Positions 1-64,000 of a stretch of DNA of 64,000 bases are shown here, piece after piece. The stretch lies in NCBI GenBank assembly GCA_043803105.1, contig JAZDKJ010000012.1:1-64000 (forward strand), read 5' to 3'. The notes beneath the pieces were generated by a model that saw only the letters and a list, made by a program, of their open reading frames with translations, was not told the origin of the DNA and ran no database searches. Position numbers and translations under genes: made by a program. The DNA is from Candidatus Woesearchaeota archaeon. GTDB lineage: Archaea > Nanobdellota > Nanobdellia > Woesearchaeales > JAZDKJ01. Numbering within the stretch: the first letter of the stretch is position 1; each line of letters opens with the position of its first letter.

Positions 1-1839
1 GGCATAAGAAAAAAGACTGGTGAATTTATTATACATAATATTAGTAACCACGACGCATTGTATTATTGTACCAGCTCATTCAATTGGACTACAAACCTTG
101 ACCTCTATGATAATTACACCTGTAAGTCTGCAGGTTTTTTCCCGACAGGCCACTACTGCTGTAGCGAGGATGATGACAAAGAAGAGTTCTACAACGACAA
201 GGGAGGCCTCGGTGCATGCTTTAACAAGACCTTCATCCCTAACTCTGATGTTGATGCAGCCTTTCCGCCAACTCTTAAGGCCCACCAATACTCTGAGCTT
301 TTTGTTTTTAATGGCACTCTGCAAGGTTGTGCAATAAAGGAAAAATTTGCTGGCGCAAGTCCTTCTTTCTACAACAAAGATCCTAACAAACCTTACAATG
401 GTTCATTTGGAAGGAAATCAAATGATTGGCTTTTGGACCTAAAGAACTTCCCTGACTCTAAGTCAAGCAAGAACAACGTTGCTTCTAAGCCTGCCCTGGT
501 CTTTGACAACAACTATTGCTCCACTGTTGGCCCTCCAAGCTCTCCGAAAAAGTATTTCTGTTCTTATCTTGAGAAATGGGTTGATGGCAATGGCAAAAAC
601 AGGACTCACTTGAGTTACATCAACTGGACTGCCGATAGCCAGACTATGCAGCGTGCAGAGTGTTGTGAGCCGAAGCAATGCTGGAACGGTACGCTTTGCG
701 TTGACACCTTCAACGACGCTGCCAAGCCTTCAATTTCGAGGGACAATAAGCTTTTCAGGTGCATCCACGGCTCATGGGATACTCCGCCAGTCAAGTATAG
801 TTGGAACAAAAAGTATTCTGGTTTCTGCCCTGCAAAAACCCAGTGTCTTGTTGATCCCAAGGGTGTCTCTGCCAACAACGGCCTTCCCCAAAAGTATGTC
901 TCTGACAGTTCTCATCAAAGCAATCCTCAATGCATAAACAATTCCCAATTTATCAGCGATTTTTATTGTGATAATGGCAATTGGACTACAAGGACAAAGT
1001 TTTTGGCCTCACAGCTTCTAGGCTTTGCCGGCAGTGATTTTACTCTGCATTGCGGTTCATACTATTTGGCCTTGAACAAGTATGATTATACCTTGCATCC
1101 TGACGGCACATACACTCACCCTAGGCAGGATTGTCGTGATCTTGGCACTGATGAAGCAATTATCTACCAGGTCTATTTTGGCAAGCTCCAAAAGCCTGGC
1201 TGTGTAACTAACTGCACTGGCAATTGCACTGCAAACTTTTGTGTTCTAAACTCGAATGGCAAGACTCTGGTAGGTGCAGTCCTCAATCAGCAGGTTGATT
1301 CTCAATATTATCCCTTTACTGACCTGCTTGGAAATTCCATTTCCTGTCCCAATCATGCGCTTGACGGTAATTATCATTCCTGTAGCACTAACAGGGTTTG
1401 GTACAATGCAAAGTACCAGACTGTGATATTTTCCAATTCTGAATTCAACCTTGGTGGCAGCTTGTTCCAGCAGTTGCAGTCTTGGATTAATTCCCTCATC
1501 ACTTATCTTTCAGGCAAAGGGACTCTTGACAGATATCCATTTATCACAGCAAATCCCAAGCTGCAGAATGTCTATTATGATAAGCATGGCTCGCGTGAGG
1601 TCTTCGCCCTGCTTGAAAATGATGTCTTTGTTGAAGGCCAGCCAAACCAATATATATCTCTTACCTATCAGGGCTTCAACACCAATATTTGCGATGCATT
1701 CAACGTTTCATATTATCCGCAGCAAGAAAACAGATATTCTTGTGAAAAGGTGGGAAATAACTACAGGCTTGTCGCAGAGACAGGAAGTCGTGTCTTTGAA
1801 GTCTGGCAGGACTTCACCTCTAAGCAGAGGGTCAGATAA
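1..1839 (+). CDS. Large Cys-rich secreted/surface protein, 5'-truncated by the window edge
   Basis: Frame is open from base 1 (no stop before the track start at 58); many CC and CxxC motifs; co-oriented with the downstream surface locus. Confidence 0.75.
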   Translation, partial: GIRKKTGEFIIHNISNHDALYYCTSSFNWTTNLDLYDNYTCKSAGFFPTGHYCCSEDDDKEEFYNDKGGLGACFNKTFIPNSDVDAAFPPTLKAHQYSELFVFNGTLQGCAIKEKFAGASPSFYNKDPNKPYNGSFGRKSNDWLLDLKNFPDSKSSKNNVASKPALVFDNNYCSTVGPPSSPKKYFCSYLEKWVDGNGKNRTHLSYINWTADSQTMQRAECCEPKQCWNGTLCVDTFNDAAKPSISRDNKLFRCIHGSWDTPPVKYSWNKKYSGFCPAKTQCLVDPKGVSANNGLPQKYVSDSSHQSNPQCINNSQFISDFYCDNGNWTTRTKFLASQLLGFAGSDFTLHCGSYYLALNKYDYTLHPDGTYTHPRQDCRDLGTDEAIIYQVYFGKLQKPGCVTNCTGNCTANFCVLNSNGKTLVGAVLNQQVDSQYYPFTDLLGNSISCPNHALDGNYHSCSTNRVWYNAKYQTVIFSNSEFNLGGSLFQQLQSWINSLITYLSGKGTLDRYPFITANPKLQNVYYDKHGSREVFALLENDVFVEGQPNQYISLTYQGFNTNICDAFNVSYYPQQENRYSCEKVGNNYRLVAETGSRVFEVWQDFTSKQRVR

Positions 1840-1867
1840 GATTATTTTCTGCAAAAAAAGGGTTAGC

Positions 1868-4084
1868 ATGAGAAAGTCTCAGATAACGATGTTCATGATT
1901 ATGGGCATCATGCTGATTTCTGCCTTTGCACTGATTTTTTATATGACCAAGATTAGGGTTGAGTCAAAGACTGCTCCTGCTGTGGAAAAGATTAGTGAAG
2001 CCATTTCTCGTGATACTGCCATTAAATACTATGTGATTAGCTGTCTTGACTCTTATACTAAGAAGGGTCTTTGGCTTCTGGCAAATCAGTCAGGCTTCCT
2101 CTATGATGATCAAGCACCCATCTACAGCCAGAACACCCTCGCTTTTTGGTCTTCCACTGTGGGAAAGCATGTGGTGCCTTTTTTTCTTGACGGAACCCTG
2201 ATGACAAGGTATGGCATTTATGCCCCTAAGCTTTCAGATACTTCTTTCCTTGACAAGCCCGCTCCTTTCTATCCTTATCCTGGTAGCCTTGTTCCATTTC
2301 CTTCATCTACCAATGCGTTTGGCAACCTCAACCCTGCCGATCTTAGGCCTTCAAGGCTTCCCCCGCTCTGTTACAGCAATGGCTCTAACTTTTATCGCTT
2401 TGCTGGGTTTGGTTTCAGTTGTGACAAAAACCTTTACACCCCGTATGCGCCGCTCTCTGTCCAATATTTTCTTGAGCAATACATTGCGAACAAGACCAGA
2501 TCTTGTGTTAACCTCTCCATGATGTCAGCCAGAGGCTATAATGTCACCGAAGCGCCTGGATTGAACGCCACTGTCATGTTTGGTGAGGACACTGTTGCAG
2601 TTTCCCTCAACTTTCCGCTGCTTATCAATACCCGCGGCCAAGAGCCTTTTACAAAGGTTCTTACCTTTACCTCTGAACAGCCTGTCCGCTTCAAGAAGAT
2701 TTATGAGCTTGCCTATTACATGATCAAAGAGGACATTCGCAATATTTTTTTTGATTTCAGCAATGAAAGCGCTGCCCTCTGGCTCGTTGACTTATGCCCT
2801 GCTTTTGATGAGATCTCTCAAAGCCGTGACAAGTACAACACCAGCTGCCTTTATCCAGGCATGAGCATAATCCATTATAGGGATGTATGCCCATATCAGG
2901 TTTGTGGTCTCTGGAATTACTCAGATGTTGTTGTAATAAAGGATTATGCTTCTGTATTGGACACCAAGCCATATTTTTTTGCCTTTGCTGTTGAGAACAG
3001 GATTCCTGCCCTTGATAATATTGATGAGTCAGTAAATTCCAGCTATGAATATTATTGGTTTGTTAATACCACTTGTGGGCTTAATCTTACAAGGATATAC
3101 CGCAATACATCAAATCCTGCAGATGACAACTACAACATAGTGGTTGATGTTGGTGATACAATAAGGTTAATTCCTAGGGCAATAGACCCTGACGAAGACA
3201 AACTGACTTACAAATATTCTGGCTGGAAGACTCCTGTGCAGATTTATAATGGTTCCAACGAGTACGTTTATTGGGTAAAATTTTCTGGCGGACCAGAATT
3301 ACCTTTCTATGCTTATAAAACGAGCGGCAAACAGTTGCCCGGGTCAGTAGACTCACGTAATTATTGGGAAGATTCATCGTGGTTTAGCACAGATGGCTGC
3401 AAGAATGATGGCAATAACCTTGGAAAGGATGCTAATTATCCACCTCTGTTGTCAGGGGGCAAGCTCCAGCCTGAAGACGTTGGCTATCACTGGGTCAGGG
3501 TCGATGTCACAGACAATGCAGGACTAAGCGACTGGCAGGACATAAAGATTCAGGTAAGGTGCAAGCCAGATGGCAACAAGTGCTGTGATGAAGGTGCAGA
3601 CTACCATATTAGGCCTTCTACTAGTACCTGTGGAATCTGCATGACATGCAATTCTGAGGGTGCGTGTGTTTATGACAATACCAAGAATGATGATTGTCCC
3701 AAGTGCCAAAAGTGCTCAAAGAATTTAGTGTCTGGCAAGGGAGAATGCGTGCCCGAAACAGGAACTAATACTAATCAAAAATGTGGCGCTGGCTCTGCTG
3801 ACTATGAATGCTGTTTAGGTAACTGCCTGAAACGTGCTGATACAGCCCCGCCATGGATATTGTATCGGCAGAGCTGTTGGGAGTGCTATAATACTGATGG
3901 CCAATGCAAGCCCAATGCGCAAAACTGGGAGTACCCGGTTAGTCATAATGGTGACTTTTGTGCAGCGCGTGCCGGACACTGCTACAATGGCTATTGCCGG
4001 GACTCGTTAAATCAATGTTACGCAGGTTCTGAAAAAGGTGCTGACTGTGGTACAGTCCCTTCTTCAGTAGCAACATGCCCTTAA
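1868..4084 (+). CDS. Pilin-like (class III signal) large surface protein with Cys-rich C-terminus
   Basis: Likely start MRKSQ-ITMFMIMGIMLISAFALIF; the track start at 1451 overlaps the previous gene; N-terminal part resembles 46919..47839. Confidence 0.75.
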   Translation: MRKSQITMFMIMGIMLISAFALIFYMTKIRVESKTAPAVEKISEAISRDTAIKYYVISCLDSYTKKGLWLLANQSGFLYDDQAPIYSQNTLAFWSSTVGKHVVPFFLDGTLMTRYGIYAPKLSDTSFLDKPAPFYPYPGSLVPFPSSTNAFGNLNPADLRPSRLPPLCYSNGSNFYRFAGFGFSCDKNLYTPYAPLSVQYFLEQYIANKTRSCVNLSMMSARGYNVTEAPGLNATVMFGEDTVAVSLNFPLLINTRGQEPFTKVLTFTSEQPVRFKKIYELAYYMIKEDIRNIFFDFSNESAALWLVDLCPAFDEISQSRDKYNTSCLYPGMSIIHYRDVCPYQVCGLWNYSDVVVIKDYASVLDTKPYFFAFAVENRIPALDNIDESVNSSYEYYWFVNTTCGLNLTRIYRNTSNPADDNYNIVVDVGDTIRLIPRAIDPDEDKLTYKYSGWKTPVQIYNGSNEYVYWVKFSGGPELPFYAYKTSGKQLPGSVDSRNYWEDSSWFSTDGCKNDGNNLGKDANYPPLLSGGKLQPEDVGYHWVRVDVTDNAGLSDWQDIKIQVRCKPDGNKCCDEGADYHIRPSTSTCGICMTCNSEGACVYDNTKNDDCPKCQKCSKNLVSGKGECVPETGTNTNQKCGAGSADYECCLGNCLKRADTAPPWILYRQSCWECYNTDGQCKPNAQNWEYPVSHNGDFCAARAGHCYNGYCRDSLNQCYAGSEKGADCGTVPSSVATCP

Positions 4085-4176
4085 CCCTGACCAGGCCATC
4101 GTCGCTGAAAACCACAACATTTTTAAAGAACCTTTGCGGAAAACTCATGCAGGGTGAATTGTAGAAAAAAGAGCGT

Positions 4177-7100
4177 GTGCTGATGACAAATCTCAAGCTT
4201 TTCTTATTCCTTTTGCTCGCAATCTTCTCACTGATTCCCCTATCTGAAGCTGCAGGCTGCTGCGCCCACATTGACTTCTTTAATCAAGGTGATTATTGCG
4301 TTCCAAACGCGTTGACTATGGATCAATGCTGTCCAAGTGCAGGTGTCAGGTATGATTCTGCAAACCCTTATCTTCCTGACAGTAGGCAAGAATGCCAGAA
4401 CAAATTTTGGTTTCCTTCCTGTAGTAGTTCAATTGGCAGCAAATGTTATCTGGGTTGTTGCTATGACCCTATCACAGGTTGCATCGGTACAACTAACGAC
4501 ACCTGTCTTGGTTATTTCATGGCCCAAAAGTTTGTCTCAGGTTTTCCGGTGGACCAAAGGCGTTCTGACGGCAATCCTTGTTACAGTCGCACAGGCGTTG
4601 CAGCTTTGGCCGAGTGTACCCAAGACAGTACCACCTCATGTTCTGATTATAACTCAAACCAACAAACCTGCTCTTTCAAGGGATGTTTCTGGTGCCAGAC
4701 CGCAACAGATAAGTGTATTGCTAACTGCAATGCATGCCCTTCCAGGCAGCAGGACAACAACAATGACCACATTTGTGACAGCCAAGCTTCTGACAATTGT
4801 GCGGATGCACTGCGCCAGAACCAGGCTGATTGTATCTCAGGCCAGACTATGTGCAAATGGTGTCCTGCCTTGAATCAATGCATGTTCAATTGTGATGCCT
4901 GCGCAGGCAAGCCCTTTGACACAAATCCTACTGACAAGGTCTGTGACAGCGGCCTAAATCCTCAGTGTGCTGATTCTGAGGATAATGACAATGATGGTTT
5001 TACCAATACTGCAGATTTTTGCTGCAAGGATTCCACAGACATTGCTGAGGATAATAATTGCCGCTGCGAAGAGAAGGGTTTCTGTTGCCCTTTGGGCACC
5101 TTGCAGTGTGATCATCCTGTTGTGCAGCAGTATGACCATTCTTCCTGTGCTACACAGTGTTGCACTGAGCCTTGCAAGACAATTCCTGTCTGCTCTGATA
5201 GTCAGATAAAGTTCAGTTCTTCCAAGCTAGCTAACTTCTGCAAGTGCAATAACCAACCACAGAACATGACAAATCCTGGTGTCATGGACAAGTTTTGCTG
5301 CGCTGGTTTCATGCGCGACGAGCCTTGTACCTTTACCAATTTTCATGGTTCTGTCAAGGACAATGAGCAAATCCTTGTTCTTGAGCCTGTCTCAATCTCA
5401 CTTGCTGGGCCTTCCAGTTACACCTTTGCTTCTTACTCCGGGACATTCTCCCATGATGTTCAGCCTGGAACATACACACTTACAGCTTCTCTTGCTGGCT
5501 ACGAAACCTTTACAACACAGATTTCCATTTCTGGTCAGGAAAAGGTCTACAATATTGTCTTGAACAAGATAGTGAGGCTCTGCAATCTTGATTGGCCACC
5601 AATTGCTTTGAAGACTTATGATGTTAAATGCAAGAAGCAGGTCTTGGTGAACTGGACTTTTGCCTGCCAAGCAAAGGTAATCTCTTGGACTTTATATCGT
5701 GGCAATGTTGTCATCAAGGATAATATAGACAAGTCTGTTCTAAAGTTTCTTGACGATACTGTTTCTTGGGAGTCATCATATGATTATCATGTGGTTGCAA
5801 ATATGGTAAATGGGCAGAATACAAGCAATACAGTGCAGATTGCTACTGGTTCTCCTGATTGCGAGAACATCTGTGATGGCCAGCATTTCTGCCAAGGCAC
5901 CCCTGGCTCGATTGTTTCATGTTCTGCCAAGAACAGGCTTGTCCTTGTTGAGGAGTGCGATGCCTCGCAGACTTGCTCTATCGATAGGTTTGGTTCTCCG
6001 TATTGTCGTTCACCTGATGACTGTGCATCAACAGGCCTCCCATTTCCGAACACTTTTGGGATGTTTGGCACGTTTGACAACAATATAAAACATTCTTGTT
6101 TGACAGATTCAGAAGGCAATGTAAGGTCTTGCTACTTTGACTCCTCCCTGACTATCGCTGACCAATGCAAGGATTGTCTTCCCGAAACATTCTGTTACGA
6201 TTACCAGTCCGAGTCTGCCTGTAGTGATGATAATTGCGTTTCTGTTAAGGGCTCTAAACGATATACATGCGCCTGGTTCCCTAACATGCCTGATAGTTTG
6301 AAGTCTGGTTTCGGAGAGCTTGGCAAAGGCATATGCTACGCACCAGGATATAACGGCACTGAATATTGCAGCAGGTGCAGCTCTTCAAGTTCCCTTTTTT
6401 ACAACACTCATTGCACACCCCAAGTGTGTGACCTCTTGGGTGCATGCTTTTCAAAGAAAGGCTCATGCCAAGCTTGCAAGGTCATGCCTACTGAGGAATA
6501 TTCGTCAAACCAGATTACCAAGTGCTCTGATTTTGTTGATGAAAAGAGTTGCGTTCAAAGTAACAGTGCTGGCGCATCCCAACCTTTCCACATTAATCGT
6601 TGTGCTAATTCCCTTAGTGGTGAAAGCTTTGTTTTGAGCAGGGATGCCTGCTCTCTGGGTGTTTGTAAATGGAAGTCTGGCAAGTGCATTAAGGACGCTA
6701 ATGACGACGAAATTGATGATTGTTCAAAACTTGGTGTCAATTGCCAGAAGGACTCCATGCCTCCTAAGACCACAATCACAAAGCCTCAAAAAGTCAACCA
6801 TGATGGAGCTGTTGTTGCCTTTTCTGTCTCAGATTATGGTTGGGGCTCTGTCCCCACCAACAGTTTTGACACTTATTATTGCCTCGACCTGGCAAATTCT
6901 TGCTGCCCGCTTTCCAAACTTGGCTCTTCAGCTCTTACCTTAAGCGGAGACGGCACCATCCCTGCCCTTGTTGGAGTCACCGGTCATGTCTTCCTAAGGT
7001 TCTTCTCTCTGGACGGATACAACAACACCGAGGTCATTAGAAGCGAAACCATTGATGTTGATACTCTGCGGCCTTCTTTTGTTATTGGTATTAATATTTC

Positions 7101-10100
7101 CAACTCATCTAATGATGAGGACACCTCAATTCTGGCCTTAACAATTAATGCAAGCGAGCCTGTTCATAGTTGCAAGGATCAGCTCCTTAAGGTTGCTGAT
7201 AATTCAGCACAATCGCTTGTCTCTGATGGGATAATTGCTGACACAGTTTTGAAGCCCATATACACTGACCTCGATGATGGCCTTTACTTTTATTCAATCA
7301 ACTGCACTGACTCAGCAAATAACTTCAATAAAACTTCAAATTTAATCAAGATTGATCGCGTTCACAGGATTTTCAATGAGAGCCCTCTCGAAGGCAGGTT
7401 TGCGCCTTCTGACATAATTAAGCTCAGTTTCAAGACCTTTGGTGAGCGCCTCGACTGTTTTTATGAGCGAAGGCAGCCGACTCAAGGCCAAAGGACCTTG
7501 GTTAGCCCAACTCCCAGTGGTAATGACTACAAGTATGAGGTACCATTCGGCACCCTGCCCTCAGGGTTCTACAGTTATGTGATAGAGTGCGAATTGGACC
7601 ACAAGAAGGTTGACTCGTCCACCATACTTTTTGTGGTGGATGGTCTTGCCCCCAATACCTCGATTTCTTTTGAGGATTATGACAATCACTTTTCTGCCTT
7701 TAGAGCTGATTCCCTTTACAGTAGGTTGAAGGTGAAATTTGTCTGCGATGATTCAAGCTCCTTGATTGGTTCTTCTCCAGGCTCATTTGGTTGTGCACAT
7801 ACGTCCTATTGTGCCGATGCTGTAAATTCCTGCTCGCCAGCTCCAGGCCCTCAAGATGGTATTGTTGACCTTTCAGGCCAGTCAGAGAATTTCTTCTTAA
7901 GGTATTTCTCAACTGATATCGGGGGCAATGTTGAACAATTGCGCTCAATCTTGGTTCGAGTTGACAAGGCAGCCCCCATACTTGAAATCTTTGTGCCAAA
8001 GCCAGGAGCTGTGGTAGGTGATCAAATGCTTAACGTGCAAGGCTCATGGGACGATTTTGCAGATGCTGCTTTTGTGACCCTTGCCTGGACTTCAGGCGTT
8101 GATGCTAATTTCACCTCTTTCTCCGCTTCCCATGATTTCTCCAAACAGATAAGGCTTTTTCCTGGGGAGAACAAGCTTTCGTACAGGGCTGAGGATCATG
8201 GAGTCATTGGTAACCCCAACATTGGTTCCTGGCAGTCCTTATTTGTGTATTATGATACCCTTGGACCTGATTTCTCTGAAGTTGCTATCACAAATCATCT
8301 TGGCGAGCAGATTAGTTTCGGCAGTGTTGCTTTCTATGGCCGCGACATTAATTTTTCTGCCAAGATTGTTGATTCCAAATGGACAAATAATATTACAAAG
8401 GCCAACCTTTCTATTGAATGCTTGAACCAGTCTGCCTGCAGCTCTTATAGAAGGTTTTTCTTGATGGTTGGAAACGGTACGCGTTTCCGTTACACCCTTA
8501 AGCCTCGTCTGTCCGGTATCTTGAGGCCTGGTCCCTACCAGGCTAATATTGTTGCTTTCGACAGCTTAGGCAATTCCAATTCTTTCTCATCAAATTTTTC
8601 TGTTTCAGGTAGCACTGACCTCTCTGCAATCATACTAAATCATCAAGGTGAACGCATCGATGACAGCTCCCACTCTGCTGATTACGGAAGGTCCATTAGT
8701 TTCATTGTTGAGTCCTCAACATTTGAGATTCTCTCCTCAGTACAGGCTGTGCTCAGATGCACCACTCCTTCGCTTTGCGGCTCAAATCCTCTTCTCTCAA
8801 CTGTTGACCTAATCCGCTCCAACAGAGCTTACAACTATACCCTGTTGCCAGCCCCTCCAGGCCGGATACTTACCCCTGGCATTTATGAAGTGATATTTTT
8901 GGCTCGCGATTCTTTTGGCAAAAGAGATTCTTTGACTTTGTACTTTACAGTCAACGACAGCTCTGAGGTCTCTGCATTTGCTTATAATGATCTGTTTGAG
9001 CGGCTTGACGACAGTAGTCATTCTGCACGCTATGGCAAGAGGCTATATTTCAATCTAACAGTGAACTCGCCTGAATTAGTTTCATCTGTCCAGGCCACTA
9101 TTGCCTGCGTTAACCGGTCTCTTTGCGGTAATTATCTGGAGAACATTCCATTGGAAAGAAAAGGCAATTCTTTCTTTGCTGTTTTTGTCCCTGCAAGGGA
9201 TGGATCAGGCATATTTAGGCCAGACCTCGGGCTTCATAACCTGCTTTTCACTCTCAAGGATAACTTTGGTCTGTATCGTACACTTTTGAAGAATTTTACT
9301 GTTGCAGATTCTTCAGAGCCTTCAATAAACATCACTGTCGTGACACAGACCTTTAACAGTGTTTCTGGCTTGCCAAAGGTGGGTGTGGGCAAGGGCTCTT
9401 GCAAGTGGTATAGTGTTGTTGTTCAGGCAGATAAACCGATAAAGGTTAATTCTTTGAAAGCTGAAGTTTTTAACTTTGATTCTGATAAGCCTCCGCTAAT
9501 CGACTTCAATAACTTGCCCAGGCCAATCCTGTCTTTCGGCAACTCAACCTGGACTTACAGGCTTTGCCTGCCATATGAGAGCAGGTATTTTAGGTCGCTT
9601 CATGGCAATAACACAAAGTTCTTGATGGATACAGAGGACTTTCATCATATTCATACCGCAGCTATTCTTCATGGCAAATTCTTTGAAATTGATACATTTG
9701 GCGGGAATGCGCCTAAGTTTTTTCCGAACATTCCCCAAACACTTTACACCAAGCAGAACATGCTTGTTCTGACAGGCATGCTCGATCCTGCTGAACCAAT
9801 TTCAGTGTTCCTAAATATTTCAGGTGCAATCCACGCAACTCAGGCTGCCGGGTTTTCCACAGTTCTGGGCGTTGAAGAGGTTGTTGCCTCTGAAGGCAAT
9901 CATGTCGAAATTGCCGGCAACAAGCAAAACTTGTTTGCGAAGGGCCTTTTTGTCAGGTTCGAGAATCATAATAAGACAGACATAACTAATTATCAGATTG
10001 TTGATTCTGTATTCCAGCTGAGCACACAAACAACAACACTAAGCCTTGATTCAGCTCCGGCTGCTGTCCCTGGTGAGATTATTTATCTGACTGATGCATC

Positions 10101-11706
10101 TAAGCCTGCTGGCTGGTTTTCTTTTTCTGTGCCCATTCCATCACAGGGAATAAACGAGCTTTCTGTTTGGTCTGTTGATGAGCTTGGTAACCTGGGGGTT
10201 AAGGCTGTCAGGCAGATAATGCTCGACACAACTCCCTTTAAGATTTATTCTTTTACGCCGCACAACCGCACAATCTCTGCTGAGAGTATGCCAAACATTA
10301 CTGTAGTGCTTGCTGATGAGAGCAGCCTGATAAACTCTTCCTCGATCATCCTGTCGTTGAATGGCGTACGCCATTCCTGTGCCTCTGATTTGGCGTGCTA
10401 CTCCAAGGGGCGCTATTTTGTTGTTGCATACAAGCCCTCTGCTCCGTTTGCAGATATGCAATACCTAGTGCATTTTGTTGGTTCTGACATATTGGGAAAC
10501 CAAAATTCCATTTCTTGGAGTTTTGGTGTGGATCAGACCTCCCCCTTGCTTCAGAGTTTTGAGGTCTTGGGCGGTCATTATTACAGGATTCCTTACGATG
10601 CATGGTTCACCAATAACAACCAGTTCTCAGTAAGGCTTCTTTTTGCCCCCGGGACAATCTCCGGCTCTGTCTCGGTTGGTTCTCTCAACCTCGATTGCTC
10701 CAACCTGGAAGAAAACGAAATTGGTTGCTCCCTTCCATCACAACTTTCTGACGGGAAATATGAGCTGGTTGGAAGTTTTAGGAAGTCTTTAGATCAAGGC
10801 CTTGGTAATCCTGGTAGGTTCACTTTGTTTGTGGTGGTTGACACTGTCAAACCACAAGTGAGCTTTGATAAGACCTATCCTTCCAGCAGGCTCTCGCAGC
10901 ATGTTACAGGCAGATACAGCGACCCCTCTATGGACCAGGATGATCTTGTGATGGTCACTGGCGATAGTCTTGCATTTCCAGTAAAGGCCAGGTTGGAAAG
11001 GTCAAGCTTCTCTGCTGACATTTTTCTGAATACTGCGGTTGAGGGCAACTACTCCGTAATTGCCACAGCCTTTGACAAGGCAGGTAACTCCGCAACTGCA
11101 CAGGCAGTGCTTGTCTACGACCTGAGATGTAGCCCTGTCAGGGTGTTGGATGTTGTTTCCAATCTTGGCGACAAGAGCGTATTCAAGACCTCAGATTTAT
11201 CCTACTCCACAAATGTGGGTACTGTGATAGATGCTTTGCGTGCTAACGGCATCGCAGAAGAAGGGGCCCTTAGGATTTTCTCCTCGTATAAGCGCGGAGA
11301 CTCTCGCACTATCGAAAGCCTGCAGCGAACCTCCACAATTGACCGGCAGTTTGCTATTAACCTCACGATTTACCAGGATGAGGGTGACAATTTCATTAGG
11401 TTCGAAAACTCTGATTTGGCCGGAAATAATTACAGTATTACCATTAACATCAGCTCTGATATTACCCCTCCCTCAAGTCCTGATGTCAAGGTCCAGCAGT
11501 CATTCTCTAAATTGGTTGGAATTGGCAGCACATCGCGGTCGTCAATTGTCTCTGTTCCAGAGCCTGTGTGTGAGAACCTTGTTGCTAACATCGAGAGGGA
11601 TTCCTGTCTGATTAACAGGCTGCTTTCTGGCTCTGCAGGTGTTTGCACCAAGATAACCAATTACCTTCTGAGGATTTCCTGCACTCCATTGGAGGTCGTG
11701 CCATGA
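4177..11706 (+). CDS. Giant (2509 aa) secreted adhesin-like protein: Cys-rich N-terminus, carboxypeptidase-regulatory/FN3-like and many Ig-like domains
   Basis: Sec-type signal peptide; repeated D-x-x-G-N and D-x-x-x-P Ig-boundary motifs; three internal repeats around aa 1370-1720. Confidence 0.8.
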   Translation: MLMTNLKLFLFLLLAIFSLIPLSEAAGCCAHIDFFNQGDYCVPNALTMDQCCPSAGVRYDSANPYLPDSRQECQNKFWFPSCSSSIGSKCYLGCCYDPITGCIGTTNDTCLGYFMAQKFVSGFPVDQRRSDGNPCYSRTGVAALAECTQDSTTSCSDYNSNQQTCSFKGCFWCQTATDKCIANCNACPSRQQDNNNDHICDSQASDNCADALRQNQADCISGQTMCKWCPALNQCMFNCDACAGKPFDTNPTDKVCDSGLNPQCADSEDNDNDGFTNTADFCCKDSTDIAEDNNCRCEEKGFCCPLGTLQCDHPVVQQYDHSSCATQCCTEPCKTIPVCSDSQIKFSSSKLANFCKCNNQPQNMTNPGVMDKFCCAGFMRDEPCTFTNFHGSVKDNEQILVLEPVSISLAGPSSYTFASYSGTFSHDVQPGTYTLTASLAGYETFTTQISISGQEKVYNIVLNKIVRLCNLDWPPIALKTYDVKCKKQVLVNWTFACQAKVISWTLYRGNVVIKDNIDKSVLKFLDDTVSWESSYDYHVVANMVNGQNTSNTVQIATGSPDCENICDGQHFCQGTPGSIVSCSAKNRLVLVEECDASQTCSIDRFGSPYCRSPDDCASTGLPFPNTFGMFGTFDNNIKHSCLTDSEGNVRSCYFDSSLTIADQCKDCLPETFCYDYQSESACSDDNCVSVKGSKRYTCAWFPNMPDSLKSGFGELGKGICYAPGYNGTEYCSRCSSSSSLFYNTHCTPQVCDLLGACFSKKGSCQACKVMPTEEYSSNQITKCSDFVDEKSCVQSNSAGASQPFHINRCANSLSGESFVLSRDACSLGVCKWKSGKCIKDANDDEIDDCSKLGVNCQKDSMPPKTTITKPQKVNHDGAVVAFSVSDYGWGSVPTNSFDTYYCLDLANSCCPLSKLGSSALTLSGDGTIPALVGVTGHVFLRFFSLDGYNNTEVIRSETIDVDTLRPSFVIGINISNSSNDEDTSILALTINASEPVHSCKDQLLKVADNSAQSLVSDGIIADTVLKPIYTDLDDGLYFYSINCTDSANNFNKTSNLIKIDRVHRIFNESPLEGRFAPSDIIKLSFKTFGERLDCFYERRQPTQGQRTLVSPTPSGNDYKYEVPFGTLPSGFYSYVIECELDHKKVDSSTILFVVDGLAPNTSISFEDYDNHFSAFRADSLYSRLKVKFVCDDSSSLIGSSPGSFGCAHTSYCADAVNSCSPAPGPQDGIVDLSGQSENFFLRYFSTDIGGNVEQLRSILVRVDKAAPILEIFVPKPGAVVGDQMLNVQGSWDDFADAAFVTLAWTSGVDANFTSFSASHDFSKQIRLFPGENKLSYRAEDHGVIGNPNIGSWQSLFVYYDTLGPDFSEVAITNHLGEQISFGSVAFYGRDINFSAKIVDSKWTNNITKANLSIECLNQSACSSYRRFFLMVGNGTRFRYTLKPRLSGILRPGPYQANIVAFDSLGNSNSFSSNFSVSGSTDLSAIILNHQGERIDDSSHSADYGRSISFIVESSTFEILSSVQAVLRCTTPSLCGSNPLLSTVDLIRSNRAYNYTLLPAPPGRILTPGIYEVIFLARDSFGKRDSLTLYFTVNDSSEVSAFAYNDLFERLDDSSHSARYGKRLYFNLTVNSPELVSSVQATIACVNRSLCGNYLENIPLERKGNSFFAVFVPARDGSGIFRPDLGLHNLLFTLKDNFGLYRTLLKNFTVADSSEPSINITVVTQTFNSVSGLPKVGVGKGSCKWYSVVVQADKPIKVNSLKAEVFNFDSDKPPLIDFNNLPRPILSFGNSTWTYRLCLPYESRYFRSLHGNNTKFLMDTEDFHHIHTAAILHGKFFEIDTFGGNAPKFFPNIPQTLYTKQNMLVLTGMLDPAEPISVFLNISGAIHATQAAGFSTVLGVEEVVASEGNHVEIAGNKQNLFAKGLFVRFENHNKTDITNYQIVDSVFQLSTQTTTLSLDSAPAAVPGEIIYLTDASKPAGWFSFSVPIPSQGINELSVWSVDELGNLGVKAVRQIMLDTTPFKIYSFTPHNRTISAESMPNITVVLADESSLINSSSIILSLNGVRHSCASDLACYSKGRYFVVAYKPSAPFADMQYLVHFVGSDILGNQNSISWSFGVDQTSPLLQSFEVLGGHYYRIPYDAWFTNNNQFSVRLLFAPGTISGSVSVGSLNLDCSNLEENEIGCSLPSQLSDGKYELVGSFRKSLDQGLGNPGRFTLFVVVDTVKPQVSFDKTYPSSRLSQHVTGRYSDPSMDQDDLVMVTGDSLAFPVKARLERSSFSADIFLNTAVEGNYSVIATAFDKAGNSATAQAVLVYDLRCSPVRVLDVVSNLGDKSVFKTSDLSYSTNVGTVIDALRANGIAEEGALRIFSSYKRGDSRTIESLQRTSTIDRQFAINLTIYQDEGDNFIRFENSDLAGNNYSITINISSDITPPSSPDVKVQQSFSKLVGIGSTSRSSIVSVPEPVCENLVANIERDSCLINRLLSGSAGVCTKITNYLLRISCTPLEVVP

Positions 11707-14700
11707 AGCCTGCAGTTTGCCTGTTTGTTTTCTTATTGTTAATTCCTTCGGTCTTCTCTGCAGTTTACACAAATAAGGAGAGGCCGTCCCTTAACGTGAC
11801 TTTCAATGAGCCAGTGACAATAGTCTCTGTTAAGCTCCTTCCAGGTGTTAGTGTTGACCTCTTGAAGAACATTTCAAACAGGATTTTTGTTTATGAGCCA
11901 AGGCAGTCATTGGCTCAAGGCATTTACACCCTGCAAGTTGTTGCTAAAGACTTTTTCGGCAATAAGGCAGAATATCAGGAGAATTTTGTTGTTGATTTCA
12001 CACCTCCCTCAATTAGTCTTTCCATCGGGGAAAATGCTCTTATCAGGCAAAAGGCATTGCTAGTTTCGTTTTCTTTGAGCGAGCCTGTTAACACAACTTA
12101 TGTTGAGCTTAACAAGCGTTCTGTTATTGATAAGTTCTCTGCAATTAATCTCACCTATTCTGCACTCCTCCAATTACAGGACGGTGACTCGTCCTTCTAC
12201 GTTTTTGCCTCAGACCTTGCAGGAAACTCAAACTCTATTCTTAGAAGATTCAGTTCCATTACAGGGCCAATTCAGTTTGCAATGGTCTCGCCAAGATATG
12301 GGGTAGCCAAGGAACAGCCTTTTGATTTCGTTTTTTCCACGAGCAGGTGGGCTGACTGCCGTTATGCTGACGAGCCTCTGAATTATTCCCAGATGGCCAA
12401 AAATGTGCAGACTGTAAATCACACTATCCACAAGATTGCAAGTGTGCCCTCTGCCCAGACTGTATATGTATCTTGCATTGACCAATATGGTGTGGCTGAG
12501 AATAATTCCAAGTTCTTTTCTCTAACCGTAGATTCAGAGGACCCTTCCATTCTTTCAAGTGCAGCCCAGCCTTCCAGAGTTGAGGACGAACCAGAGACTT
12601 TGCTTGTAGTAACAACTGACGAGCCCACCAAATGCCGTTATTCTGCAGCTGCAGAGGATTTTGATGACATGACAGAATTCAAGGATTCTTTTAACCATAC
12701 GAACCGGATTTCTGTTGCCACTCCCTCTGTAAACGGTGACTATTCGTTTACAGTGCAGTGCGAGGATAAGTCGGAAAGGAAGAGCCAAAGGGTTACAATT
12801 CATTATACAGTTTATCTTGGCTTCGGCCTTCAGATCTATGATCATACCAATGAGTTCTTTCACACAACAGCACCCTATGTTAATTTTTCTACAAGCAAGA
12901 GGTCTCAGTGTTACATCAGCAATGATTCCTCCCGCCCCACAAAGAGCTTTGTTGGTTCAGGTACTTCCTTCTTAAAGACCCTGTACCTGAGCCCTGGCAG
13001 TTTCACTTACTACGTTTACTGTTATACTGTTGGTAACAGTTCGCAAAGCAGGAAAAAGACTGTCAGTTTCACAATTGACCTTACACCGCCAATGATTATT
13101 TACGTAAATGATTCCAACCCTGAGCTTTCCTCAAACCCAGAATACACTTACAGGCTTGACAGGATTTTCGCGAGCTGGCTCGCATTGGATAATGAGACTG
13201 GCATTGAGTCCTACCTTGTGCAGGTTGTCTCAGACGATTTCCTTAGTAGTTTAATGGTCTTCAACAAGACCATGAGTGAGCGAAGCGGTTGGCTCTATGG
13301 TTCGCTTAACAACTCAAAAAAGTATTATATCAAGGTCCGTGCCTTGAATAAGGCAAAGATGTGGAGCAATGAGCTCTCGAGCAATGGCATTACCGTCAAC
13401 TCCATGCTCTTGCCTGACTCATGCAAGAACAATGTTAAGGACAGCTCTGAGACTGACATTGACTGCGGAGGTTCTATCTGTGCTAGGTGTGCCTCTGGAA
13501 AGCATTGTTTGAAGAACCTCGATTGCACTAATGATTTCTGCGATGTTGATTACAAATGTTCTATTGCAACATGCAACAACAACGGTATGGCAGAATCTGG
13601 CGAAGCCTGCGATACCTCAGACTTGAATGGCAAGTTGTGTGCAAATTTTGATTCATTTTCCTCCGGTGCCCTTGCCTGCAACAAGCATTGTGATTTTGAT
13701 ACAGCCAGCTGCCTGGTTTGCGATAATGATGGTCGTGCAGATTCTGGCGAGCCATGCGATGGCTCTGAACTTCGCCAAAAGAGCTGTAAGTTTTTCGGCT
13801 TTACCGGTGGCTCTCTTGGTTGTGATTCTAATTGTCAGTTTGTTTTCAACAGCTGTAATGGCTATAGCTGCAATCAAAATAATAAAGCAGAGTCTGGTGA
13901 GGTCTGTGACAGTATTGATTTGCGCTCTCGTACTTGCCAGGGTTTTGCCAACTTCACTGGGGGGAAGCTTTCTTGTACTGATGATTGCGAGCTAGATTTT
14001 GCCGGTTGCACTACCTGCGATAATGATAACCGTGCAGAGAATGGTGAAGCCTGTGATGGCACTGATCTGCGCTCTCGCGCATGCAAGGATTTTGATGGTT
14101 TTGGAACTGGCATTCTTGCCTGTAAAAATTGTGATTTTGTCACACAAGGATGTATTGTGGAGCAGCTTAGTTCATGTCTCGATGACATAAAGAATGGTTT
14201 TGAGACTGATGTGGACTGCGGTGGTTCCTGCCCCAAGTGCCCTGATGGTAACGCATGCAAGTCAAATAGCGATTGTTCTTCTGGACATTGTGATATCAGT
14301 AGGCTCAGATGTGCTGCTGACCATTGTTCTAATGGCAAGCTCGATCCTGGAGAGCCTGATGTGGATTGTGGAGGCTCATGCCCTGCTCGCTGTTCTATTG
14401 GTCTGAACTGCGATTATCCTGAGGATTGCAGCTCAGGTCTGACATGCTTTGAAAATGTTTGCATTGAGCAGGCATCTGACAGCGATGCTGACAGCATTGA
14501 TGACAAGTTGGATAATTGTCCCGCTGATTACAACCCTGACCAGCTTGATTCTGACAAGGATGGATCCGGCGATGTCTGTGACGAGGACAATGACAATGAT
14601 GGTATGCCTGATTCTTGGGAGACACAGAACTCCCTGAATCCTCTTGATCCTGCTGATGCGATTATGGACAATGATAATGATGGTTTGACAAATCTTGAAG

Positions 14701-15311
14701 AGTACAATCACTTGACAGACCCGAGCAATTCTGATACTGACTATGACGGTTGGACTGACAAGCAGGAGGTTGACAAAGGAACTGATCCCCTTGATCCTTC
14801 AAGCCATCCAAAATCAGTTTGGCTGACTGTTCTGCTTGCTGTCTTGATAATCTGCTTGTTTGGTGTGGGTGGCTACTTTGGCTACATCAAATTCCAGGAC
14901 TATAGGAAGTCTAAGCCTGCTGCCTTTACTGGAATAGCATCTTCAAGTTTGCTAAAACCCTTCAGACCTATAGTTCAGCAGTTGCAGAGGTTCACAAGGC
15001 CGCGTATTGACAAGTCCAAGATTCGAGCAAAGGCCTTTGAGTCATTCAAGCAGTCAGAGCCCAAGGTAGAGGCTAAGGTAGAGACTCCAAAGCCAAAGCA
15101 GCCCCTGCCTTCAGCTGACGAGTATGTTCCTATTGAGCAGGTCCAGGAAAAGGCAAGAAAAGAGGCTATCTTGTCCAAGATAAAGAAAAAGGAGGTCTTC
15201 GGCCGCTTAGGCAATCTCTCTAAGGGCAAAGAGGATGTTATGCAGAAGCTTTCAAAGCTTGCTGAATCAAGAAAGGGTGCAAAAGATTCACAGAAAAGGC
15301 AGCAGAAATGA
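11703..15311 (+). CDS. Membrane-anchored surface protein: Ig/FN3-like domains, Cys-rich repeats, thrombospondin type 3-like Ca-binding repeats, C-terminal TM and basic tail
   Basis: Start MKPAVCLFVFLLL overlaps the upstream stop (ATGA); ETDxDCGG and GExCD repeats; DNCPADYNPDQLDSDKDGSGDVCD; TM WLTVLLAVLIICLFGVGGYFGY. Confidence 0.8.
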   Translation: MKPAVCLFVFLLLIPSVFSAVYTNKERPSLNVTFNEPVTIVSVKLLPGVSVDLLKNISNRIFVYEPRQSLAQGIYTLQVVAKDFFGNKAEYQENFVVDFTPPSISLSIGENALIRQKALLVSFSLSEPVNTTYVELNKRSVIDKFSAINLTYSALLQLQDGDSSFYVFASDLAGNSNSILRRFSSITGPIQFAMVSPRYGVAKEQPFDFVFSTSRWADCRYADEPLNYSQMAKNVQTVNHTIHKIASVPSAQTVYVSCIDQYGVAENNSKFFSLTVDSEDPSILSSAAQPSRVEDEPETLLVVTTDEPTKCRYSAAAEDFDDMTEFKDSFNHTNRISVATPSVNGDYSFTVQCEDKSERKSQRVTIHYTVYLGFGLQIYDHTNEFFHTTAPYVNFSTSKRSQCYISNDSSRPTKSFVGSGTSFLKTLYLSPGSFTYYVYCYTVGNSSQSRKKTVSFTIDLTPPMIIYVNDSNPELSSNPEYTYRLDRIFASWLALDNETGIESYLVQVVSDDFLSSLMVFNKTMSERSGWLYGSLNNSKKYYIKVRALNKAKMWSNELSSNGITVNSMLLPDSCKNNVKDSSETDIDCGGSICARCASGKHCLKNLDCTNDFCDVDYKCSIATCNNNGMAESGEACDTSDLNGKLCANFDSFSSGALACNKHCDFDTASCLVCDNDGRADSGEPCDGSELRQKSCKFFGFTGGSLGCDSNCQFVFNSCNGYSCNQNNKAESGEVCDSIDLRSRTCQGFANFTGGKLSCTDDCELDFAGCTTCDNDNRAENGEACDGTDLRSRACKDFDGFGTGILACKNCDFVTQGCIVEQLSSCLDDIKNGFETDVDCGGSCPKCPDGNACKSNSDCSSGHCDISRLRCAADHCSNGKLDPGEPDVDCGGSCPARCSIGLNCDYPEDCSSGLTCFENVCIEQASDSDADSIDDKLDNCPADYNPDQLDSDKDGSGDVCDEDNDNDGMPDSWETQNSLNPLDPADAIMDNDNDGLTNLEEYNHLTDPSNSDTDYDGWTDKQEVDKGTDPLDPSSHPKSVWLTVLLAVLIICLFGVGGYFGYIKFQDYRKSKPAAFTGIASSSLLKPFRPIVQQLQRFTRPRIDKSKIRAKAFESFKQSEPKVEAKVETPKPKQPLPSADEYVPIEQVQEKARKEAILSKIKKKEVFGRLGNLSKGKEDVMQKLSKLAESRKGAKDSQKRQQK

Positions 15312-15817
15312 GAAAGTCGCAGATTATTGGTCAGGTCTTTATTTACAGTATGGCTGCTATCACCTTTGGCCTGATTCTTCTTTTCGGCTATAAAGCTGTC
15401 TCAAACCTGACAAATCAGGGCAAGAGTGTTTCCTTGCTTCAGCTGCGTAATGATGTCCAGACAGCGATCAACAGCATCGGCTCAAGCGCTGATGTTGAAA
15501 AAGCAGTGCTCCGCATCCCGAGCGGTTATTCAAAGATCTGTTTTCTTGGAAACGTGAGTGATGTTGAAAAATTGCAGACCTGTCTTTGCGATAGTAATTA
15601 TTGCGGTTCCAAGCAGGACTTTAACCCAGTTATCTGCAATGCCTGGAAAAGCTCTGCAAGGCAGAATGTTTTTCTTTATCCAATGGCTGATGTGCAGATT
15701 GTGGTGGGCAAGCTTGACCTCATAGATAGATACCTTTGTGTGCCTGTCAAGCAGGGTAAGGTTGAATTGAGGCTTCAAGGTCTTGGGGATGCCACTCGCA
15801 TTTCTGCGTGGGGCTAA
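15308..15817 (+). CDS. Pilin-like protein (class III signal); core domain shared with the 37.8-44.7 kb array
   Basis: MRKSQ plus hydrophobic helix; GLILLFGY, ICFL, NVFL, LCV motifs align with the array N-termini. Confidence 0.75.
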   Translation: MRKSQIIGQVFIYSMAAITFGLILLFGYKAVSNLTNQGKSVSLLQLRNDVQTAINSIGSSADVEKAVLRIPSGYSKICFLGNVSDVEKLQTCLCDSNYCGSKQDFNPVICNAWKSSARQNVFLYPMADVQIVVGKLDLIDRYLCVPVKQGKVELRLQGLGDATRISAWG

Positions 15818-15818
15818 G

Positions 15819-16886
15819 ATGCGCCGTGCGGTTATTGAGGTACAGTTCAACTGGATCTTTGTTTTGATTGTTGGTGCAATCATCCTGTCTTTTTTCGTTG
15901 GCATTGTCTTGAAGCAGAAAGATGTTTCTATAAAGACTATTGGTGTGAAGCTTGCTTATGACCTTGAGACAATTACTACCGGTGCTGAGGTGAGTAAGGA
16001 GACTGCACAGATTATCAAGGTCCCAGACCTTGGCATCTCCTTCAGTTCAAAGGGCTGTCTGCGCCAGTACACCATAGGTACAGGCACAAAGCAGTACAAG
16101 GAAAAGGTCATTTTCGCTCCTGATAGGATTGAGGGTACAGAGCTTCTCTCATGGACCCTTCCTTGGTACATGCCTTACCGAAATACCAATTTTCTTCTTT
16201 TCAGCAGCCGCTACCTTAGGTACATTCTGGTGAATGATGAGACTAATGAAGGTATTGCCCTGGTTAACAAAGTCAAGGGTATCTTGCCAGAAGTTGTCTA
16301 CTCTGAGGTCATCAAGAGTTCCCAAATGAATTCAGTTATAAATCAGAAAAACTACAAGGTTCGCTTCATTTTTTTTGGAAATGCTCAGCCTTTGCAAGTG
16401 CCTGCAGACCTTAGCAGTATGGACGATATTGATGTTTCAGCAATCCACGTTTCTTGTTCAGCAGACCTTCAATCCGGAACTCTTCAATTTTACAGAAAGC
16501 ATGGCAATAATTTTGAGTCCTTTGGCTCGCAGACTTTCTTTCTTGGTTCTGCTTCTCTTTTTGGTGCGATTTTCGCTGATGACCCTGAGCTGTATGACTG
16601 CAATATGCAGGAGGCCTTCAAGAGGATGTCTTTTGTTACAAGGCTTTTGCTGAATCGAACAACCATGCTCTACAATGATCCTACCACCTCAAGCTGTAAG
16701 AATGATTACTTTGCAGCCATTGATAAACTCAAGCAGATTGCCGCCAAGGCGGTCGTTTGCTCAACCGATTTTCCTTTGACAAGCTGTGATGTGTCTGAAA
16801 TTCGCTCGTATGTCTATGATCCCTCCACAGGCCTGGAAAGGCTTAACGGCAATCTTCAGCTTCATTCATGTTCGGAGATGTACTGA
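15819..16886 (+). CDS. Pilin-like protein
   Basis: MRRA-VIEVQFNWIFVLIVGAIILSFF; start 1 nt after the upstream stop. Confidence 0.7.
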   Translation: MRRAVIEVQFNWIFVLIVGAIILSFFVGIVLKQKDVSIKTIGVKLAYDLETITTGAEVSKETAQIIKVPDLGISFSSKGCLRQYTIGTGTKQYKEKVIFAPDRIEGTELLSWTLPWYMPYRNTNFLLFSSRYLRYILVNDETNEGIALVNKVKGILPEVVYSEVIKSSQMNSVINQKNYKVRFIFFGNAQPLQVPADLSSMDDIDVSAIHVSCSADLQSGTLQFYRKHGNNFESFGSQTFFLGSASLFGAIFADDPELYDCNMQEAFKRMSFVTRLLLNRTTMLYNDPTTSSCKNDYFAAIDKLKQIAAKAVVCSTDFPLTSCDVSEIRSYVYDPSTGLERLNGNLQLHSCSEMY

Positions 16887-17362
16887 TGAAGTCTCAGATT
16901 AAGATGGGTGAAACGATCGCCATTCTGATTATTTTCTTCTTCCTGGTTGTTTTCGGTTTCAGTTTCTATGTAAGGATGCAAACGACTGCTTTTGATCAGC
17001 AGGGCAAGGAAAATATTGACTTAAGGTCGATCCAGACAGCCCAGAAGTTTAGCTTCCTTCCTGAACTGCAAAAGAGTGTGAAGGGTGTGCAGACAGACAA
17101 TTGTTTTGATTTGCTCAAGATTGCTGCCTTCACAAAGCTTTTGAATGAGTCTGATGCTTACAGTTATTATAGGAACCTTCTTGGTTATGCAGAATTCCGC
17201 ATAAAGATTGTCTATCCTGGCCCAAAGGAGTTCTTGATTTTTTCTCCGAATGTCTCGACAAAAATTGCGCATAATCTTTCCACCCTTGTTCCTGTTTCTG
17301 TTTATAATGCAACAGCCGATTCTTATGCGTTTGGAGTTTTGATGGTGAACGTATATGGCTAA
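16886..17362 (+). CDS. Pilin-like protein
   Basis: MKSQ-IKMGETIAILIIFFFLVVFG; TGATG stop/start overlap. Confidence 0.7.
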   Translation: MKSQIKMGETIAILIIFFFLVVFGFSFYVRMQTTAFDQQGKENIDLRSIQTAQKFSFLPELQKSVKGVQTDNCFDLLKIAAFTKLLNESDAYSYYRNLLGYAEFRIKIVYPGPKEFLIFSPNVSTKIAHNLSTLVPVSVYNATADSYAFGVLMVNVYG

Positions 17363-17831
17363 AGCTCAGATGGAGGTGATGGGTCTTGTTGTGGTCATAA
17401 TACTGTTGACCATAGGTCTTCTCTTGATTGTTCAGTTTGTAGTGCTAAAGGAGCCTACACAGCTAAAGCAACGCCAGTCAGAGTCGCAGCTTGCTGCCAA
17501 TTTCATCAGCACCTTGCTTCAGACCTCCACAGCCTGCAGCAATTATCAGATAAGTTCCCTCATCCAGAACTGCGCAACAAGGAATGATATCACCTGTTCA
17601 GGTCAATCTGCATGCAAATATGTGAATCAGACAATATCTTTTATAGTGAATCAGACCCTTGTTTCATGGCACAAATCGTTTAATCTCACAGTCTCCGGAA
17701 CCAGTGACACCTTTCCGCCTCGCGGGATAGTGTTTACCAGAGGAGATTGCACAGGCACCAAGGAATCCAAGTTTTATGCCATCCACGCAGGAAGCAAGAC
17801 CGTAATTGTCAATCTCGACATCTGCACTTAA
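17355..17831 (+). CDS. Pilin-like protein
   Basis: MAKAQ-MEVMGLVVVIILLTIGLLLI. Confidence 0.75.
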   Translation: MAKAQMEVMGLVVVIILLTIGLLLIVQFVVLKEPTQLKQRQSESQLAANFISTLLQTSTACSNYQISSLIQNCATRNDITCSGQSACKYVNQTISFIVNQTLVSWHKSFNLTVSGTSDTFPPRGIVFTRGDCTGTKESKFYAIHAGSKTVIVNLDICT

Positions 17832-17866
17832 GTCAGCTTTTTATATTCTATAGTGAAAAACATCCT

Positions 17867-20800
17867 ATGCTTGAGAGGATTGTGAAGAAATGCTATATTC
17901 CTTTGCTTGTAGCTTTTGCCTTGGAAAAAATTCTCGTGTATTCATATTATATCCCTAGAGTTGAGGAAAAAAAGAACCTCTCCGGATTCTATACTATACT
18001 GTCAACAAACCTTTCGCCTGACAAGTCATCAGTTTGTAATAGGTTATCAGCTTCCGGGGAAAATAGGCCCAATTTCCATATTGCTGACATCAAATCTGGG
18101 CATATTAGAAAGCTTCCCAAAATGCCTGTGGATGCACAGCTTATCGGCTGGCTTGACGACAATTCTGTGGCTTACGTGTTGCATAAGGAAAAATCAGAAG
18201 AGCTTTACAGGCACGATATTGATGCTGACAAGCCGGAGCTGCTGTTATCAACTGACAAAGGGTTCTTGGTAAGAAGAATTCTGGGAAACGGCAATTTGCT
18301 TGTAGGGACTCAAGCGCTTGATAATGTGTCCTTAAGCTATTTTAATGTTCAGAAGAAAAGCCTTGTTTCCCTTGCCAAACTAAAGCCTGATGCCCTACAA
18401 ACTTTAAGGACTGAGTCCGATGGCAAGACCCTTGCATATATGTTCAATGATTCTGGAACTTATAACATCTTTATTCGGGAACTGGCGGGAAAGGTGTCTC
18501 CGACAATTTATTCTACGACTAATACCCTGTATTCGCTTGCGTTCAACGAGGCCAGTACAGAGATCATTTTTGAGGAGAGGTCACCCGATAACTATAGGTT
18601 GAAAGTTGCTAATGTAAGGACAGGTTCAATTGATACAGTCCTGTCTTCCCATGTGTCTGTAATCCCAGTAAAGTTCATTGATAGGAAAAGAATCATTACC
18701 TCAGATGCCAGTCAACTTGCACTCTTTGATTCTGAAACCAGGAAATCTACTCAGATGCTGCCAATTGATAAGAATCTTTCCTATCTAGGTTTATTCATGG
18801 TAGACAAAGACCATTTCGTCTTTCAGGTAAATTCCAAAGAATCTCCTGTCAGGTACTTGAATCTTTACGTGATTGACCTTGAAAAGCGCTTGTGCCAGGA
18901 CATAACAATGGACCATAAGGGCAACACCTTCCTCTTGGTTTCACCTACTTCAGATTCAAAATTCATGCTGTTTTCCAGCAAGAACAGTGCCTCCACTCGC
19001 TTCGTTGACCTCTATGAACGCAGCATTATTGGGAATTCAGAAAAGCAGTTGACCTCTGCAGGCCAGGAGGCTGCCGCAATTGTGGTGAATATCTATTTCC
19101 ACATGGGTCTTCTTTTTGCCGCTGCCTCGGCGTTAGGTGCAGCCAACCTGTATTTCATCTCAAAAAGAAAGAGGATGTTGCATCCGCTTGAATTGAATGA
19201 TGCAGAACCGCAGGAGCGATCTGAACTGGAGTTAAAAATCGATAGTGCCCTAAGGCTTTTTTCAGACAAGCCCACAGTCGCTGCGATGTTACCTGCTTCA
19301 ATTTTTACAGCCTGTGCATTATATGGATTGGCATCTGAAGAAATCTTTGAAACCCTTAAGCCTTCAGCCAAGTTAGTCATGCTGTCTCCTCCGGTTCTTG
19401 CATGCGGTTTTGTGCACTCTATGTTTGTGTATATGTATGACTATGTCTTTTCTCATCGGAAGCCTGAACTCACCAATGATCTGAGGACTCTCTTCAATAA
19501 TGTGAAGCTTATATATGCCCTGATTAGAGATGATAAGCCAAAGGGGTTGGGATTGCTCCAACAGCTTTCATCCGTAAGGAAGTTCAAGGATGTAAATTAT
19601 TATGGCCTGCAAGCCCTTGTTCCGTTGTTCTCATCGCAGGATTATCTTGCCTTTGAAGGTGCTGCCAAACAGCTAAAATGCCTGATTCGCGACAATCGTG
19701 CTGATTCCTATTTGCAAAACCATATTGTCTTCAAAACCATGCAAAGGCCCCTCGACATTCTTGTCTATAAGGTCTATCAACGCTTTGCAAAGAACAATAG
19801 TGCACGCCTGGATGCGCACATGCAAAGTATCTCAGCTACCACAACACTAAGAAATGCTGATAAGCTTGCTCGCACAATCGACTTTGCCAAAAAGAGCCTT
19901 CCAGAATACAGCGATGGTTTTAATGCAATTCAGTCATTATTCATGGTCTTTTTGGATCACAAATCTACTGCAAACTCAATCTTCGATAAGCTTTATGCAA
20001 AAGCGCAAGCTGCAGGCTTGGTTGAGTCAGCCCTTGACGGCTCAAAGGTTTATTCCCTTAAGGGTTTGCTCCAGGATGTCTTTCGCTTTAAGCAGGATTT
20101 GCTTCCTAAGCTTGAAGGAGAAGTCTCGAATCTTAATTTACTTTCAGAGTTGGTAGACTATAATAAGCGTGCAGTGCCAATGCCTCTTGCAATCTTCCCA
20201 TGCCAAAACGACCATCTTGCCGTATTGTACTACGAGGATGGCACAAGGTTGTCAGATCTCTTGCAGTCTGACCCTGCCATTAAATCTCAGATCATGCCTG
20301 AAGTGATTGATTTCCAGGCTTTCCTCCAGACCAACATAAAGTCGCGGAAGGGCAGGGCAGACGGTTTAAAGAGATTGATTGGAGAAATAGAAAGTGATAC
20401 ACTCATGCCTTACTGGATTAAGGCAAGATTGATAGACAATCTACCGCTCACCTTCAGGTCCTTTGATGTCTTCCCACACTTGTACGACCTTGATGGCCAT
20501 ACAGACAATTATCTCGTGACAAAATCAGGTAAGATAATTGGCCTTGATTTTCCTGACAGGTTTGAGGATATTTGTCTTTACACCACAGCAAAATTGCTAG
20601 ACAGGAGGCTTATTTTCGAAAACAGTCCGAGCGGCTTTCTTGAAAAGATGCAATACGTAAAGGAATCTATGTTTAAGCTAAACAATTACTTGCCTAGCAA
20701 TGCCAGATTTCATTATTGGGAGTTGCTTGAACTGAACTATTGTTTTGCAGCTCTGCATAAAGCTTTATCACTTCACAGCAAAAGTTCTCATCTCCCATCC

Positions 20801-20941
20801 CAGAAGGACTTGAGATTGACTTTTGTAAAGAACGCAGCCTTTGATATATCAAATGCTCTTGGTGGTGCATCAAGGTTCTATTCCCCTACAGAAGTTAACC
20901 AGCTTGAAACTCTGCTTTGCATCAAAGAGTTGCAGGAATGA
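17867..20941 (+). CDS. Membrane protein: TolB-like beta-propeller, TM segments and C-terminal phosphotransferase/kinase-like domain
   Basis: Propeller-like repeats (SPDKS, SDGKTLAY, YNIFI, SDSKFMLFSS); hydrophobic segments mid-protein; DLDGHTDNYLV...IIGLDF resembles the catalytic loop and DFx motif of APH-like kinases. Confidence 0.55.
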   Translation: MLERIVKKCYIPLLVAFALEKILVYSYYIPRVEEKKNLSGFYTILSTNLSPDKSSVCNRLSASGENRPNFHIADIKSGHIRKLPKMPVDAQLIGWLDDNSVAYVLHKEKSEELYRHDIDADKPELLLSTDKGFLVRRILGNGNLLVGTQALDNVSLSYFNVQKKSLVSLAKLKPDALQTLRTESDGKTLAYMFNDSGTYNIFIRELAGKVSPTIYSTTNTLYSLAFNEASTEIIFEERSPDNYRLKVANVRTGSIDTVLSSHVSVIPVKFIDRKRIITSDASQLALFDSETRKSTQMLPIDKNLSYLGLFMVDKDHFVFQVNSKESPVRYLNLYVIDLEKRLCQDITMDHKGNTFLLVSPTSDSKFMLFSSKNSASTRFVDLYERSIIGNSEKQLTSAGQEAAAIVVNIYFHMGLLFAAASALGAANLYFISKRKRMLHPLELNDAEPQERSELELKIDSALRLFSDKPTVAAMLPASIFTACALYGLASEEIFETLKPSAKLVMLSPPVLACGFVHSMFVYMYDYVFSHRKPELTNDLRTLFNNVKLIYALIRDDKPKGLGLLQQLSSVRKFKDVNYYGLQALVPLFSSQDYLAFEGAAKQLKCLIRDNRADSYLQNHIVFKTMQRPLDILVYKVYQRFAKNNSARLDAHMQSISATTTLRNADKLARTIDFAKKSLPEYSDGFNAIQSLFMVFLDHKSTANSIFDKLYAKAQAAGLVESALDGSKVYSLKGLLQDVFRFKQDLLPKLEGEVSNLNLLSELVDYNKRAVPMPLAIFPCQNDHLAVLYYEDGTRLSDLLQSDPAIKSQIMPEVIDFQAFLQTNIKSRKGRADGLKRLIGEIESDTLMPYWIKARLIDNLPLTFRSFDVFPHLYDLDGHTDNYLVTKSGKIIGLDFPDRFEDICLYTTAKLLDRRLIFENSPSGFLEKMQYVKESMFKLNNYLPSNARFHYWELLELNYCFAALHKALSLHSKSSHLPSQKDLRLTFVKNAAFDISNALGGASRFYSPTEVNQLETLLCIKELQE

Positions 20942-21824
20942 GTGAAAGCTCCAAGTGCTGGCCTTTCTCGAGTAAAGAAAGCAGGTAATGAACAAACATT
21001 GTATTAGTTTTCTCTTCCATCAAATCCGTAGCTATTTTGAGCAGCGTTTTTCTTGTTCTGATTGCTGACGTTAGCTCTTGAGCAGTTGTCTTGAACCATA
21101 GCCTGCCTATAGTTTGCAAGTGCTCTGTTGTTTCCTCGAACAATTTAAGCTCTTTTTGGTTGACCTTTAACCTTTTGCCCTCAAGTAGTGTGCATATCTC
21201 TTCAAGATTGTCTCCTACATTCTCCAAAGTGTTTATTGCAAAGTGGAGCCGTTGTAATTCACTCTCGCTTCCTGTAGGTCTTGTGTTTAGCAGCCTTGCG
21301 CAGAAATTTGCTATCTTATCAACGGTTTTCTCTGTTGTCTTGATCTGCTTGAGTCTCTCAAGGTTTCCTTCTTTGAGTGCGCTTGCGATATCCCTTGCCA
21401 TCGATAAGGTTACATAGAACAGTCTTTTGAAAACAACATCAAATTCTTCCTCAGAGCCCTTAGCTATGTTTTTTATCAGGCAGTATTTCTCCTTGTTTTC
21501 AATGATTTCAAAACCTAGCATCTCGCCTAGTGCATCGTTTATCTTGTCGAAAGGAAGTGATTCATCTGATTTTATTACGACCTCGTTATATCCCTGCTGG
21601 TACAAAACCCTGAGGTACCTCTTGAGAAATGGTTGGTTCTCTCGGAGCTGTATTTCCTTCTTCCCTTGGCTTTCATCACGCTCTGTTGATATGATTATAG
21701 CGCCAGAAACTGCCTCCACATTTACTTCATCACCCTTTCTTATCTTGTAGAGCTCTGCCCATTTGCTCGGTAGGCTTACCACAAGTGTCTTTCGAGCAAG
21801 CTGTATTACCTTTCTCTTCATCAT
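20922..21824 (-). CDS. AbrB/MazE-type DNA-binding domain fused to PhoU-like domain (phosphate uptake regulator family)
   Basis: RKVIQLARKTLVVSLPSKWAELYKIRKGDEV; GFEII; LENVGD helical region. Confidence 0.8.
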   Translation of the reverse strand: MMKRKVIQLARKTLVVSLPSKWAELYKIRKGDEVNVEAVSGAIIISTERDESQGKKEIQLRENQPFLKRYLRVLYQQGYNEVVIKSDESLPFDKINDALGEMLGFEIIENKEKYCLIKNIAKGSEEEFDVVFKRLFYVTLSMARDIASALKEGNLERLKQIKTTEKTVDKIANFCARLLNTRPTGSESELQRLHFAINTLENVGDNLEEICTLLEGKRLKVNQKELKLFEETTEHLQTIGRLWFKTTAQELTSAIRTRKTLLKIATDLMEEKTNTMFVHYLLSLLEKGQHLELSLIPATL

Positions 21825-21989
21825 ATATACTATAATTCACTATTATATATTTATTTGTATGATATATAATTATATAGTGCTATATAAGGTATAAGACAAA
21901 ATTATATATTTTTATCCGACTTAATAATATGTAAGATTTCCGATATTTTAGCAGGAAATTCATTAAAACCGTAAATGTGAGGTGTTAAG

Positions 21990-22451
21990 ATGAATAAAAA
22001 AGAATTGCTTATAATCAGTTTGTTGCGCGAGAACGCCAGGGAGTCCTTGACCAATATAAGCAAGAGAACAAAAATCCCGATCTCCACAATCTATGAAAAG
22101 CTCCGTAACAACTACGGTAATATCATTCAGCGCCATGTTGCTCTCATAGACTTTGCACTTCTGGGTTATAATGTTAGGGCTAACATTATGGTTTCCACTC
22201 AGAAGGATTTGCGCCTGCAGCTGAAGGATTATCTGGTCAAACAGTTTGAGGTCAATTCTGTCTACAAGATAAATAACGGTTTTGACTACCTTGTTGAGGG
22301 AGTCTTCAAAGATATAAGGGAGGTTGAGGATTTTGTTGAAAGGCTTGAGGAGCAATTCAAGATAGACAAGAAGCAGATTAATTATATCATTGAGGACCTT
22401 AAGCGCGAGTCTTTCATGGCTGATCCTAAGACAGTGGAGATGTTCCATTAG
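21990..22451 (+). CDS. Lrp/AsnC family transcriptional regulator
   Basis: IISLLRENARESLTNISKRTKIPISTIYEKL HTH; IDFALLGY; VYKINNGFDYLVE. Confidence 0.85.
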   Translation: MNKKELLIISLLRENARESLTNISKRTKIPISTIYEKLRNNYGNIIQRHVALIDFALLGYNVRANIMVSTQKDLRLQLKDYLVKQFEVNSVYKINNGFDYLVEGVFKDIREVEDFVERLEEQFKIDKKQINYIIEDLKRESFMADPKTVEMFH

Positions 22452-22461
22452 TCATAGCAAG

Positions 22462-22508
22462 ATTTAAATACCAGCTGGATTCAGGAAAATTCAATACTAA
22501 ATGAGGTG
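22462..22508 (+). promoter_or_regulatory. TATA-like box and Shine-Dalgarno for the second pilin operon
   Basis: ATTTAAATA at 22462-22470; GAGGTG at 22503-22508 before ATG 22516. Confidence 0.5.
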
Positions 22509-22515
22509 TATCGGA

Positions 22516-22779
22516 ATGAAGAAGGCTCAGGGCATTTCAATGAATGTCATAATTATCGCTGCTCTCGCGCTTCTTGTCCTGGTTGTGCTTTCAGTAATTT
22601 TTCTGACAAGGGCCGGCATTTTTTCAAGGGAAACCATGAATTGCCGCCAGCAAGGAGGCCTTTGCGTGTCTTCCGCTGATTCCTGCCCGGAGGGGCATCC
22701 GATTGCTTATAACAGTTGGAAGTGCCTGAACTCAGATGGCAAAGTGAACAACGATGAGAAGTGCTGCATCACAGGATAG
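22516..22779 (+). CDS. Small pilin-like protein with six-Cys C-terminal module
   Basis: MKKAQ-GISMNVIIIAALALLVLVVL; CRQQGGLC...C...C...CC. Confidence 0.8.
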   Translation: MKKAQGISMNVIIIAALALLVLVVLSVIFLTRAGIFSRETMNCRQQGGLCVSSADSCPEGHPIAYNSWKCLNSDGKVNNDEKCCITG

Positions 22780-23026
22780 GAAAGCGCAGTCTATTTCGCT
22801 TAACACGATTATTATTGCTATTTTAGCCCTGCTTGTTCTTGTTGTCATTGCTCTTATTTTTTCTGGAAAGATTAAGGTCTTTGGTACAGAAACAAGGAGT
22901 TGTGCCAATGTTGGCGGCACTTGTGAGACTGCCTGCGAGTCAAATGAGGCTGAGCAGGGTAACACAAATTGTGTTAACAAGTGCTGCATTGACATCTACA
23001 CAACTGCTGACGATAACAACGACTAG
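22754..23026 (+). CDS. Small pilin-like protein with six-Cys C-terminal module
   Basis: RKAQ-SISLNTIIIAILALLVLVVI; CANVGGTCETAC...CVNKCC. Confidence 0.8.
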   Translation: MRSAASQDRKAQSISLNTIIIAILALLVLVVIALIFSGKIKVFGTETRSCANVGGTCETACESNEAEQGNTNCVNKCCIDIYTTADDNND

Positions 23027-23065
23027 CACAAGTTTTAAATAGCGTGCCTGGTAGTAAATACTCCT

Positions 23066-23194
23066 ATGTCGACCTTTAAGAAGAAAGGCTTTCAACTTCT
23101 TTCAGAGAATATGATGTATATTCTTCTTGCTTTTTTTGGTTTTATTGCCCTTCTTACAGCCCTATACTTTATCCTCAGGAGGTTTTTAGGTTGA
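23066..23194 (+). CDS. Minimal 42-aa pilin-like peptide (missed by the ORF track)
   Basis: MSTFKKKG-FQLLSENMMYILLAFFGFIALLTALYFILRRFLG; fills the gap; its stop overlaps the next start. Confidence 0.65.
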   Translation: MSTFKKKGFQLLSENMMYILLAFFGFIALLTALYFILRRFLG

Positions 23195-23946
23195 TTAAAG
23201 GAAAATCAGGTCTTGAATCTCAAACAGTGGTTATTTTGTGTGTTATTCTGGCCTCTGCTGTTGTATTAATGTTCACAGTTAAAAGTTTTGGTGAAACTAT
23301 TACCAACAGCGGCGACATCGAGGCCTGCAGGCTTACTGTCATTACTGCTGCCAAAGTAAAGACTTTTGGCGAGACAATAGGCACAAAATGCCCAAGGCAC
23401 GAGCTTACCCTCACTTTGAAAGATGCAACAGTCGGAACATCAATTAACGCAGATGCAATTAAGGAAAAGATTGCTGAAGAGATGAGGACATGCTATTACA
23501 AAATGTCTGGAAAACAGCAGCTTAATCCTTATGCTGAGAGCAAGATGCCTTTTGAAAAACAGAATATCTGCCTGGTCTGCTCAGAGATATCTTTTGCCCC
23601 TGACCTTCAGAAAAAGCTTCCGGAAATCAATAACTTTGGTGCTTTCCTGAAGGATTCTAACTATTCATTCATGCAGGTCAAGACAGCAAATGTCCTATGG
23701 GCTATTTTTCCAACAACCAAGCAGTACAAAACTACTGAGCTTGGCACAGATTCATTTTCCACAAAGAATGCTTACTACTTGATTTACAATACCGAATCCC
23801 CTGATTGGTGGAGGTCAGATAATCTTTTTAACAGGGCACTTCGTGTTGCTCTTGGAGATTTTGCCGTCAGTGACTCTTATTCAGTGATGCTGCTCATGCC
23901 CTCTTCTGACATTGGCACTTTGCAGTGCACATCTTATATAGGCTAG
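23191..23946 (+). CDS. Pilin-like protein
   Basis: TTG start after AGGAGG; KGKSG-LESQTVVILCVILASAVVLMF; paralog of the next gene. Confidence 0.7.
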   Translation: MIKGKSGLESQTVVILCVILASAVVLMFTVKSFGETITNSGDIEACRLTVITAAKVKTFGETIGTKCPRHELTLTLKDATVGTSINADAIKEKIAEEMRTCYYKMSGKQQLNPYAESKMPFEKQNICLVCSEISFAPDLQKKLPEINNFGAFLKDSNYSFMQVKTANVLWAIFPTTKQYKTTELGTDSFSTKNAYYLIYNTESPDWWRSDNLFNRALRVALGDFAVSDSYSVMLLMPSSDIGTLQCTSYIG

Positions 23947-23950
23947 CACA

Positions 23951-24808
23951 ATGAAGAAAGCTGAGCTCAAACTGATTGTCATCTTGGTACTTATGCTTGT
24001 TTGCATTTCAGTTATGATTTTATTTGAAGGTTCTGTGTCCAAACTTTTTGCAAGTAGCATTGATTCTACTGGCTGCAAGGCTAATGTCATTGAGCATGCT
24101 GCTGCCCACCTTAAGATTGTTGACCTGTCCTCAGACATTACCTGCCCTGCAGAGAACATCACCCTAAGATCCCAGGACCCAAAAGCCCAGCTTGCTGACT
24201 CAATGTACAAGTGCTGGGATAATTGGGGCAAGGGCAAGCTTGACCTTTTTGCTAATGATGGTGTTTATTGTGTGGTCTGTTCCTGGGTTAAATCCAAGGA
24301 TAAGTCCATGACCCTTACCGGTTTTGACAACTATCTGTCTACAACAATAATTCCCGGAAGAGGTATAACCTATCTTGATTTTCTTAATGGTTACGAAACT
24401 CCAAGGGGAAAAGAGGTTGTTGGCAACCTTCTCGAAAAGCAATCACAGAATCCCTCTGTCATTTTCGGTGACAAGACCTATTCAGTGATTTTTGTTTACG
24501 CGCGCGGTGATGAATTTATCAAGAAATTGTTGGTAACCTCTGCCAGCACTGTGGGCCTTCCTGTGATTATTGCTGGCGGCATAATGGTTGTTGCAGGTTT
24601 ATCAGGGGTTGGTATCCCTTTTGTGTTGTCTGCAGGAGCCTTGACCGTTGCAGGGTCAGGGACAGCACTCCTTGGAGGTATAGAAGCGTGGTATGAAGCA
24701 AAGTTAAGGATGGAAAGGCCTGACCACGTTGCCTTTGTTGCCTTAAGGGAGTACAATTCCGGCCAGTTGGATGAGCTCGGCTGCAAATCCCTGCCTGCAA
24801 AACAGTAA
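23951..24808 (+). CDS. Pilin-like protein with a Gly-rich hydrophobic hairpin
   Basis: MKKAE-LKLIVILVLMLVCISVMILF; shares CP...A..M..C...C.VCS with 23191..23946. Confidence 0.7.
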   Translation: MKKAELKLIVILVLMLVCISVMILFEGSVSKLFASSIDSTGCKANVIEHAAAHLKIVDLSSDITCPAENITLRSQDPKAQLADSMYKCWDNWGKGKLDLFANDGVYCVVCSWVKSKDKSMTLTGFDNYLSTTIIPGRGITYLDFLNGYETPRGKEVVGNLLEKQSQNPSVIFGDKTYSVIFVYARGDEFIKKLLVTSASTVGLPVIIAGGIMVVAGLSGVGIPFVLSAGALTVAGSGTALLGGIEAWYEAKLRMERPDHVAFVALREYNSGQLDELGCKSLPAKQ

Positions 24809-24840
24809 CTTTTTTATAATGGTCTTTCCAGGTTTTATTG

Positions 24841-24981
24841 ATGTTTAATAGGAAGGCTATGGAAAAAAAGGTAATGGAATGGATTGTACTCCTCGCGCTT
24901 CTTGGCATTCTTTTGGGAATCATCTTTTACAAGGCCTATCCTGCCCTGATGTCAAATATCAAGCTTCCGGGCCTATCCTAG
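24841..24981 (+). CDS. Minimal 46-aa pilin-like peptide (missed by the ORF track)
   Basis: MFNRKA-MEKKVMEWIVLLALLGILLGIIFYKAYPALMSNIKLPGLS. Confidence 0.65.
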   Translation: MFNRKAMEKKVMEWIVLLALLGILLGIIFYKAYPALMSNIKLPGLS

Positions 24982-24989
24982 GTGAAAAT

Positions 24990-25517
24990 GTGAAGAAAGC
25001 AAGTATCTTGTGGGAGCCAATAATGAAGTGGATTATTGTTCTAGTTGTAGTTGCATTTGTTTTCATTTTCTTGCTGCCAAAAGTTTTGTACGGTGCAGAC
25101 AAGGTCTTGTCCTTAATTGGGGTTTCAGGCTCAAAATGCTCTTTTACTGCTGCAAAATGCGCAAACTGTCTTTCAATAACCTCTTCTGTGCCCTCAACAA
25201 TAGAGTTCAGAAAGTCTGACAATTATGCTTCAACCTCTTGTGAGATTTCTTCATCAACTCTTGCTTTATCCTTTAATGAGAACTTGAAATCACAGAAGGT
25301 GGACATCCTGTCCTGTTGCGGCAAAGCCCCAAAAATCAAAACAGATTGGACAGGCTCAGCAAAACAGCTTACAATATCTTTGGACAAGAATTCTCTCAAA
25401 TTCTCAGGCCTGACTTCTAACTGTTATTATCGCCTTTCTTTCGGCAAAGATTTAATAAGCGAGACCGGCAAGAATATAAGCACTGACCAGGAGGTTATTG
25501 TTTTCAAGACAAAATGA
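24990..25517 (+). CDS. Pilin-like protein with C-terminal Ig-like (Big_5-like) domain
   Basis: GTG start after GGTGA; KKAS-ILWEPIMKWIIVLVVVAFVFIF; LSFNENL...LTI...YRLSF...FKT. Confidence 0.65.
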   Translation: MKKASILWEPIMKWIIVLVVVAFVFIFLLPKVLYGADKVLSLIGVSGSKCSFTAAKCANCLSITSSVPSTIEFRKSDNYASTSCEISSSTLALSFNENLKSQKVDILSCCGKAPKIKTDWTGSAKQLTISLDKNSLKFSGLTSNCYYRLSFGKDLISETGKNISTDQEVIVFKTK

Positions 25518-25792
25518 AGAAGGCTGACCTTTCCATGAACATGATTATTCTTGCAGTGCTTGGCATAATCCTTTTGATTGTCCTAGTTGCGTTGTTCACT
25601 GGCAAGATTAGGATTTTCAGCAGTAATGTGCTTGGCTCCTGCGCAGAGCAGGGAGGCACCTGTGCACAACAAGGTAAATGTGATGAAGGCAAGTATATTG
25701 CCTGGGCTACTGGCTGCAGTTGTTATCCTCCTGATGACAAGGATTGCAAAGACAAAAAGCTCGGCCAATGCTGTCTGCAGGCTCTAAAATGA
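25514..25792 (+). CDS. Small pilin-like protein with Cys-rich module
   Basis: MKKAD-LSMNMIILAVLGIILLIVLV; CAEQGGTC...CC. Confidence 0.8.
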   Translation: MKKADLSMNMIILAVLGIILLIVLVALFTGKIRIFSSNVLGSCAEQGGTCAQQGKCDEGKYIAWATGCSCYPPDDKDCKDKKLGQCCLQALK

Positions 25793-26019
25793 AAAAAGCT
25801 ATGGAAATGCTTGGCACAATAATAACTTCGGTACTTGTGATTGTGGCTATTTTTGTCATGATATTGCTTTTCACAGGAAAGATTGGTATAACAAAAGAGA
25901 ATCTTTCAAGCTGCACTACAAAGAATGGAGAGTGTGTGAAGACAGCTGAAGAATGTTCAGGAGGCACTGCCTTGTTCGATTGCCCGTCTTCAAAGCCTGT
26001 ATGTTGCATTAAACCTTAG
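25789..26019 (+). CDS. Small pilin-like protein with six-Cys module
   Basis: MKKA-MEMLGTIITSVLVIVAIFVMIL; C-x6-C-x6-C-x8-C-x6-CC. Confidence 0.8.
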   Translation: MKKAMEMLGTIITSVLVIVAIFVMILLFTGKIGITKENLSSCTTKNGECVKTAEECSGGTALFDCPSSKPVCCIKP

Positions 26020-26024
26020 CAGGA

Positions 26025-26471
26025 GTGATAACCGTGTTTGGAAAAAAAGGTGATGGTGTACTCTGGGAACAAATACTGTATGCTGTGCTTGTAGTTGTAG
26101 CGATTGCTGTGATGTTGTATATTTTTGGACCTAACGCAGCCAGAGCCAGCACCAGCTTTAATAAATACTTTAATCAGGCTGAGCTTACGCAATGTGCTTT
26201 GAAAGGTAGCAATGATAAAGATAGGATTGAGCTATACTGCAATCCAAACAATAAGGATTATCCGTATCCTGTTAGCTGCGATCCGTGCCTTGGCGCAACA
26301 AACACATACGACATGGATGGTGATGGTATGCCTGACCAGTGCGAAAAAGACAAAGGCCAGGATGTTAAAAAGACAGAATGCCTGCATGTCAACAAAGCCA
26401 AAAAAACACAATGCTGCATGACCACAACTCCCTGCAATAATCTTAAAGCAGTAACCATTACCTGCACCTAA
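26025..26471 (+). CDS. Pilin-like Cys-rich protein with a DxDxDG Ca-binding motif
   Basis: KKG-DGVLWEQILYAVLVVVAIAVML; DMDGDGMPDQC. Confidence 0.7.
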   Translation: MITVFGKKGDGVLWEQILYAVLVVVAIAVMLYIFGPNAARASTSFNKYFNQAELTQCALKGSNDKDRIELYCNPNNKDYPYPVSCDPCLGATNTYDMDGDGMPDQCEKDKGQDVKKTECLHVNKAKKTQCCMTTTPCNNLKAVTITCT

Positions 26472-26472
26472 G

Positions 26473-28488
26473 ATGCCTCTTTACAAGAAAGCCTTCAGTT
26501 CTGTGATGATGGAGGTTGTTGTCCTTATCCTGGTGGTAGTTGTCATCCTAGCTTCCGGAAAATGGACTTATTCTATGGCATCCTCTCTGTTTGGCAACAA
26601 GCAAGGCACTGTGGAGAGCTTTGAGATTGTCTCAAAGAGTATGCAGGCTCTTGCCAATAGTCAGACTGTTTTTGCCTCTGACAATGCAAACCTCATGATT
26701 TTGCAGGATAGTTATGTGATTGTTGGTTTTGACAAAACTGAGCAAAAGTCTGTGAGTTCCTGCGAGAGCCGCGAGGCCCAAAAGCCTCCTGTCTGTGCTG
26801 GTAGCGCCTGCATCTGCCTTTTCAAATTTGATGCACTTGATAAGCCTGTGCAGTGCACAATCCTCTATAATGTTGACCGGGTCTTCACAATCAATTATGA
26901 TTCTGATTACAGCAGCCGTTTTAAGGTTCCTGAAGCCTATAGCTTCAACTCCCTAGGCTCACAAGCATACATTTTCAATGACAACTACAAATCATCTTTT
27001 TCCTCCACAATTCAAGGAGTGTCAAATCCTGCAGTTAGCTATTCGCATCTTTTCCTCTTTGGCAATTGCCCGAATGAGCATATTTCCAGAAGTTTTGCAG
27101 CCCATAACTTTTACATTGAGAAGTTTGTCGACGCCACGCAGAAGAAGACCTATTTCCTTGTTGCCTATGCTGATGAATTTACCATTGCGCACTCTGAGGA
27201 GATAAGAAAGAAGTTCGGCTCAAAGAGTCCTGCCGAGTACGAAAAGCTGATTTCCGAGCTTCTTGCGTCAAAAAATCCTGAGCAGGCTGTTGCAAAGTTC
27301 TCTGAGTTCAAGGCAGCTTATCCGCTCGCAAATCTTTCAAATGCAACTTACCAAAAGCTTTTGCAGTACCTTCTTCCAAAGACCTCAAAAGAGGAGTTGG
27401 CCATAGCCTTGCAGATTGTTGATGATTATCTCAAGTTCTTTCCTAATGATGACAAGACTCAGGAGATGCTCTATAATCAGGGCTTGTTTAACATGCTTCT
27501 TGATGATGTTGATGCAGCTAAGGAGTCATTTGACAAGGTTATTGAGACTAATGCCAAGTCTGAACTGGCAAAAAAGGCTGAAGACATGCTGGACGCTGTC
27601 TCAATCATAAAAGAAGATCCCGGCCTCACAGGCGAGTCAAGCCAGGCTACAATTAAGAGGTTAACTGAGGAGATTTCATCAGAAAAGGATGATTCCAAGC
27701 TCGGCGAGCTCCATTATGGGCTTGGTGTTGCTTACCTTGTCGCAAATATTAGGTCACGCTCAACCATTTATCCAAGAGATCTTGCAGTAAACGAGTTTGC
27801 TACAGTAATCTCAAAATATCCTGTAAGCGAGTATGCTGATGTTTCTTGCTACAATCTCGGCCTTGTCTACAGCTCTTTGGCTGAACAAAATGAAAAAGAC
27901 CATCAAAAGGCTTGTGAATATTTCGCTAAAGTTTACCAGGATTACCCCTTTGGCAAGTCTGTCTTTAATGAGGACTTGAGCACTCTTGCTGCTGACAAAA
28001 TCAAAAGGTTTGACTGCAATGTGGACGAGTATGATACATTTGATTCTTCTTCATATACAGAACCTGCTCCTTCTGACGTTTCAACTGATGTCTTAGACCC
28101 AAAACTTCAAGGCCTCACTCCTGAGACTGTTGAGGACGTCAAGAAATTGCAGACTGCATTGAATGCTAAGTTTGTTATTCATGAGGGCTACGCAACCACC
28201 GGCCATCTGCCTGGCTCACTTCATTATGTAGGCAAGGCAGTTGACTTTCACATCACTGGAACAAGCCTAACATATCTCGAGCAGATCGATGCAATGAATC
28301 AAGCACTCATTGGTTTAAAAATTGCAGACAACGGCTTTGGTATCTATCCTGATTGGCGTAATCCTGGCTTTCACTTCGATACCCGTGGCAAGGTTGCAAG
28401 ATGGGGCTGGCTCAGCAAGCATGAGGTCTCTTATCAGGCTGCTCTGGATTACGCAAAGGCGCATGCACCAGCAACTGCTGTTGGCTAG
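26473..28488 (+). CDS. Pilin-like N-terminus, TPR repeats and C-terminal M15-family Zn peptidase (peptidoglycan peptidase)
   Basis: KKA-FSSVMMEVVVLILVVVVIL; TPR-like motifs (LYNQG...AKESFDKVI, YNLGLVY...YQDYP); SLHYVGKAVDF (SxHxxGxAxD) and GFGIYP...FHFDTR. Confidence 0.85.
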   Translation: MPLYKKAFSSVMMEVVVLILVVVVILASGKWTYSMASSLFGNKQGTVESFEIVSKSMQALANSQTVFASDNANLMILQDSYVIVGFDKTEQKSVSSCESREAQKPPVCAGSACICLFKFDALDKPVQCTILYNVDRVFTINYDSDYSSRFKVPEAYSFNSLGSQAYIFNDNYKSSFSSTIQGVSNPAVSYSHLFLFGNCPNEHISRSFAAHNFYIEKFVDATQKKTYFLVAYADEFTIAHSEEIRKKFGSKSPAEYEKLISELLASKNPEQAVAKFSEFKAAYPLANLSNATYQKLLQYLLPKTSKEELAIALQIVDDYLKFFPNDDKTQEMLYNQGLFNMLLDDVDAAKESFDKVIETNAKSELAKKAEDMLDAVSIIKEDPGLTGESSQATIKRLTEEISSEKDDSKLGELHYGLGVAYLVANIRSRSTIYPRDLAVNEFATVISKYPVSEYADVSCYNLGLVYSSLAEQNEKDHQKACEYFAKVYQDYPFGKSVFNEDLSTLAADKIKRFDCNVDEYDTFDSSSYTEPAPSDVSTDVLDPKLQGLTPETVEDVKKLQTALNAKFVIHEGYATTGHLPGSLHYVGKAVDFHITGTSLTYLEQIDAMNQALIGLKIADNGFGIYPDWRNPGFHFDTRGKVARWGWLSKHEVSYQAALDYAKAHAPATAVG

Positions 28489-28530
28489 ACCAAAAGCTTT
28501 AATAAATGCGCTTTCTGTTTCTTGCCTTAA

Positions 28531-29589
28531 ATGAAAAAAAGAGGTTTTGGTCTTAGAGCCAGTCTTGACCCTACTCACCATCTTTATCTTGTGTTATTTG
28601 AGTTGTTTCTGGTTGCAATAGTCTTCATTGCCTTGATGTCTTATGTCAAGTCTTTGCAGGAAAATACATTGCTTGAGAAGAGCTATCTTTCAAAAGACCT
28701 GGCCTTGCTCTCAACTGCAATCTACTCCAGTCCCGGTGATGTTTTTTACGTCTACACTCATCCAAAGATTGGCTTGCAGCGCTACAATTTCATTTTCCAG
28801 CAGGGCTCTGTAATAGTTTCTGATGCATCTTCCTACAAGATTTCTTATCCTTATGGCCTAAGCCCTAAGATAAAGGCTTCTTCAATCAGCATTGACAAGC
28901 CGATTGGCATCCTTTTCTCTCTTTCCGATTCTAATCTTTACATCACTGCCTCAACCCTTGAACAAACCATCTCATGCCCTGATGTGGAAACTAAGGCTTC
29001 TGGAGATAGGATTGTTGCTATAGATCCTGGCCATGGAGTTGACACAAGGCTCTCTAGTCCGACCTCAGCCTCAGGTGCAGGCTCTGTCTTTGGCACTTTA
29101 ATCGAGCAGGACTTGACCAAAAATATTGGCTCAGCCCTCTCTTACCAGCTCAATCAGGCCGGTGTTAAAACCATCGTTACTAGTTCAGGTGACAGTTTTG
29201 TTTCAATGCAGGAGAGGCTTTCCACTGTTTCCAGGGATGATGTTTCGTTGGTCATTAGCCTGCATACAGGCAATGAATTGCCTCCATTCAACGGGATTCG
29301 CGCCTTCATCTATTCATCCTCTTCCAAGTCATTGCAGAGCGAAAAGCTTGCCTGCCTTGTTTTGAAGCAGTTTGCCCTCAAATTTCCAGCGATTACCTCT
29401 ATTGAGTTGAACAGGCTCGATGCCTCAGCACTTGAAGGTATCGATAATCCAATGCTTGTTTTGTATGGCGATAAGCCTTCTGTGCTGATCGAGATAGGTA
29501 ATCTCCAGCTTGAATCAGGCTTGTTGAAAGAACAATCACCTTCGATTGCAGAGCCTATTGTGAAGGCTATCCAGAGTTACTATGAATAA
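28531..29589 (+). CDS. Pilin-like N-terminus fused to N-acetylmuramoyl-L-alanine amidase (Amidase_3)
   Basis: IVAIDPGHG, IEQD, ISLH, PSVLIEIGNL: three Zn ligands and catalytic Glu present; MKKRG followed by a TM helix. Confidence 0.88.
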   Translation: MKKRGFGLRASLDPTHHLYLVLFELFLVAIVFIALMSYVKSLQENTLLEKSYLSKDLALLSTAIYSSPGDVFYVYTHPKIGLQRYNFIFQQGSVIVSDASSYKISYPYGLSPKIKASSISIDKPIGILFSLSDSNLYITASTLEQTISCPDVETKASGDRIVAIDPGHGVDTRLSSPTSASGAGSVFGTLIEQDLTKNIGSALSYQLNQAGVKTIVTSSGDSFVSMQERLSTVSRDDVSLVISLHTGNELPPFNGIRAFIYSSSSKSLQSEKLACLVLKQFALKFPAITSIELNRLDASALEGIDNPMLVLYGDKPSVLIEIGNLQLESGLLKEQSPSIAEPIVKAIQSYYE

Positions 29590-30217
29590 GAAGAGTGAGA
29601 TTTCAGATTACATGATTGCCTTTGTTCCTAGGTTTCTCTTTCTTGTTGTGATGCTTGTCAGCATTTATTTTCTTGTGCACACATATGTAAAGACTGAAGT
29701 TGACACCTTTGATGCAGAGTCTGCTCTGTTTGTTGACCGCCTGATTTACTCAAGGGATGGGTTATGCCAGATGTCCCAGGGCCAGGTTACTCCAGGAATT
29801 ATTGATGCTTCAAGGCTTCAATACCTTGAATCCAACCTGACCAAAAATATTGTCTATCCTGATTCACGGCACATTGCTGCAAAAGTTTCGATTAAGGATA
29901 TGGGCTCTGCTGAGCTTTTTTCTTTTTATTACAACAAGGATTGGTTTGATAGGTGGATTGTGCTCTCAAAGTACTCAGGCAGCAGCGCATCCACTGTTTC
30001 CAGGAGGAGCCTTTACTTCCTGTTGAAAGGAAAATCTGAGCTTGATAAGCTCTTGTTGAAGAACCAGATTTCCGGGCTTCAGTCCGACCCGTTGTTTGCC
30101 TCAAGCCAAGAGCTTGTGCCATTGCAGAAGCAGCTTGATGAGCTTTCCAAAAAGCCTAAAGATGATGCTATCATTCCAGTTTGGCTGGAAATTATTGTGG
30201 TGATGCCAAATAGTTAA
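29582..30217 (+). CDS. Pilin-like protein
   Basis: MNKKSE-ISDYMIAFVPRFLFLVVMLVSIYFLV. Confidence 0.7.
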   Translation: MNKKSEISDYMIAFVPRFLFLVVMLVSIYFLVHTYVKTEVDTFDAESALFVDRLIYSRDGLCQMSQGQVTPGIIDASRLQYLESNLTKNIVYPDSRHIAAKVSIKDMGSAELFSFYYNKDWFDRWIVLSKYSGSSASTVSRRSLYFLLKGKSELDKLLLKNQISGLQSDPLFASSQELVPLQKQLDELSKKPKDDAIIPVWLEIIVVMPNS

Positions 30218-30749
30218 GAGAGCTCTTCTTTCACCAAATCTTCTTGATTTTTATGCATACATAGCTTTCTGCGTAGTCCTGATCATTTTTTTCCTCCTGT
30301 TTTCAATAAGTCCGACCAAATCCATTGAAAGCATTTCCTCAAAACAGATTTCAACAGATTCTGGCCTTATCCTGATTAATCTGCTGAAGACTCCTGCCTC
30401 TCAGAGTAGCAGCGTCTCTGATATTCTGCTCACCGCGTCAGATTCTGATGATTTTAAGTCATTTGCATCATACGCAAAGCCTGTTATTGAGCAATTTGTT
30501 GCGTCTAACTTCGATGATTGCTGCTATGAGTTATCGGTTGTTAAGGCAGGCTCAGCGATTTTTGTGCTGACCACGGAAAATTGTGAGCTTTCAAAATTAA
30601 ATGAGGTCTCTGCGTCAGTCAGTGTTCCGCCGAAAGACCCGAAAAAGGCAGGCCTTGATGTTGTGCTAACCCTTTACAGGTCTTACCTTGTTGGCGGAAA
30701 CATTGGTGCTACAAGGATGCAGAGTTCAGTTTGCAAGTACAAAAAATGA
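30210..30749 (+). CDS. Pilin-like protein with probable ATA start (the track reports only 30564..30749)
   Basis: Frame open from 30204; (I)VKRA-LLSPNLLDFYAYIAFCVVLIIFFLLFSI; GGTGA 6 nt upstream of ATA. Confidence 0.65.
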   Translation: MVKRALLSPNLLDFYAYIAFCVVLIIFFLLFSISPTKSIESISSKQISTDSGLILINLLKTPASQSSSVSDILLTASDSDDFKSFASYAKPVIEQFVASNFDDCCYELSVVKAGSAIFVLTTENCELSKLNEVSASVSVPPKDPKKAGLDVVLTLYRSYLVGGNIGATRMQSSVCKYKK

Positions 30750-32908
30750 AAAAAGCCTTTGTTTTCAACATCAGCTTGGTTTTCATAACTACTATTGTGT
30801 TAATGTCCATCTTCCTTGTCCTCCAGTCCAAGAGAAGCTCTCTTGAGCTTGACAATCTTGGTTCAAGGCCTCTTGACCTTATCAGTTCTTATGAGTCAGG
30901 GGAGTCTATTAGGTTTTTCATAGAGCAGTCCTTAAGGAATAGCTTTGGACAGTCTGTTTTTGATCTGGCTTCAAACGGTGGTTTTGTAGAGTATAGCAAG
31001 TGCGGCTCTTATCTTGGTTATCAGCTCTGGCAGCCAGAATGTTTTCCAAATCTTGATTCAGAGTTCAATAAGCGTTTGCAGCTTGTTTTTGGAGACTTCT
31101 TGCTCACTTACAAGCAGGAGTTGCCTCTCTCGTATTCTTCAGCCATCGAATCTAAAGACCCCCTCAAGGTTTCTGCCTTCCCTAACACGCCAATCACCAT
31201 TGATGTCTTCACTAAGAAGCTCACCTCAGTGAAGCCTGGTTTTTGGGCTAAGCTTGTTGCAAAAATATCTGGCGCAACTTTGCCTGAGCCTTCTGATTTG
31301 AGCAAAGCCCCCAAGTTTGTTTCAAAGAATAGCAAAGGAGTAATGAACAATATCTATATTTTATACAGCAGCTCTCTTTCAAGGTACACAATTGATTATC
31401 CTCAGGTGTCAAAGTCATTGATCGCAGGCGTGATTGCTCAGGAGTCTAAAGGAGACCCATTTGCTATTGGCACTCTTGGCACCAGTGCAGGCCTGACCCA
31501 ATTTGAGCTTGCAACAGCCAAAGGTTTTCCACAGGTTTTCAAGAAATTGACTGATTGTGCGTGTTCCGGCTCTAAGTGTAAGCTTAGTGCCTTGTGCAAC
31601 CCTTCTAATGATGACAGGTTAAATCCAGATATTTCAATAAAGGGTTCTTTTGTTTACTATGCATCGCTATTAAATAGCTTTTCAAAGTTCTCTTCAGCCA
31701 CAGAGTTTGCAGTTGCTTCTTACAATGGAGGAGAGTCTGTCATCAGGAAGGCCATTTCATCAACAGGCTTGTCCAATCCTTCATGGCCACAGGTTTCTGC
31801 TGCTTTGCGGCCTGAGCTCATTACATATATATCATCTGAGTCTGCAAGGCTTCGTAAAGTCGAGATTATAAGGAACTATGTTAAGGCAGTAATGGCCTAT
31901 AAATCAGAATATGAGTTGCTTGACCAGGCTCAAAAGCAGCAGGCTTACGAAGAGAAAAAAAAGGACCTTGCTAAGACTCATGATTGCTGTTTCTGCTCGC
32001 AAAAGTGCGGTTTTGATTGCTCTCTTGTTCCTGTCCCAGAATCTCAGGCCTGTGGCCCCCTTTCTATTGGCATTGGTGTTAATTGTGATGTATCTTCTTG
32101 TTCCCTTCCGCAGACCTCCACTTCAACATACCAATTTAGGCCTGTAGTGGCTGCCTCGTCAAATTATAATCTGACAACCTACCAGCGCATCCAATACCTT
32201 CTTACCTCAAATAACGGACTCCTTGCCAATCTTGCAACCTGTTCTTCTGCCAAGCCTTTGGCAGTTTGCCTCGCTCCCTTGTCATCAGTTATGTCAGAAA
32301 AAGACCCTAGCCTAAAGTGGGGTTTTGACCTTGATTGTGATTCAAATGCAGAGATGGTTTTTGACAGGTTTGCTGAAAATCTTCTTTTGTGTTCAATGTC
32401 CGCTACAGATAATTGTGTATGTAATCTTGCAATGGACATTGGTAAGCAGATGGTCCCTGACGGCACTTTTGAAATCAAGCTCTCAAATTCTGGCTCAACC
32501 ACTGTTCTGCAGTCAGACAAGGTTAAGGACTTCACTGTACCTGTTTTATCAAGCATTTTCCTGAGGTCCATGACATCATCTGAAAAAGCAGATTTCAAAT
32601 ATGACATAAACTACAGGAAGGGTGTTTTCTACAAGGCAAGCCTTAACACTGCAAATTATGTTTCTGTTTTGGGCAAAAATGTGAGGATTGTGAAGCAGGG
32701 AAAGGCCTTGACATTTGTTGATGATGAGGTTTTTGCTGCATCATTTGCCTCAATGCCCTCTTGCACTGTTCAGAAGGATACTCTACGAGTTTGCGTCTCA
32801 AGGCTTATTTCAGGCAAGCCTGAGCAGGTTTATGCATTCAACCCATTGACAGGCAAGGTCGAGCCTCGTAACCTGGTGTATAGGTTTGCGATTAAAGCCT
32901 CTGTTTGA
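30746..32908 (+). CDS. Pilin-like protein with an inserted lytic transglycosylase (SLT/GH23) domain
   Basis: MKKA-FVFNISLVFITTIVLMSIFLVL; IAQES (catalytic Glu), GLTQ, RLNPDISI, ASYNGG, RNYVKAV. Confidence 0.88.
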   Translation: MKKAFVFNISLVFITTIVLMSIFLVLQSKRSSLELDNLGSRPLDLISSYESGESIRFFIEQSLRNSFGQSVFDLASNGGFVEYSKCGSYLGYQLWQPECFPNLDSEFNKRLQLVFGDFLLTYKQELPLSYSSAIESKDPLKVSAFPNTPITIDVFTKKLTSVKPGFWAKLVAKISGATLPEPSDLSKAPKFVSKNSKGVMNNIYILYSSSLSRYTIDYPQVSKSLIAGVIAQESKGDPFAIGTLGTSAGLTQFELATAKGFPQVFKKLTDCACSGSKCKLSALCNPSNDDRLNPDISIKGSFVYYASLLNSFSKFSSATEFAVASYNGGESVIRKAISSTGLSNPSWPQVSAALRPELITYISSESARLRKVEIIRNYVKAVMAYKSEYELLDQAQKQQAYEEKKKDLAKTHDCCFCSQKCGFDCSLVPVPESQACGPLSIGIGVNCDVSSCSLPQTSTSTYQFRPVVAASSNYNLTTYQRIQYLLTSNNGLLANLATCSSAKPLAVCLAPLSSVMSEKDPSLKWGFDLDCDSNAEMVFDRFAENLLLCSMSATDNCVCNLAMDIGKQMVPDGTFEIKLSNSGSTTVLQSDKVKDFTVPVLSSIFLRSMTSSEKADFKYDINYRKGVFYKASLNTANYVSVLGKNVRIVKQGKALTFVDDEVFAASFASMPSCTVQKDTLRVCVSRLISGKPEQVYAFNPLTGKVEPRNLVYRFAIKASV

Positions 32909-32950
32909 TTATACAAAATTATATAAATGTCTCAATAACCCTTCACTCTT

Positions 32951-33952
32951 ATGATTCAGATTCCGCTGGCAGATGTTTTGTCAAAGATCAAGGAGAAGAC
33001 CGGTCTTTCTGATGAAGAGATTAATTCCAGGATTGCATTGAAGCTAAAACAGCTCTCAGGCCTTATCTCCAGGGAGGGAGCTGCCCACATTGTTGCAAAT
33101 GAGCTCGGCGTCAAGCTTTTTGAGAATCTTTCAGGTAAGCTTCAGATAAAGAACATTCTTGCTGGCATGCGCGATGTTGAGACCATTGGCAAGGTTCTTT
33201 TTGTGAACGAGCCTCGTGAGTTCCAGTCAGAGAACCGCTCTGGCAAGGTTGGTTCCATTGTTATAGGAGATGAGACTGGTACTATTAGGATTGTCTGCTG
33301 GGGCAATCAGGCAGACAAGATGTCTTCTGTTGTTCAGGATAACATTGTCAAGATTAAGGGTGGCTATGTGCGAGAGAATAATGGCATAAAAGAGGTTCAT
33401 CTTAATGACCGTGGCCTGTTGATGGTCAACCCCAAGGGTGAGACTGTTGGCGAGGTTAAATCTCAAGCTCTTGAGAAGCCTGCCAGAAAGACAATAAAGG
33501 AACTGCAGGAGAACGATAATAATGTTGAGGTCCTCGGTACAATTGTCCAGGCCTTTGAGCCGAAGTTCTATGAGGTCTGCCCTCAGTGCAACAAGCGCCT
33601 GAAGCAGTCTGATTCAGGTTTTGTATGTGACCAGCATAGCTCTGTTGTTCCAAGTTATGCCTATGTTCTTAACCTCTTTCTTGACGACGGTACAGAGAAC
33701 ATTCGCGTTGTTTTCTTCCGCGACCAGGTTGAAAAGCTTGTCAGCAAGTCAAAGGAGCTGATGCTCTCAATGCGCGACAAACCCGAAGAGTTTGAGACTT
33801 TGAAGACAGAGCTTCTTGGGAACATCATTAAGGTCTCCGGCAGGGTTACAAAGAACCAGATGTTTGACCGCCTTGAGCTTGTCGCAAGGTCTGTTGACCC
33901 TTCCCCTAATCCTCAGGAAGAGATAGATCGCCTTAAGCCAAATGATGGCTAG
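32951..33952 (+). CDS. rpa: Replication protein A (OB folds plus zinc finger)
   Basis: GLISREGAAHIVANELGV; IGDETGTIRIVCW; CPQCNK...CDQH; LDDGTENIRVVFF. Confidence 0.88.
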   Translation: MIQIPLADVLSKIKEKTGLSDEEINSRIALKLKQLSGLISREGAAHIVANELGVKLFENLSGKLQIKNILAGMRDVETIGKVLFVNEPREFQSENRSGKVGSIVIGDETGTIRIVCWGNQADKMSSVVQDNIVKIKGGYVRENNGIKEVHLNDRGLLMVNPKGETVGEVKSQALEKPARKTIKELQENDNNVEVLGTIVQAFEPKFYEVCPQCNKRLKQSDSGFVCDQHSSVVPSYAYVLNLFLDDGTENIRVVFFRDQVEKLVSKSKELMLSMRDKPEEFETLKTELLGNIIKVSGRVTKNQMFDRLELVARSVDPSPNPQEEIDRLKPNDG

Positions 33953-34406
33953 GACCCACGCTGCCTTCGGCCTTTTGTGTGCCTTGTGTGCCTTGTTTTT
34001 CATCAGTTTCTTCAGTAAGGACATGATCATTCCAGTAGTTGCTGTCATCTTTGCTTTGGTGCCTGACATCGACACTCCAAAGTCTTTTGTTGGCAGGCGC
34101 CTCGGCCCAATTTCTTATGTCATCAATTTCCTGTTCGGTCACCGCAGGCTTTTTCATGCTGTTTGGCTCCCCACATTGCTTTTTGTTGTGTTTGCAAGAT
34201 TCAATCTGTCTGTGGCTATTGGTATTGCCATTGGTTATCTTTCCCACCTTGTGCTTGACTTGTCTAATGACCGAGGCATTCAGCCCTTATATCCATTAAG
34301 ATTTCACATAAGCGGACCATTTAAAACCGGAGGCTTTTTCGAGGTTTTGATTTTTATTGTAATTGTATCTTCTGATTTTCTCATTTTATTGAGAATCTTT
34401 GGCTAA
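33942..34406 (+). CDS. Membrane-bound metal-dependent hydrolase (YdjM-like)
   Basis: TH...PDIDTPKS...GHRRLFHA...SHLVLD. Confidence 0.85.
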   Translation: MMARTHAAFGLLCALCALFFISFFSKDMIIPVVAVIFALVPDIDTPKSFVGRRLGPISYVINFLFGHRRLFHAVWLPTLLFVVFARFNLSVAIGIAIGYLSHLVLDLSNDRGIQPLYPLRFHISGPFKTGGFFEVLIFIVIVSSDFLILLRIFG

Positions 34407-34440
34407 TCTTTATAAGATATTATTAGCATGCCAACTTATT

Positions 34441-35187
34441 ATGAAAGGTTTAATAGTTGCTGTTGGTGAAAAGGACTCTATCAGCAGAGACAGGACATCC
34501 GAAATTAGGGGGTTATCAGAGTACGCCAGTATGCCTGTTGTTAAGCATATTCTGATGAGCTTTGACAAGATAGGCGTGAATGAGACACTTTTGCTTGTGA
34601 ATCCAAATCACAAAAGGCAGTATGAACAGGCACTGTCTGGCTATAATGGTGTAAGACTAGAGGAAACAAGAATCCCTTCATCTGATGTAACCTTTTCTTA
34701 TATTGATGGTTTCGGTCGCTTAGGTACAGGAGACCACATTATTGCATCTCCTGATGATTGCCTTTTTACGTTTTCTCTTGAAGGTTTGATGAGCAGGTTC
34801 AATGGCATTGCAGATACTGGCATGGGTGTTATGGCAGTAAGAAATAAAGTTCATATTCAAGATGATAATTTTGCAGAATCTAATTACGGTTGGTGCACTG
34901 TTGACAAAGCGGGCAGGTTTACTGAAGTCAAATCTTCTTTTCATGACAAGAACAAGCCTTGGCCAGAGAACCGCGCTTTTGTGACTCTTGACCTCAGCAT
35001 AATCCATAAGGATATGATATGCTCTTTGCTGAAAGATATCCAGAAACCCAACATCCAGGGCGAGCAGCTTATCAGGAAATACTCAACACAGTTCTATGCT
35101 TGGGTAATTAACGAAGGTGCGTGGTTTGACATCGGCAAGCCCAGCTCAAGAAAGAAAGCTGAAGAGTACTTTTCTTCTTTACATTAG
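34441..35187 (+). CDS. Divergent sugar-phosphate nucleotidyltransferase-like protein
   Basis: MKGLIVAVG start, PVVKHIL, YGWCTVD, WFDIGKP; canonical GxGTR motif degenerate. Confidence 0.55.
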   Translation: MKGLIVAVGEKDSISRDRTSEIRGLSEYASMPVVKHILMSFDKIGVNETLLLVNPNHKRQYEQALSGYNGVRLEETRIPSSDVTFSYIDGFGRLGTGDHIIASPDDCLFTFSLEGLMSRFNGIADTGMGVMAVRNKVHIQDDNFAESNYGWCTVDKAGRFTEVKSSFHDKNKPWPENRAFVTLDLSIIHKDMICSLLKDIQKPNIQGEQLIRKYSTQFYAWVINEGAWFDIGKPSSRKKAEEYFSSLH

Positions 35188-35330
35188 TTGCCACTTATCC
35201 ACTGGACATTCACGCGTAGCCTATTTAAGCCATTTCCTTCTGTTATATTGCATTGACTCCAGCCCCTGGGGCCCTAGTAGCTCATAACTAAGGGGGTTTG
35301 AAACAAAACGCGAAAGCAATGGAGATTAAA

Positions 35331-35609
35331 ATGAAACAAGAAAATAAGGTGGGGCCTGAAAAAAGGTTTAGTGCTGGTGCAGTTAACGCCAACATCTGGA
35401 GAAATGAGGTCCCTAACAAGACCGCAGGAACTTCTGGGTATTATACAATAAGCTTGCAGCGAAGCTATAAGGACAAGGCTGGCAAATGGCAGAACTCTAG
35501 TTCTATGCGCATAAACGACCTGCCAAAGGCTGCTTTAGTCCTTAGTAGGTCTTACGAGTACCTGGTTCTTAAGGAGAACCAGGAAGATACTGCGGATTCT
35601 GCGTATTAG
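35331..35609 (+). CDS. Small conserved protein, possible ssDNA-binding fold
   Basis: PEKRFSAGAVNANIWRN...ISLQRSYKDKAGKWQ...NDLPKA; directly upstream of radA. Confidence 0.55.
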   Translation: MKQENKVGPEKRFSAGAVNANIWRNEVPNKTAGTSGYYTISLQRSYKDKAGKWQNSSSMRINDLPKAALVLSRSYEYLVLKENQEDTADSAY

Positions 35610-35671
35610 AGGTGAAAAAAATGACAAAAGCTTTATTAATCGCCAAGACTATCAGGCAGGAAGGTGAAGTG

Positions 35672-36646
35672 ATGGTAAAGAATGATCGCAAGGAATTGTC
35701 TGTTGAAGACTTGCCCGGTGTTGGCCAGACCACAGCAGAGAAATTAAGGGAGACTGGTTACACAAGTCTTATTGCTGTTGCTGTTGCCTCTCCTGCTGAA
35801 CTTGCAGAGACAGCTGGTGTAACCGACGCTGCAGCAAGAAAGATGATTGCCTTTGCACGCTCTTCTATGAGGATGGGTTTTGAATCAGGCACTGACCTGT
35901 TGAAGAAGCGTGAGCTGGTAATTAAAATCCCTACTGGCTCTGCAGAATTTGACAGATTGATGGGTGGTGGCTTTGAAACTGGAGCAATTACAGAATGCTT
36001 TGGTGAGTTCGGCTCAGGCAAGACGCAAATTGCCCACATGTTGTGTGTTAATTGCCAAAAGCAGGACCCTGAATCTTATGCAGTATATATTGATACAGAG
36101 AACACTTTCCGCCCTGAGCGAATAATTGAGCTTGCCAAGGGCGCTGGCCTTGATGAGCATCAGGTTCTGAGCCATATCAAGGTTGCAAGGGCTTATAATT
36201 CAGACCATCAGATGCTCCTGGCAGAAAAGGTTGAGGATATTATCACAAATCAGAAGCTCAATGTCAAGGTTGTCATTGTTGATTCCCTTACCGCACATTT
36301 TAGGGCTGAGTTTATTGGTCGTGGTACCTTAGCTGAAAGGCAACAAAAGCTCAATCGCCACATGCATGTTTTATTGAAGCTTGCAGATGTGAACAACACT
36401 TGCGTTTACGTAACTAATCAAGTCATGGCAAGGCCCGACGTATTTTTCGGCGACCCGACCCAGGCCATTGGCGGTCATATTGTGGCCCATGCCTCTACCT
36501 TTAGGATTTATTTAAGGAAAGGCAAGAAAGGCTCAAGGGTTGCAAAGCTTGTTGATGCTCCTAATCTGCCTGACGGCGAAGTTGGCTTCTATGTTACAGA
36601 AGGCGGCCTAAAGGAGCTTTCGGTAACAAAGCTTGCAGAAGAATAA
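35672..36646 (+). CDS. radA: DNA repair and recombination protein RadA
   Basis: EDLPGVG HhH; GEFGSGKTQ; YIDTENTFRPER; IVDSLTAHFRAEF.GRG.LAERQQKL. Confidence 0.96.
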   Translation: MVKNDRKELSVEDLPGVGQTTAEKLRETGYTSLIAVAVASPAELAETAGVTDAAARKMIAFARSSMRMGFESGTDLLKKRELVIKIPTGSAEFDRLMGGGFETGAITECFGEFGSGKTQIAHMLCVNCQKQDPESYAVYIDTENTFRPERIIELAKGAGLDEHQVLSHIKVARAYNSDHQMLLAEKVEDIITNQKLNVKVVIVDSLTAHFRAEFIGRGTLAERQQKLNRHMHVLLKLADVNNTCVYVTNQVMARPDVFFGDPTQAIGGHIVAHASTFRIYLRKGKKGSRVAKLVDAPNLPDGEVGFYVTEGGLKELSVTKLAEE

Positions 36647-36827
36647 TTTTTTTTTATTTGTAATGCCAAGCGGTTATTGCAACCGCTTTTCTTTCTTATT
36701 TCTTGACAAATCAGGTATAATGCTATTTAAACCCGTGGCTTCTCACCCAAAACCATCATATTTAAATATCCTTAATGCAATTCTCCACCTGTTGCACATT
36801 AGATGCATCAGAAAGGTGAAATAAAAT

Positions 36828-37229
36828 ATGAATAGAAGTTTTAACAGGAATGAAGGTAGTCATGGGCCACGAGAATTTAGGGGCGGTATGGACGATGGTG
36901 TCCGGCCTGTGAATGTTGGAGAGGAGTTGACCGTTAAGATTGAGGCTGTCGGCGAGAAGGGCGACGGTATCGCAAAAAAGGATGGTTTCGTCCTGTTTGT
37001 GCCTAACACCTCAGCCGGCGACGAAGTCAAGGTAAGGGTCACAAAGGTTTTGCGCAGGGTTGGTTTTGCAGAAGTGATTGGTAGCGCAGAGCCGTCAAAG
37101 CAGGCAAAGAAGGAAGAAGCCCCTGAAGACACTGAGGACTTTGGTGAAGAAAGTGGAGAATCTTCGGAAGACGTTCAAGAAGAATCTGAAGAAAAGGACG
37201 TTGAGGAAGAAGAGTCTGATAAGCAATAA
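36828..37229 (+). CDS. TRAM-domain RNA-binding protein with acidic tail
   Basis: PVNVGEELTVKIEAVGEKGDGIAKKDGFVLFVP. Confidence 0.9.
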   Translation: MNRSFNRNEGSHGPREFRGGMDDGVRPVNVGEELTVKIEAVGEKGDGIAKKDGFVLFVPNTSAGDEVKVRVTKVLRRVGFAEVIGSAEPSKQAKKEEAPEDTEDFGEESGESSEDVQEESEEKDVEEEESDKQ

Positions 37230-37270
37230 TTTTTTCTTTTTGTCAGCCCTGATTTATCAGGGTTATTAAT

Positions 37271-37801
37271 ATGAGGTTGTTCATAGCTCTGGACTTTGTT
37301 GAGCATAAAGATTATTTTATTAAGCTACAAGAGGAGTTCAGTAAGCCTGGAAGATACAGCCTCCCCAAATCTTTTCATTTGACCCTGAAATTTCTTGGCG
37401 AGGTGCCGGATTCAAACATTTCCCAAATCAAGGATGCTCTTTCCAAGGTTTCATTCAAGCCCTTTAGCCTAAGATTGAATAGGTTGGGTGTTTTTCCGAG
37501 CCTTAGTTATGTTCGTGTTCTTTGGGTTGATGTCCTTCCCTTGGAAGAGGTTTCAACCCTTCAAAGGTCAATCGATGCTGCTTTGCGTGGATGGTTTGCT
37601 CCTGACAATAGGTTTCATCCTCATATTACACTAGCAAGGGTTAAGTCCATTGCTGACAAACAGAAATTTGATGAGCTGCTCAATAATCAGGTTGAGGTAA
37701 AGACTGTTGTCATTGAATCTTTTAACCTGATTAGAAGCGTTCTGTCTTCGAAAGGTCCTTCCTATGAGTTGGTTGATGGTTTTCGAGCGCAAGATATTTA
37801 A
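37271..37801 (+). CDS. thpR: RNA 2',3'-cyclic phosphodiesterase (2'-5' RNA ligase, 2H family)
   Basis: MRLFIA; HLTLKFLGEV and HPHITLARVK (two HxT motifs); GPSYE. Confidence 0.92.
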   Translation: MRLFIALDFVEHKDYFIKLQEEFSKPGRYSLPKSFHLTLKFLGEVPDSNISQIKDALSKVSFKPFSLRLNRLGVFPSLSYVRVLWVDVLPLEEVSTLQRSIDAALRGWFAPDNRFHPHITLARVKSIADKQKFDELLNNQVEVKTVVIESFNLIRSVLSSKGPSYELVDGFRAQDI

Positions 37802-37825
37802 GCGCAGTTTCTCTAAACTTAATAA

Positions 37826-39376
37826 ATGGTTTCAAAAAGGGGTGATTCTTACACTGTTCTTTATGGTGTTCTTGTTGTTTTGGTTGGCTTGATTGTGATT
37901 TTTGGCTTTCGTTCGATTGTTCAGTTGAACCAGAGTGCTCAGGATGTAAAGGTTTTGCAGTTCATTACAAGTTTGGATGAGGATGCACAGACTATGTCTT
38001 CTAAGGTTGGCTCTCTAACTCAATCAACCTACTCTCTTCCTATGGTTGTTAACGAGGTCTGTTTTGCTGATTTACAGACTTCACCTGAAAGTATTGGTAG
38101 TGCTCTTATCGGGAAATACTCTTTCATTAAACGCTCTGTCGAATCTGGTTCTGGTAAGAATGTTTTTTTGGTTGGTGACAAGTTTTTTGATTCGTATTCT
38201 GTTCCCAGCCTGCATTTAGATGATGGAGTCATGTTTGCTTGCCTGAATCCTGAGGCTAAGGTTTTGTCTCTTGACCTTAAGGGTTCTGCTAAAGGTGCTG
38301 TGCTTGTTAAGGGTTGGAGGGTTGAGCGCACTCTCTCTACCTCTGCGACTACTGATATTGTTTCTGCTGATAGTTCAGCATTAATGTCTGTTCCTGCCGG
38401 CGCTTCTGCCTCTCCAACACTTTCTGTTGAGGTTATCTCTCATCCAGGCTACGATTTCTTGAGTGAGGCCTATAAGTTTGGTCCATCAGGAACAGTTTTT
38501 GATCCGGCTGCAACCATTTCAATCTCCTTCAATCCCGCTGAGATAACAGTCTGTCCGCCTGGCAGGGCACAATTTGTCTTCAAGCTGTACGATGACAATA
38601 ATCAATTCATTGAGGACCTTCAGTATGATTCTGTTGATTGTGTTAGTCATGTTATGACTTTCAGGCTTGACCATTTCAGTTGGGGAGGCATTGCTGCTGT
38701 CCAGGCGACACAATATACGCTCAACGTTGTTATTAACAATGAGGGGACTGTAATAGCCAAGGTTGGTGGAAATATAGTTCCTTTACCGCTTACTGCTGAC
38801 TTCGGAGCTGTGGTTCACCTTGTGGCTGGTCCGAATTTTGTTGGGTGGAGTACCATTCCAGCTGTTGCGCCTTTTAGTTCAGCTAACACTCTCTATCAAA
38901 CGTTGACTGCGACAGGTACGATTTACGCCAATTTCCGTGCTAGTGGTCTTACGGGCAAATGGGCTAGTGTTTTAGCCAATGGATACAAGTGCAATGTCAA
39001 AAACACGTACATCGGAATTGGCTATCACGAGAGGGGAATACCGGGGGCCATAGATGTTGCCCCCAATCAAATAACCTACTTCATTATTGATCCAACCGGA
39101 TACACTGGACTTGATTATAGCGGCAGAAACATTGTCGTTAGGGCACTTGACTACGATCAAAGTAATACAGGCACGTCAAAAGATACGGTATCCAAAGCCA
39201 GATTGATTGTAGTGGATCGCAATGGCAATGAAATTGTAATTTATAATCTTGGTGGAGAAAATAACAATTTTGTTGGCACTGTTCAATGTGATGCCACCAC
39301 CAAAGATAGGATTTATATTGTTGAGCACAAGCAGGGAGATTTAAGAGGAGCTCAGATATCCTCCTGGTGGCCGTAA
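37826..39376 (+). CDS. Array copy 1: pilin-like domain, ZU5-like (HFSW), B-repeat-like and variable C-terminal domain
   Basis: KRG plus TM; YKFGPSGTVF...LDHFSW; VHLVAGPNFVGWS...ANF. Confidence 0.75.
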   Translation: MVSKRGDSYTVLYGVLVVLVGLIVIFGFRSIVQLNQSAQDVKVLQFITSLDEDAQTMSSKVGSLTQSTYSLPMVVNEVCFADLQTSPESIGSALIGKYSFIKRSVESGSGKNVFLVGDKFFDSYSVPSLHLDDGVMFACLNPEAKVLSLDLKGSAKGAVLVKGWRVERTLSTSATTDIVSADSSALMSVPAGASASPTLSVEVISHPGYDFLSEAYKFGPSGTVFDPAATISISFNPAEITVCPPGRAQFVFKLYDDNNQFIEDLQYDSVDCVSHVMTFRLDHFSWGGIAAVQATQYTLNVVINNEGTVIAKVGGNIVPLPLTADFGAVVHLVAGPNFVGWSTIPAVAPFSSANTLYQTLTATGTIYANFRASGLTGKWASVLANGYKCNVKNTYIGIGYHERGIPGAIDVAPNQITYFIIDPTGYTGLDYSGRNIVVRALDYDQSNTGTSKDTVSKARLIVVDRNGNEIVIYNLGGENNNFVGTVQCDATTKDRIYIVEHKQGDLRGAQISSWWP

Positions 39377-39480
39377 AAAGAACGGCGGACAGCAGTTGAC
39401 CAATTAAAATTAACGAGGGCAGATTTCCCAAACACAATTTTTTACTTTTTCTGGAATGTTATATTCGAAGTTCTGTCCTC
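39365..39480 (+). repeat. Near-identical 3' flank shared by array copies 1 and 4 (second copy about 44684-44799)
   Basis: TGGTGGCCGTAAAAAGAACGGCGGACAGCAGTTGAC.AATTAAAATTAACGAGGGCAGATTTCCCAAACACAATTTTTTAC in both. Confidence 0.85.
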
Positions 39481-39556
39481 GGCAGGGCCTTCGTATGAGT
39501 TAATCGAAGGTTTTCGAGCGGAAGATATTTAAACGCAATTTCCCCCAACTTAATAA

Positions 39557-41191
39557 ATGGTTTCAAAAAGGGGTGATTCTTACACTGTTCTTTATTGTGC
39601 TGTTGTTGTTTTGGTTGGCTTGATTGTGATTTTTGGCTTTCGTTCGATTGTTCAGTTGAACCAGAGTGCTCAGGATGTAAAGGTTTTGCAGTTCATTACA
39701 AGTTTGGATGAGGATGCACAGACTATGTCTGCTAAGCTTGGCGCTCTAATGCAATCAACCTACTCTCTTCCTGGTGTGGTTAAGGAAGTTTGTTTTGCTG
39801 ATTTGTTGGCTTCTCCGGAATCTATTGGAAGCGTTGATATTGGGAATTATCCTTTCATCAAGCGTTCTGTCGAATCTGGCTCTGGCAAGAATGTCTTCTT
39901 GGTTGGTGACAAGTTTTTTGGTTCGTATTCTGTTCCTAGCCTTAATTTGGGTGATGGTGTTATGTTTGCTTGCCTGAATGCTGAAGGCAAGGTTTTGTCT
40001 GTTGCTTTGAGGGATTCTGCCAAAGGCACTGTGCTTGTTAAGGGTTGGAGGGTTGAGCGCAATTTATCCTCCTCTGCAAATACTGATATTGTCTCTGCCG
40101 ATGGATCTGCAACCTTATCTGTTCTTGCTGGCTCCTCTGCCTCTCCCACCCTCTCTATTGAGGTTATCCCGCATCCAGGCTACAATTTCTTGAGTGAGGC
40201 TTACAGGTTCGGCCCTTCTGGGACTGTTTTCACAGACCATGTCATTCTGGCTGTAAATTTTGACCCGACCATCTGTCCACCTGGTCCAGATGAGTATGTT
40301 TTCAGGCTTTTTGATGACAACAACCAGTTTGTAGAAGATATCAAATATGATTCTGTTGATTGTGTTAATCATGTTATGACTTTCAAGCTTGACCATTTCA
40401 GTTGGGGTGCAATTGCTGCTGTTCAGGAGGCACAATACACTTTCAACGTTGTCATTAACAATGGAGGGACTGTTATGGCCACGGTTGGTGGAAATATAGT
40501 CCCTTTACCGCTTACTGCTGACTTCGGAACTGTGGTTCACCTTGTGGCTGGTCCGAATTTTGTTGGGTGGAGTACCATTCCAGCTGGTGCGCCTTTTAGT
40601 TCAGCTAATACTTTCTATCAGACGTTGACTGCGACAGGTACGATTTACGCCAATTTCCGTGCTAGTCAAACTGTTCAGCCGCAGAAAGGCGAGTGGTATG
40701 GCATAATGCAGTCTGCCTACAAGATGGACCAGGATGTGCAGATAAGGGCTCCTGATGGCACGTGGGCGGCTGCCGGCCAGGGCTTTGGATATGGCTGCCA
40801 CCCTACTCCGGGAATATGCTCTCCTGACATGGTCTGGATATATCCCGGTCAGACTTTGTACTTCCTTATAGACATCAATTATTCAAAATCCTGGTCTTGG
40901 AATCCAGACTATTGGAAATACTGCGAGGGCAACTATGTCACGGTAAATATTTATGATTATAACCAGCGTCACACTGCAGGCTACTATGGCGTCGATTTGA
41001 TTGCGGTTGACGTTTACGGAAGCGAAATTCCCCTTCCATACAAGCCTTACTTTGGAAGCGCTGGGAATGGCGTATTCCAGGGGTATATCGGAACATCACA
41101 GCACTCCTCCGGAAGGCTGTACATCCTTAAAATCCATTCTTTGCTCAATGAACAGGCGCTGCTGAGGGTCAACTGGAGGTGCGGGAGATAA
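39557..41191 (+). CDS. Array copy 2, distinct C-terminal domain
   Basis: Paralog of copy 1 up to ANFRAS, then different sequence. Confidence 0.75.
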   Translation: MVSKRGDSYTVLYCAVVVLVGLIVIFGFRSIVQLNQSAQDVKVLQFITSLDEDAQTMSAKLGALMQSTYSLPGVVKEVCFADLLASPESIGSVDIGNYPFIKRSVESGSGKNVFLVGDKFFGSYSVPSLNLGDGVMFACLNAEGKVLSVALRDSAKGTVLVKGWRVERNLSSSANTDIVSADGSATLSVLAGSSASPTLSIEVIPHPGYNFLSEAYRFGPSGTVFTDHVILAVNFDPTICPPGPDEYVFRLFDDNNQFVEDIKYDSVDCVNHVMTFKLDHFSWGAIAAVQEAQYTFNVVINNGGTVMATVGGNIVPLPLTADFGTVVHLVAGPNFVGWSTIPAGAPFSSANTFYQTLTATGTIYANFRASQTVQPQKGEWYGIMQSAYKMDQDVQIRAPDGTWAAAGQGFGYGCHPTPGICSPDMVWIYPGQTLYFLIDINYSKSWSWNPDYWKYCEGNYVTVNIYDYNQRHTAGYYGVDLIAVDVYGSEIPLPYKPYFGSAGNGVFQGYIGTSQHSSGRLYILKIHSLLNEQALLRVNWRCGR

Positions 41192-41401
41192 ATATCTCCC
41201 GGGACAAATATCTTCGATGAAATTTGCGTTTGGTTTTATTATTGGCAATTTATGCCTCATTTTTCTCTCGAATTCTGCACTGGCTCAGTCCCTTTCTGGC
41301 ATATTATATTCGAAGTTCTGTCCTCGGCAGGGCCTTCGTATGAGTTAATCGAAGGTTTTCGAGCGCAAGATATTTAAACGCAATTTCTCCCAACTTAATA
41401 A

Positions 41402-42922
41402 ATGGTTTCAAAAAGTGGTGATTCTCATATTCTTCTTTACGGCGCCCTTGTTGTTGTAGTTGGTTTGATAGTTATTGTTGGTTTTCGTTCGATTGTTCAG
41501 TTGAACCAGAGTGCTCAGGATGCAGAGGTTCTGCAGTTCATAACAAGTTTGGATCAAGATGCACAAACTTTGTCTGCTAAGCTTGGCTCTTTAACGCAAT
41601 CAACCTACTCTCTTCCTGGTGCGGTCAAGGAAGTTTGTTTTGCCGATCTAAAGGCCTCTCGAGAATCTATTGGTGGGGTTGCTATTAGGAATTATCCTTT
41701 TATTGAGCGTTCTGTTGATTCTGGTGCTGACAAGAATGTTTTTTTGGTTGGTGATAATTTCTTTGAATCGTATTCTGTTGCCAGCTTAAACTTAGATGAC
41801 GGTGTTATGTTCGCCTGCATAAATACCGAAGGTAAGGTTTTACCTCTTGCCTTAAAAGGCTCTACAAAGGGTACTGTGCTTGTTAAGGATTGGAGGGTTG
41901 AGCGTGTTTTGGCTTCTTCTGCGACTACTGATATTGTTTCTGCTGATGGTTCTGCAACACTGTCTGTTCCTGCTGGTGCGTCTGTCTCTCCCACACTTTC
42001 TGTTGAGGTTATCTCTCATCCAGGCTACGATTTCTTGAGTGAGGCCTATAAGTTTGGTCCATCAGGAACAGTTTTTGATCCGGCTGCAACCCTTTCAATC
42101 TCCTTCAATCCCGCTGAGATAACAGTCTGTCCGCCTGATAGGGCACAATTTGTCTTCAAGCTGTACGATGACAATAATCAATTCATTGAGGACCTTCATT
42201 ATGATTCTGTTGATTGTGTGAATCATGTTATGGCTTTTAGGCTTGACCATTTTAGTTGGGGTGGGATTGCTGCTGTCCAGCCTGTGCAGGTTGTTGTTGC
42301 TGTGGAAAATTTGCCTAGCGGGGGGAGTGTTACAGCTAATGGGGTGGCCTGTCCAGCGACGTTATCGGTTCAACCAAACACCGTGGTGTATCTGGTTGCT
42401 GCTCCGGCGACTGCTTTTAGTGGGTGGAGTATCGGGTCAAGCCCAGTGAGAGCAACTGCGAGTTATTATTATACTGCAACCTCAACAGTTATGATCACTG
42501 CTAGGTTTGCCCCTAGGGTCGTCTCAGGCCATGGAAGCGGGACATTCGCCGATCCGTATAAACTAGACACGCTTACGTCTACTGGCTATTCGTATTATAC
42601 CTCCAGTCCCAAGGCAGAATTCGCCTTGCCTTCCGGCAAGATATATTATGAGGTTGACCCGTCAGCATATAGTAGTAATAAGAATTTCCAGTTTGTCCTA
42701 AAAGGATACAATAACCCTTTCATTAATGGTGTAACATTAACTGTTAGGAACAAAGCCACTGGCCAGGATATTTTAACAGAACAATATGTTTCCTCTGGCT
42801 GGACTGCAATATATGATAGGACAGATTCGTCTGCCTTTCCGTTTAGCACATACAAGTTTATTATGGGCATCAGCAACACCGGACCATCTGAACTGGCAGC
42901 TGTCTGGTGGTGGGCATACTAA
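41402..42922 (+). CDS. Array copy 3, divergent B-repeat-like and distinct C-terminal domain
   Basis: Close paralog up to HFSWGGIAAVQ, then divergent. Confidence 0.75.
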   Translation: MVSKSGDSHILLYGALVVVVGLIVIVGFRSIVQLNQSAQDAEVLQFITSLDQDAQTLSAKLGSLTQSTYSLPGAVKEVCFADLKASRESIGGVAIRNYPFIERSVDSGADKNVFLVGDNFFESYSVASLNLDDGVMFACINTEGKVLPLALKGSTKGTVLVKDWRVERVLASSATTDIVSADGSATLSVPAGASVSPTLSVEVISHPGYDFLSEAYKFGPSGTVFDPAATLSISFNPAEITVCPPDRAQFVFKLYDDNNQFIEDLHYDSVDCVNHVMAFRLDHFSWGGIAAVQPVQVVVAVENLPSGGSVTANGVACPATLSVQPNTVVYLVAAPATAFSGWSIGSSPVRATASYYYTATSTVMITARFAPRVVSGHGSGTFADPYKLDTLTSTGYSYYTSSPKAEFALPSGKIYYEVDPSAYSSNKNFQFVLKGYNNPFINGVTLTVRNKATGQDILTEQYVSSGWTAIYDRTDSSAFPFSTYKFIMGISNTGPSELAAVWWWAY

Positions 42923-43123
42923 TGAAAAAGCGGGAAAGGCAAAACGGGATGCTTTTCTGGTAGTCCTCCGTTTTTTTGATATGGCGCATTCTCCGGAAGC
43001 AGTTTTTCTTGCTTGTTAATCAAGTCGAACAGTTTAGCGAGTTCTTCATCAAGGCCCTTCATATGATTTGATTGATAGTTTTCCGACGAAAGATATTTAA
43101 GCGCAATTTCTCCCAATCATTGT

Positions 43124-44695
43124 ATGACATTAAAAAGGGGCGATTCTCATACTGTTTTTTATGGTGCTCTTGTTGTTGTGGTTGGCTTGATTGTGATTTT
43201 TGGCTTTCGTTCAATTGCTCAGATGAGCCGGAGTGCTCAGGATGCAAAGGTTCTCCAGTTCATTACAAGTTTGGATGAGGATGCACAGACTATGTCTTCT
43301 AAGGTTGGCTCTCTAACTCAATCAACCTACTCTCTTCCCGGTGCTGTTAACGAAGTTTGTTTTGTTGATTTGCATGCTTCACCTGAAAGTATTGGTAGTG
43401 CTCTTATCGGGAAATACCCTTTTATTGAGCGTTCTGTTGATTCTGGTTCTGGCAAGAATGTTTTTCTGTTAGGTGACAAGTTTTTGGAATCATATTCTAT
43501 TCCCAACCTCAACCTGGACGATAATATTATGTTCGCTTGCGTGAATCCTGAGGCTAAGGTTTTATCTCTTGACCTTAAGGGTTCTGCTAAAGGTGCTGTG
43601 CTTGTTAAGGATTGGAGGGTTGAGCGCGCTTTGGCTTCTTTGGCAACTACTGATATTGTCTCTGCCGATGGATCTGCAACCTTATCTGTTCCTGCTGGCT
43701 CCTCTGCCTCTCCCATGCTCTCTATTGAGGTCATTGCTCATCCGGGTCAGGATTTTTTGAGTGAGGCGTACAGGTTTGGTCCTTCTGGTGCTGTTTTCAG
43801 CCAGCCCGTCACCCTTTCAGTCAGTTTTGACTCAGCTGTCTGCCCGCCAGCTAGGGATGAGTATATTTTCAAGCTTTTTGACGATAACAATCAGCTTATT
43901 GAAGACTTGCAGTATGATTCTGTTGATTGTGTGAATCATGTTATGACTTTCAGGCTTGATCATTTTAGTTGGGGAGGCATTGCTGCTGTCCAGACTCCGG
44001 TTTCTGCCGCTCAGGTGGCGATAAACACTCTCAACGTTGTCATTAACAATGGTGGGGTTGTTATGGCCGCGGTTGGTGGAAATGCAGTTGATTTGCCGTA
44101 CACTGGTGACTTCGGAACTGTGGTTCACCTTGTGGCTGGTCCAAGTTTTGTTGGGTGGAGTAACAGTCCAGCTGGTGCGCCTTTTAGTTCAGCTAACTCT
44201 CTCTATCAGACGTTGACTTCGACAGGTACGATTTATGCCAATTTCCGTGCTAGTGGTCTTACGGGCACGTGGGCTAGTGTCTTGGCTACTGGCTATAAAG
44301 ACAATACCCGCTTTACCAGGGGCGGCATTCCGATAGGTGGATGGGGATATTATTTAGATGCGACCCCATCTCAAGTCCCTGTTGCGGCGGGTGGAACGAT
44401 ATACTTTGTCATTGATCCCAATGCATACACTGGACTGGACTGGACAGGGAGAGCGATTCGTGTCCGCGCAGTTGATTATGACCAGACCAATTCCGGTTCG
44501 TCCATCGAGAAGCAGACAAACGCCCGTTTGATTACTGTAGACAGAGATGGTAATGAGTTATCTGCCCAAACTTTGGCAGGTGATAGGTATCAGTTTTCAG
44601 GGACAGTCTATTACACCAGACCTAGCAAGATTTACATCATCGAAGTGACACAGGGGGATTTGAGAGGAGCTTATTTTTCTTCTTGGTGGCCGTAA
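43124..44695 (+). CDS. Array copy 4, C-terminal domain related to copy 1
   Basis: Shares GLTG.WASVLA.GYK...QGDLRGA..SSWWP with copy 1. Confidence 0.75.
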   Translation: MTLKRGDSHTVFYGALVVVVGLIVIFGFRSIAQMSRSAQDAKVLQFITSLDEDAQTMSSKVGSLTQSTYSLPGAVNEVCFVDLHASPESIGSALIGKYPFIERSVDSGSGKNVFLLGDKFLESYSIPNLNLDDNIMFACVNPEAKVLSLDLKGSAKGAVLVKDWRVERALASLATTDIVSADGSATLSVPAGSSASPMLSIEVIAHPGQDFLSEAYRFGPSGAVFSQPVTLSVSFDSAVCPPARDEYIFKLFDDNNQLIEDLQYDSVDCVNHVMTFRLDHFSWGGIAAVQTPVSAAQVAINTLNVVINNGGVVMAAVGGNAVDLPYTGDFGTVVHLVAGPSFVGWSNSPAGAPFSSANSLYQTLTSTGTIYANFRASGLTGTWASVLATGYKDNTRFTRGGIPIGGWGYYLDATPSQVPVAAGGTIYFVIDPNAYTGLDWTGRAIRVRAVDYDQTNSGSSIEKQTNARLITVDRDGNELSAQTLAGDRYQFSGTVYYTRPSKIYIIEVTQGDLRGAYFSSWWP

Positions 44696-44959
44696 AAAGA
44701 ACGGCGGACAGCAGTTGACAAATTAAAATTAACGAGGGCAGATTTCCCAAACACAATTTTTTACCATTTCTGGAAATTTATATTCGAAGTTCTGTCCTCA
44801 AAAGGTCCTTTAATTCACTGTACTGATTCAGAGCCAGACCCTTTTTGTTTAGCATTAGCCAACCGGTGATAACTGAAGTATTTTGGATTATGATTGGTAT
44901 AGATTGACGTGCACATTGAACAGTTAACTTTTTAAACCTCCTGATATTCTCCGTTTTCA

Positions 44960-45014
44960 TTACCGAAGCTGCTGAGGTGAAAAACAAGCAGGTCACTTCT
45001 GGTTTGTTCGGTAA
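44960..45014 (+). promoter_or_regulatory. Predicted structured 5' leader of the uS2 gene
   Basis: TTACCGAA/TTCGGTAA outer stem and GAGGTGA/TCACTTC inner stem; TTTTAAA TATA-like box near 44930. Confidence 0.45.
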
Positions 45015-45022
45015 GGTTGAAT

Positions 45023-45622
45023 ATGGCTGACGAGAAACTATTGGTTGCCCAGGAAGTTTACCTGAAGTCAGGGATACATATAGGTACCAAGTTCCGCACA
45101 AAGTATATGGAGCAGTTCATCTACAAGACAAGGCCTGACGGCCTTTCTGTTCTAAACCTTCAGAAGATTGATGAGCGCATCAAGCTTGCTGCTAACCTGC
45201 TTTCAACTTATGATCCAAAAGATATCTTGATCGTTAGCCGCAGGGAGAACGGTTGGAAGGCTTCCAAGATGTTTGGTGTTGCAACATCTGCTAAGGTGCT
45301 TGCAGGCAGGTATCCCCCGGGAATACTTACTAATCCTGAGCTAAAGGAATATACTGAGCCAAAGATTATCATGGTTACAGATGCTTGGCCTGATAGGAAT
45401 GCTGTTCAGGATGCAATACTTATTGGAGTTCCGATAATAGCTTTATGTGACACGAATAATCAATCAAATAACATTGACCTTGTTGTTCCCTGCAACAACA
45501 AAGGGAAAAAGAGCCTTGGATTGCTCTTTTACATACTTGCAAAAGAATTCTTGGTCATGAAGGGTCTGTTGAAGTCTGATGAGGAATTCAAATACTCGCT
45601 TGATGACTTTAGCGAGGAATGA
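45023..45622 (+). CDS. rps2: 30S ribosomal protein S2 (uS2), archaeal type
   Basis: YLKSGIHIGTK...FIYKTRPDGL.VL; GRYPPGILTNP; IIALCDTNN...DLVVPCNNKGKKSL. Confidence 0.95.
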   Translation: MADEKLLVAQEVYLKSGIHIGTKFRTKYMEQFIYKTRPDGLSVLNLQKIDERIKLAANLLSTYDPKDILIVSRRENGWKASKMFGVATSAKVLAGRYPPGILTNPELKEYTEPKIIMVTDAWPDRNAVQDAILIGVPIIALCDTNNQSNNIDLVVPCNNKGKKSLGLLFYILAKEFLVMKGLLKSDEEFKYSLDDFSEE

Positions 45623-46283
45623 TTTCTATTCCACTGGCAGTTATCTTGTAGTCAATAATCTTTTCGCCTATTGACCTGTGTTTCTTTAATATCAACTTAT
45701 GCACATTCTTGAAGTTCTGCAGTTCAATTACACATTTGCTTGCATAGTTTAGTATGTCTCCACCAACGATTTTGATGTCATTTCCTCCGTTCATAGGTGA
45801 ATATACCTGGCTTGTCAGGATAACCGGTATGTTTTTTTTGCGAGCAAGGTCTGAGAGGTTTGATATTTGTAGCCCTAGGTCTCGATTCAGCTCATAAGAG
45901 TCAAATTTATTTCTCTGCACTCTGTAAAGCATCACTATTGTGTCCACTATCACCAGGCCTATATTATCAAAATTCAATTTCTTGATTTCCAATAAGACTT
46001 TTTTCTGCTCCTCGAATGAAGCTGGCTTGAATATCATCATGTTTTCCAGGATTTTTTCGTGGTCAGGTGATATCTGCTTGAGTCTTTCTATGGAAAAGCT
46101 ACTCTCTGTGTCTACAAATATGACCTTTTTTCCCATCCTGCTGGCTGACACTGCGCACAGAAGACAAAGGTTTGACTTTCCAGATCCGGCAGGCCCGTAT
46201 ATTGTTGTGATTATCTCTTTCTCATAACCTCCTTCAAGCGCCTTGTCAAGCTCCTCATTCCCAGTGGTTATCTTTTCTTCCAT
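45609..46283 (-). CDS. radB: DNA repair and recombination protein RadB
   Basis: TTGNEELDKALEGG; YGPAGSGKSN; FVDTE; C-terminal LKKHRS. Confidence 0.92.
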   Translation of the reverse strand: MEEKITTGNEELDKALEGGYEKEIITTIYGPAGSGKSNLCLLCAVSASRMGKKVIFVDTESSFSIERLKQISPDHEKILENMMIFKPASFEEQKKVLLEIKKLNFDNIGLVIVDTIVMLYRVQRNKFDSYELNRDLGLQISNLSDLARKKNIPVILTSQVYSPMNGGNDIKIVGGDILNYASKCVIELQNFKNVHKLILKKHRSIGEKIIDYKITASGIEIIPR

Positions 46284-46395
46284 TTGTATGCCAGAACCTT
46301 TTGTGCTTATAAAAAAGTTTGGAAAATGACCGGTTCTGTAATTATTTAGTTGAAATGAAACATTAGAATTGTTATTGTAGAACTCCTATTATAGT

Positions 46396-46845
46396 TCATT
46401 TGAACTTTGCCGAGACTCCTTCATAAGCTTCAAACGCTTTGAATGCTAGCGTTCTCAACAATGGGAATGTGTTGACTTTTGTTAGCCCTACCTTTGTGAC
46501 CCACTTATAATTTGTTAGTTCCTCCTTTTGTAAACTAATCTTTTCTGGGTTTAGTGCAACAGCGACATAGTCGATCATGAGTTCCCTTTTCTTGATTGAT
46601 GAGTGCATAGAAAAAGGAATCGGTTCTGGTCTTAAATTCTTTTTTACGAAAACATTTGTAATACCACAATCCACAATTTTGACTTCTAGGTTAGTTTCTT
46701 CTCTGATTTCCCTTGTCAATGCCTCAGAAGGTAACTCCCCCGATTCAACATGTCCTCCGACATGCAACCATTTCTTTAATTTCTTATGAAAAACCATCAA
46801 CAACTTGTTCTTATAGAAAATGAAAGCAGTCACGGTGGTTCTCAT
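46396..46845 (-). CDS. NUDIX hydrolase
   Basis: GGHVESGELPSEALTREIREETNL Nudix box. Confidence 0.9.
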   Translation of the reverse strand: MRTTVTAFIFYKNKLLMVFHKKLKKWLHVGGHVESGELPSEALTREIREETNLEVKIVDCGITNVFVKKNLRPEPIPFSMHSSIKKRELMIDYVAVALNPEKISLQKEELTNYKWVTKVGLTKVNTFPLLRTLAFKAFEAYEGVSAKFK

Positions 46846-46918
46846 GAAAATCGTTGGCCTCCTGAACCTTAAATAGTTTTTGGAAAACATTAAATACTCC
46901 CCTTCCAAAATCTTTCAG

Positions 46919-47839
46919 ATGCAAAAAAGGGGTCAGATAACCATTATTCTGGTTCTAGTCGTTTTCATCGTCATCATCCTCTCTATTGTCATTTACCTGA
47001 ATTCAGTCAAGAGTCAGAGGGGCATTGAGACCTCAACCTACAAGGCAGTTGGCTCGCCGCTTGATGCAACTCCCATAAAGTTATATCTGGATTCTGTGTT
47101 CGCCCAGACTGTGGAGCACTCCCTTGCCACAATCGGAGTCAATGGTGGCTACATCAGCATTAACGTTAATGAATCATATAATGAGACAGGCTTCCCAGAT
47201 TATGTCATCTACGAAGGTAGCAAGATTCCTTACTACACTAGGGATTGGGATTTGAGTGGTAGCGTGACACCGAATGAGGTACGTTTTCTTCCGCTTCAGA
47301 ATATCACTGACAGGTTGAGGCGTTATGTGCTTTTTTGGGTTGGAAACCAGTCCAATTTCTCTTTTTTCAGGGAGCACAGCTACATCGTTTATGCACCAAA
47401 TATTTCCTTTCAGGCAATCTCCTATAATCTTACCAAGGCAAGCCTTAGCTATACAAAAGCTAGACTCAATCTTTCAGTAAACGCGAATGATGAGGATGTT
47501 GCCTTTATGCTTTCTTACCCTATTATAGTCTTAAAACGGGAGGGCTCTACCGAACTGGTTGACTTCACAGACATTGTTCCTTATCCTTTGAAGGATGTTT
47601 ACCAGAATATCAGCTTCCTGTTGAACGAGATAGTTTCGGAACAACCCCTACCTTACGACCTTGCAGCTAATTGCAACAAGTACACTGCTGTTAATGACAT
47701 AAGGCTCACTGACCTTGGGGCAAGCGGGCTCATTGTTAACTTTTCCAGGATCATATCTCCGGATTACAATTACACCTTTAGGTTTGGGCTCCGGGATGTT
47801 TCAGTTACAGGCGAGTGCAGAAGCATCCGCACATCCTAA
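46919..47839 (+). CDS. Pilin-like protein, paralog of the 1868..4084 N-terminus
   Basis: MQKRGQ-ITIILVLVVFIVIILSIVIYL; PIKLYLDS...NGGYI; VAFMLSYPI. Confidence 0.7.
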   Translation: MQKRGQITIILVLVVFIVIILSIVIYLNSVKSQRGIETSTYKAVGSPLDATPIKLYLDSVFAQTVEHSLATIGVNGGYISINVNESYNETGFPDYVIYEGSKIPYYTRDWDLSGSVTPNEVRFLPLQNITDRLRRYVLFWVGNQSNFSFFREHSYIVYAPNISFQAISYNLTKASLSYTKARLNLSVNANDEDVAFMLSYPIIVLKREGSTELVDFTDIVPYPLKDVYQNISFLLNEIVSEQPLPYDLAANCNKYTAVNDIRLTDLGASGLIVNFSRIISPDYNYTFRFGLRDVSVTGECRSIRTS

Positions 47840-47873
47840 ATGTTTATATATTCTCTTCTTATCTTTTCTTCCA

Positions 47874-49373
47874 ATGAAAAGGACTTACCTGGTGCTAGCT
47901 TTGATTTTCGCTTTTTCTGTAGCCCTCAGGCTTTTCTTTGCTTTGAGTGTGCAAAACTTCAGCGATAATGAGGCATATTTTGTTCTTCGCCAGGTTGAGA
48001 GCATCAGGCAGACAGGTCTGCCCTTGTATCATGATCCGCTGAGCTATGATGGTAAGCAGCAGATTTTTCTTCCGCTCTATTATTATTCCCTTTCCATCTT
48101 CAGTTTTTTCCTGCCTGTACAGCTCGTGCTAAAGATTATTCCCAATCTCTTTGCGTCCTGTCTTGTTTTCGTGGTCTATGCCATAACCTTACACATCACT
48201 CGCAACCCTGCCGCTAGTTTATGGGCTGCTTCGGTCTCGGCAGTTATCCCGGTGTTCACAAGCCTTACAGCAAATTCTGCATCAATATACACATTTGTTG
48301 TGCCATTGTTGTTTCTAATCTTGTATTTTTTCATGCGTGCTGCCCAGGAAAAGGCTTTTGTATGGTTTTTTGTTATCAGTTTTTTTACCCTTGCCTTCAC
48401 AAGCGCGATTGCGGCCCTTGTCGCATTGGGTTTTGTGTTCTATCTGTTGATCGCAAAACTTGAGGGTTTGCGCACCACCAAGGCAGAACTGGAGGTCACC
48501 ATTTTTTCAGTGCTTTTCATTCTTTGGTTGTATGTTTTGGTTTTCAAGAAAATTTTGTTGACATACGGTGCCTCTGTACTTTTCCAGAACATTCCCTCTG
48601 CTCTTATGTCACAGTATTTCCGAAATATCACAATTGTTGGTGCTGTCAATCAGGTAGGTCTTTTGCCATTGTTCGTTGGGACAGTCATGCTCTACCACTA
48701 TCTCTTCCGGATAAAGAGCAAGTCCATCTATATGCTTATAGGGTTTACCTTTGCTGTCTTCCTGCTCTTATGGCTGAAGGTTTTATCTTTCGGCGGTGGC
48801 CTAATGGTGCTTGGCTCTGCCTTCACAATCCTTTTTGGCAAGTCCTTGGCATCCTTCCTTGACTACATCGAGAAGACCAATCTTCTTCGCTTCAAGATGT
48901 ATTTTGCAGCTGGTGCTGTGATCTTGTTGGTTGCATCCTCTTTAGGTCCTACCCTGTTCTATTATAACCAAGAGTCTAAGAAGGCTTTCAATGCAGATGA
49001 AATAGATGCACTCCAGTGGTTGGCAAACAATAGTGAGCCACAATCTGTTGTGCTCTCAACCTTGCAGGAGGGTAATCTTGTCACAGGCATTGCTCATAGG
49101 GCAGACGTGATGGACCAGAATTTCTTGCTTGTGCCCAACATTGACCAGCGCCTGTCAGACCTCGATACAATTTTTTCTACCTCCTCGGAAATCGAAGCTG
49201 TCGATCTTCTCACAAAGTTCCATGTTGATTACATTTTTTTTTCTGACTATGCTAAGCTGAAGTACAAGAGGACTTCCCTTGGTTACACAGATGATTTCAA
49301 CTGTTTTCAATTGGTGTACGATAAGCAGGTCCAGATTTATCGTACAAGGTGTAAACTGGAGACTATAACATGA
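47874..49373 (+). CDS. Multi-TM GT-C-like (PMT/STT3-like) membrane glycosyltransferase
   Basis: Many TM helices; AYFVLRQVESI...DPLSY; C-terminal ALQWL...VVLS...GNLV...VDYI. Confidence 0.6.
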   Translation: MKRTYLVLALIFAFSVALRLFFALSVQNFSDNEAYFVLRQVESIRQTGLPLYHDPLSYDGKQQIFLPLYYYSLSIFSFFLPVQLVLKIIPNLFASCLVFVVYAITLHITRNPAASLWAASVSAVIPVFTSLTANSASIYTFVVPLLFLILYFFMRAAQEKAFVWFFVISFFTLAFTSAIAALVALGFVFYLLIAKLEGLRTTKAELEVTIFSVLFILWLYVLVFKKILLTYGASVLFQNIPSALMSQYFRNITIVGAVNQVGLLPLFVGTVMLYHYLFRIKSKSIYMLIGFTFAVFLLLWLKVLSFGGGLMVLGSAFTILFGKSLASFLDYIEKTNLLRFKMYFAAGAVILLVASSLGPTLFYYNQESKKAFNADEIDALQWLANNSEPQSVVLSTLQEGNLVTGIAHRADVMDQNFLLVPNIDQRLSDLDTIFSTSSEIEAVDLLTKFHVDYIFFSDYAKLKYKRTSLGYTDDFNCFQLVYDKQVQIYRTRCKLETIT

Positions 49374-50740
49374 GAAGATACCTTGTCTATGTTGCATCAT
49401 TGCTTGCTGTTTTTTCCTTGCTATTGCCCTTCTATTTGAGGTATGTTGAATCCCAGCCTCTAGTTTTCGCTGGCGAGTCATATTATAATCTTAGGATTGC
49501 ATCTCTTATACAGAAGTCTGGTATTCCACATTATGACTTAATGTTGTGGCAACCTAGGCCTTACCTGATTAACCCTTATCATCTGGTATTGGCAGGTTTT
49601 TTTCTTCTATTTACCCATATCCAGACCTCGATACTATTTCCTGTTCTCTTAGGAGCTCTCTCATTTGTCATTTTTGGCATGCTGCTTAAGAGCTTCTCTG
49701 TTTCCTCTCATGTCACTCTGGCATCCCTAGTTATGCTTGCCTTCAGCCCGCCATTTGTGCACACCTTCACTGTGTCATCACCAATTGCCCTTTCTGCAAC
49801 TATAGTCCTCCTTGGTTTGTACCTTCTGTGTTCAGAGCAAGCCTTCGCTAAGTGGCTCGGTATCCTTTCCTTGTCTATAGTTCCTTTTTTCAGTTTTTCT
49901 TTCGCTGTTGTCTCAATAGTGGTCCTGCTTTCTGTGGAAAAGTACAGGAAGAATGCAATTGCCGTGCTTCCGGTTATTGTTCTTACGCTTGTCTCTCTTG
50001 TTCTGCAGCTGCCCACAGTTCATATTCCACAGATTCATCTGTTTTTTTCTGACCTGGGCAGCCAGTTCGGGTTCGGCCTGTTTAATGTCATTCTTTGCTT
50101 CCTCGGGCTGATTCTTGCATGGCCCAAGAAGTCTGGCTTGCTGTCATGGTTTGTGGTTGGGCTGTCAATTATCTCTGTCTCATTCCTTGATCTTGGATCT
50201 CTCGTCCTCCTCAATTACCTTGTTTCCGTGGCCGCAGCCTTTGCCTTTGTTCGTTTATTGAAAATGCGCTGGGATCTTCTGCAGATAAGGTTTATGTCCA
50301 TTACTCTCATTGTCTGTGGTCTGCTTTTTTCCTTTGTAACTTTTGAGACCTCTCTCGCCTCCTCTGCTCCAACAGAAGGTCTGGAGCAAGCTCTCTCTTG
50401 GCTGTCTACGCAAGAGACTTCAGCGGTTTTTAGCCACCCATCTTTGGGTTTCTTCATTCAGGCTGATGCAGGGAAAAAAGTGCTTGCTGATGATCTAACT
50501 ATAGATCAAAAAATACTTAATGACTCCAATACATTGTTTTACTCCAGGAGCCTGCAGAAGACCAAGGAGATCTTGTCAAAATACAATATATCGCATATTC
50601 TTATCTCTCCAGAGATGAAGGTTGGTTTGGTTTGGAATGAACCAGAACAAGGTCTCCTATTCTTACTCCGGAATAACGAAACATTTAAAAGTGTTTACAA
50701 CAAGTCTCAAGTCCTGGTTGTTTCGTACTCTGGTGGTTAG
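49370..50740 (+). CDS. Multi-TM GT-C-like membrane protein, paralog of the upstream gene
   Basis: ESYYNLRIA; ALSWL...VFSHPSLGFFI; KYNISHILI. Confidence 0.55.
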   Translation: MRRYLVYVASLLAVFSLLLPFYLRYVESQPLVFAGESYYNLRIASLIQKSGIPHYDLMLWQPRPYLINPYHLVLAGFFLLFTHIQTSILFPVLLGALSFVIFGMLLKSFSVSSHVTLASLVMLAFSPPFVHTFTVSSPIALSATIVLLGLYLLCSEQAFAKWLGILSLSIVPFFSFSFAVVSIVVLLSVEKYRKNAIAVLPVIVLTLVSLVLQLPTVHIPQIHLFFSDLGSQFGFGLFNVILCFLGLILAWPKKSGLLSWFVVGLSIISVSFLDLGSLVLLNYLVSVAAAFAFVRLLKMRWDLLQIRFMSITLIVCGLLFSFVTFETSLASSAPTEGLEQALSWLSTQETSAVFSHPSLGFFIQADAGKKVLADDLTIDQKILNDSNTLFYSRSLQKTKEILSKYNISHILISPEMKVGLVWNEPEQGLLFLLRNNETFKSVYNKSQVLVVSYSGG

Positions 50741-51971
50741 ATGATAAGATATATACTTTGGGGTGTCTCATTTATCACCCTTTATGTTTCTCTGGTCTGG
50801 CTTAGCTTCATGTACTTGAATCCATTTCAGCACAAGCGACTTTTTTCATATCCCAGCATTACTGTTGTAATACCTGCTTATAATGAAGAGCGCACTGTTG
50901 TCGATACAATTAAATCTGTTGCTTCTGCCTCTTATCCAAAAGGAAAGCTTAGTCTGGTTGTGGTTAATGATGGCAGCACTGATCATACTTCAGCTGTTGC
51001 CAAAGAATATATCCGGTCCGCCAGGATTAAGAACGCAATTGTCATAGATAAACCACAATCGGGCAAGGCAGCCGCACTTAATACTGCCCTCAAAAGCACT
51101 TCGACTGAATTGTTTGCCTGCGTGGATGCAGATTCTTTGATTGACAAACATGCCTTGCTGCAATTAATGCACCACTTCGAAGACCCAAAGAATGCTGCTG
51201 TGATAACTGCCTTGAAGGTGTATAAGCCCAAGAAGCTCTTGGAAAAGGTACAGCATTTTGAATACCTGTTGGGCATTATTACCCGGAAGATTCGTTCCTC
51301 AATCAATACCCTGGCAATGACCCCCTGGCGTTTTGAGCGTTTACAGAACTAATTTACTACAAGATCTCGGGGGTTTTGATGAGCATAATATTACCGAGGA
51401 TTTTGAGATTGCCATGCGACTGAAGTTTCATGGTTATAACATTCAGCTCGAGACTAAAAGCATCACGTACACTAATGTACCCGACACGTTCCGCGCGCTA
51501 AAGAGGCAACGCGTTAGATGGTTCAGGGGCTATATCTTCAACCACATAAAATATAAGAGTATGTTCTTTGATCGGAATAATAAGTTCATGGGGTATTTCC
51601 AGCTACCCTTGAACATCATCTCTATTGGTATACTCCTCCTCAGCACAACACTCATAGGGTATGGGACCTTTACGACTGTGAGGGAGCTCATCCAACGGGC
51701 TCTCTTGATTAAGGGGTATATCCCCAGCCTGTTTTACATACCTCCCCTAAAAGAGATAATCCTTGGCCATGACATTCAGATCATGTTTCCAATATATATA
51801 GGCGCAATTGGAGGTTTTTACCTTTTCTATGTTGCTCACAAGGAGACAAACGAAAAGTTTAAGCACCCTCTCTCGATTTGGCTTTATTTCACAATCTTTC
51901 CCTTGCTTAATTTTTATTATTGGGTTTGCTCACTGGTGCAGGAGGTCTTTAGGTCCAAGAGAAAATGGTGA
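50741..51971 (+). pseudogene. Family 2 glycosyltransferase (DxD, QxxRW) split by a one-base frameshift
   Basis: VVIPAYNEE, NDGSTD, GKAAALN, VDADS in ORF 1; TEDFE, QRVRW in ORF 2; removing one C from CCCCC at 51321-51325 gives MTPGVLSVYR. Confidence 0.75.
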
Positions 51972-52609
51972 AGCGCTTTGCAAAGCATGTTTTTGTAGTC
52001 ACATTGGTACTTCTGGTTGTCGTTTTTGTCACCGGCCTGCTCTTTGGTAGGTCTCTTGGCACTTCAAGGGAGGTTGAAATCACAAGGTTGATTCAGCGTA
52101 ATGAGCTTAATGCAGAGAGCTTCTTGATTGAGCAGGACCTGTTCAAGAACCTTGACAAGAGCAATTGTGAGCTTGTCAGGATAAGGCTTACTGACATGTC
52201 TAATGAGCTTGGAAAGACTGGACGAGTGCTTGTCCAGAACAATTCAAGAAGCTCACTTGGCGCTGAAGAATTTGCTTTTCTCAAGCTAAAGTATCACTTG
52301 ATGCAGGTAAGGTCTTACCTGTTGTTTGAGCGCCTCAAGGATAAGTGCAATATCACATCAAACGTGATTTTGTACTACTATGGCATCAATGATAAGGACT
52401 CTGCCGAACAGGGCAAGATACTTGACCAGGTGGTAAAGGATTACCCTGTGTCTGTTTTTGCTATTGAGTACAATTATTCCCCCCAGCTCAGGTTCCTTGA
52501 GGCTTTCTATAATGTGACTGCCACTCCGACCATTGTTCTGGATTTTGGTCGCATCCACATGGGATTGGCTGATTACGATACCATCACCAGTGAATTGACA
52601 AAGCCATAA
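51965..52609 (+). CDS. Membrane-anchored protein with thioredoxin-like C-terminus lacking CxxC
   Basis: N-terminal TM; ILYYY...SAEQGKILD...YNVTATPTIVL. Confidence 0.55.
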   Translation: MVKRFAKHVFVVTLVLLVVVFVTGLLFGRSLGTSREVEITRLIQRNELNAESFLIEQDLFKNLDKSNCELVRIRLTDMSNELGKTGRVLVQNNSRSSLGAEEFAFLKLKYHLMQVRSYLLFERLKDKCNITSNVILYYYGINDKDSAEQGKILDQVVKDYPVSVFAIEYNYSPQLRFLEAFYNVTATPTIVLDFGRIHMGLADYDTITSELTKP

Positions 52610-54693
52610 TGCAGCGCGCTTATCAAAAGCACATTTTCTTGACAAGCCTACTTTTGACTCTTTCAATTTTTACGATGGGGATCATTATTAGTTACTTCAT
52701 GGATTTCGTAAGGATTGCCGAGATTACCAAGGTCATAGAGAAGAATGAACTTGACAGTGAGGCTTATTTTCTTCAGCAGGATTTTCTTGCAGTCTCTGGT
52801 GCCAATCAATGTGCTCAAATAGAGCAGCGCCTGACCAGTCTGAAGGAGGAGGTAAGGAAGGTTGGTATTGACCTTTCCAATTATGGTAGCAAGGGTTTTT
52901 TCAAGAAAAAAGATTATGATTACCTTAAGCGCAAGTATTTTCTTTTGGAGTTGCAGTTTCTCACGCTTGTGAACGGTGTTAACGACCGCTGTGGCAGCAC
53001 CTACATCCCGATCATTTTTTTCTACAAGATTGATGATGCCTTAAGTGAGCGTCAGGGCTATGTGCTTGATGACATCAATGAGGCTTACCCTGCCCAAGTT
53101 GTAGTTGTTTCTCTTGACAAGGATTATGTCGATGAGCCCATTGTGAGTTATTTGGTCAAAAAGTACAATGTTACGAAAGCGCCCACTGTTATTATTGACA
53201 ACAACATCAAGCAAGAGAGACTCCTGTACACAGGCGAGCTTAACGCCACAATTTTAAGATTGCTGCGCAGGACTGATGAGTATTCCAAGGGCACAAATTT
53301 TGATTTTGTCATTGATGCTACAAAGACAAATAAGTCCCTTCTCATGCTAAGATATAAGCAGCTTGTTGAGATCAACATCTCTCCCTTCGCAAAGGGTGAT
53401 ATTCTTCTTGCTCTTGGCAGACTTTCCAACAATGAGTCCTTGAAGTGCCTTGCCTTGCGATATTATGATGAGTATAAGCCGCAGCAACCAGAGGAGAGAG
53501 CTTTGTTGTTTGAAACCTATGCTTCGATTGGCTGCGGTCGAAACAGAAAGGCTTTTCTCCTTGAAGCCTCCAGGATCTGGAAAGCCTTAGGGAATAATGC
53601 TCGCTCTGAAATCGAGGAGAGGTTATCACAAAGAGAAGAACCTCTGCTGGTTTTTGAACCAAGCAGGCTCAATGCCACAAGAATCCCTCGTTTCTCCAAG
53701 GTTACTATTGGACGGACGGGTTTTTCCATTACCAAGTCCGATGTCCTGGTTTCGCAGGTTGACCGGGTGAATCGAGATTGGTTATCTGGCCAGCTTAATT
53801 CCTCCCCGTTCTCACAAAATCTCCTCACAGTGTTCTCTGAGAGATATACTCTTCCAGAGTTCGAACTCTTGCCAGATATTGGTTGGCACGAAGGTGCAAG
53901 GATAAAGGAGATACAAAAGATTGGTCTGAAGCGCTATACTGCCACCGGAACTCTTGTAGCCAAGCGCAATGGAACATGGTTTGCCCCTGATGAAAAAGGG
54001 ATTTTCCGCTTTGAGGTGCCCCTTGATAAAGTCCTCTATCCTACAACCAGGTTCTTGTCAGAAGACCTTGCTGTGATTGTTGATACCCATGGCGTAAACA
54101 TGCTTGTTGAACAAGCCTTAAGATTGAACGCAAGTGTTGTGATCGGTTGTTGTGACAATCCCTCAAAGGTTGCTGCAGCAAAATACCTTGCGGGCAAGGG
54201 CATCAAGGTCGTTTGTTTCACAGATAAGTATCTCCCCCTTATTCTAGGCTCAAACCTTTCAATACTTGGCAGCCCCCCTATGTTGAGGAATGGTAACTCT
54301 GTCTTGCTTGGCAGCCAGCCTGTCTCGATACTCTCCTCAGATGTGCTGCTTGTTGAGGATGTGGCAAACTATTCACAGGTCCAGAGCTATTATGATACGC
54401 CTGCGCGCTATTTCAGTCAGCTTAACGCTTCTCTTGATGTTCATTACTTTGGGCTTTCTGCCTCAAGTGGTCCAGAAGATTTCATCGATGCTGCCGTTAA
54501 GCTTAACGCGAATGTGGTTGCTGCCAGGGTTTATTCGCTTGAGGACTATCTGGCCATTAGCTCCTGGCTCCGAGAAGACATGCATCACAGGGCAATCCTG
54601 TTTCACTCAGCGCCATATCCTTTTGGGTTAATCATTTATGAAGAATTCAGGGACCAAACGTCTTTTGATGATATTCATCCGGAGTTTTCATGA
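52609..54693 (+). CDS. Large membrane-anchored protein; N-terminus paralogous to the upstream gene
   Basis: LKRKYFLLE, IIFFY...SERQGYVLD...YNVTKAPTVII; remainder unrecognised. Confidence 0.55.
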   Translation: MQRAYQKHIFLTSLLLTLSIFTMGIIISYFMDFVRIAEITKVIEKNELDSEAYFLQQDFLAVSGANQCAQIEQRLTSLKEEVRKVGIDLSNYGSKGFFKKKDYDYLKRKYFLLELQFLTLVNGVNDRCGSTYIPIIFFYKIDDALSERQGYVLDDINEAYPAQVVVVSLDKDYVDEPIVSYLVKKYNVTKAPTVIIDNNIKQERLLYTGELNATILRLLRRTDEYSKGTNFDFVIDATKTNKSLLMLRYKQLVEINISPFAKGDILLALGRLSNNESLKCLALRYYDEYKPQQPEERALLFETYASIGCGRNRKAFLLEASRIWKALGNNARSEIEERLSQREEPLLVFEPSRLNATRIPRFSKVTIGRTGFSITKSDVLVSQVDRVNRDWLSGQLNSSPFSQNLLTVFSERYTLPEFELLPDIGWHEGARIKEIQKIGLKRYTATGTLVAKRNGTWFAPDEKGIFRFEVPLDKVLYPTTRFLSEDLAVIVDTHGVNMLVEQALRLNASVVIGCCDNPSKVAAAKYLAGKGIKVVCFTDKYLPLILGSNLSILGSPPMLRNGNSVLLGSQPVSILSSDVLLVEDVANYSQVQSYYDTPARYFSQLNASLDVHYFGLSASSGPEDFIDAAVKLNANVVAARVYSLEDYLAISSWLREDMHHRAILFHSAPYPFGLIIYEEFRDQTSFDDIHPEFS

Positions 54694-56084
54694 GGAAGCC
54701 CTACCTGCCGATCGTTATTGTTCTGTTTGTTTCGCTTGTCGTAAGGCTTTACTTCTTTTTTTCTTATCACGACATGTGGTGGGATGCCGCAGTCTACATT
54801 GGCATGGGCAAATACATGCTTACTCTTGGCCATCTTGGTTTGTGGGAGCCGATTAGGCCTGTCTTCTGGCCGCTGATTCTGGGATTGTTGTGGTCTACAA
54901 GATTGAATGTTGTTGTGCTTGGCAATTTGGTTCAGCTTTTAATGAGCATAGGTATAATCTATCTTGTTTATGCCATTGCAGCAAATGCCTTTGATAGGAG
55001 GACAGCTGTCTTGGCTGCGGCAATTTTTTCTTTTGGTTCGATTTTTTTCATTTTAGGTTATCATTTGTATACTGAAATTCCCGCCACTTTTTTTCTGCTT
55101 CTTGCGCTATTTTTTCTTTTCAGGCAATCTTTTTTCACGTCCGGGTTATTTTTTGCCTTCTCAGTTTTGACCAAGTTTACAATGATGGTTTTTATTGTTC
55201 CTATCATCATTTTTTTGTTCTTTAATCCTCGTTTTAGGTCATTTATGTTTTTTGGTTTAGGTGCCCTTGTACCCTTAGTGCCAGCTCTTGCAGTCAATCT
55301 TTGGTTTTACAGCTCTCCATTTTTTCCATTTCTCGAAGCCAATCGCGTAATCAATCAGGTTCTCGGCTGCAATGTCCTGAGTTTCAAGCCATGGTATTTT
55401 TATTTGCGGATGATGATATCTGAGAGTGCGCTTTACGTCCTTTTGCCAATTGGTTTTCTTATTTCCCTTCGCAGGCGAAAGCGCGAAGATTTGTTGATTT
55501 GTGTCTCCCTTGTGTTGCCTCTAGTGTATTTGTCAACCCTCCATTGTCGTGATTACCGCTATCTTCTGGCCTTTCTGCCTTTCGCTTCAATGCTTGTTGG
55601 CCTCGCGCTTGCTTTTATGCTTGCTAGGCTCCCTGAAAGGTTTTTCTTGCTGCTTGTTATAATGATTGCCATTACTGGATTTGTTTCTGCTTTCTCTTTT
55701 TACAGGCTTAATGAGCCGTCTTCAGAGCCCGCTGTTGCAAGAGACTTTTACAGGTTTTTGGAGAACCGCACTGCAGAACACGAGATTTGGGTTAGTAATC
55801 CTATTGTGGCCCTTTATGCAGATAAGAAGGTAAACCTGGTCTATTATCCTGTCTTTGACTCCAACCTCATCTTTAGTTTCAATCAGTACATTCGTCATCA
55901 TTTGGCAAATGTAAGCTATGTTTTCCTTGACAGTTGCGGTGGAGGTATCATCTGCCCACCCAAGGACACTGCATGTCTATCAGAATCCGATGATCTGGTT
56001 CGTTTTCTTTACAATAATTCCAGGTTGGTGTATTACTCCAGCTCTGCAGGATGCGCCGATTATGTTTTCTTTAACCAAGCTTGA
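54690..56084 (+). CDS. GT39/PMT-like membrane glycosyltransferase
   Basis: WWDAAVY, RPVFWPLI, YTEIP, LTKF, DYRYLL; many TM helices. Confidence 0.75.
   Translation: MRKPYLPIVIVLFVSLVVRLYFFFSYHDMWWDAAVYIGMGKYMLTLGHLGLWEPIRPVFWPLILGLLWSTRLNVVVLGNLVQLLMSIGIIYLVYAIAANAFDRRTAVLAAAIFSFGSIFFILGYHLYTEIPATFFLLLALFFLFRQSFFTSGLFFAFSVLTKFTMMVFIVPIIIFLFFNPRFRSFMFFGLGALVPLVPALAVNLWFYSSPFFPFLEANRVINQVLGCNVLSFKPWYFYLRMMISESALYVLLPIGFLISLRRRKREDLLICVSLVLPLVYLSTLHCRDYRYLLAFLPFASMLVGLALAFMLARLPERFFLLLVIMIAITGFVSAFSFYRLNEPSSEPAVARDFYRFLENRTAEHEIWVSNPIVALYADKKVNLVYYPVFDSNLIFSFNQYIRHHLANVSYVFLDSCGGGIICPPKDTACLSESDDLVRFLYNNSRLVYYSSSAGCADYVFFNQA

Positions 56085-64000: not shown

Follow-up and report, generated by a model that had tools for sequence, protein, structure and literature searches.

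The window, a stretch of 64,000 nt from contig JAZDKJ010000012.1 of a Candidatus Woesearchaeota genome, contains an operon of about 13 tightly packed pilin-like genes, several of which encode small Cys-rich proteins (table below). Small Cys-rich proteins are followed by p285, the proteins with the N-terminal scaffolds "M15_N" and "Ami_N", p211, a small gene, and the protein with the scaffold "SLT_N". A TATA-like element, TTTAAATA, is located at positions 22463-22470 before the first pilin-like gene. The Lrp/AsnC-type gene is a possible regulator of the operon. A homologue also flanks the cluster in three related loci; in L035 and L062 it lies 5' of the small Cys-rich genes, and in L022 it adjoins the SLT_N gene at the opposite end. 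At the other border, TTATATAAA is located 24-32 nt 5' of the RPA start codon, and this sequence suggests that RPA probably has a promoter of its own.

Table. Features of the operon and its flanks (a slash marks the position after the motif)
Feature	Position	Strand	N-terminus or residues	Remarks
Lrp/AsnC-type regulator	21990..22451	+		directly upstream of operon; Pfam AsnC_trans_reg and HTH_24
Small Cys-rich pilin-like protein 1	22516..22779	+	MKKAQ/GISMNVIIIAALALLVLVV...	ORF
Small Cys-rich pilin-like protein 2	22754..23026	+	..DRKAQ/SISLNTIIIAILALLVLVV	
p251, conserved pilin-like or membrane protein	23191..23946	+		p285 paralogue
p285, conserved operon member	23951..24808	+	MKKA/ELKLIVILVLMLV..	
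Pilin-like protein	24990..25517	+	VKKA/SILWEPIMKWIIVLVVVAFVFIF	probable GTG start
Small Cys-rich pilin-like protein 3	25514..25792	+	MKKA/DLSMNMIILAVLGIILLIV	
Small Cys-rich pilin-like protein 4	25789..26019	+	MKKA/MEMLGTIITSVLVIVAIFV	
p148, pilin-like, Cys-rich	26025..26471	+	..GKKG/DGVLWEQILYAVLVVVAIAV	12 orthologous ORFs
M15_N scaffold, TPR region, LAS/M15-type Zn peptidase	26473..28488	+		Pfam, profiles, homologue alignment
Best Pfam stretch of LAS/M15 domain	28213..28404	+	581-644	
Ami_N scaffold, then Amidase_3	28531..29589	+	scaffold 1-150	Pfam, AF2, orthologue alignment
Amidase_3 catalytic domain	29014..29574	+	162-348	Pfam
p211, conserved pilin-like subunit without added domain	29582..30217	+		66 ORFs
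Conserved small gene, previously unlisted	30210..30749	+	IVKRA/LLSPNLLDFYAYIAFCVVLIIFF..	open frame 30204-30749
SLT_N scaffold, SLT domain, conserved C-terminal region SLT_C	30746..32908	+		Pfam, AF2
SLT catalytic domain	31397..31768	+	223-346	catalytic Glu in AQES
RPA (context)	32951..33952	+		always directly downstream of operon

The small Cys-rich family comprises 119 ORFs across the related loci. Its first member in the window and p251 had no Pfam match, and phmmer found no orthologue of the pilin-like protein at 24990..25517 in the related loci. Atlas clusters of Cys-rich protein 3 have 1377, 357, and 129 members that are mostly labelled Woesearchaeota. Those of p211 are exclusively archaeal, with labels mostly of Woesearchaeota or Nanobdellota, and gave weak leads to DUF7287 and DUF7288. 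The frame of the small gene contains no ATG, GTG, or TTG start, and translation likely begins with ATA at 30210; its stop overlaps the start of the SLT gene (ATGA), and orthologous ORFs fill the same gap in five related loci (L016, L035, L036, L041, and L061).

The M15 protein consists of M15_N (residues ~1-250) with a conserved Cys motif, KPPVCAGSACICLF, a TPR region (~250-500) with matches to TPR_6, YfiO, and YbgF-like models, and a LAS/M15 domain (~540-671). Peptidase_M15_2 was the sole Pfam match to this domain and remained below the cut-off of 27 bits (E 0.009, 16.2 bits; 19.7 bits for the domain alone). A search of 1.84 billion representatives with the last 141 residues gave 373 homologues (E<=1e-3), of which 60 were aligned with this piece of the window. 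Among the resulting 61 sequences, 26 matched Peptidase_M15_2, 16 Peptidase_M15_3, and 32 PHROG 894 'endolysin', while the alignment profile matched hedgehog N-terminal (LAS-fold) domains (E 4e-5). H584, D591, and H634 are invariant in the alignment; the motifs SLHYVGKAVD and FHFDTR are encoded at nt 28216-28245 and 28369-28386. Although sub-cut-off in Pfam, the C-terminal part is thus predicted by profile and invariant H-D-H triad to be a LAS/M15-type zinc peptidase. The domain was restricted to the window and its congener in the related-loci comparison. The M15_N core was present in 52 ORFs, mostly of 160-400 aa and without peptidase domain.

Amidase_3 was identified well above the Pfam cut-off (E 3.2e-18, 66.8 bits versus 27), and H168, E192, H245, and E321 are all present. 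The Ami_N model (AF2, pLDDT 89.6) shows a long N-terminal helix (residues 14-66) followed by a beta-sheet of seven strands. The Ami_N core occurs in 62 ORFs versus 29 with an amidase-like domain, and Pfam recognized Amidase_3 in 13 of 65 scanned members of the group. All four H-E-H-E positions are kept in nine of 28 orthologous amidase-like domains and 19 miss at least one metal or catalytic residue, counts in which alignment error may add to the losses and two rows are halves of a split gene. Judged by these alignments, many of the orthologous domains are probably inactive.

In the third enzyme (AF2 model, pLDDT 77), SLT_N covers about residues 1-200 counted from the MKKAF start and is followed by an SLT domain (Pfam E 2.4e-11, 43.7 bits versus a cut-off of 21.3) with the motifs AQES (nt 31436-31447, containing E238), GLTQ (31490-31501), and SYNGG (31718-31732). 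Pfam found no peptidoglycan-binding modules (LysM, PG_binding, SPOR) in the three hydrolase proteins. LAS/M15 enzymes cut the stem peptide or cross-link of murein, Amidase_3 the MurNAc-L-Ala bond, and SLT the glycan strand. A pilus-borne enzyme would still need passage through the outer membrane of Gram-negative bacteria.

The N-termini of the M15 protein (MPLYKKA/FSSVMMEVVVLILVVVVILA) and the SLT protein (MKKA/FVFNISLVFITTIVLMSIFLVL) share a class III-signal-like motif, K-K-[A/G] followed by a hydrophobic helix, with the neighbouring operon genes. In the amidase protein (MKKRGFGLRA/SLDPTHHLYLVLFELFLVAIVFIAL), LRA/S aligns with KKA/Q or KRG/Q of its orthologues. Scored as [KR][GA] followed by a hydrophobic 18-mer within 10 residues, the motif was present genome-wide (~1629 crude ORFs in total) in 80 of the 331 ORFs that have a hydrophobic N-terminus, about 17 of the 80 being located within 15-47 kb of this window. 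It was found in 88/118 small Cys-rich, 44/57 p285, 52/61 Ami_N, 51/66 SLT_N, 29/52 M15_N, and 36/64 p211 orthologues; the motif run in the operon is not chance. At position +1, glutamine is the most frequent residue in three of eight groups (small Cys-rich, Ami_N, and SLT_N), accounting for 44 of the 88 motif-bearing ORFs of the small Cys-rich group; a glutamine here is characteristic of Epd-type prepilins, which EppA processes. The preliminary description had proposed three complementary murein hydrolases in one co-oriented run, with catalytic residues intact and each fused to a pilin-like N-terminal module within a pilin operon; the ORFs, Pfam matches, and checks of metal and catalytic residues bear this out, and the motif is seen in all three proteins and their neighbours. 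None of the ten operon proteins scanned matched a pilin family of Pfam or NCBIfam (E<=0.1), and Foldseek returned no match for either core model at E<=0.001. VIA-align scores to the pilins EpsI, PilA4, PilX, GspK, and PilV reached only Z 4.0-5.2, which ties with unrelated folds and lies under the trust range of the tool.

Synteny was compared in 10 loci of the order found via the amidase, 80 RPA-anchored loci, and 14 loci from other orders of the class. Wherever enough upstream DNA was read in an RPA-anchored locus of Woesearchaeales, the operon is directly upstream of RPA-YdjM-RadA. Across the order, 269 of 301 genomes (199/222 of those of high quality) contain the SLT_N core, as do 99 of 121 at E<=1e-5 in a phylum-level sample. 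The N-terminal parts of the hydrolase proteins are conserved core subunits of the operon and commoner than the enzyme domains. Pfam scanning of the SLT_N/SLT_C group (93 ORFs including that of the window) revealed SLT (n = 13), VanY (n = 12), Peptidase_M15 (n = 10), Amidase_2 (n = 4), M23 (n = 4), M15_3 (n = 2), 3D (n = 2), and Phage_lysozyme2 (n = 2), and VgrG3-like_C, NlpC/P60, Glucosaminidase, and Lysozyme_like (n = 1 each). Ten long SLT_N orthologues have their hydrolase domain right after the core, with M23 at residues 216-326, 230-325, and 231-321, 3D at 252-321 and 353-407, glucosaminidase at 188-295, and SLT at 223-311 (223-346 in the window). Relatives thus swap the hydrolase domain in this slot in a cassette-like manner. 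Because different hydrolases are exchanged at one position of the subunit, the selected function of the slot in Woesearchaeales appears to be peptidoglycan cleavage. In the other orders, the operon adjoins RPA/YdjM/RadA in 14 of 14 loci in a minimal form that is free of hydrolases, with one exception, a 682-aa protein with SLT and M23. Wall cutting was therefore not the ancestral role of the operon, and the ancestral, hydrolase-free operon of the sister orders was probably an ordinary adhesion filament.

The contig is archaeal, encoding RadA with HHH_5 and RPA on the same stretch (Pfam), and the nearest RPA loci (<=73% identity) belong to records titled 'Candidatus Woesearchaeota archaeon'. 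The organism is a tiny DPANN archaeon that has no murein of its own; its genome, which is 96% complete, gave no Pfam match to Mur_ligase_M. Since an archaeon without Mur ligase makes no murein, the substrate must be foreign. Bacteria and phages are the typical carriers of the three enzyme families, which matched only bacteria among the control genomes, as would be expected if a piece of bacterial DNA had been wrongly assembled or binned into an archaeal contig. This source of error, considered from the outset, was ruled out and is of negligible probability: gene order beside RPA and RadA recurs in dozens of independent Woesearchaeota assemblies, the G+C content along the window is even (0.40-0.46), the hydrolase genes overlap or abut archaeal neighbours, and the N-terminal halves of these ORFs were found only in Woese-/Pacearchaeota-type genomes.

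We consider it reasonably probable that the locus is a class III-signal surface-protein operon whose products form a filament or short pseudopilus carrying murein hydrolases against bacterial walls. Transcription would start from the promoter behind the Lrp-type regulator, and the K-K-[A/G] and hydrophobic-helix N-termini would insert each product into the membrane. The genome encodes a single prepilin peptidase (Peptidase_A24), away from the operon, which may cleave the motif-bearing products. Its one T4F set, a T2SSE ATPase gene adjoining two T2SSF platform genes on another contig (C10), would then build the filament or short pseudopilus, with the small Cys-rich proteins as putative bulk subunits and M15_N, Ami_N, p211, the small gene product, and SLT_N as a minor-pilin-like complex. 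The hydrolase modules, belonging to known families with intact residues, would be displayed outside the archaeal cell and, upon contact, may open bacterial peptidoglycan for attachment, membrane access, or lysis. Incorporation into a pilus and parasitism or predation on living bacteria are putative parts of this scheme. The conserved operon and its swapped enzyme ends point to specialised equipment for attack on bacteria or for feeding on them.

The same enzymes could be held on core stalks by uncleaved signal anchors, as type II membrane proteins serving a tight cell-cell contact zone without any filament. Pfam revealed neither a gene for an assembly ATPase nor one for a platform protein or peptidase in or beside the operon within the window, the fold and family searches gave no significant pilin match, and 15 polar residues separate the first KKRG from the helix in the amidase protein of the window. 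We regard this arrangement as rather unlikely, however, as the motif is retained at a constant distance from the helix in six orthologue groups, with a frequency far above genome background, and the +1 glutamine is the most frequent residue in three. Furthermore, 12-13 consecutive genes of this kind correspond to a pilin or minor-pilin operon layout, and the retained prepilin peptidase and complete T4F motor have obvious candidate substrates in the pilin-like proteins of the operon. A quite improbable alternative is scavenging, in which displayed hydrolases digest the murein of dead bacteria (necromass) and feed an auxotroph with amino acids and amino sugars, with no specific host. The three enzymes would jointly reduce murein to small fragments, and PMC11537232 proposes dead-cell peptidoglycan as an amino-acid source of Pacearchaeota. 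Yet neither AnmK nor Peptidase_S66 (LdcA) was found in the 96%-complete genome, and the usual anhydro-muropeptide route is hence not seen; surface-tethered enzymes fit contact better than bulk digestion, and cassette-like hydrolase turnover resembles weapons or phage lysins more than housekeeping catabolism. Still less probable is a filament that attaches the archaeon to bacterial walls through hydrolase-like modules that mainly bind peptidoglycan or glycan uncut. Such an adhesin would agree with the residue losses among the other amidase-like domains and with fn3 domains in 11 of the 93 SLT_N/SLT_C ORFs, but the residue sets of all three window domains are full and M23, SLT, 3D, and Amidase_2 of relatives score strongly in Pfam (E down to 1e-32).

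Lytic transglycosylases of Woese-/Pacearchaeota and diverse peptidoglycan hydrolases of Nanoarchaeota are already in print. The literature searched makes no mention of a pilin or class III fusion or operon for these hydrolases, in agreement with the novelty that the preliminary description had claimed for the pilin-fused three-enzyme arrangement, and the combination of pilin scaffold and cassette appears to be new. According to PMC13705601, T4F filaments are given functions by substrate-binding proteins that bear class III signals, and T4F of DPANN have adjacent ATPase and platform genes with scattered pilins. System 1 of the same paper has two platform genes and is exemplified by the Epd pilus; the ATPase and two platform genes of the present genome have the layout of this system.

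The hydrolase genes belong to a co-oriented run of abutting or overlapping genes at 22.5–32.9 kb of the window (table), which constitutes the first 64 kb of contig C12 in a genome of 1.56 Mb (13 contigs, 96.5% complete) and has a uniform G+C content. Immediately 3' of this operon lie genes for RPA, a YdjM-like protein and RadA with an HHH_5 domain. Record titles of the nearest public RPA loci give 'Candidatus Woesearchaeota archaeon', 'Nanoarchaeota archaeon' or 'Candidatus Nanoarchaeia archaeon', and some titles among these loci are evidently wrong automatic labels. In the following, M15_N, Ami_N and SLT_N denote the conserved N-terminal cores of the proteins that carry the LAS/M15, Amidase_3 and SLT domains, respectively, and a slash in a sequence marks the putative prepilin peptidase cut site.

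Features of the hydrolase operon, of its surroundings in the window and of associated loci
Feature	Sequence	Position	Strand	Length	Remarks
Genes of giant secreted proteins	window	4177–20941	+	2509, 1222 and 1064 aa	
Four small genes among the giant-protein genes	window	15308–17831			
Small Cys-rich proteins (4)	window	22516–23026 and 25514–26019		about 77–92 aa	
Paralogous proteins p251 and p285	window	within 22.5–32.9 kb		about 250–285 aa	
Operon protein	window	within the run		about 175 aa	after p251/p285
Operon protein	window	within the run		148 aa	before the 671-aa protein
Peptidase protein	window	within the run		671 aa	M15_N core, TPR, LAS domain; followed by the 352-aa amidase protein
TPR region of the 671-aa protein	window	27223–27972		residues about 250–500	between core and LAS domain
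Amidase protein	window	within the run		352 aa	Ami_N, Amidase_3; followed by p211 (211 aa)
Conserved gene	window	30204–30749 (open frame)	+	181 codons	flanked by p211 and the SLT gene
Transglycosylase protein	window	from ATG 30746		720 aa	SLT_N, SLT
RPA, YdjM, RadA	window	32909–36646			
Four tandem paralogues	window	37826–44695	+	506–544 aa	3' of RadA
Family-2 glycosyltransferase	window	50741–51971	+	203 and 212 aa	two overlapping ORFs
Peptidase_A24	C5				54.4 bits; single gene in genome
T2SSE ATPase	C10	16920–18449			single gene; followed by two T2SSF
T2SSF platform genes (2)	C10	18437–20355			
SLT-domain ORF	C6	317415–318581	+	388 aa	outside the operon
SLT-domain ORF	C8	54951–57950	-	999 aa	outside the operon
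M15_N-type protein, other order	L122	6630–8678	+	682 aa	SLT 341–475, M23 537–628
M23 after SLT_N core	orthologues	residues 216–326, 230–325, 231–321			one of these also with SLT 404–524
3D after SLT_N core	orthologues	residues 252–321 and 353–407			
Glucosaminidase after SLT_N core	orthologue	residues 188–295			
SLT after SLT_N core	orthologue; window	residues 223–311; 223–346			
Degenerate amidase behind Ami_N	L017, L025, L035, L037–L039, L044, L048, L051, L052, L056, L062, L086, L089, L095, L106, L110				

The conserved 181-codon gene has no ATG, GTG or TTG start and was missed by the ORF listing. Its probable start, judged from the sequence, is the ATA at 30210, which is followed by VKRA/LL.. 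and a hydrophobic helix, and its stop overlaps the start of the SLT gene (ATGA). Orthologues with a normal start occupy the same gap in five related loci (L016, L035, L036, L041, L061); in the window, either a rare start codon is in use or the sequence contains an error.

The preliminary description had placed three complementary hydrolases in this run, and its coordinates and motifs were correct for all three ORFs. The amidase and transglycosylase also exceeded curated profile cut-offs, whereas the peptidase, which had been named M15, stayed below them and was recognized by its LAS triad and alignment profile. Amidase_3 (PF01520) matched the 352-aa protein with 66.8 bits (cut-off 27, profile positions 1–173 of 174; Pfam), and H168, E192, H245 and E321 are all retained; we take His-Glu-His to be the Zn ligands and the last Glu to be catalytic, roles that follow AmiC/CwlV-type enzymes and not an alignment to a solved enzyme. 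SLT (PF01464) matched the last protein with 43.7 bits (cut-off 21.3, profile positions 9–109 of 117; Pfam) and with 46.4 bits in a six-frame search. AQES, GLTQ and SYNGG occur in this order at residues 236, 254 and 330 and presumably represent the E-S (catalytic Glu), GLxQ and AYNxG motifs of SLT/GH23 family-1 lytic transglycosylases. Two more SLT-domain ORFs, on contigs C6 and C8, have a longer polar leader ahead of the hydrophobic stretch (..KSG/PFKLLALTTAAIG.. and ..QQKA/ALFVLAFFILSLG..).

No M15 Pfam family (M15_2, M15_3 or VanY) exceeded its curated cut-off in the 671-aa protein. The best of them, Peptidase_M15_2, reached 16.2 bits with the whole protein and 19.7 bits with the LAS domain on its own (cut-off 27), and NCBIfam MepK matched at E 0.035. 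A search of 1.84 billion representative proteins with the last 141 residues gave 373 homologues (E ≤ 1e-3), mostly single-domain proteins of 140–160 aa. H584, D591 and H634 (H-x6-D ... H) are invariant in an alignment of the window piece with 60 homologues, and these 61 sequences include 26 matching Peptidase_M15_2, 16 matching Peptidase_M15_3 and 32 matching PHROG 894 'endolysin'. With the 61-sequence profile, hedgehog N-terminal domains, which have the classic LAS fold, were matched at E 4e-5, and the T5 L-Ala-D-Glu peptidase reached E 0.49; single-sequence phmmer searches of PDB sequences with the LAS domain and the SLT region gave nothing useful, and only this profile did. On these similarities the domain is filed as a LAS/M15-clan zinc peptidase below any M15 family cut-off. 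The TPR region of the same protein resembles YbgF/CpoB (E 7.8e-13) and BamD (E 2.5e-11), both below curated cut-offs. YbgF/CpoB and BamD are periplasmic TPR proteins of Gram-negative envelopes, and the likeness may reflect general TPR similarity or may point to a binding partner.

All six orthologue groups of the operon start with a short basic segment that ends in K/R-G/A and precedes about 20 hydrophobic residues (e.g. MKKRG/QLVYKALVVAV.., NKKA/IVLEALGRIVIV.., NKKA/VLILIPAIIG..). By one fixed rule, the motif was found in 88/118 Cys-rich, 44/57 p285, 52/61 Ami_N, 51/66 SLT_N, 29/52 M15_N and 36/64 p211 sequences; this strict rule thus holds for 56–85% of group members as compared to 24% (80/331) of the N-terminally hydrophobic ORFs genome-wide, and 24 of these 80 lie on the window's contig and about 17 of the 80 between positions 15 and 47 kb of the window. 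Glutamine is the commonest +1 residue in the Cys-rich, Ami_N and SLT_N groups. Pilin families of Pfam and NCBIfam gave no match at E ≤ 0.1 to the 10 operon proteins scanned. The pilin-like N-termini of the preliminary description therefore hold as a class III-like motif, [K/R]-[G/A] plus helix, in the three hydrolases and neighbouring genes of the window, and not as membership in a curated pilin family. From their sequences, the operon proteins likely carry a class III signal.

The AlphaFold2 model of Ami_N (pLDDT 89.6) consists of one long helix (residues 14–66, kink at 45) followed by seven strands, and this predicted helix and sheet have the general build of a pilin; in that of SLT_N (pLDDT 77), two helices, the N-terminal one long, are combined with a small alpha-beta domain. 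Foldseek against the PDB returned no match at E ≤ 0.001 for either model. In VIA-align comparisons with 48,161 chains, Ami_N had no hit at Z ≥ 5, with EpsI (4.1) and PilA4 (4.0) in the noise band, and SLT_N had nine, headed by inositol monophosphatases (Z 6.1); its values for PilX (5.2, 98 aligned residues), GspK (4.8) and PilV (4.4) are likewise in the noise band and tied with unrelated folds, and none of these pilin scores is taken as evidence for a pilin fold. A complex prediction for the globular regions Ami_N 38–150 and p211 38–211 scored 0.13 against a mark of 0.32, which speaks neither for nor against an interaction. In the ESM Atlas, p211 was matched to DUF7287 and DUF7288 at scores of 0.83 and 0.77 (TM 0.52), below the bar of the tool, and no literature on DUF7287, DUF7288 or DUF7289 was found. 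The small Cys-rich proteins have 6–8 Cys within about 55 residues behind the helix and belong to large families labelled mostly Woesearchaeota. One was beta-defensin-like in the Atlas (TM 0.38–0.43, own model pLDDT 0.57), a predicted likeness below threshold that serves as a lead only.

The genes sought as a test for a type IV filament (T4F) were all found in the genome: T2SSE with two T2SSF on C10 and Peptidase_A24 on C5. ATPase, platform and Peptidase_A24 genes are absent from the window and unlinked to the operon. It is plausible that the operon proteins are incorporated into a filament.

Of 61 genomes of the order, 16 contain Amidase_3, each genome representing a different family. The surroundings of 13 Amidase_3 matches showed the window's neighbours in the same order in ten cases, namely Cys-rich genes, p285/p251, the 671-aa homologue, amidase, p211, the SLT-protein homologue, RPA, YdjM and RadA. 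So that loci were not picked by the feature under study, RPA was used as anchor; this yielded 80 loci, all in named public assemblies, with flanks of up to 10 kb per side. Their ORFs, called plainly from the first ATG, GTG or TTG, were searched by phmmer and then by HMMs from the first matches, with N-terminal and catalytic parts queried separately and group membership assigned by HMMs built from the window's proteins. Ami_N (residues 1–150) was found in 62 ORFs, many of just 132–160 aa, versus 29 ORFs with the amidase-like part. M15_N (residues 1–250) was found in 52 ORFs, mainly of 160–400 aa, and the window's LAS domain is limited to the window and its congener among these loci. SLT_N (residues 1–215), p211 and the small Cys-rich family were represented by 69, 66 and 119 ORFs, respectively, counts from relatives that are not independent samples. 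By sequence, the N-terminal parts are the conserved element of the hydrolase proteins, and gene order is conserved in every RPA-anchored locus read that has sufficient upstream DNA.

The SLT_N core model matches 269/301 genomes of the order (262/294 without seven unpublished genomes), 199/222 of high quality and 196/216 by genus, as well as 99/121 genomes (E ≤ 1e-5) of a phylum-level sample that comprises only the same order and other orders of the same class. In 14 loci from these other orders, the same operon lies beside RPA in minimal form, with Ami_N of 120–140 aa, SLT_N of 233–288 aa and M15_N of 165–212 aa (10 short-form loci where found). The only hydrolase-bearing protein among the 14 loci is one of 682 aa with SLT and M23 domains in locus L122; here the M15_N-type subunit carries the hydrolases, which implies that arming of a different subunit happened independently in that order. 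Because the other orders have a minimal operon that is hydrolase-free with this one exception, sequence comparison indicates that the operon is old and class-wide and that the hydrolase domains are later additions, mainly in Woesearchaeales. In the window and in loci L034–L135, the operon is directly followed by RPA and then usually by YdjM and RadA; this applies to the Woesearchaeales loci that were read and to most of the 14 other-order loci.

Pfam scans of the orthologue groups, each including the window's protein as member 1, give alignment-mode counts without the identity of the matching member. Amidase_3 was matched in 13/65 sequences of the Ami group, and the M15_N group (54 scanned) contained TPR_6 (3) and Glucosaminidase, Peptidase_M15 and VanY (1 each). 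The 93 ORFs of the SLT_N/SLT_C group had SLT (13), VanY (12), fn3 (11), Peptidase_M15 (10), Amidase_2 and Peptidase_M23 (4 each), Peptidase_M15_3, 3D, Phage_lysozyme2, Peptidase_M15_2 and SLT_2 (2 each), and single matches to T6SS_VgrG3-like_C, NlpC/P60, Glucosaminidase and Lysozyme_like. In nine separate ORFs of the SLT_C type (about 600 aa), fn3 or no domain was found. VanY regular expressions applied to SLT_N ORFs of 320–470 aa found both motifs in 0/29 and either motif in 14/29. Ten long SLT_N orthologues scanned singly have the added domain at the same place, directly after the core (table), except that two are without a Pfam match and one has fn3 only; the variable slot thus holds four Pfam families among the ten mapped, and further hydrolase families occur elsewhere in the group. 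This exchange is the strongest argument that the slot is meant for peptidoglycan cutting, since unrelated murein-hydrolase folds appear to swap at one slot of one conserved subunit.

Besides the window's protein, the amidase-domain alignment has 28 rows, including two for a single gene that a stop codon interrupts; only 9 of the 28 keep all four H-E-H-E positions, and many of the amidase-like domains are probably inactive, although misalignment of divergent sequences may inflate the count. In 17 orthologues, at least one of the four metal/catalytic residues is missing from the amidase-like domain behind Ami_N. The degenerate domains suggest repeated decay into non-catalytic modules.

Mur_ligase_M had no match in the window's genome at 96.5% completeness and was present in 12 of 14 control genomes, which argues that the organism makes neither murein nor pseudomurein and, consequently, that the substrate of the three hydrolases is foreign. 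Remodelling of the archaeon's own wall was rejected on the same grounds. A functional link of the operon to RPA through co-transcription was downgraded: the 42-nt gap ahead of RPA contains a TATA-like TTATATAAA 24–32 nt upstream of the RPA start, and RPA therefore probably has its own promoter.

We lean towards interpreting the operon as a system for surface display through the class III pathway, with hydrolases that would act when a bacterial cell is contacted. The small Cys-rich proteins would be the bulk subunits and the five larger pilin-like proteins a minor-pilin-like set, three members of which would be armed in this genome, with a peptidase, an amidase and a transglycosylase that could jointly cut every bond class needed for opening murein; the target would be a bacterial cell touched by the archaeon. 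The main rival keeps the enzymes and the target unchanged and makes the N-termini uncleaved anchors, a reading that we consider rather unlikely. Scavenging of dead bacterial walls is improbable, as AnmK and LdcA were not found in the 96.5% complete genome and the turnover of the hydrolase domains is weapon-like. We give even less credence to the modules acting as adhesins only, which would fit the degenerate amidases of the relatives but is at odds with the complete residue sets that the window retains. The preliminary description had named bacterial misassembly as a result that would overturn it; this is scarcely credible because the operon order recurs beside RPA and RadA, in Woesearchaeales and in other orders of the class, as the synteny comparison proposed there has now established.

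Beyond contact-dependent display, we tentatively propose, as a rather doubtful generalization, one ancient T4F organelle common to Woese- and Pacearchaeota and encoded by the RPA-adjacent operon, the minor-pilin-like tip subunits of which were repeatedly armed in Woesearchaeales with interchangeable murein hydrolases and breach living bacteria. If true, a large share of DPANN diversity lives on bacteria and not on archaea, and hydrolase choice follows the wall chemistry of the host. A bolder extension, which we consider less likely, draws on pneumococcal fratricide in competence: the class-wide adjacency to RPA and RadA would stem from the capture of DNA from lysed prey. It is disfavoured because RPA appears to have its own promoter.

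All cultivated DPANN archaea so far are described as living on another archaeon (PMC11291902). The idea that uncultured Woese- and Pacearchaeota have bacterial hosts rested until now on one lytic transglycosylase domain, and the present finding gives it a defined apparatus, a class-wide operon with a variable slot for different wall-cutting domains. The hydrolase type offers a handle for host prediction and for new antibacterial enzymes, and the operon a way to ask how class III-signal display was reused beyond pili, archaella and solute binding. Surveys demanding a wall-binding domain or a Sec/Tat signal will overlook this hydrolase group.

Three further loci of the window deserve mention. 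The four tandem paralogues 3' of RadA start with the class III-like MVSKRGD/SYTVLYG..VVLVGLIVIFGF, have no Pfam match and form a second pilin-like surface-protein block. Upstream of the operon, the giant secreted proteins (the 2509-aa protein with a Cys-rich N-terminus, the 1222-aa protein with Big_13 and TSP3 repeats) are encoded together with four small genes with pilin-like N-termini, e.g. MRRA/VIEVQFNWIFVLIVG and MAKAQ/MEVMGLVVVIILL, and this region may be another filament or adhesin set. The family-2 glycosyltransferase is apparently divided between ORF 1 (203 aa), matching the N-terminal part of the profiles, and ORF 2 (212 aa), matching the C-terminal part, which may be a frameshift or a true split.

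Lytic transglycosylase domains of Woese- and Pacearchaeota have reportedly been noted since 2013–2015, including large GH23 proteins in Castelle 2015. Castelle 2021 described large extracellular transglycosylase proteins that may bind or degrade bacterial walls (PMC8204110), and Vigneron 2022 regarded transglycosylases as part of a 'vampiristic' lifestyle (PMC9723730). The window's SLT protein, from the same clade, with the same domain and a similar suggested role, probably belongs to this GH23 set. Unlike the operon described here, the transglycosylase is reported alone in both papers, the main texts of which do not mention pili, pilin or amidase. 'Module 98', a set of 51 co-distributed families of unknown function (PMC8204110), may overlap this operon. 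Woldo and Danwoldo, bactericidal peptidoglycan hydrolases secreted by the archaeon Halogranum salarium (Strock et al. 2025, PMC12352652), are likewise directed at bacterial murein. They are soluble, Sec or Tat secreted and equipped with a peptidoglycan-binding domain, whereas the operon hydrolases have a class III-like signal and no such domain; the accompanying survey considered only proteins with a wall-binding domain and, among signals, only Sec and Tat, so that the operon hydrolases would escape it or be scored as having no signal peptide. Pilin, type IV and operon are not mentioned in its main text.

The 2026 survey of archaeal T4F (PMC13705601) describes a layout like that of the present genome, namely adjacent ATPase and platform genes with scattered pilins in DPANN, and a common type with two platform genes, system 1, which includes the Methanococcales Epd pilus. 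It also covers the bindosome of Saccharolobus solfataricus, whose substrate-binding proteins with class III signals are proposed to functionalise T4F filaments. As in the bindosome, a non-pilin functional domain here lies behind a class III signal and helix, and the T4F base machinery would act in trans from genes apart from the operon (cf. PMC13705601). The cargo differs: solute-binding proteins encoded beside ABC transporters and serving uptake there, murein hydrolases on conserved structured cores within a pilin-like operon here. Peptidoglycan and hydrolase are not mentioned in the main text of that survey. The pilin-fused multi-enzyme arrangement, which the preliminary description did not recognize as described, indeed appears new within the main texts searched: in PMC12352652, PMC9723730, PMC13705601, PMC8204110 and PMC11537232, no connection of the hydrolases with pilin-like signals, a conserved operon or an exchange of domains was found.

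In its layout, with four to five larger pilin-like genes after small subunits and extra modules on the last and largest, the operon is similar to minor-pilin tip complexes. Such complexes of bacterial type IV pili and type II secretion include GspH-K and PilVWX-PilY1, and Streptococcus sanguinis has modular pilins. There is no sequence relationship to these systems, and fold scores are within noise; their pilins are not known to bear enzymatic murein-hydrolase modules. Evolved VgrG spikes (VgrG3, type VI secretion) and phage tail lysins are structural parts with exchangeable wall-degrading ends. Unlike in a VgrG spike, the scaffold here is pilin-like and not of contractile-tail type, and genes for a sheath or a tube were not seen in the window. 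The analogy would lie in a conserved subunit of an extracellular machine with a variable peptidoglycan-hydrolase domain, and it extends to the T6SS_VgrG3-like_C and Phage_lysozyme2 matches in the SLT_N group and to the endolysin PHROG matched by the LAS family. A shared armed organelle, if it exists, would be an archaeal analogue, built on a pilus, of evolved VgrG spikes or phage tail lysins.
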